Source: Wolbachia endosymbiont of Drosophila innubila (GTDB lineage: Bacteria > Pseudomonadota > Alphaproteobacteria > Rickettsiales > Anaplasmataceae). From it: a stretch of DNA of 32,000 nt. Position numbers and translations under genes: made by a program. The notes beneath the pieces were generated by a model. That model made no database searches and had not been told where the DNA came from. It saw nothing but the letters and a program-made list of their open reading frames with translations. Location: the NCBI RefSeq assembly GCF_021378375.1, contig NZ_CP076228.1, positions 1,020,001 through 1,052,000 on the forward strand, given 5' to 3'. Below, in pieces: positions 1 to 32,000 of this stretch (the stretch's first letter is position 1; each line of letters starts with the position of its first letter).

Positions 1-740
1 TCAGCAAATAAAGAGCTACTCGCAGCTATTCAAAAATATATCAAGTTTCTAAATGTAGATATGGAGCTCCTAAAATTCATGCTGAATTGAAGGCTTTGGG
101 TAAAAGTTGCAATTTGAAAACGGTGCAAAGTATTATGCAGAAAAATGACATCAGGGCTATACTGAGAAGAAAGTTTAAAATTAAAAAACAACAAACAGAT
201 AATAGAGCTGTAGCTCCCAATATACTAGATCAAAACTTTATTGTTGATCAACCAAATAAAGTATGGGATTACTTACATCAAAACCAAGGAGGGATGGCTA
301 TATTTGGCAGCAATAATTCTCACGTATGGTAGTTAATGAGTAGTGCAATAAATAAACAATTGGTTATGAACTCTTTATTAATGGCCATTAATAGGCGTAA
401 ACCTGTTAAAAATCTACTGCTGCACAGTGACCAAGGTTCACAATATACTGCGCAAGGGTATCAATATCTCTTAGCTGTAAAGAATATAGATGAGTAATAA
501 AGGCTGTTGTTACGACAATTCTGTTGCAGAAAGCTTCTTTAGCTCATTGAAAAGAGAAATACTTATTGATACTTCACAACACTCTGCTCAACAAACTAGA
601 ACTGCAATATTTGAATACATAGAAATTTTTTATAACAAACAACGTCACTATTAACTATTGCATTCCAGAACAATTTGATGCATCATTCTTTTTGTAAAAA
701 ACATTCCACACTTTCTCTCCACTTTTTCTGGGTAAGGTCA
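1..740 (+). mobile_element. IS3-family insertion sequence remnant; transposase OrfB (integrase core) pseudogene with several frameshifts/stops; 5' part lies outside the window
   Basis: Pieces in three + frames read GAPKIHAELKALGKSCNLKTVQSIMQKNDIRA...DQPNKVW, then SSAINKQLVMNSLLMAINRRKPVKNLLLHSDQGSQYTAQGYQYLL, then MSNKGCCYDNSVAESFFSSLKREI...IFEYIEIFYNKQR and YCIPEQFD. These are typical IS3 OrfB motifs (HSDxGxQY, CYDNxxxE). The segment ends ...ggtaaggtca (CA terminus) near 740. Confidence 0.8.
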
Positions 741-868
741 TATGTGTACATCCCCATCATGAATGCTATTTTCGGTAAAATCTCTTACAACGCTCAAAAG
801 CAGAAAAACAAAAACTTGATTTTCTCAGCTAAATAGTGGACCATCAAAAGCACGCATAAATATCTACA

Positions 869-3445
869 ATGAAAGAAAAAACTTTCACAATCATCGATGG
901 CTATGGTTTTCTTTTCAGAGCTTACTATGTACTACCTCACTTAATTACCACAACAGGAATGCCAATAGGTGGTGTATATGGCTTTCTGAATATGGTTCTT
1001 AAGTACATTGCCCATTCGGACTACTTAACTATAGCACTTGATGCAGGGAAAAAGAATTTTAGGCACAATTTATATCCTGAGTACAAAGCGAACAGAGTAA
1101 CGCCTCCTGAGGATCTAACTCCACAGTTCACCATACTGAGGGAAGCGGTAGAAGCTTTTAACCTCAGCTATGAAGAGATTGAAGGTTATGAAGCAGATGA
1201 TATAATTGCAACACTAGCTGCAAAATACGCCAACCACCAAGACTTTAAAGTGGTAGTCGTTTCATCAGATAAAGATTTATTTCAACTCTTGAACCACAAT
1301 ATTTTAATATTCGACCCCATTAAAAATATATATATAGATGAAAAACAAGTAATAGAAAAATTTGGCGTAAACTCACACAAGCTTCTTGATTTATTTTCTC
1401 TAACTGGTGATGCATCTGACAACATTCCAGGCGTTCCGGGAATAGGTCCGAAGACTGCAGCTAAATTACTAGATGAATTTGATTCATTGAATAATATTAT
1501 AGAGAACATTGATAACATCGAGCAAACGAGGATTCGTAATATTCTTGCTGAACATAAGGAAAAAGCGCTAATTTCAAGAGAACTTTTATCACTATGCGAA
1601 AAAGTAGACCTTCAACATGATATTGCAAAATGTGAAGTTCGCCCTCCAAAGATGGAAAAACTATTATCCTTTTTAAAGAAGTATGAATTCAATTCCTTGA
1701 TAGGGAAAGTGGAAAAGCTTTTTTCCTATAGTGGGTCTAGCACAGAAGAAAAAATAGAGTATAGTAGTGAAGAGTTAGAGAAATTTTTAGAGCATTGTAG
1801 ATATGAAGGCAAAATTGCAATTCATTACCACCTTGAAAACAATGTATTAAGTCTATCTTATAGCGAAAGTAATATTTTTTATATAGAGCAAGACAGCATA
1901 CAAGATGCACTCATTATAATTAACTTAACTTTGCTCTCAAATGGAGTGCTTAAAATAATACATAACATTAAAGAGATCAGGAAAATCTTCCCTGCAATAG
2001 AGAAGATGTTAGATTCAGTTGATGATTTGATGATAATGTCGTATAGCTTGGATACAGGAAAGCATGATCACAGTATTCCAAACATAGTTGCGCATAATTT
2101 GAGTGAAAATGCAGAAATTTTCTCGGCAAAAACTTTAATAGCAATTCATGAAAAGCTAAAGCAAAGGTTATTTCAGGAAAAATTGCTCACAATTTACGAG
2201 CGCTTCGATAAGCCACTTATGAAAGTAATATTTGATATGGAGAAAAATGGGATATTACTGAACATACAAAAATTACAGGAGCTGTCCGATAAATTTCAGC
2301 AGGTAATTGCCGTGCTTGAAGATGAGATATATAATTTGGCAGGAGAAAGATTTAATATTGCTTCGCCAAAACAATTAAGTGATGTTTTATTCAACAAAAT
2401 GGGGCTTAATAAAAAGAAAAAGTCAAAAAAATCTGGATCGTATAGCACCAATTATGAAGTTCTAGAGGCACTCGAAGAAGAAGGGGTAGAAATCGCAAGT
2501 AAAATCTTAAATTGGCGACATTTAAGTAAATTAAAAGGCACCTACACTGATGCATTAATAAAGCAAGTTGATCCACTTGATGGTAGAATACACACAAGCT
2601 TTTCAACGACTGCAACTGCAACTGGAAGGCTGAGCTCCAGCAATCCTAATTTACAGAATATTCCTATCAGAAGCGAAGAGGGAAATCTTATCAGACAAGC
2701 ATTTATTGCGCCAAAAGGGCATAAGATAATTTCTGCTGACTATTCGCAAATAGAATTAAGACTCCTGGCACACGTTGCAAACGTTGCAGCATTTAAAGAA
2801 GCTTTTGCAAACGGACAAGATATTCATGAGATCACCGCAAGGCAAGTTTTTGGAGTGCAAGAAATAGATGAGCAATTAAGACGCAAAGCAAAATCCATCA
2901 ATTTTGGAATTATATATGGCATTAGCCCATTTGGTCTTGCAAAGCGGCTTGGAATTACCATTGCGGAAGCTGCTGAATACATTAATTACTATTTTTCCTG
3001 TTACCCAGAAATAAAGGCCTATATGGAAAAAGCAGTGTCTATCGCAAGATTGCATGGTTATGTAGAAACTTTGTTTGGCAGGAGATGCTTTGTAAGAGAC
3101 ATAAACAATACAATTCCTTATATAAGACAATTTGCAGAAAGGGCAGCAATAAACGCACCACTGCAAGGAACCGCTGCTGATATAATAAAACGTGCGACAA
3201 TTCAGCTTTTTGACCAATTGAAAGTAGGTAAAATAATCCTCCAGGTTCACGATGAACTACTGGTTGAAGTAGAAGACGAAAAGGTGCAAGAAACAGCAAA
3301 ACTTATAAAAGATATAATGGAAAATGCAATAGAAATTTCTATACCACTTGAAGTAGAAATAAAAATTGGCGACAACTGGGGTCTAAATTCCCTTAATTAT
3401 GACTTAAACATCGTGAATTCTAGGAGTATAGATTATTTGAATTAA
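869..3445 (+). CDS. polA: DNA polymerase I
   Basis: 858-aa ORF. 5'-nuclease motifs GYEADDIIATLA, VSSDKDLFQL, GDASDNIPGVPGIGPKTA. Polymerase motifs A DYSQIELRLLAH, B RRKAKSINFGIIYG, C QVHDELLVE. Confidence 0.96.
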   Translation: MKEKTFTIIDGYGFLFRAYYVLPHLITTTGMPIGGVYGFLNMVLKYIAHSDYLTIALDAGKKNFRHNLYPEYKANRVTPPEDLTPQFTILREAVEAFNLSYEEIEGYEADDIIATLAAKYANHQDFKVVVVSSDKDLFQLLNHNILIFDPIKNIYIDEKQVIEKFGVNSHKLLDLFSLTGDASDNIPGVPGIGPKTAAKLLDEFDSLNNIIENIDNIEQTRIRNILAEHKEKALISRELLSLCEKVDLQHDIAKCEVRPPKMEKLLSFLKKYEFNSLIGKVEKLFSYSGSSTEEKIEYSSEELEKFLEHCRYEGKIAIHYHLENNVLSLSYSESNIFYIEQDSIQDALIIINLTLLSNGVLKIIHNIKEIRKIFPAIEKMLDSVDDLMIMSYSLDTGKHDHSIPNIVAHNLSENAEIFSAKTLIAIHEKLKQRLFQEKLLTIYERFDKPLMKVIFDMEKNGILLNIQKLQELSDKFQQVIAVLEDEIYNLAGERFNIASPKQLSDVLFNKMGLNKKKKSKKSGSYSTNYEVLEALEEEGVEIASKILNWRHLSKLKGTYTDALIKQVDPLDGRIHTSFSTTATATGRLSSSNPNLQNIPIRSEEGNLIRQAFIAPKGHKIISADYSQIELRLLAHVANVAAFKEAFANGQDIHEITARQVFGVQEIDEQLRRKAKSINFGIIYGISPFGLAKRLGITIAEAAEYINYYFSCYPEIKAYMEKAVSIARLHGYVETLFGRRCFVRDINNTIPYIRQFAERAAINAPLQGTAADIIKRATIQLFDQLKVGKIILQVHDELLVEVEDEKVQETAKLIKDIMENAIEISIPLEVEIKIGDNWGLNSLNYDLNIVNSRSIDYLN

Positions 3446-3480
3446 TATGAAAAATATGCTACAATTGAAGTATAGTAAAT

Positions 3481-4512
3481 GTGAGTAACTCAGTTATGAC
3501 AAAAATATTAACTCCACAAACAAAGAATTTGGAACCTTCAAATCAGGTAACTAACAAAGATGAGAAAATTTTTGAAAAAGAGGAACATCAGGTAATCTAT
3601 GATTACTTTGTAAAAGTATTAGAAGGTAAAGCCGAATTAAAGGAGAACAAAGAAATAACTGATTATTTTATATCAGCTTATAAGGACATACTACTTAATA
3701 ATGTCAATCCAAAAGATATAAAACCACTCAGTGAAGAGAATTTTTCTCAGTTTTTACTTTCTATGTTTAAAGAAATTAGAGAGCAAGGCTTAGCTAGAGA
3801 AGAGAAATTAAATAATGATAAAATACAACAAATAATAACCAAGTGTGTAGCTGATATACGTGGTACAGAAGCTAAAGATTCATCCATAAAGTTTGTATTG
3901 GAAATGCTGCTGCTAATTGGAGGGATCAAAATAGACCCGAAAAATATTTCTGGCTCCTTTATGGATGGGATGAAAGAAAAAATACCATTCTTAGGTAAAG
4001 ACAAGAAAGAAGAGGATGAACCACCACTCAGTGATGAAGAGATGGTAACAACGTTCTTAAGCAAGATCTTTTTTCCTGTCCTTCTTTCCACTATTCCAAT
4101 GTTAATTTTTGGTCCTACTACACTCGGAGTAGTTTTTACTGCTATCGGCACAATATTTGCCATAAAAGGAGGAGTGGAGGTTCTTTTTTCAAATAACAAA
4201 AAAGGTACTTTGTATGACCCTAGCTCACAAGATAAAGATGATACAGAAAAGAGAGCAAAACTGAATGGAAAAATTCTCGAGGGCATTGATGATATTTTAA
4301 AAACCCCAGTTACAGAAGTTGAGAAAGGCACCTCTGTTTCTGAACAAATTTCCCAAGGAAAAGAAAAGAGTGAACAACAGCCTGTTCCTGAGCAAATTTC
4401 CCAGGTAGGAAACGAAAAAAGTGAGCAGCACGATCAATCTTGGACAGGAAAGGAAAACAAACGAAGGGAAAAACCACAGAGCAGCAAAGGTAAGACTACT
4501 CAGGTTTGCTAA
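3481..4512 (+). CDS. hypothetical membrane-anchored protein; GTG start, central hydrophobic hairpin, charged repetitive C-terminus
   Basis: 343-aa ORF fills the polA-xth gap with no competing ORF of comparable quality. Hydrophobic stretch FFPVLLSTIPMLIFGPTTLGVVFTAIGTIFAI. I recognise no family motif. Confidence 0.55.
   Translation: MSNSVMTKILTPQTKNLEPSNQVTNKDEKIFEKEEHQVIYDYFVKVLEGKAELKENKEITDYFISAYKDILLNNVNPKDIKPLSEENFSQFLLSMFKEIREQGLAREEKLNNDKIQQIITKCVADIRGTEAKDSSIKFVLEMLLLIGGIKIDPKNISGSFMDGMKEKIPFLGKDKKEEDEPPLSDEEMVTTFLSKIFFPVLLSTIPMLIFGPTTLGVVFTAIGTIFAIKGGVEVLFSNNKKGTLYDPSSQDKDDTEKRAKLNGKILEGIDDILKTPVTEVEKGTSVSEQISQGKEKSEQQPVPEQISQVGNEKSEQHDQSWTGKENKRREKPQSSKGKTTQVC
4339..4434 (+). repeat. 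imperfect 48-bp tandem duplication inside the 3481..4512 CDS
   Basis: tctgaacaaatttcccaaggaaaagaaaagagtgaacaaca vs cctgagcaaatttcccaggtaggaaacgaaaaaagtgagcagca, encoding SEQISQGKEKSEQQ / PEQISQVGNEKSEQH. Confidence 0.75.
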
Positions 4513-4538
4513 AAGTGAATTGTGTAAGAGATCTGCTA

Positions 4539-5324
4539 TTATTCTATAGCACATACAACAGGAGTATGGTCAGACGGATTTTCTAGCTTACGCAATCTAT
4601 CATCTATGTAGCATGTTTCCAATTTATCTACAGCTTGTGGTGATAACAGCATATAATCTATTCGCATTCCTTGATTATTTCTGAGTGAATTGCCTTGATA
4701 ATGCCACCAAGTGAATTGTTGCAAATTTGGGTGAGATATTCTAAACGCATCTTTAAACCCAAGATTCAAGATCGCTCTTAACTTCTCACGTTCTCTTATA
4801 TGAAAGCACACTTGGCCATTCAATAAGTTTGAATCAAAAACATCAATTTCATCCGGTGCAATATTATAATCGCCAGCTATAATAGTTAACTCTTCATTCT
4901 TCAACAAAGTGCTCATCCTTTCATATAGGTTATCAAAAAACTTGAGTTTATATTCAAATGCGTGAGAGTCCGGGCTTTGACCGTTTGGCACGTATACACT
5001 TCCTACCCTTATCTTACTATTGGTATACTTTATCACGCACTCTATATAACGTGCTTCTTGATGACTTTCCACAATGTCAATTTTAAACTTCTCCAGTATC
5101 GGATATTTAGATAAAACACAAACGCCATTTCTTGCAACTTGTCCATAGATAGCATATTCATATCCTAACTTTTCTATCTCCGCATAAGGAAATTGCTCTT
5201 CCGTACATTTTATCTCTTGCAGCAAAACTATATCTATCTGACTATCAACTATAAAACTACAAAGTTGGTTAACTCTTTTACGTATGGAGTTTACATTCCA
5301 AGTTGCAATCTTTAGCATCAGCAA
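4539..5324 (-). CDS. xth: exodeoxyribonuclease III (AP endonuclease)
   Basis: 261 aa. MLKIATWNVNSIRKR, LLQEIK, GDYNIAPDEIDV, SDHTPV are ExoIII/EEP family motifs. Confidence 0.93.
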   Translation of the reverse strand: MLMLKIATWNVNSIRKRVNQLCSFIVDSQIDIVLLQEIKCTEEQFPYAEIEKLGYEYAIYGQVARNGVCVLSKYPILEKFKIDIVESHQEARYIECVIKYTNSKIRVGSVYVPNGQSPDSHAFEYKLKFFDNLYERMSTLLKNEELTIIAGDYNIAPDEIDVFDSNLLNGQVCFHIREREKLRAILNLGFKDAFRISHPNLQQFTWWHYQGNSLRNNQGMRIDYMLLSPQAVDKLETCYIDDRLRKLENPSDHTPVVCAIE

Positions 5325-6025
5325 TCCTTATTAATTATATCAATTAAACTCTCCCCAGTAGGCAACCTCGATGTTATAATTTTTTTCCACTTGATTAACT
5401 TTAAACTATCAGCAATGTTTTTACTCATGGTATATGCAACTGTATTATTCATCACATGAGATAGCCCACTTTTTAGAACTAATGAACAAAATACCCTTGC
5501 TGTCTGTGAGGAAAAAAAAGCAACACTACCAATTTTACCATCCAACAGTAAATTTTTACACCTATTAGTTAGACTCCTTTTAATGATTGTTTTATAGAGT
5601 ACAACTTCTCTTACGTTAAAATCTTCTTCAGATAATCTCTTTTTTAGGTCACATGATACTTCTTGTCCTCTTATATATAAGAACTTTATTGCACTTGAAT
5701 AGTGAGCTTTTATGAATGATATCAGACCATCAACGTTGCTGTCTGCTGAGATTATATCAGAAAATCCCAAATTTTTTGCAGCCTGCATGGTTGAATTACC
5801 AACTGTAATAATCGGAAAGTCATCCACTTTGCATATTTGACTAAAAGCCTTTACACTGTTTTTACTTGTGGATATTACAACGTCAAATTCGTGTGCAGAT
5901 ATATCAGGATTTAAGTACTTTATTGTGAATACTGGTTCTATATAAACTTTGTATCCATACTTTCTCAATATATTTCTTGTATTGAACGAATCCAATAAAG
6001 GCCTCGTTAATAAAATAGACTTCAT
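5318..6025 (-). CDS. hemD: uroporphyrinogen-III synthase-like protein
   Basis: 235 aa. N-terminal ILLTRP, two-lobed size and the SSQTARVF pattern resemble HemD. Overlaps the xth start by 7 nt (operon-like). Motif-level recognition only. Confidence 0.6.
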   Translation of the reverse strand: MKSILLTRPLLDSFNTRNILRKYGYKVYIEPVFTIKYLNPDISAHEFDVVISTSKNSVKAFSQICKVDDFPIITVGNSTMQAAKNLGFSDIISADSNVDGLISFIKAHYSSAIKFLYIRGQEVSCDLKKRLSEEDFNVREVVLYKTIIKRSLTNRCKNLLLDGKIGSVAFFSSQTARVFCSLVLKSGLSHVMNNTVAYTMSKNIADSLKLIKWKKIITSRLPTGESLIDIINKDC

Positions 6026-6278
6026 TCTGATTTATTTCACTACTAGTAAAATAGTACCCTTTATACACAAATTACTGAATAAAAACTTTTATTTTGATAG
6101 CTTGAGCAATTATTCAAGTAATTTATGTGGAAGTAGGAGTACTAAGCGCTCCTACCCCAATAAGCCCACAATTTCTGCTTACACTTTTTTGACGCTAATT
6201 ACATCGAACTCTTTTGAATGGCTTCCTTCAGTGGAATTATATAGCTAATATTCCTGTATAAGTTAAATAAGTTAATAC

Positions 6279-6776
6279 TTAAGCTTGTACTCTTGCAGTA
6301 TTTGAAGAGAGATTCTCAAGGACGTTTTTTGTCTGTGGTTCACTAATCATAGTTTGAACGATATTAGCTGCCATAATAACACAGCCTAGAATAAAAAAAG
6401 GCGTAGAAACAAAATAAATAACAGAAGACTCAAAAAGCGACATAGATGCAATACCTCCTATTAGAAATGAAGCACTGGATGCTATATCAAGATAGATCTT
6501 TGTTAACTTTTTTTGTCCTGGAGTGTTTTTTATGCCAGATTTCTTATTAAGATTCTGTTGTCGGGAATGATCATTTAGTGACCATATATTTAAAGCAAAC
6601 GAAAGTGCACTGAATATAGTGCCGGCAATACTAAAATACAGACTTAAGACAGGAATATTCAAGACCAATGCCGCTATGTATCCAATGAAAGAGATAGTAG
6701 ATAGTGTAGTAACTAAGCGTTTCGAGTAAGTTCGTACCTTCTTTCTGTAGGCTAACTTATCTTTTTCACCATACAT
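6279..6776 (-). CDS. hypothetical integral membrane protein (about 4 TM segments)
   Basis: 165-aa ORF with four long hydrophobic segments. No recognisable family. Confidence 0.55.
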   Translation of the reverse strand: MYGEKDKLAYRKKVRTYSKRLVTTLSTISFIGYIAALVLNIPVLSLYFSIAGTIFSALSFALNIWSLNDHSRQQNLNKKSGIKNTPGQKKLTKIYLDIASSASFLIGGIASMSLFESSVIYFVSTPFFILGCVIMAANIVQTMISEPQTKNVLENLSSNTARVQA

Positions 6777-6846
6777 AGCATAAATATTACCTAATATGTT
6801 ATATTATAACATTAATTAATTCAATAAGCAATATGGAAGCTAAGAG

Positions 6847-6931
6847 TGCCCGAGAGAAGACTTGAACTTCCACAACTTAAAAAGTTACTAGCACCTGAAG
6901 CTAGCGCGTCTACCAATTCCGCCACCCGGGC
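6847..6931 (-). tRNA. tRNA-Leu (anticodon CAG), class II with long variable arm, CCA not encoded
   Basis: Reverse complement GCCCGGGTGGCGGAATTGGTAGACGCGCTAGCTTCAGGTGCTAGTAACTTTTTAAGTTGTGGAAGTTCAAGTCTTCTCTCGGGCA. 7-bp acceptor stem, anticodon stem CTAGC/GCTAG with loop TTCAGGT, T-arm GGAAG-TTCAAGT-CTTCT. Confidence 0.9.
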
Positions 6932-6993
6932 TTTTTATAGTTTACTATGTTAAAGTTAAATAATATACTTAAACAATTTTTAGTTCAAAGGTA

Positions 6994-8412
6994 ATGCCAA
7001 ATCTAGATCAAATATTTTTTGCTCAAAACAATGTTAATATTAATAACGTATATAAAATAGTCAATAACGCTTTGAGCAATAGCGATGGTGGTGAGCTGTT
7101 TCTAGAATTTTGCCAGTCGGAGTCCCTGGTTTTTGAGGATAACATATTAAAACACATGGACTTGAATACTAGAAGGGGATTTGGTTTAAGGTCTTTTTGT
7201 GAAGATAGTACATCTTTCGTTTGTTCTTCTGAGATCAGCGAAAAAGAAATTAGTAATGCTGCTTCTATGGTAAAAAGCTCAGTGTCTTTAAACAAGACAA
7301 ATTCAATAAATTTAAACGAAGAGACAAAAAGCCTATATTCGAGGATTAACCCTATAAATGAAATGGATCTGAATTCAAAGATTAAGCTACTCAATGAGGT
7401 TAATGAGTATGTAAGGTCCAAAAATAACTGCGTGAAGCAAGTAAAAATAACTCTAAGTGGAGAATGGCAAGTTGTACAAATAATAAAGGGTGATCACAGA
7501 TTAAGCGATATCAGGCCTCTGGTACGTTTTAATGTGCTAGTCATTGTAGAAAAAGATGGCCGTACCGAAAGAGGTTCTGCAGGGCATGGTGGAAGGGACT
7601 CTTATAGTAAGTTTATTTCTGAGAAAAAGTGGAAAGAAGTTGCAAACCAAGCGTTAGAACAAGCACTGGTAAATCTTGAAGCAATTCCAACTCCAGCCGG
7701 AGAAATGACAGTCGTTTTAGGTCCAGGCTGGCCAGGAATATTGTTACACGAAGCCGTGGGTCATGGACTTGAGGGCGACTTCAATCGCAAAAAAGTCTCA
7801 GCATTTTCAAATTCTGTGGGTAAACAAGTAGCAGCTAGTGACATCACAGTAGTTGATGACGGAACTCTGCCCAATTTGCGCGGCTCTATCAGCGTAGACG
7901 ATGAAGGCACTCCACCCAGTTATAATATATTGATAGAGGATGGGATCCTAAAAGGATACATGCAGGATCATATGAACGCTAAACTCATGGGTGTAAGCCC
8001 AACTGGTAATGGTAGAAGAGAAAGTTATAAAGAAGTTATTATGCCGCGCATGACAAACACCTATATGTTGCCCGGAAAGTATACACCGAAGGAAATAATA
8101 TCTAGCGTAAAGAAAGGTCTATATGCAGTAAATTTTGGTGGTGGGCAGGTTGATATAACGTCAGGAAAATTTGTTTTTTCATCTTCGGAAGCTTACCTAA
8201 TAGAAAATGGCAAAATTACACAGCCAGTAAAAGGAGCAACACTAATTGGTGACGGTCCAACAGTGTTGAAAAAAGTATCTATGGTTGGTAATGACTTAAA
8301 GTTAGATCCTGGTGTTGGCACATGCTCGAAAGATGGACAAAATGTGCCCGTTGGAGTTGGTCAGCCGACACTCAAAGTCGACGCAATAACTGTTGGTGGA
8401 ACTGAGATATAG
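6994..8412 (+). CDS. tldD: TldD-family metalloprotease
   Basis: 472 aa. HEAVGHGLEGD zinc motif and C-terminal GGQVDITSGKFVF...GxGTCxKDGQ pattern typical of TldD/PmbA. Confidence 0.92.
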   Translation: MPNLDQIFFAQNNVNINNVYKIVNNALSNSDGGELFLEFCQSESLVFEDNILKHMDLNTRRGFGLRSFCEDSTSFVCSSEISEKEISNAASMVKSSVSLNKTNSINLNEETKSLYSRINPINEMDLNSKIKLLNEVNEYVRSKNNCVKQVKITLSGEWQVVQIIKGDHRLSDIRPLVRFNVLVIVEKDGRTERGSAGHGGRDSYSKFISEKKWKEVANQALEQALVNLEAIPTPAGEMTVVLGPGWPGILLHEAVGHGLEGDFNRKKVSAFSNSVGKQVAASDITVVDDGTLPNLRGSISVDDEGTPPSYNILIEDGILKGYMQDHMNAKLMGVSPTGNGRRESYKEVIMPRMTNTYMLPGKYTPKEIISSVKKGLYAVNFGGGQVDITSGKFVFSSSEAYLIENGKITQPVKGATLIGDGPTVLKKVSMVGNDLKLDPGVGTCSKDGQNVPVGVGQPTLKVDAITVGGTEI

Positions 8413-8426
8413 ATAAGGGCTAAAAC

Positions 8427-8611
8427 GGATTCCAGCGCACGGCGCACAGCTGTACAAACATTATGATTTGGAAGCAATTGCCACCAATAGGGTGTCATCC
8501 CAGTGTCTGGGCACTGCCTTTGTGTTTGAGGCAAAACTGGCTATAACATTTAACACACTGCTTTCGCAAATAAATGTTCGTACAGTTATGTGTCAGCTAC
8601 TTGGATGACAC
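8427..8611. repeat. cluster of short palindromic repeat modules (family A) downstream of tldD
   Basis: ggattccagcgcac; gctgtacaaacattatgatttggaagcaattgccaccaatagggtgtcatcccagtgtctgggcactg; inverted partner aaatgttcgtacagttatgtgtcagctacttggatgacac. The same modules recur at 13503, 15482, 16804, 17080, 20277, 25867 and 28639. Confidence 0.85.
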
Positions 8612-8698
8612 TTTTGTACTTGATGCAAGATTATATCTTGAAAAAATTAAGTTTTAATGCTATAAAATAATTGTAAATTTTGTCTCCGTGGTAGCTTT

Positions 8699-9946
8699 AT
8701 GAATGTTGAAAGTAAAAAAATACACGATGTTAAAATAAAATTACCAATATTTCTTGATTATCAATCTACTACTAAAGTAGATCCCCGTGTTTTAGAGGTG
8801 ATGATACCTTACTTTGGTGAGTTCAGCAATGCACACTCTCGCAGCCATTCATTTGGTTGGACTGCTGAAGAAGCAGTGGAAAAAGCAAGGAAACACATCG
8901 CTGATCTGGTGAACGCAGATAGCAAAGAAATTATCTTTACCTCAGGTGCAACTGAGTCAAATAATACGGCAATCAAGGGCGTTGCTCACTTTTATAAAAA
9001 TAAAGGAAATCATATAATCACTGTCTGCACGGAGCATAAGTGTGTTCTGGATTCTTGTCGGCATCTGGAAAATGAAGGCTTTAAAGTTACATATTTGCCT
9101 GTTAAGCAAAACGGAATTATAGATTTATCAAAGCTTGAGGAAGCAGTTACTGATAAAACAATTTTGATTTCAGTAATGATGGTAAATAATGAAATCGGAG
9201 TAATTCAGCCTGTAAAAGAGATTGGTAAAATATGCAGAAAGCATAATATATTTTTCCATACAGATGCAGCTCAAAGCTTTGGAAAAGTTCCAATTGATGT
9301 TAATGAGATGTGCATTGATCTTATGAGTCTCTCTAGCCACAAAATTTATGGACCTATGGGAATAGGCGCATTATATGTACGTAGAAAGAATCCTCGTGTT
9401 AGGCTGATGCCACTAATTAGTGGTGGTGGACAGGAAAGAGGCATGCGTTCTGGAACAGTTCCAACACCTCTTGCAGTTGGTTTTGGTGAAGCGGCACGTA
9501 TTGCTAGAGAAGAAATGAAAAAAGAAACAACTAGAGTGAAAGAATTAAGGGATATTTTGTATAACAAGATAAAAGAAGCGTTTCCTGATATCGTTTTAAG
9601 TGGTGATTATGAAAATAGCATTCCTGGCAACCTAAACTTGAGCTTTCCCTATGTTGAGGGTGAGTCTCTCATCATGGCAATCAAGGATTTAGCAGTAAGT
9701 TCTGGTTCTGCGTGCACGTCTGCGTCTCTTGAGCCTTCCTATGTAGTACGGTCGCTAAATAATGGCCATGACCTTGAGCATTCATCAATTAGATTTGGCC
9801 TAGGCCGATTTACAACTAGAGAAGAAGTTTTGTATGCAGCAGATCTTGTTGCTAAAAATGTTGGCCGACTGAGAGAAATGAGCCCACTTTGGGAGATGGT
9901 ACAAGAAGGAGTAGATTTGAACACCGTGAAATGGGACTCTCATTAA
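8699..9946 (+). CDS. iscS: cysteine desulfurase (IscS/NifS family)
   Basis: 415 aa. PLP-lysine motif [18 protein letters not shown] and active-site loop [16 protein letters not shown]. Confidence 0.93.
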
Positions 9947-9980
9947 ATGTATCCGTTCCAACTGCAAATGCACTTTGAAA

Positions 9981-10730
9981 TTACTCTGTACCGTTCACAC
10001 TTAATTCTTCAATCTCACTAATAGAAAGGCCAGTAAACTTAACAATAGTGTTGACATCAACATTATTAGCCAGCATTGCTTTTGCGACTTCAATTTTCCC
10101 TTCAATTTTCCCTTCAATTTTCCCTTCAATTTTCCCTTCAATTTTCCCTTCAATTTTCCCTTCAATTTTCCCTTCAATTTTCCCTTCAATTTTCCCTTCA
10201 ATTTTCCCTTTCTCTATACCTTTTTGTATACCTTTCTCTTCAGCAAGATCAAGTCTGTATTCAAGAATGGCTTCTTCTTTGCGCAGATCCATTATTCTTT
10301 CTTCATAAGTTATTAGATCTTTTTCATTCCAGTGAAACTTATCTAATTCATCATATGCTAGCTTTATTATTGGTGATTTTTCCGCAATTTTTCTGAGATC
10401 TTCGTCCGTTGTTTCATCTGCATATTTGAAAAAAAATAGCCAACGGTCTACTACACTTTCTAGTTGTTCTTCTCTACTCTTAGGAAATTTTGGCAGCTCT
10501 ATGAAGATAAATTGAAAATCTTTTAAGTCATGCTCATTGGTTTTTTCATCTCTTATGGTATGGCTAGATATATAGTCAAGCTTATCAGGGAATAAGGTAC
10601 AATTTGAAATCGCGATAAAGAAAATCTTCTTTAAATCAACGTATTTACCAGATTTATCAGCTTGTCTTGAGTAAGCCTTAGCAGCATAAAGTTGTGCGCG
10701 TTTTTCAAAGCCCTTAGTTTTAGCGACCTG
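9981..10730 (-). pseudogene. Rpn (YhgA-like, PD-(D/E)XK) family recombination-promoting nuclease/putative transposase, copy 1; N-terminal part displaced by a group II intron
   Basis: The minus frame is open from 10730 to the stop at 9981. It reads QVAKTKGFEKRAQLYAAKAYSRQ...FIFIELPKFPKSREEQLESVVDRWLFFFKYADETT...EKGIQKGIEKG(KIEG)n...VKFTGLSISEIEEL. Upstream of 10731 the sequence is intron domain VI/V. Confidence 0.8.
10091..10210. repeat. 12-bp perfect tandem repeat caattttccctt x10, coding (KIEG)n on the minus strand
   Basis: Direct count of ten identical 12-mers. All alternative-frame ORFs here are repeat artefacts. Confidence 0.97.
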
Positions 10731-10770
10731 GTTAGGTAAGGAAGTAGTATTGCTACTACTCCTCCCTTAG

Positions 10771-10804
10771 AAACGCAGCATGCAGGTTTCTCCACACTAC
10801 GCTT
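10771..10804 (-). ncRNA. group II intron ribozyme domain V
   Basis: Minus-strand AAGCGUAGUGUGGAGAAACCUGCAUGCUGCGUUU. 9-bp lower stem containing the AGC triad, 2-nt bulge (AU), upper stem, GAAA tetraloop, exactly 34 nt. Confidence 0.75.
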
Positions 10805-10848
10805 GAGCCCCTTATCTAAGTCCTTCTTTTCTCGAACCGGCTTGTCCT

Positions 10849-11836
10849 TCATGATTCCTCAGAAAACATCATTCTTAATGGTGACACCAACAGCAGAGAA
10901 CCTTCTCTTGAGAAAGAGCTTGCTAACATTTTTGTTTGTTTCACTCTTTCATCAAAATACTTTTTCCATTTTAAGTCAAGTGGATTTGCATCCGCCCTGA
11001 TTTTAACATGTCGTCTGATAGGTATATCAATCAACCTAAGCAGTCTTAAATACCTTATCTCTTTCGGTTTGTTCTTGCATATGGGTGCAGCAAAGACCCA
11101 TTGGCGTTGTTTCATTACCTTGAAGTAACGATTCTTTATCCAACGTAATCCTTTACGAGGATGTCTTTTCTTTGCCCATTTCCATAGAGCACACATAATT
11201 TCATGGTCTATTTTGTTAAAAGCTCTTTTCGCACACACATGGCTGTAGTAATTTTCCCATCCCCTTAATAGGGGAATTGAGCAACTTGATTAGTACGGCC
11301 TGAGTGTTCGCTATGTTTGCCTTTATCAATGTACGTGCTTTATTAAGAAGTTTCTTAATACTTTCTTTTGAAGGTTTTATAATTAACTTCTTATTATACC
11401 TGCGTACATTACAACCAAGAAAGTCAAACCCTGTTGTAATAGATGTAATTTTTGTTTTCTCTTCGGAAAGGATAAGACCTCTCTCCTGAAGAAAGGACGA
11501 TACTAGAGGTTTTACTTCATTTTCCAGTACTTCACGTGTGATTCCTGAAATGATAAAGTCATCTGCGTACCTGATTACATTTACTCCACTTCTGATTTTG
11601 CTTCTTCTTTTACTGCCAAGTTTACCAAATTGACTTTCCAATGATTTTTCAAGTCCATTTAGGGCTAGATTTGCTAGTATTGGAGAGATGATACTACCTT
11701 GTGGGGTACCTGCAGTTGTGGAATACAGAGTTTTTGATTCTAGGAAGCCAGCTTTTAACCAGCTATGAAGAATTTTCTTCTCCATAGGAATATGCTTCAT
11801 GAGCCATTCATGGTTAATGTTATCAAAACACCCTTT
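10849..11836 (-). pseudogene. group II intron reverse transcriptase/maturase (IEP), N-terminally truncated and frameshifted
   Basis: KGCFDNINHEWLM, GTPQGSIISPILANLALNGLE, IRYADDFIISG (YADD RT active site). The maturase X domain (R)GWENYYSHVCAKRAFNKIDHEI is reached only after a frameshift near 11265..11272, so the ORFs are split as 11216..11869 and 10849..11238. Confidence 0.88.
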
Positions 11837-11861
11837 AGAGGTTGTTCGGAAACTAGTAAAT

Positions 11862-12173
11862 TCAAGCATATTCCCTCTTTAACATAACCCTACTCATAGC
11901 TAGGTATATGAAATTCTCAGTGGATGTTGTGAGTAAATCATACTCCTTCGATAGCCTTCTATTCCTATTAACCCAAGCAAAAGTCCTTTCTACAACCCAT
12001 CTTCTTGGCTGTACTTTAAACCCTTGTTCTCTTGTTGGTAGTAGCTCAGGTGGCGTATCTTTGTGCACCCAAAATCTACATGGAGGCCTTTTAACAATTT
12101 CAATATCTATGTCATATTCTTCCTTTATGTGATTCTTTAAATTTCTTCCTTGGTATCCCATGTCAGCCCACAT
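11862..12173 (-). CDS. IS5-family transposase OrfB (C-terminal DDE part)
   Basis: 103 aa. WADMGYQG and RWVVERTFAWVNRNRRLSKEYD (DDE second D and E regions). It lies in the -1 frame relative to the upstream segment, across an A6 run. Confidence 0.8.
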   Translation of the reverse strand: MWADMGYQGRNLKNHIKEEYDIDIEIVKRPPCRFWVHKDTPPELLPTREQGFKVQPRRWVVERTFAWVNRNRRLSKEYDLLTTSTENFIYLAMSRVMLKREYA

Positions 12174-12313
12174 TTTTTAACTTTAGTATATTTTGTTCTC
12201 ATATTGTTTAATGCTATTTTAATACCATCTCTATCATTTTCGTTAGCAGCGCCTACGTAACAACCTAGTATAAAACCCTGAGTGTCTGTAATTATATGCC
12301 TTTTTCTACCCTT

Positions 12314-12691
12314 TTACTTTTTACTTCCATCATAGCTTTGATCCCCCTTTTCTGTAGTCTTTACAGATTGACTATCTACTATACAGGCACTCGGCTGCTC
12401 ATTCTTTCCTATTTTTCTTCTACTATATTTTGTAATTTCATAATTCATTTTCTCAAAAATTCCCTGCTTCTTCCATTGCCTGAACTGCTCATACACAGTC
12501 TTCCATAGCGGAAAATCATTTGGTAAATACCGCCATTGACACCCTGTACGCAATACATAGAAAATTGCTTCTAATATTTCTTTTTTGCTATACTTTGGCA
12601 GCCTTCCTCCTTTCTTGTATGATACTCTGAAGTGTTTTTCTATTCTTGCCCATTCCCTTTCGCTTAGATCTGTTGGATACTTTTTTCTCAT
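12314..12691 (-). CDS. IS5-family transposase OrfA (N-terminal DNA-binding part)
   Basis: 125 aa. YPTDLSEREWARIEKHF...RTGCQWRYLPNDFPLWKTVYEQFRQW is the typical IS5/IS4 N-terminal domain. It ends at an in-frame TAA that is followed by KGRKRHIITDTQGF in the same frame. Confidence 0.8.
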   Translation of the reverse strand: MRKKYPTDLSEREWARIEKHFRVSYKKGGRLPKYSKKEILEAIFYVLRTGCQWRYLPNDFPLWKTVYEQFRQWKKQGIFEKMNYEITKYSRRKIGKNEQPSACIVDSQSVKTTEKGDQSYDGSKK

Positions 12692-12751
12692 CTTTACCCC
12701 GTACTAAAATTTCAGATATTATAGCCTTTTACTTGTTTCCGGACAACCTCT

Positions 12752-13451
12752 AAGACAAACAGTCGGGTTTATAAAAGGGTATTTGCAACAAATAGGAAGA
12801 GATTTGCAGCTATTCACAAGCATCAAAAGAAACTTAATATTAAGATAAATGATTGCAGAAAATAATATGGAAGATATCGAAATTGCTATAGACAGTACAG
12901 GAATTAGTATATACAACAACACACAGCAAGGAAAATAGCACTGACAGAAAATATCGTGGCTATGAGCAAACGAGAAAATTGCACGTAATGTTGAATATAA
13001 ACAACAAAAAAGCCATAGCTGTAAAATACAGTAACGGCTGATCACTATGGAGCTTGTGATTTGCTAAAAGAAGTTGATTTTCAGCATGCCATAAAAGCAC
13101 TATATGCAGATAGAGCATGATAGGCACAAGTTTTATAAGTTGTGTAACGAATATGATATAAAGACAAAAATTCCACCAATAAACAATGCGGCAGAACATC
13201 CAGAAATAGATTATATGTCTGACAGGAATGCTGCTATTAGGTTAATAAAATTATACGGTGAAGGTGGCATGAAAGAATGGAAAAAAGAAGTAAATTATGG
13301 GAAAAGATCTTATATTGAAGGGTTTTTCTCAAGATTAAAGCAAATATTCGGATTTAGTTTTAGGAATAAATCTGAGATAAATCGAGAAAAAGAACTAAAT
13401 GCTATTTGCTTAATAAATTCACTGATATTGGTATGGCTAAATTTGAGATAG
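12752..13451 (+). pseudogene. remnant of a different IS5-type transposase gene, 5'-truncated by ISWpi1 and carrying stops/frameshifts
   Basis: The + strand reads IAIDSTGISIYN..., KALYADRA then a frameshift at gcatgatagg (expected YADRAYD), then RHKFYKLCNEYDIKTKIPP...GKRSYIEGFFSRLKQIFGF (DDE E region). Confidence 0.7.
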
Positions 13452-13502
13452 TTACATGAATTTACCATAAATCACCATCTCATAAAGTGTGATGCAACAA
13501 AG

Positions 13503-13576
13503 CCATCCCAGTGTCTGGGCACTGGGATGACACACCCTTTTGGATGGAAACCAGTGTCAGGTACTCGGATGACACC
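13503..13576. repeat. family A palindromic repeat immediately after the addB stop codon
   Basis: ccatcccagtgtctgggcactgggatgacacaccc plus ggaaaccagtgtcaggtactcggatgacacc. It ends 3 nt from the addB TAA (13579..13581). Confidence 0.85.
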
Positions 13577-13578
13577 AT

Positions 13579-16389
13579 TTACAACCACTCTCCTACCCTT
13601 TCTAGCTGTTTATAGCTGTTAAATCTCAGGAATTTATCAAAATATGGAGAGGCAATAAAGGGTGTGGAATTACTTAAATAGTTAGATAAAAAACCAGGCA
13701 GATCATTTTTTAATTCTTGCATTTTGTATCTATAATTTTGTATAGAAATAACTTTTATTTTATCATAATCAAGTTTCCAATAAGCAAGTTCTGAGACTTC
13801 TCTTTTTGTTATATGTTCTACCGCTAAGGCTTGTAAAATTAATTGCGGAAAAAATCCCGACATTACTTCTTCATTGGAAGGTGGTGTACCAAGCTTATAG
13901 TCTATAATTGCCACTTGCCCACTTGGTAGATACTCAACTCTATCACATCTTGCTATCAGTGAAATTTCTTGTGGCTTATTTGTCATCCAAGCAGTTTCAT
14001 ACTGATCACAAGAACCAGTTTCACGCGCTGGAATATGAAATATCGGACAGGAAAAGTTCTTTTCCAACTCAACATAATTGCTTCGAGTTTCATCAAATTC
14101 GACAAAAGATTGAATTATCTTTTGTAGTCTTACCCACCACATATTTGAAAAATTAAACTGACTAGTCGAGAATGCTTCTCGTGCAATGCTCATTGGAGAT
14201 TTTTTGTTGCGTAAATATCTTGCAAGAATGTTGTGTACCATAGTGCCAAATTCCAATATCGATGGCTTGAAATTCAAGTCTCTTAATTGTTTAAGACCCA
14301 GTATATATTCAACGTAAAATGAATAAGGATTACGAATTAGCTTTTCTATTGCACTGCAAGACATCACCTGCATTTTTTCTTTTCTAACTTCGGTTTGAGG
14401 TTTTGGCATAGGCTGAGTACATGGAACAGTACATTCAGGCGTATTTAATATCCTTAGCCAATCACGATACGGCTGCTTCCCCTCCTTGAGTAGAATTTCC
14501 AAACGCTGCAATAGAATTGGCTTTCTATGGCTTAGCGATCTTGTAATATAAACCTTACTTGCACAAAACAAATTGTGTAAAGTATAAAAAAAATACCCCT
14601 GCTCTTCTTGTGCAGAAGGAAGATTAAATTTTTCTCTCGTAAGTGCATTCAAAAGCGGACTTTGAAAGCTTGGCGCTTCATTAAATCCAGCAAGTATTAC
14701 AACTTTGTTGTGATATAAGCTGAATTTATTCAAGTCACTTGCTACAAAGAAAAACTCTTTCTCTAAAAATAAGGTCAGAATTTGGCTATATAACTCTAAG
14801 GAGCATTTAATTCCTACACCCTCACATGCATTTGAGAAATTACAGGTAAAATTACCTATTTCACTATTTAGCTCTGAAAAATTTATACCAGATAATATAT
14901 TAATACACTGCAAATGAGTTGCTACCACATCGAAAATAGAGCAATTTATAGAACGAAGTAAAGGATTAAATATAACCTCTAACTTACTGATAATAAGTAA
15001 TATATCTTCTTTGTATTTTAGCTTTTTATGGGCATTGATAGCATTTATAATATCGCTCAGACCATTTGTACTAAAGTTGCGTAATATCTCTATTTCAAAT
15101 TCAGATAAAATCCGAGTGTACTCTTCTTGAGTGTAACCAAAAGTCACTAGCCTATGTTTAAGGAGCGAAAGTAATGACACACTGCTCCAATTTGAGGTCA
15201 AAACTTCGATACTATAAAGCAGAAGCGTTATATAAGGGTAATTTTCCGGTATGGCACTGTGTTGCCTTGATAAACATGCTATACGAGCTGCAAGTAATTT
15301 ATCAAAGACGACCAAAGAAATGTTTTCATAACCTTCATTTTCTATAATTAATGATGTCACTTGTGCTTCTTCCTCTCTGGAATCACAAGTGATGACTTCA
15401 ATATTGCCAACATGTCCACTACTAACTTTGCTTAGATCGGCAGTTGTATCAAAGACGTAATCTAGATATTCCTCAGGACTTCCTGTTATCCCAGCCCTTT
15501 CTTCTGTCATCCAAGTAGCTGACACTGGGATCCAGTTTTCATTATACAGCCACCTGGTGCGCTCATTTAAAGTTAAGTTTTCTGGATCCCAGTGTCTGGG
15601 CACTGGAGAACACGCTTCTGGCAGAAAACTCACATCCCTTCTATCCACTTTTAAATAATCGAGCAGATCTTTCAGGCAATATTGATAATGTTTTTTATCA
15701 AGCGATTTCCAGTCTTTCTCTTTAATTTTCAAATTCAAGTTAGGCAAAATTATTTTTCCAAATGGCAGATCATATATAGCCCTAATTAACGACTTATCCT
15801 TTCCAATTCCAACAAAGATTATATATTGGTCTTTTTGTAAAGAGATTATCATATTGTTTATGTAATCACTCTTATGTTTTAATATATCTACTACTTCTAA
15901 ATCTTTTAAAGTTTTACTCCAAGTCTCAGTGAGTAAGCTTATGAAATTCTCTATTTTTTTTGAATGTTCATCAAATTGATAACAATCCGTTGTTTGGGTA
16001 GATTGAATTTTATCAAGCAGTGATGGCAGGCTATAAGCTAAATCAATTGGAAAATTATCATTATTTTTTCTATTCCACTCCAATATGAATTGAATGAGTA
16101 GCAGTGTCCTTTTTGTTGGCTTGATAACTTTAACCCTATCAAGATTTAATATTAAATCTTCCTCATCAATATTCTCTAGCGAAACTATCTCTGGCAAAAT
16201 TATGCATTTTTTAGCGTTATGATTCTTGAATGCACTCAGCAGCGCTATCACATCCCTCTTGCAAGGAAGTATGATTTTTACTTCAGGAATTTTTTCTCTT
16301 TCATATTCAGAAAATATGTGCTGAACCAGCACATCAAAAAGAGATTCATCCACATTAACGGTAAAAACTCTTCCCACTAACAGTAACAA
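13579..16389 (-). CDS. addB: double-strand break repair protein AddB (alphaproteobacterial type, C-terminal PD-(D/E)XK nuclease)
   Basis: 936-aa ORF. C-terminal nuclease motifs LIARCDRVEY...VAIIDYKLGTPPS...QLILQALA. Start is uncertain (TTG 16389 or GTG 16377). Carries repeat-derived in-frame segments. Confidence 0.82.
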   Translation of the reverse strand: MLLLVGRVFTVNVDESLFDVLVQHIFSEYEREKIPEVKIILPCKRDVIALLSAFKNHNAKKCIILPEIVSLENIDEEDLILNLDRVKVIKPTKRTLLLIQFILEWNRKNNDNFPIDLAYSLPSLLDKIQSTQTTDCYQFDEHSKKIENFISLLTETWSKTLKDLEVVDILKHKSDYINNMIISLQKDQYIIFVGIGKDKSLIRAIYDLPFGKIILPNLNLKIKEKDWKSLDKKHYQYCLKDLLDYLKVDRRDVSFLPEACSPVPRHWDPENLTLNERTRWLYNENWIPVSATWMTEERAGITGSPEEYLDYVFDTTADLSKVSSGHVGNIEVITCDSREEEAQVTSLIIENEGYENISLVVFDKLLAARIACLSRQHSAIPENYPYITLLLYSIEVLTSNWSSVSLLSLLKHRLVTFGYTQEEYTRILSEFEIEILRNFSTNGLSDIINAINAHKKLKYKEDILLIISKLEVIFNPLLRSINCSIFDVVATHLQCINILSGINFSELNSEIGNFTCNFSNACEGVGIKCSLELYSQILTLFLEKEFFFVASDLNKFSLYHNKVVILAGFNEAPSFQSPLLNALTREKFNLPSAQEEQGYFFYTLHNLFCASKVYITRSLSHRKPILLQRLEILLKEGKQPYRDWLRILNTPECTVPCTQPMPKPQTEVRKEKMQVMSCSAIEKLIRNPYSFYVEYILGLKQLRDLNFKPSILEFGTMVHNILARYLRNKKSPMSIAREAFSTSQFNFSNMWWVRLQKIIQSFVEFDETRSNYVELEKNFSCPIFHIPARETGSCDQYETAWMTNKPQEISLIARCDRVEYLPSGQVAIIDYKLGTPPSNEEVMSGFFPQLILQALAVEHITKREVSELAYWKLDYDKIKVISIQNYRYKMQELKNDLPGFLSNYLSNSTPFIASPYFDKFLRFNSYKQLERVGEWL
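13981..14037. repeat. degenerate family A repeat inside addB
   Basis: tgtcatccaagcag...gtttcacgcgctggaatatg resembles the gtcatccaagtagc and cacgcgctggaatgac modules. Encodes ...ARETGSCDQYETAWMTNK. Confidence 0.55.
15482..15613. repeat. family A repeat modules inside addB, in frame
   Basis: cctgttatcccagccctttcttctgtcatccaagtagctgacactgggatccag is near-identical to purL 16804..16857. A second module is tggatcccagtgtctgggcactggagaacac. Encodes PVPRHWDP...WIPVSATWMTEERAGITG. Confidence 0.85.
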
Positions 16390-16476
16390 TTAATACAATA
16401 TTTTATTGTATAGAAATTATTCAAAATATAAACGTGCTTGTATGCTATTATATATTAAAATTTTTTATAACATTAC

Positions 16477-19400
16477 ATGGCAAACATTAGAATAGAAGTT
16501 TTAAATAAATGCGAGCAAATTGGCTGCAGATGGTTAGTCAACGTTTACTCGATTTACATACGCAAAGAATTACCATCCAAATTATATGAAGAAATTTGCG
16601 GGCTATTTTATAATAAAGTCATACAAGACTGCCGTTATTATTCCTACAATGAAAACCTTGAAGAAGTTCCGTATGATTTCATAGAACCACAAGCAAAGTG
16701 GGGCTTGGAAATAAGCTTCCTACCTGGCATGACCGATAATGTAGGCAACACAGTGAAACAAATTGTTAGAGAGTATTTAATAAGCAAAGGCTATATCGAC
16801 CAGCCTGTCATCCCAGCCCCTTCTTTTGTCATCCCAGTGCTTGACACTGGGATCCAGAAAGAGAAAACGCAGATTCCAGCGTCACGCGCTGGAATGACAC
16901 CAATTGAGATCAAAGCAAGAAGTTCAAAATTGATTCTAAGTCAAGGAGATTTACCAACCGAAGATGATATAAAACAAGAGTTCAACCCCATCACTGAGTA
17001 TTGCACACTTATCTGTAAAGAAAATAATAACTATAGCTGGGAATATTATGGTAAATATAAATCATTAAATACCCACTCCGGTGTCATTCCAGCGCGTGAC
17101 CAGGAAAAAAAAGAATGGATCCCAGTGTCAAGCACTGGGATGACAGAAAAAAAGGCTGGGATGACAAAAGAGAGCACTGGAGTGATATCAAGTAGTAATG
17201 GGGCTAAATCTGTTGATTTAAATGTAAGTGACCAAGAACTTGAGAAAATCAGCAGAGATGGAATCGATGGTAATGGCACTTTAGGGCTCTCGCTGGCAGC
17301 AATGAAAGCTATAAAGGATTACTTTAAAAAACTTGGTAGAAATCCATATGATATTGAACTTGAGTCTCTGGCACAGACTTGGTCTGAACATTGTAAACAC
17401 AATATTTTTTGCTCCCCTATTGATGAAATAAAAGACGGTCTATATGCTCATTATATTAAGCGTGCAACGCGTGAGATAAATTCTGACATATGCGTGTCAG
17501 TTTTCTCCGACAACGCAGGAGGAATAATTTTTGATGACGATTACTTGATTGTAGATAAAGTTGAAACTCACAATAGCCCTTCAGCTCTTGATCCATTTGG
17601 TGGAGCAATGACCGGAGTGCTTGGAGTTAATCGCGATATAGTGGGTTTCGGGAAAGGCGCAGAGCCTATAATGAATACCTATTACTTTTGCTTTGCCAAA
17701 GAAGCAAAAGGCAAATTTTATAGGGATAAAGAGCGCACTGATGAGATCTTACCGCCAAAATATATAATGAAAGAAGTGATTCGCGGTGTTAATGTTGCTG
17801 GTAATTGCTCTGGTATTCCAACACAACTTGGATCGGTATATTTCGACGATAGATTTTGTGGCAAGCCATTAGTTTTTGTCGGAAGCATTGGAATTATTCC
17901 ACGCAATATAAATAATGCACCTTCACACATTAAAGGACCAAAAAATGGCGATAAGATTGTAATTATTGGCGGAAGAGTTGGAAGAGATGGAATTCACGGT
18001 GCAACGTTCTCTTCAGAGGCTTTATCGGGAAATAGCCCTTCAACAATTGTGCAAATTGGTGACCCTATAACACAAAAAAAATTATCCAATGCCGTCATAA
18101 AAGCAAGAGATCTTGATCTTTATAATGCAATAACGGATAACGGAGCAGGTGGGCTGTCGTCGTCTATTGGTGAAATGGGAAAAGACGGATTTGAAGTTGA
18201 TTTGAGCAAGGTTCTCCTTAAAAACGATGGTATGGCTCAGTGGGAAATATGGATATCAGAATCACAAGAGAGAATGACCTTAGCAGTGCCAGAAGAAAAT
18301 CTCCCTATGTTTAAGCAAATCATGAAAAAACATGATGTGGAGGTTTGTGTGATTGGAGAGTTTAATGAGAGTGGTAAAGCTGTTGTTAAATGTCCTGAAG
18401 GGACAGTAATAATGGACATCGAAACTGAATTTCTGCATGATGGTAATCCCAAAGTGCATTTACAGACGAAACCGTGGTCTAAGGGGCTTCCAGCGCTATG
18501 CGCTGGAATGACAACAAGTTCGCCTTCTTTAGCAATTGAACTAAAAGAAATGCTGAGCAGACCAAACATTTGCAGCAAAGAGTTCATAGTGGTGCAATAT
18601 GACCATGAGGTTCAAGGGTCGTCAGTGCTGAAACCACTGCAGGGCAAGGGAAGAGTGTGCAGTGAAGCTATTGTTTCAAGGCCAATCCTTTCTTCAAATA
18701 AAGGTGTTGTAAAATCGCAAGGATTTGGCTCAAGTTATGGAGAAATTGACACCTACCACATGGCAGCATGTGCAATTGACACCGCGATACGCAACTATGT
18801 AGCCGCAGGAGGAAATATAAATCATCTAGCGTTGCTCGACAATTTTTGTTGGTGTGATGCTTATAATCCAGAAAGGTTGTGGCAACTAAAGAAAGCTGCA
18901 GAGGCTTGTTACGACTTCGCAACTGCATTTAAAACACCATTCATATCCGGAAAAGACAGTATGTTCAATGACTTCAAGGGATATGATGAAAATGGCGAGA
19001 AAGTGATAATCTCTGCACCACCTTCATTACTCATCTCAGCAATTGGAATTATAGAAAATATTGAAAATGCGGTATCGCTTGATGTAAAAATGCCAGGGGA
19101 CTTGATATATGTGCTTGGAGAAACACTTGATGAACTTGGTAGATCTGAATATCAGTTATATAGTGGAATAGGTAATAACAACGTACCAAAAGTTGATGCA
19201 AAGAGCGCTAGGAAGTTGTATGAGCGTTACAACCAGGCAATAAAAGATGGCATAATTGCCTCTGCAATTGCACCAAACTTAGGCGGATTAGTTATTGCTC
19301 TGGCAAAATCGCTAATTGCAGGAGACCTTGGTGCTGAAATCGATCTTTCACTAGTCCCAATAGGAAAAATACAAAATACAGACATAATAAACAAGATAAT

Positions 19401-19575
19401 AATGTTTTCTGAATCGCAAAGTAGAATTTTGGTTACTATTGCACCACAAAATCAGAAGAGGTTTGAAGAATTGTTTGAAGGTGCAGTTTATTCATGTATT
19501 GGCAAAGTAACAGAGAAAAAGGTGCTAAACATAAAGGATGTTTTAAAAGTAGATCTGAAAGATGTGGCATGCTAA
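16477..19575 (+). CDS. purL: phosphoribosylformylglycinamidine synthase, PurL (large form with N-terminal PurS-like region)
   Basis: 1032 aa. ETHNSPSALDPFGGAMTGVLGVNRD, GRDGIHGATFSS, DNGAGGLSSSIGEM, FISGKDSM are AIR-synthase-related/FGAM synthase motifs. Confidence 0.9.
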   Translation: MANIRIEVLNKCEQIGCRWLVNVYSIYIRKELPSKLYEEICGLFYNKVIQDCRYYSYNENLEEVPYDFIEPQAKWGLEISFLPGMTDNVGNTVKQIVREYLISKGYIDQPVIPAPSFVIPVLDTGIQKEKTQIPASRAGMTPIEIKARSSKLILSQGDLPTEDDIKQEFNPITEYCTLICKENNNYSWEYYGKYKSLNTHSGVIPARDQEKKEWIPVSSTGMTEKKAGMTKESTGVISSSNGAKSVDLNVSDQELEKISRDGIDGNGTLGLSLAAMKAIKDYFKKLGRNPYDIELESLAQTWSEHCKHNIFCSPIDEIKDGLYAHYIKRATREINSDICVSVFSDNAGGIIFDDDYLIVDKVETHNSPSALDPFGGAMTGVLGVNRDIVGFGKGAEPIMNTYYFCFAKEAKGKFYRDKERTDEILPPKYIMKEVIRGVNVAGNCSGIPTQLGSVYFDDRFCGKPLVFVGSIGIIPRNINNAPSHIKGPKNGDKIVIIGGRVGRDGIHGATFSSEALSGNSPSTIVQIGDPITQKKLSNAVIKARDLDLYNAITDNGAGGLSSSIGEMGKDGFEVDLSKVLLKNDGMAQWEIWISESQERMTLAVPEENLPMFKQIMKKHDVEVCVIGEFNESGKAVVKCPEGTVIMDIETEFLHDGNPKVHLQTKPWSKGLPALCAGMTTSSPSLAIELKEMLSRPNICSKEFIVVQYDHEVQGSSVLKPLQGKGRVCSEAIVSRPILSSNKGVVKSQGFGSSYGEIDTYHMAACAIDTAIRNYVAAGGNINHLALLDNFCWCDAYNPERLWQLKKAAEACYDFATAFKTPFISGKDSMFNDFKGYDENGEKVIISAPPSLLISAIGIIENIENAVSLDVKMPGDLIYVLGETLDELGRSEYQLYSGIGNNNVPKVDAKSARKLYERYNQAIKDGIIASAIAPNLGGLVIALAKSLIAGDLGAEIDLSLVPIGKIQNTDIINKIIMFSESQSRILVTIAPQNQKRFEELFEGAVYSCIGKVTEKKVLNIKDVLKVDLKDVAC
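16804..16901. repeat. family A composite repeat (two 9-bp-stem hairpins) inside purL, in frame
   Basis: cctgtcatcccagccccttcttttgtcatcccagtgcttgacactgggatccagaaagagaaaacgcagattccagcgtcacgcgctggaatgacacc. Encodes PVIPAPSFVIPVLDTGIQKEKTQIPASRAGMTP. Confidence 0.9.
17080..17170. repeat. family A composite repeat inside purL, opposite orientation to 16804..16901, in frame
   Basis: ggtgtcattccagcgcgtgac...tggatcccagtgtcaagcactgggatgaca...ggctgggatgaca aligns module by module with the reverse complement of 16804..16901. Encodes GVIPARDQEKKEWIPVSSTGMTEKKAGMT. Confidence 0.9.
18488..18513. repeat. single hairpin module of family A inside purL
   Basis: ttccagcgc-tat-gcgctggaa followed by tgaca. Encodes LPALCAGMT. 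Confidence 0.7.
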
Positions 19576-19670
19576 TATAAAATATTTTTCTTATTATGCT
19601 AAATAACTCTTTTACTATATGTAATGTTTATTTAGAATGAATGTATGTTATTAATTTTGGGTAGGTAATT

Positions 19671-20183
19671 ATGTCTATTTTATCGATACTCCTGTTTATC
19701 AGTCTTTCTTTACTCAACACTTCAAATAAATTGATGATATGTGCTGCCTTATTTGTGGGAGCTGCTTTAGTTGTAAATTCAATGGTTGAATTTTATGGCA
19801 GAAGCAAAGCTACGTACAACTTAATAGTGTGTACAGCGCTATGTTGTGTTTTTAAATGGCAAAGTTTTAATTTGATGATATTGATTTCATATACTGCAAT
19901 TTTAGTATCTCTTCTCTCAAGCATAATTATTTTTGAAAAATTGAAGTCCAAGTTGAATTTTCATATGGCAAATTTCATTACTTTAATTATAGCATCAGTG
20001 GTTGATAGTGCCGTTGTATGTGTTGGATTACTATACAAATTTTCTGCAGGTAAATGCCTATCAATATATACTAGAGACTTAATTTTTAAGTTTTCTTATG
20101 CGTCAGTATTGAGCATCTGTTTGTTTGTAGGAATGTATTTATTTTGCTTGGCAAACAAGAAGTATTTTAAGATTTCCACATAA
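19671..20183 (+). CDS. small integral membrane protein, possibly VUT/YhhQ-like (queuosine-precursor transporter family)
   Basis: 170 aa, 5-6 hydrophobic segments, GGTAGG RBS-like element 7 nt upstream. Weak resemblance at VNSMVEFYGRSKA and IIASVVDSAVV to YhhQ motifs. The family call is tentative. Confidence 0.5.
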   Translation: MSILSILLFISLSLLNTSNKLMICAALFVGAALVVNSMVEFYGRSKATYNLIVCTALCCVFKWQSFNLMILISYTAILVSLLSSIIIFEKLKSKLNFHMANFITLIIASVVDSAVVCVGLLYKFSAGKCLSIYTRDLIFKFSYASVLSICLFVGMYLFCLANKKYFKIST

Positions 20184-20276
20184 CCTGTTTTCTGATATAG
20201 CTAAACTGACTTTGGGTCCTAGGGGTGTATTTGGTGCGTAACAACAGTTTAGAATTTATAGGTAGCCTAAACCCAC

Positions 20277-20693
20277 AACTGTACAAACATTATGATTTGA
20301 GCCTATCAGGGGGGTGTCATTCCAGTCTGGAATCCAGAAAAAAGAATGGTGTCATCCCAGTGCTTGACACATAGCTGTACGAACATTCATTTTTGAAGGT
20401 AAATTGCACAGCAAATGGTGTCATTCCAGTCTGGAATCCAGAAATTTTGCTTATAACTGAGCTGATGAGCTAAAGGTAGTTGTCTTACGCTAAAACAAAC
20501 GTTTTTAATTAAGTTGCATAGAACCAGTGTCTGGGCACTGGCCCACTGGTGGGAATTGCTCCTAAACTACAACGTTCGTACAGCTATGTGCTTGACACTG
20601 GGATGACATCATAGGGGCACTGGCCTACTTAACCGTCATACCGTCGCGGTATCTCAGCCGCTAACAAGTAGCGGAATGACGATTTATCAAACG
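20277..20693. repeat. dense array of family A modules plus one family B element in the 616-bp gap upstream of uvrA
   Basis: aactgtacaaacattatgatttg; ggtgtcattccagtctggaatccagaaa (twice, near 20313 and 20417); ggtgtcatcccagtgcttgacac; agctgtacgaacatt; ccagtgtctgggcactgg; inverted acaacgttcgtacagctatgtgcttgacactgggatgaca; family B at 20634..20681. Confidence 0.88.
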
Positions 20694-20799
20694 CTGCCTA
20701 ATTTTCCGTAACAGTTGAAAAAATCCATAGAAAATCAATATATCACTATAAATTCACGTATTTTGAGGCTATAATGGTTAATACGTTATATGGTATAAT

Positions 20800-23595
20800 A
20801 TGGACGATTTTATCAGAGTTAAGGGCGCAAGGGAACATAATCTGCAAGGTGTAGACGTCAATATACCGAAAAATAAGCTAGTTGTTATAACTGGGCTAAG
20901 TGGTTCTGGCAAGTCTAGCCTTGCATTTGATACGATTTATGCAGAAGGCCAACGCCGGTACGTTGAAAGCCTGTCAGCTTACGCGCGTCAATTTCTCAAC
21001 ATTCAGGATAAACCAGATGTTGAGTCGATTACAGGTCTCTCTCCTGCAATATCTATCAACCAGAAATCGATCTCAAAAAATCCAAGGTCAACAGTTGGAA
21101 CTGTTACCGAAATTTACGATTACTTGCGCTTAGTATATGCACGAATAGGAGTTCCTTATTCACCTGCAACTGGATTACCAATAACAAAACAAACGGTGTC
21201 TCAAATTGTAGACACTATAATTGCGTTACCTTTAGAAACTAAGATATATATACTTGCCCCTGTTGTGCGTGGTAGAAAGGGAGAACATCTTAAAGAGATA
21301 TTGGAAATTAAAAGACAAGGTTACGTAAGGTTCAAAATAGATGGTGAAGTGTACAATGTAGATGACTTGCCTAAACTCGATAAGAACAAGAAACACGACG
21401 TTTTTGTGGTTGCAGATAGAATATCAATATTGGGCGATATAGGAAATCGACTGCCAAGTAGTATAGAATCCGCACTAAAACTTGGTAATGGTCTAATGTA
21501 TGTAGAAATAGTAAACCTACCTGACAACCATAATTCCGAGTATAAAAATGGTCAAATTCTGACTTTTTCAGAGAATTTTGCATGCCCCGAGTCTGGTTTC
21601 ACTCTTGAGGAAATAGAACCAAGATTATTTTCTTTTAACAGCCCTTACGGTGCATGTGGTTCGTGTAATGGGCTTGGTAAAAAACTAAGTGTTGATATAA
21701 AGCTAATAGTACCGGATGAAACTCTTTCAATATCTGAGGGTGCTTTAAAGCCAGTGGGATCAATGTTCCGCCAAGTGCACACAGGTTATGGATTTCTAAA
21801 AAGTGCAATTCTATCACTGGCTGAAAACTACAAATTTAACCTTGATATTCCGTGGAAGAACATAGATCAAGAAGTAAAAGATATGATACTCTTTGGCTCT
21901 AATAAATTTCAAGGTTTGATCAGTATCTTGGAGAACCAGATGGATTATGATGAAACACTTGTTGAGCGATATTGCTCTGTCACTCACTGCAGAGAATGCA
22001 CTGGCTATAGATTGAGAAAAGAAGCGCTTACAGTAAAAATTGATAGCAAACATATAGGTGAAATATCAGGGCTTAGTATCGATGAATCCCTTAAGTGGTT
22101 TGAAAATTTGCCAGACAAGCTCACAGAACAACAGAAGCAAATCTCAAATAAAATACTAAGTGAAATAATCAAGAGGCTAACATTTTTAAAGAATGTAGGG
22201 TTGAATTACCTAACGCTTGATCGAGAATCTAGCACTCTCTCTGGCGGTGAGAGTCAGAGGATCAGACTTGCTTCGCAAATTGGCTCAGGATTAACGGGGG
22301 TTTTATATGTTCTTGATGAACCCTCGATTGGCCTTCATCAATGTGATAATGATCGGTTAATTGCCACACTAAAAAACTTAAGAGACATGGGTAACACTGT
22401 AATCGTTGTTGAGCATGATGAAGATACAATAATGGCTGCTGATTATGCGATTGATATTGGTCCTGGAGCTGGCGTAAATGGTGGAAAAGTTGTTGCAGAA
22501 GGAACACCAGACCAGGTGCAAAGAAATTCAGGGAGCATAACAGGGCAATATTTGAGTGGAGAGAAAAAAATTTTAATTCCAAGGAGAAGAAAGCAAGCAA
22601 CTCAGTTCATAAAAGTAATAAATGCATGTGAAAATAACTTAAAAAATGTAAACGTTAAATTTCCTATAGGGAATCTTATTTGTGTTACTGGAATATCAGG
22701 AGGGGGAAAATCAAGTTTAGTCATAGAAACGTTATATAAATATTCAGCACATAAGATACATCATTCGTCTGCAAGGTATAGTCAGTGTGATAGAATAGAA
22801 GGCCTTGAATATATAGATAAAGTTATAGAAGTTGATCAGTCGCCAATTGGTAGAACTCCTGCGTCAAATCCAGCAACATATGTTGGTATGTTCACTCATA
22901 TAAGAAATTGGTTTGCAGGTCTTTCGGAGTCAAAAGCAAGGGGATATAATATAGGCCGGTTTTCATTTAATACCAGAGGGGGAAGGTGTGAGGCTTGTAA
23001 AGGTGATGGGCACTTAAAGATAGAGATGCATTTTCTACCGGACGTTTATGTGAAGTGTGAGCAATGTAAAGGGCGAAGGTATAATCGGGAAACATTGGAA
23101 GTTACTTATAAAGAAAAATCAATCTCTGATGTGCTTGATATGACGATAGATCAGGCTTGTGATTTTTTTGAAAACCTTCCAATGGTAAAAGAAAAGTTGG
23201 TTTCTTTGCAGGAAGTAGGGCTTGGCTATATAAAACTCGGACAGTCGTCAACAACGTTGTCTGGGGGTGAAGCACAACGAATAAAGCTGTCCAAAGAGCT
23301 ATCAAAACGATTTACCGGAAGAACATTGTATATTCTTGATGAGCCAACAACTGGATTACACTTTGAAGATATAAATAACTTACTAAAAATACTCCATAGA
23401 TTAGTCAATCTGGGAAACACTGTTATAGTTATCGAGCACAATTTGCACGTTATAAAAACTGCAGATTATATAATAGACATCGGACCAGAGGGCGGAATAA
23501 AAGGCGGAGAAGTGATTGCTACTGGAACTCCAGAAGAAGTGGTAAAAATTCCAGAAAGTGTTACAGGCAGGTATCTTAAAACGTATTTATTATAA
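20800..23595 (+). CDS. uvrA: excinuclease ABC subunit A
   Basis: 931 aa. [34 protein letters not shown], two ABC ATPase modules ([24 protein letters not shown]), zinc-finger cysteines CxxC. Confidence 0.97.
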
Positions 23596-23649
23596 ACTAT
23601 TTCTTAATTATATTAGGCTAGGTTGCATATTTATGATTTGGAGATAAGA

Positions 23650-23964
23650 ATGTCAGTATATCGATACTTTAGAAGGTACGTTGAATATGGAGTTGTACCT
23701 GCTAAGAAAGCAGAAGATAACACACTAGTTCCAGAAAATAGTTTCTATAAATCTGTACGTTACGTTGATAATGTGCTAGGACCTGTGAAAGATGTAATTT
23801 GTGGAGTTGAGAGTAAAGACAATTATAACAAGTATTATCAAGATAATGATAAACGTGGGTCACAGGGCAGAGAAAGTGTATTCATTGTGTGCACTTGGTG
23901 CTATTTTAGCAGCCAACATAATATTGCAACCTTTATGTTTGATACTATAACTAAAGTGACTTAG
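23650..23964 (+). CDS. hypothetical protein (weakly supported)
   Basis: ATG at 23650 preceded by GGAG 7 nt upstream. 104 aa with no recognisable motifs. The tracked ORF starts at TTG 23623. Confidence 0.3.
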   Translation: MSVYRYFRRYVEYGVVPAKKAEDNTLVPENSFYKSVRYVDNVLGPVKDVICGVESKDNYNKYYQDNDKRGSQGRESVFIVCTWCYFSSQHNIATFMFDTITKVT

Positions 23965-23974
23965 GTTTACCGAC

Positions 23975-24046
23975 GATTTGATAAACGACAAATTCGTCAT
24001 CCCGCTGCTTGTTAGCGGGATCTAGAGATACCGCGGCGGTATGACG
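23975..24046. repeat. family B structured repeat, inverted relative to the copy at 20634..20681
   Basis: cgtcatcccgctgcttgttagcgggatctagagataccgcggcggtatgacg is the reverse complement, with a few changes, of cgtcataccgtcgcggtatctcagccgctaacaagtagcggaatgacg. The flanking tttgataaa motif is also shared. Confidence 0.85.
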
Positions 24047-24191
24047 TAGGAAAACCTGACTTGCACTAGCTACAGCACCCAGCAGTGGCTCAGTTTGAAC
24101 TATATTGAAATGGAATAAAAAGTGAAAGAGTGTAAGCTTAAGTTACTTTAGCTATACTATATAAATTATTTTATAATATATTTAATGAGTT

Positions 24192-24452
24192 GTGAACCTT
24201 CTCTTACTAAAAAAAGCTACAAATCTCATATTTCCAAGCGTATGCGTAAGTTGCGAATGTATCATTGATGAAAATCTTAATCTGTGTAGTGAATGCAACA
24301 AAAAAATCAATTTTCTAACTAAGCATTACTGCAATGTTTGTGGCGTAGTAATCTCAGACAATATTTATACGTGTGGTAAGTGCATCATCAATCCTCCACC
24401 GTTTAAAGTATTAAGATCAGTTTTTGCTTATGATCAACATAGTAGAAACATG
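24192..24452 (+). pseudogene. comF: ComF-family (phosphoribosyltransferase-type) protein, N-terminal 87 codons only, truncated by ISWpi1
   Basis: The GTG-start ORF reads FPSVCVSCECIIDENLNLCSECNKKINFL...YCNVCGVVISDNIYTCGKCIINPPPF..LRSVFAYD, the double CxxC N-terminus typical of ComF. The reading frame runs into the IS inverted repeat at 24453. Confidence 0.75.
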
Positions 24453-25365
24453 AGAGGTTGTCCGGAAACTAGTAAATTCAAGCATATTCCCTCTTTAACA
24501 TAACCCTACTCATAGCTAGGTATATGAAATTCTCAGTGGATGTTGTGAGTAAATCATACTCCTTCGATAGCCTTCTATTCCTATTAACCCAAGCAAAAGT
24601 CCTTTCTACAACCCATCTTCTTGGCTGTACTTTAAACCCTTGTTCTCTTGTTGGTAGTAGCTCAGGTGGCGTATCTTTGTGCACCCAAAATCTACATGGA
24701 GGCCTTTTAACAATTTCAATATCTATGTCATATTCTTCCTTTATGTGATTCTTTAAATTTCTTCCTTGGTATCCCATGTCAGCCCACATTTTTTTTAACT
24801 TTAGTATATTTTGTTCTCATATTGTTTAATGCTATTTTAATACCATCTCTATCATTTTCGTTAGCAGCGCCTACGTAACAACCTAGTATAAAACCCTGAG
24901 TGTCTGTAATTATATGCCTTTTTCTACCCTTTACTTTTTACTTCCATCATAGCTTTGATCCCCCTTTTCTGTAGTCTTTACAGATTGACTATCTACTATA
25001 CAGGCACTCGGCTGCTCATTCTTTCCTATTTTTCTTCTACTATATTTTGTAATTTCATAATTCATTTTCTCAAAATTCCCTGCTTCTTCCATTGCCTGAA
25101 CTGCTCATACACAGTCTTCCATAGCGGAAAATCATTTGGTAAATACCGCCATTGACACCGTACGCAATACATAGAAAATTGCTTCTAATATTTCTTTTTT
25201 GCTATACTTTGGCAGCCTTCCTCCTTTCTTGTATGATACTCTGAAGTGTTTTTCTATTCTTGCCCATTCCCTTTCGCTTAGATCTGTTGGATACTTTTTT
25301 CTCATCTTTACCCCGTACTAAAATTTCAGATATTATAGCCTTTTACTTGTTTCCGGACAACCTCT
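24453..25365 (-). mobile_element. ISWpi1-like IS5-family insertion sequence, copy 2 (913 bp), OrfA destroyed by indels
   Basis: Perfect IRs agaggttgtccggaaac/gtttccggacaacctct. OrfB (24478..24789) is identical to copy 1. The OrfA region differs from copy 1 by four small indels (T8 vs T6, ttt vs tttt, aaaa vs aaaaa, loss of ct). Confidence 0.9.
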
Positions 25366-25366
25366 G

Positions 25367-25885
25367 AAACGCTATAAAAAATTTCCTGATAATCTCTCGC
25401 ATATAACACAAAGTTGGGATACTGCGGTTTCAACAAGTAACATGAGCAACTTTAGTGTCTGCACCACCTGGGCAAAAATAGATAATAAATTCTATTTACT
25501 CGACGTATATCGCGCAAAGCTTGAGTATCCAAAGCTTAAAGAACAGGTTTTGTCACTAGCTGCAAGATGGACGCCACACGCAATTTTAATCGAAGCAAAA
25601 ACAAGTGGTCAACAATTGGTGCAAGAGCTAAAGACAAACAGTGATTTACCGATTATTGAAATAGTGCCACATGATGACAAGCTCACTCGATTTCATCAAA
25701 TTGTTCCGATTATAGAGTCTGGCAAGGTTTTTCTGCCACATCAAGCAGTATGGCTGAACGATTTTGAGTATGAGATTTTAATGTTTCCTGAAACGCGCCA
25801 CGACGACCAAGTGGACAGTACCGTGCAATATTTGCAGTGGGTGAGAAACAGTACCTCTAGGGTTACGGCTGTACGGGCATTGTGA
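25367..25885 (+). pseudogene. phage terminase large subunit, C-terminal nuclease-domain fragment (WO-prophage-like remnant)
   Basis: The frame is open from the IS boundary. It reads ...TQSWDTAVSTSNMSNFSVCTTWAKIDNKFYLLDVYRAKLEYPKLK...LIEAKTSGQQLVQEL...FPETRHDDQVDSTVQYLQW, which are terminase large-subunit C-terminal motifs. No ATPase N-terminal part is present. Confidence 0.8.
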
Positions 25886-25966
25886 TTTGAGAGCAATTTC
25901 CACAAGGGAGGATGTCATCCCAGCGCTCCTTTTTTTGTCATGCAAGTAGCTGACACTGGAATCTAG
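25867..25966. repeat. family A composite repeat overlapping the end of the terminase fragment
   Basis: ggctgtacgggcattgtgatttgagagcaatttccacaagggaggatgtcatcccagcgc...gtcatgcaagtagctgacactggaatctag. Confidence 0.85.
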
Positions 25967-26161
25967 CTTCTCGTTGCTGCTGCGATCATATACTATTGTA
26001 ATGAGCCTTCAAAGTCACTTAAAAATAGCAACGTCCAAGGGTTTTCTGAAAAGGCCCCACAACCCGGTTCGTAAAATTCACAAGAACCATTAAAATATTT
26101 TTTTACTTTTCATTGTATATTTCTCAACATATTATCTTTAAGTACTAAAATAATTAACAAT

Positions 26162-28611
26162 ATGGCATTATTAATAGTTGAATCACCTGCGAAAGCAAAG
26201 ACAATAGGTAAATATTTGAGTAAAGAGTTCAAAGTAGCTGCATCCTTTGGACATGTGAGGGATCTTCCAGCAAAAAACGGTTCTGTCGATCCGGATAATG
26301 ATTTTACTATAAAGTATGAAACCATTGAAAAAGCAGAAAAGTATATAAAAGAGCTAGTAAAAGCCGCAAGCAAAACATCAGATATATATCTTGCAACAGA
26401 CCCAGACAGAGAAGGGGAAGCAATGGCTTGGCATGTGATAGAGACATTAAAAGAAAAGAAAGCAATCAGTAATGAAAACAACATTTATAGAGTAGTCTTT
26501 AATGAGATAACAAAAAGAGCAGTACAAGAAGCAATAAAAAATCCACGTGAAATTAATATGGATTTAGTGCGTGCACAACAAGCACGTAGAGCTTTGGATT
26601 ATCTAGTTGGATTTAGTTTGTCACCACTGCTGTGGACAAAATTGTCGGGAAGCAAGTCTGCAGGGCGAGTGCAGTCTGTTGCATTAAAGATTATATGCGA
26701 ACGAGAAGATGAAATTAGTAAATTTATAACACAGGAGTATTGGAGCATAAAAGCAGAAATGCAAAATAGCAAAGATGAGGCTTTTTTTGCTATGCTAAGC
26801 CACTATGACAATAAAAAGCTAGAAAAATTTGATATTAAGAATGAAGAAGAAGCAAAGAACTTAGTCAGGGAGATTGAATCAAGGCAATATGCTGTAAGCA
26901 CAGTAGAACGCAAGCAAGTTAAGAGAAACCCGCTTCCTCCGTTTATTACTTCAAGTCTTCAGCAAGATGCAGTGAATAAACTGTATTTTAATGTGAAAAG
27001 TGTTATGCGCATAGCGCAAAATTTATATGAAGGTATCGATATTGGTGGTGAAACTGTAGGGTTGATAACTTACATGCGTACAGATGGGTTTCATATTGCA
27101 GATGAGGCTATAAACTCAATTAGAGGGTCAATTAAGTCATTATATGGTGATAAATATTTACCGCAGTCTCCTCGTAAATATGTAAAAAAGGTCAAAAATG
27201 CTCAAGAAGCACATGAAGCAATTCGTCCAACTGATATCAATAGAACGCCGGGTAGTATTAAGGATTACTTAACGCCAGAGCAATTTAAATTGTATGATTT
27301 AATCTGGAAAAGGACCATTGCAAGTCAAATGGAGTCGGCGATTCTTGATCAAGTGGTAGTCGAAATTAGTTCTACTGACCAGAAAGTAATTCTGCGAGCA
27401 AGTGGATCAAGTATATTCTTTGATGGTTTTTATAGAGTCTACCAAGATAACATAGAAGCCGAAAATGAAGGCCTGCTACCTGCCATGAAGGAAGGGGAAG
27501 CGTGTAAGCTGATTTCAGTTGAGCCAAAACAACATTTCACTCAACCGCCACCTCGTTATAGTGAAGCAAGTATCGTAAAAAAATGGAAGAAATCGGTATA
27601 GGTCGACCATCAACTTATGCAACAATTATTTCGGTATTACAAGATCGTGAGTACGTTTCATTGGATAGCAAAAGATTTATTCCAAGCAGCCGCGGTAAAA
27701 TCGTTACTATATTTTTAGAAACTTTTTTTCAGCGTTGTGTAGAGTATGATTTCACAGCACAAATGGAAGAGAAGCTTGATTTAATTTCAAATGGACATGC
27801 AGATTGGAAAAAAGAATTAGGCCACTTTTGGGTGCCATTTTTTGGTCATGTAAACTCTGTCAAGCAAATGACGCATGATGAAGTTTTCAGCGGCATTCAC
27901 GATTTGGTAATCGATTGGTTTTGTTCAGAAGAAGGAAGAAAAGAGGTGAATACGAAATGCCCTGCTTGCTTAGGTGGCATATTGAAATTGAACTTTGGAA
28001 AAGCCGGGGTGTTCCTTGGATGTTCTAACTATCCTGAATGCAACCATACAAAAGAAATTACAGGTAGTAACGACAATTCAGAATATCCAAAAAGTTTAGG
28101 TATAGATGATATAACAAACCAAGAAGTGATGATCAAAAAGGGTCCTTTTGGACTTTATCTGGAGTTTAATAACGAGTTAAAAAAGAAAAAAACGGTTTCC
28201 ATACCAAAAGATATAAATGTTAATGAGATTGATCTGAGCACCGCTACTCAGTTACTTTCCTTGCCAAAAGTAATCGGAGAACACCCTGAAACCGGAAAGG
28301 AAGTAAAAATAGGCCTTGGGCGATTTGGGTACTATATTTTCTATGATGGTAGATACTTTTCTCTTAAGAAAAGCTCCAAAGAGGTGCTGAATACAGAATT
28401 GAGCGAAGCTGTACAAATTATTGCAAACAGTCCACGCAAAGAGTTAAAATCTCTCGGGGTTAATGAAAAGGGAAAAGAAGTTTTTATCTGCAACGGTAGG
28501 TACGGATTCTATATAAAATGCGGTAAAACAAACGTTGCTTTGGGCAAGAGTGCAGATATTGAGAGTATAGATCTGGAGAAGGCTTTAGAGTTGATTAAGG
28601 GTAAGAAATAG
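26162..28611 (+). CDS. topA: DNA topoisomerase I, reading frame broken by a 1-nt shortfall in an A7 run (27577..27583)
   Basis: The two ORFs (26162..27601, 27583..28611) join as ...PPRYSEASIVKK|MEEIGIGRPSTYA, the conserved TopA motif. Also a TOPRIM N-terminus (LLIVESPAKAKTIGKYL, DPDREGEA), an active-site region ITYMRTD, and a C-terminal zinc-ribbon CPACLGG...CSNYPEC. Confidence 0.92.
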
Positions 28612-28638
28612 ACTTCTTGCATAACCATATGCTCTTTA

Positions 28639-28764
28639 TTGTCATTCCAGCGCGTGACGCTGGAATCTAGAAAAAAAGAACCTGGATGCCAGTGTCTGGG
28701 CACTGGCATGACACCCTTTCTGGTAGAGGTTGCTCTCAAATCACAACGTGCATACAACTGCAGC
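28639..28764. repeat. family A composite repeat between convergent topA and trhO, inverted relative to 25867..25966
   Basis: ttgtcattccagcgcgtgacgctggaatctagaaaaaaagaacctggatgccagtgtctgggcactggcatgacaccc...gctctcaaatcacaacgtgcatacaactgcagc. Confidence 0.88.
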
Positions 28765-28775
28765 AGTATGATGTT

Positions 28776-29603
28776 TTATTTATTATAGCTATAACACTGA
28801 AGTTTACAATCAGAACAAACCACTTGGCCACGTGGAACTGATTTCAGTTTATCAGTTGAAACTTGATTTGAGCAGAATATGCATTTTATTGTGTTGCTTG
28901 GAGTAAGTGAGTTATCAACAGCAATTCTATCATCAAAAACAAAACATTCTCCTTTCCAATTACCATTTTTATTATAAGTTTTTTCAAGGTAAGAAAGAAT
29001 GCCGCCTTTAAGATGGTAAACATCACTAAATCCAAGGCTTTTCATATATGCTGTAGATTTTTCGCATCTAATCCCACCAGTGCAGTACATAGCCACTTTC
29101 AGGTCTTTACTCTCAGAAAATGACTCTGTCCACTGAGGAAACTCACGGAAACATTGTGTGTGTGGATTAATTGCATTCTTAAACTTGCCTAATTTCACTT
29201 CATACTCGTTTCGTGTATCTATTACTAAAACGTCAGGTTGAGAAGTAAAATCATCCCAATGCTCTGGATCAACATATTTACCCCTAAGGGAAATATCAAG
29301 ATTGCTTACACCAAGATTCACAATCTCTCTTTTTAATTTTACCTTCATCTTGCTAAATGGTTGATATTCTGCTGCACTCTCTTTCCATGTAAGGTCCCTT
29401 AGCCTATAATCAGAACGTAGAAAATCGAATATTTTATCAATTGCGTTTCTTTCACCAGATATTGTTGCATTAACACCCTCTTCTGCAAGGAGTATAGTGC
29501 CCTTTAACTCAACGTTGTTGCATGCAGCTTTTATTTCGTCTTTCATGTCATAATAATTAGAGAGTTCTACAAAGTGATAGAAAGTTGCAATGACGAAGCT
29601 CAT
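28776..29603 (-). CDS. trhO: rhodanese-domain protein, TrhO/YceA (UPF0176) family tRNA U34 hydroxylase-like
   Basis: MSFVIATFYHFVEL..., LLAEEGVNATISG, rhodanese active-site loop YCTGGIRCEKS, C-terminal Cys cluster. The tracked ORF extends to 29657, but the family N-terminus begins at ATG 29603. Confidence 0.8.
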   Translation of the reverse strand: MSFVIATFYHFVELSNYYDMKDEIKAACNNVELKGTILLAEEGVNATISGERNAIDKIFDFLRSDYRLRDLTWKESAAEYQPFSKMKVKLKREIVNLGVSNLDISLRGKYVDPEHWDDFTSQPDVLVIDTRNEYEVKLGKFKNAINPHTQCFREFPQWTESFSESKDLKVAMYCTGGIRCEKSTAYMKSLGFSDVYHLKGGILSYLEKTYNKNGNWKGECFVFDDRIAVDNSLTPSNTIKCIFCSNQVSTDKLKSVPRGQVVCSDCKLQCYSYNK

Positions 29604-29732
29604 GATTATTGACTTATCAACTAAAAACATGATATACAAAATTATAAAGATATTCAATAGTACGGCTGTTAATTACTGGATATCTTCAGTTTTTACATAT
29701 AACATTTTAATATAAAATATAGATTCAAATTA

Positions 29733-31331
29733 ATGTTTTTAAGAGTATTTAAAAATATATTCTTATTTTTAGTAAGCATATTATTCGTCTGCCCAATATT
29801 ATCATTAATATCAATCTTATTTACAGATTCAGCGAATTCCGAATGGGTAATCAGTACACTTTTTCCTGAATATATACTGAGTACGTTAATTTTGATGGTA
29901 GGAGTAGGGGGAATATCTTTCATATTTGGAGTAATTCCAGCTTGGCTCACCACATTTTTTTCATTTCCTGGAAGTAAAATTTTTGAGATTGCTTTGTTCT
30001 TTCCGATATCGATTCCTGGATATATAGTAGCGTTCGTCTATGTAAATACGCTAGAGTTTTCAGGTCCGGTGCAGAGCTTATTAAGAGACATTTTAGATTG
30101 GAGCAAAGGTGACTATTGGTTTCCTGAAATAAAATCCCTAGGTGGTGGAATATTAGTAATGGGATTCAGCCTATATCCATACGTTTATATGTTAGTTCGC
30201 TCAAGTCTAAAGAATGTTAGTAACTCAGTCACTATTGCGTCAACGCTTGGGTTCTCCTCATTGAAGAGCCTGTTTTCTGTTATCATACCCTCCATACGCC
30301 CATCAATTATAGCTGGGTTGTCTTTGGTACTAATGGAAGTAATTACAGATTTCGGCACACCACAGTTTCTTGCTATCGATACTTTTACGACAGGAATATA
30401 TCGCACCTGGTTTTTACTGCATGACAAATATTCAACTACTGTTTTAGCAGTTGCAGAATTAATTTTCGTTGTGATACTAATAGCTATCGAAAAAAAACTA
30501 CAAAAAAAAGGAATATCTTACTCTTCAATCAATACCAATTCGGACTATCACAACAAACGGAGTATAAGTGGCGCTATGCCGTTGATCTTTCCTTATCTTA
30601 TGTGTGTATTGCCGATCTTAATAGGTTTTATTTTGCCAATGATTCCGCTCATATATTGGAGCATAGAGAAGGGGTTTTTCATATACGAAGCAAGATTCTA
30701 TAACATAATAGCAAATAGCATTAGTTTATCATTTATCACCGCATTAATCTCAATTAGCATTGCAATAATGATTGGATATACGGCGCGTAAAAATAAGGTA
30801 ATCAACAATATAGCGCGTCTCATTTCTTTAGGCTACGCAATTCCAAATGCAATTATCGCAATTAGTATAATAATATTTTTAAGCAGAATATCCTCTTTCA
30901 TTACTCAATATGTTGTGGAAATTAGCTTGGTAGGAACTATTGGCGCATTAGTTTACTCATATTTATTTCGTTTTTTTGCTATATCTTTCAAGGCGGTAGA
31001 GTCAGGGCTCAAAAAAACACCAAATGAAATTGAGTGGACTGCATATACTATGGGTCATGGACCTATTTCCACATGTTTGAATGTTCATATCCCTCTCATC
31101 AAGAAGAGTATATTATCGGGATTTTTGCTCGTATTTATGGATACTATCAAAGAGCTCACAGCAACACTCATTATAAGACCATTTAATTTTGAAACTATAT
31201 CAACTAGAATATATGAACTTGTAAGCGATGAGCGCTATAGAGAAGCTGCCCCATTTTCGTTAATAATAGTTATAATAGGCTTAATCTCTACAATAACCTT
31301 ATTTACACTTGATGATAAGGATAAAAAATAA
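29733..31331 (+). CDS. fbpB: ABC transporter permease with duplicated permease domains, iron(III)/FbpB-like
   Basis: 532 aa, about 12 TM segments. Two MetI-like permease halves (EAA-type loops near ...SLKNVSNSVTIASTLG and ...KKTPNEIEWTAYTMG). Substrate assignment is by family resemblance only. Confidence 0.72.
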   Translation: MFLRVFKNIFLFLVSILFVCPILSLISILFTDSANSEWVISTLFPEYILSTLILMVGVGGISFIFGVIPAWLTTFFSFPGSKIFEIALFFPISIPGYIVAFVYVNTLEFSGPVQSLLRDILDWSKGDYWFPEIKSLGGGILVMGFSLYPYVYMLVRSSLKNVSNSVTIASTLGFSSLKSLFSVIIPSIRPSIIAGLSLVLMEVITDFGTPQFLAIDTFTTGIYRTWFLLHDKYSTTVLAVAELIFVVILIAIEKKLQKKGISYSSINTNSDYHNKRSISGAMPLIFPYLMCVLPILIGFILPMIPLIYWSIEKGFFIYEARFYNIIANSISLSFITALISISIAIMIGYTARKNKVINNIARLISLGYAIPNAIIAISIIIFLSRISSFITQYVVEISLVGTIGALVYSYLFRFFAISFKAVESGLKKTPNEIEWTAYTMGHGPISTCLNVHIPLIKKSILSGFLLVFMDTIKELTATLIIRPFNFETISTRIYELVSDERYREAAPFSLIIVIIGLISTITLFTLDDKDKK

Positions 31332-31336
31332 ACGTA

Positions 31337-32000
31337 ACCGTTCACACTTAATTCTTCAATCTCACTAATAGAAAGGCCAGTAAACTTAACAATAGTGTTG
31401 ACATCAACATTATTAGCCAGCATTGCTTTTGCGACTTCAATTTTCCCTTCAATTTTCCCTTCAATTTTCCCTTCAATTTTCCCTTCAATTTTCCCTTCAA
31501 TTTTCCCTTCAATTTTCCCTTCAATTTTCCCTTCAATTTTCCCTTCAATTTTCCCTTTCTCTATACCTTTTTGTATACCTTTCTCTTCAGCAAGATCAAG
31601 TCTGTATTCAAGAATGGCTTCTTCTTTGCGCAGATCCATTATTCTTTCTTCATAAGTTATTAGATCTTTTTCATTCCAGTGAAACTTATCTAATTCATCA
31701 TATGCTAGCTTTATTATTGGTGATTTTTCCGCAATTTTTCTGAGATCTTCGTCCGTTGTTTCATCTGCATATTTGAAAAAAATAGCCAACGGTCTACTAC
31801 ACTTTCTAGTTGTTCTTCTCTACTCTTAGGAAATTTTGGCAGCTCTATGAAGATAAATTGAAAATCTTTTAAGTCATGCTCATTGGTTTTCATCTCTTAT
31901 GGTATGGCTAGATATATAGTCAAGCTTATCAGGGAATAAGGTACAATTTGAAATCGCGATAAAGAAAATCTTCTTTAAATCAACGTATTTACCAGATTTA
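31337..32000 (-). pseudogene. Rpn-family nuclease/putative transposase, copy 2 (runs off the window); two frameshifting homopolymer indels relative to copy 1
   Basis: Identical to 9990..10656 except A7 (31776..31782) vs A8 and T4 (31887..31890) vs T6. The tracked ORF 31235..31789 reads through the homology boundary into the antisense of the fbpB 3' end. Confidence 0.82.
31438..31557. repeat. 12-bp tandem repeat caattttccctt x10, second copy
   Basis: Direct count. Same unit and same copy number as 10091..10210. Confidence 0.97.

Follow-up and report, generated by a model that had tools for sequence, protein, structure and literature searches.

The purL gene of a supergroup-A, wMel-like Wolbachia, the endosymbiont of Drosophila innubila, contains two palindromic segments in opposite orientations, very probably two independent insertions of non-autonomous REP-type elements that were fixed in frame in a supergroup-A sub-lineage and have become mosaic since. 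The gene lies in a 32,000-nt stretch of DNA (contig NZ_CP076228.1, positions 1,020,001 to 1,052,000), referred to as the window, whose numbering is used throughout. The case shows, at good resolution, selfish hairpin DNA residing in the gene for an enzyme of an essential pathway. It adds a clear instance to a phenomenon known in Rickettsia and Wolbachia and is not a new kind of thing. The original prediction, made from the sequence of the window, called it striking; the case is real, but was rated too high, since in-frame palindromes are already known in Wolbachia addA, addB, priA and comEC.

Composite hairpins in purL and elsewhere in the window

The host gene encodes a PurL without glutaminase domain, for which Pfam returns FGAR-AT_linker (aa 268-308), AIRS and AIRS_C. 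The protein is 100% identical to Wolbachia PurL entries, retains 35 of 35 invariant PurL columns and matches Thermus thermophilus PurL in the PDB (E = 3e-58). Its AlphaFold (AF2) model has a pLDDT of 88.9 and a pTM of 0.91, and Foldseek aligns it with Salmonella FGAM synthetase at a TM of 0.75. The features of purL are as follows.

16477..19575, plus strand: purL, 1032 codons, in which a PurS-like N-domain is fused to the linker and the FGAM synthetase domain
16804..16901, plus strand: site 1, composite element, aa 110-142, peptide PVIPAPSFVIPVLDTGIQKEKTQIPASRAGMTP
17080..17185, minus strand: site 2, composite element of the same type, inverted, aa 202-237, peptide GVIPARDQEKKEWIPVSSTGMTEKKAGMTKESTGV
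18486..18514, plus strand: site 3, one in-frame REP hairpin tagged ATGACA, stem at 18488-18508, encoding LPALCAGMTT (aa ~671-680)

The elements are built from hairpin units of the pattern TGTCATYCCAGYG-N5-CRCTGGRATCCA, with 9-bp stems, 5-nt loops and tails ending in ...GGATCCA or ...GACACCA. Site 1 (98 nt) reads, in order, half-site TGTCATCCCAGC (16806-16817), hairpin A (16831-16853), an A-rich spacer, hairpin B (16873-16895) and the tag/tail ATGACACC. Site 2 (91-106 nt) consists of a one-armed hairpin B (17080-17100), a spacer, hairpin A (17119-17141) and extra half-sites at 17156-17166 and 17173-17185, and its termini 17082-17093 and 17155-17166 pair. Both copies fold well as DNA (z = -5.4 and -4.9). 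Hairpins with 9-bp stems had been announced in both segments; site 1 has two, but site 2 has only one complete, since its second hairpin lost an arm. Similarly, the end proposed for site 2 at 17170 is too short, repeat-derived sequence reaching about 17185, and the third hairpin in purL adds to the two copies originally seen.

The inverted relationship of the two segments is firmly established. Aligned globally, 16804-16901 agrees with the reverse complement of 17080-17170 at 75/101 positions and scores 49.5, against 8.0 in direct orientation and -9.8 +/- 3.8 (maximum 0.5) in 500 shuffles. A repeat search resolves the similarity into two pairs of arms, 16806-16856 with 17116-17166 (51 nt, 92%) and 16881-16901 with 17080-17100 (21 nt, 100%). 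The idea of a single 98-bp element holds for the inverted copies but not for its unity, each segment being a composite of short REP hairpins rather than one high-copy unit. In silico translation gives the predicted peptides and an intact 1032-codon frame: in either orientation two of the three frames are closed by stops, and purL reads the open one each time.

In the PurL model, pLDDT falls below 50 at aa 60-63, 113-134, 136-138 and 196-240, the remainder being confident. The site 1 peptide is below 50 at aa 113-138 and that of site 2 at aa 196-240, while residues 671-680 of site 3 score 54. The inserts and the third hairpin thereby coincide with the main low-confidence segments of the model, and the inserted peptides are predicted to form disordered surface loops compatible with the enzyme fold. 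Both segments had been placed between the N-terminal region and the first AIR-synthase-type domain; this is correct for site 2, at the boundary between N-domain and linker, but site 1 is inside the PurS-like N-domain, in a loop between helix 88-103 and strand 145-155.

The same family is spread over the three purL sites, addB and five intergenic regions of the window. Its other members are listed below.

15482..15614, minus strand: in-frame composite inside addB (ORF 13579..16389, minus strand), encoding PVPRHWDPEN...LYNENWIPVSATWMTEERAGIT
28635..28714, no strand assigned: intergenic pair of hairpins arranged heads-out (hairpin B, an A-rich spacer and a second hairpin), built like the purL copies
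20313..20612, no strand assigned: intergenic hairpin cluster (units 20313-20340, 20346-20370, 20417-20444 and 20590-20612)
8492..8611, no strand assigned: intergenic hairpin units (8492-8516 and 8590-8611)
13502..13578, no strand assigned: intergenic hairpin units downstream of addB (13502-13533 and 13552-13578)
25913..25966, plus strand: intergenic copy of a 54-nt module, half-site plus hairpin A, from the repeat search

The intergenic matches announced near 28639, 20310 and 8490 are all recovered: 28640-28668 is identical to purL 16871-16899 over 29 nt, 20350-20370 matches the purL repeat over 21 nt (100%), and the third corresponds to the unit at 8492-8516. The cluster at 20313..20612 also carries a larger inverted-repeat module. 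The resemblance to intergenic copies greatly exceeds chance; the half-site GTCATCCCAG (at most one mismatch) occurs 23 times in the window versus 0.58 in shuffles. The tag is TGTC rather than CGTC in 21 of 22 window copies, this stem type reading TGTC(AT), and CGTC is present in sister hairpins at 20634-20685 and 23991-24046. In an Rfam search of the whole window at the gathering threshold only a tRNA came up, which leaves the repeats outside any known RNA family.

Relation to RPEs, WPEs and REPs

Comparison with described systems places the purL element in the CGTC-4 class of REPs described in Di Nocera 2013 (PMC3733652); the element also matches the WPE-like region of addB in Badawi 2014 (PMC4224334). 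CGTC-4 REPs fold into stem-loops of ~30 nt that have a 5-nt loop and end in a CCA-type tail; they form dimers or clusters and are sometimes intragenic (PMC3733652). The purL hairpins share the short stem, the 5-nt loop, the CCA-type tail and a published peptide: VIPVLDTGI, at aa 151-159 of wRi ComEC (an intragenic CGTC-4 copy, and the only Wolbachia entry in the intragenic-REP table of that study), recurs at PurL aa 120-128 in site 1 and is encoded by the same hairpin. They differ in the TGTC tag of the window copies and in the arrangement of pairs, tails-out in Rhizobiales whereas the purL composites are heads-out. Near-identical cores CGTCATCCCAGTGCTTGTCACTGGGATCCA are found, among the matches listed, in intergenic DNA of Brucella, Mesorhizobium and Paramesorhizobium, where the units carry the CGTC tag; a hairpin core is thus common to Wolbachia and Rhizobiales.

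In-frame WPE-like regions free of premature stops are described in addA, addB and priA, that of addB at np 778-1023 (Badawi 2014, PMC4224334). The latter coincides with the addB copy in the window (np 776-908), which is of the same family as the purL copies. However, purL is absent from the genes named in the literature consulted on WPE-like regions, and the literature search found no prior link between Wolbachia purL and palindromic elements. Since the wRi/wMel CGTC-4 hairpins are stated to be unrelated to wBm WPEs (Di Nocera 2013, PMC3733652), the label 'WPE' may not strictly apply to the purL element. The Wolbachia precedents mentioned in the original prediction do exist, as Ogata 2005 is cited in both PMC3733652 and PMC4224334.

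RPEs (Ogata et al. 2000, 2002), as summarised in PMC2229807, are palindromic repeats of ~100 nt whose termini are inverted; they lie between genes as well as in frame within conserved housekeeping genes, are lineage-specific and add surface peptides without destroying the protein. The resemblance anticipated for purL is borne out: its copies are ~100 nt, palindromic, intergenic as well as in frame, absent from orthologues and predicted by the model to add loop peptides. They differ in belonging to another genus and in being modular mosaics of 30-nt hairpins, not one long stem-loop. By sequence, the link is indirect, Di Nocera 2013 (PMC3733652) equating RPE-4 of R. conorii with CGTC-4; otherwise the two are likened by behaviour. 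In this way the RPE, WPE and CGTC-REP literatures are joined on one concrete sequence.

The elements also recall the REPs and REPINs that RAYT transposases (IS200/IS605-like, HUH type) mobilise, by their short hairpins, conserved terminal tetranucleotide, inverted dimers and lack of target-site duplications, but these have a GTAG tag where the window has TGTC or CGTC, and no RAYT is found in the window. From classical MITEs the purL inserts differ in having no flanking target-site duplication. A dedicated transposase for CGTC REPs is stated in the literature to be absent, and no Y1/HUH transposase is encoded among the window ORFs; of mobile elements, these include just fragments of the IS5 family and of group II introns. 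Spread may have occurred through recognition of single-stranded hairpins by an IS200/RAYT-like HUH transposase, or by recombinational copying.

Copies elsewhere were sought with the 98-nt unit as BLASTN query, covering the window and 0.93 Mb of additional loci. Near-full-length relatives in this set are confined to purL itself, the comEC of another strain and a single intergenic site, and a high-copy 98-bp master element is not supported on this count. Since full-length copies are so rare in the 0.93 Mb sampled, the 98-nt composite may have arisen in situ by the joining of hairpin units instead of moving as one piece. The comEC of another Wolbachia strain carries VIPALPFVIPVLDTGIQKKKIWIPASHAGMTP, and the comEC composite in L113 shares 87% identity with site 1 of purL across 79 nt; hairpin units shared with intergenic DNA and other genes are 87-100% identical. 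Among the 120 loci listed, loops read CGTGA (59), CTTGA (53) and CTTGT (33); copies per genome and taxonomic range in the contig census are to be read as 'at least'.

Strain alleles and the origin of the inserts

Comparison of 120 Wolbachia PurL clusters, which are not independent samples, reveals empty alleles at site 1 in 43 clusters and at site 2 in 11. Site 1 contributes a net 96 nt relative to empty alleles, which show a clean 96-nt gap, while at site 2 the empty allele has a short 'KFTQYQSVKKD'; P0095 and P0050 lack the site 2 element. The divergent wCfeT and 11 more distant homologues inspected (one named Pelagibacteraceae) lack site-1 residues altogether, and at site 2 they carry nothing but short linkers of unrelated sequence. 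The orthologue alignment called for at the outset identifies the segments as lineage-specific insertions. Neither insert is bordered by a target-site duplication or a sharp edge; the flanks have diverged between filled and empty alleles, ~12 nt beside site 1 differing between the two.

All four occupancy combinations of sites 1 and 2 exist, as do 11 of 12 allele combinations, and a site-2 W-type core is also present in group-B strains with empty site 1; the occupancy pattern and this core argue for independent insertions. It is suggested that the W allele of site 2 is older than any filled site-1 allele. Every site-2 allele is a heads-out hairpin dimer; the ends are common to all and the internal modules vary, so the reading of a wRi-like allele as the element flipped in place was dropped after wider comparison. 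As judged from aligned alleles, the purL sites are mosaic and freely recombining among strains. P0033 differs from the window in 24 of 3108 alignment columns, of which 20 cluster at 17101-17115 and give it a full-length site 2 whose reverse complement agrees with site 1 at 100% along 76 nt. This indicates gene conversion between the inverted copies in P0033, which is sequence evidence for homogenisation between intragenic inverted copies. The similarity of the purL copies may be partly maintained by such conversion.

Other explanations deserve weighing. That the segments are ancestral PurL, deleted in the 'empty' strains and resembling intergenic repeats only secondarily, could draw on the fact that site 2 lies in a variable-length linker, non-empty in most Wolbachia. 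It is nevertheless highly improbable: the residues of site 1 are missing from wCfeT and all distant homologues inspected, both segments are built from hairpin units of intergenic regions and other genes, and the same units occur in Rhizobiales intergenic DNA. It also seems unlikely that one site received the element and the other copied it, by intragenic inverted duplication or gene conversion onto an unrelated or minimal hairpin. The best match of each purL copy in the window is the other copy, conversion between the sites is seen directly in P0033, and site 2 content is clearly replaceable, since it holds many different hairpin mosaics among strains. Yet the sites are occupied independently across strains, window site 2 has features of its own that site 1 lacks (the truncated arm and the extra half-sites), and site 2 needed no site-1 donor, given that group-B strains with nothing at site 1 have its W-type core.

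A selected function, in which the ~90-nt inverted repeat, at the mRNA or DNA level, regulates purL expression or stability, or the peptides tune the N-domain or linker, must be considered very unlikely. The inserts are kept stop-free in many strains, and the long-range inverted repeat expected at the RNA level corresponds in silico to a very stable duplex between sites 1 and 2 (-163.5 kcal/mol, z = -15.6). However, a stable fold is the automatic outcome of two inverted copies, purL is intact in strains with none, one or both inserts, and the inserted peptides are highly variable and predicted to be disordered; moreover, the one RPE insert tested in Rickettsia, in R. conorii gmk, is neutral or slightly detrimental (PMC2229807). 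There is also a small chance that N-terminal PurL is a recombination-driven hypervariable cassette site, where REP hairpin modules pass by gene conversion among genomic copies and between the two inverted intragenic ones, making strain-specific loops; its ~90-nt inverted repeat might then also modulate purL mRNA or provoke replication-linked rearrangement to a degree visible to selection.

Under the preferred reading, two independent in-frame insertions, whole codons would have been added (+96 nt at site 1), leaving the reading frame alive, and each insert would occupy the sole stop-free frame of its orientation. With site 1 in a loop at the surface of the PurS-like N-domain and site 2 in the connector between N-domain and linker, the fold would stay intact. 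Afterwards the sites would have behaved as modular cassettes in which hairpin units, spacers and half-sites were swapped, lost and added, with alleles reshuffled among strains by recombination and inverted copies homogenised by gene conversion. The inserts are probably selectively near-neutral passengers. It is tempting to exploit the natural allele series, with none, one or both inserts, for testing this neutrality. Site 3 is likewise polymorphic between Wolbachia strains, and the three polymorphic purL sites are potential strain-typing markers; such repeat regions merit masking in Wolbachia phylogenetics and selection scans.

Palindromic composites within purL

The ORF 16477..19575 encodes PurL in 1032 codons and holds repeat-derived DNA at three sites, the first two carrying inverted copies of one composite.

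Repeat-derived features of purL (REP, short tagged hairpin repeat)
16804-16901: site 1, palindromic composite
16831-16853 and 16873-16895: the two hairpins of site 1, each with a 9-bp stem and a 5-nt loop
17080-17170: site 2, inverted copy; its repeat-derived half-sites reach ~17185
17119-17141: the one complete hairpin of site 2, beside a one-armed remnant
18486-18514: site 3, third purL REP hairpin, in frame (aa ~671-680, 'LPALCAGMTT')

The original prediction that segments 16804-16901 and 17080-17170 are reverse complements holds. A repeat search detects, inside one ORF, inverted arms of 51 nt with 92% complementarity (16806-16856/17116-17166), and arms of 21 nt are 100% complementary (16881-16901/17080-17100). 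Aligned end-to-end, the first segment and the reverse complement of the second match in 75 of 101 columns with a score of 49.5, versus 8.0 in direct orientation and −9.8 ± 3.8 for shuffles; these statistics rule out a chance resemblance. Both copies are composites of short REP-type units of the form (G)GTGTCAT-YCCAGYG-N5-CRCTGGR-ATCCA(G). From its first module to its last, site 1 comprises a half-site TGTCATCCCAGC, 10 nt, hairpin A (stem CCCAGTG, loop CTTGA), 15 nt of A-rich spacer, hairpin B (stem TCCAGCG, loop TCACG) and the end ATGACACC. Site 2 presents this series on the opposite strand, minus one arm of hairpin B and plus two half-sites. The 9-bp stems predicted for hairpins in each copy are complete in both hairpins of site 1 but in only one of site 2, and the half-sites of site 2 beyond 17170 and the third hairpin add to the two segments first described. 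Site 3 varies between strains: it takes forms such as 'EWIPVSATCMTS' or 'EPAVIPAHNTEMIL', and some inserts are longer by up to ~50 aa.

In each orientation, exactly one of the three reading frames of the element lacks stops, and purL reads that frame at both sites; as predicted, both segments keep the frame, and the quoted peptides are reproduced. The peptides read from opposite orientations are related (…VIPxxDxGI… and …IPxSxxGMT…) because the hairpins are palindromic. The window PurL is 100% identical to PurL entries of supergroup-A Wolbachia from Drosophila and other insects, keeps 35/35 invariant columns of the family alignment and contains the Pfam domains FGAR-AT_linker (aa 268-308), AIRS and AIRS_C. 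Among solved structures it comes closest to T. thermophilus PurL (E = 3e-58) and to Salmonella FGAM synthetase; homology begins at ~aa 263. The AlphaFold2 model (alignment of 114 sequences, mean pLDDT 88.9, pTM 0.91) superposes on the Salmonella and human FGAM synthetases with a TM of 0.75, the glutaminase domain missing. Its pLDDT is <50 at aa 60-63, 113-134, 136-138 and 196-240 and falls to 54 in block 671-680; the three repeat-derived stretches correspond to both long low-pLDDT segments and to this last dip. The linker placement first proposed suits site 2, which follows the final N-domain strand (185-191) and precedes the first linker-domain helix (252-261), but not site 1, modelled between helix 88-103 and strand 145-155 as a loop within the PurS-like N-domain.

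Allelic states and origin of the insertions

The 120 best PurL clusters, all from Wolbachia or Wolbachia-like MAGs and 963-1126 aa long, were aligned. Site 1 is empty in 43 of them ('YIDENVC-IKARSSK'), filled in ~54 by the window's form A and in 23 by form B, which is built differently ('PSVMQISPSVIPARDAGIYRSQCRGTGMTDERAGMTPIE'); at the DNA level this is a clean presence or absence of 96 nt (32 codons). Site 2 is empty in 11 clusters ('KFTQYQSVKKDAKS') and otherwise filled by at least four mosaics, named W (the window's), N, R and tandem N+W, besides rarer ones. One cluster, P0117 (1126 aa, Wolbachia-like), has extra precomputed Pfam hits (PF13424, PF24885 and PF13374) at 67% query coverage and may be a fusion or mis-assembly. 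Comparison of filled and empty alleles reveals no target-site duplication at the purL sites, and no inversion or deletion of the segment between sites 1 and 2 occurs among the 120 clusters.

Because all four combinations of occupancy occur, together with 11 of 12 allele combinations, sites 1 and 2 are, as judged from the sequences, filled independently of each other; the W-type core at site 2 also exists in group-B strains with an empty site 1. Set beside these states, a single insertion followed by intragenic copying is unlikely. That the segments are ancestral and were deleted elsewhere is extremely improbable: lineage-specific insertion had been predicted, to be contradicted by homologous residues in repeat-free orthologues, and the opposite was found, since site-1 residues are missing from the divergent strain wCfeT and from 11 homologues still more distant (one named Pelagibacteraceae), which carry just short unrelated linkers at site 2. 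Selection for a function of an RNA duplex or of the peptides is very unlikely. Folded in silico as RNA, 16790-17200 does pair the two copies, at −163.5 kcal/mol against −85.5 ± 5.0 for shuffles (z = −15.6), in line with the predicted long-range inverted repeat, but such pairing follows automatically from their inverted arrangement, and there is no sign that the duplex is used.

It is highly probable that the segments represent independent REP-hairpin insertions at two permissive positions, filtered by tolerance and then remodelled. Selfish REP-type hairpin DNA would have entered both positions separately, reading frame and structural tolerance would have screened the insertions, and recombination and gene conversion would afterwards have reshaped the copies. 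An HUH enzyme that recognizes single-strand hairpins might drive the spread, or recombination might copy and paste the units; the window contains no suitable transposase, and CGTC REPs are described in the literature as devoid of a dedicated one.

Alleles of a site have common outer ends and differ in hairpin type, spacer and half-site number, which indicates that the sites evolve through module replacement and not point mutation. The most clear-cut case is strain P0033 (GCA_964030905.1), whose purL departs from that of the window in 24 of 3108 alignment columns, 20 of them clustered at 17101-17115, where 'gctggaatctgcgttttctctttc' replaces 'caggaaaaaaaagaa'. The missing hairpin arm of site 2 is thereby restored, with reverse-complement identity to site 1 of 100% over 76 nt and 92/96 overall. 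As the window-type spacer is common to other group-A strains and to group-B wStri, the P0033 state is derived; it probably arose by gene conversion from site 1 or an identical copy elsewhere.

The repeat family and its precedents

Related intergenic copies, as predicted, are found. The hairpin/A-rich spacer/hairpin arrangement recurs with the same units in five intergenic regions and in addB, and the window has 23 occurrences of the half-site GTCATCCCAG at ≤1 mismatch, versus 0.58 in shuffles.

Related repeats outside purL
8492-8611; 13502-13578; 20313-20612; 25913-25966; 28635-28714: intergenic repeat units
15482-15614, minus strand: in-frame palindromic composite of addB, in ORF 13579..16389 (PD-(D/E)XK nuclease)
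Fetched loci L026 6495-6630; L027 2502-2638; L054 2339-2471; L060 1627-1760: tails-out pairs of Brucella, Paramesorhizobium and Mesorhizobium

The addB copy encodes PVPRHWDPEN…LYNENWIPVSATWMTEERAGIT and is of the subtype that other strains carry at purL site 2 as their N allele. When the 98-nt unit is compared by BLASTN with the window and 0.93 Mb of fetched loci, near-full-length relatives turn up only in purL, in one comEC from the Wolbachia of Psylliodes chrysocephala (79 nt, 87% identity; peptide VIPALPFVIPVLDTGIQKKKIWIPASHAGMTP; ORF matching Pfam Competence) and at one wCori intergenic site (73 nt, 88%); shorter modules are common. The pattern GTCATYCCAGYG-N5-CRCTGGRAT, searched for in a single genome of each species, has among the matches listed many Wolbachia lineages (including wMoz, wStri, wCon and wCori), Rickettsiales MAGs, a Hyphobacterium MAG and Rhizobiales (Brucella endophytica, Brucella sp., Mesorhizobium sp. 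and Paramesorhizobium deserti). The Rhizobiales core, CGTCATCCCAGTGCTTGTCACTGGGATCCA, is nearly identical to the Wolbachia unit and forms tails-out pairs at a distance of ~110 bp, whose spacers are conserved in part.

The purL case is a real feature, correctly interpreted at the outset, and an instance of a documented phenomenon. The inserts behave like Rickettsia palindromic elements as summarized in PMC2229807, the likeness being one of behaviour. That similar elements have been reported in Wolbachia, as first suggested, is borne out by Ogata, Suhre & Claverie 2005, as cited in later papers, by Badawi et al. 2014 (PMC4224334), who masked in-frame regions of addA, addB and priA resembling Wolbachia palindromic elements ('WPE-like'), and by Di Nocera et al. 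2013 (PMC3733652), who count among their CGTC-4 family an insert of wRi ComEC with the peptide VIPVLDTGI. In position, the window addB copy (np 776-908) coincides with the masked stretch of addB (np 778-1023), and the ComEC peptide equals PurL aa 120-128. The evidence supports placing the purL repeats in the CGTC-4 REP class, save that the window tag is TGTC. As a Wolbachia host gene, purL is unnamed in the papers searched. Novelty is modest and comprises this host gene with three sites, its natural allele series, the rule that each orientation has a single open frame, the hairpin core near-identical to Rhizobiales REPs and the clean conversion-like tract between the inverted copies.

Other features of the window

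Sister hairpins, whose tag is a true CGTC and whose stem is another one (CGTCATACCGTCGCGGTAT, CGTCATCCCGCTGCTTGTTAGCGGGAT), lie at 20634-20685 and 23991-24046 as inverted pairs on both sides of uvrA; they appear to be a second REP subfamily of the same genome. Larger inverted-repeat modules (20346-20612, 8445-8611 and 25870-25926/28700-28756; arms of 42-57 nt, 77-84% identity) join the hairpin unit to a conserved stretch, 'GCTGTACRAACATT...', and could be a longer MITE-like element around the same hairpins.

Mobile and duplicated segments
11835-12756; 24453-25370: two copies (~920 bp) of an IS4/IS5-family element, DUF4096 transposase
9978-10656; 31325-32000: duplicated segment of ~680 bp, 100% identity, 21.3 kb apart

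The IS copies have 98-100% identity and terminal inverted repeats of 24-26 nt; the first of them disrupts the reverse-transcriptase/maturase ORF (10849-11869) of a group II intron. Within the ~680-bp segment, a 12-nt unit (CTTCAATTTTCC) is repeated perfectly in tandem (x 10.2, 10088-10210). Beside an A run (aaaaaaa, ~27577-27583), topA (DNA topoisomerase I) is divided between two ORFs that overlap (26162-27601 and 27583-28611). A frameshift that made it a pseudogene, slippage at this site or an error in sequencing could account for this. Finally, an isolated 147-aa ORF (25442-25885), adjoining an IS copy and repeat units, matches only a terminase RNaseH-like domain and is probably a prophage remnant.
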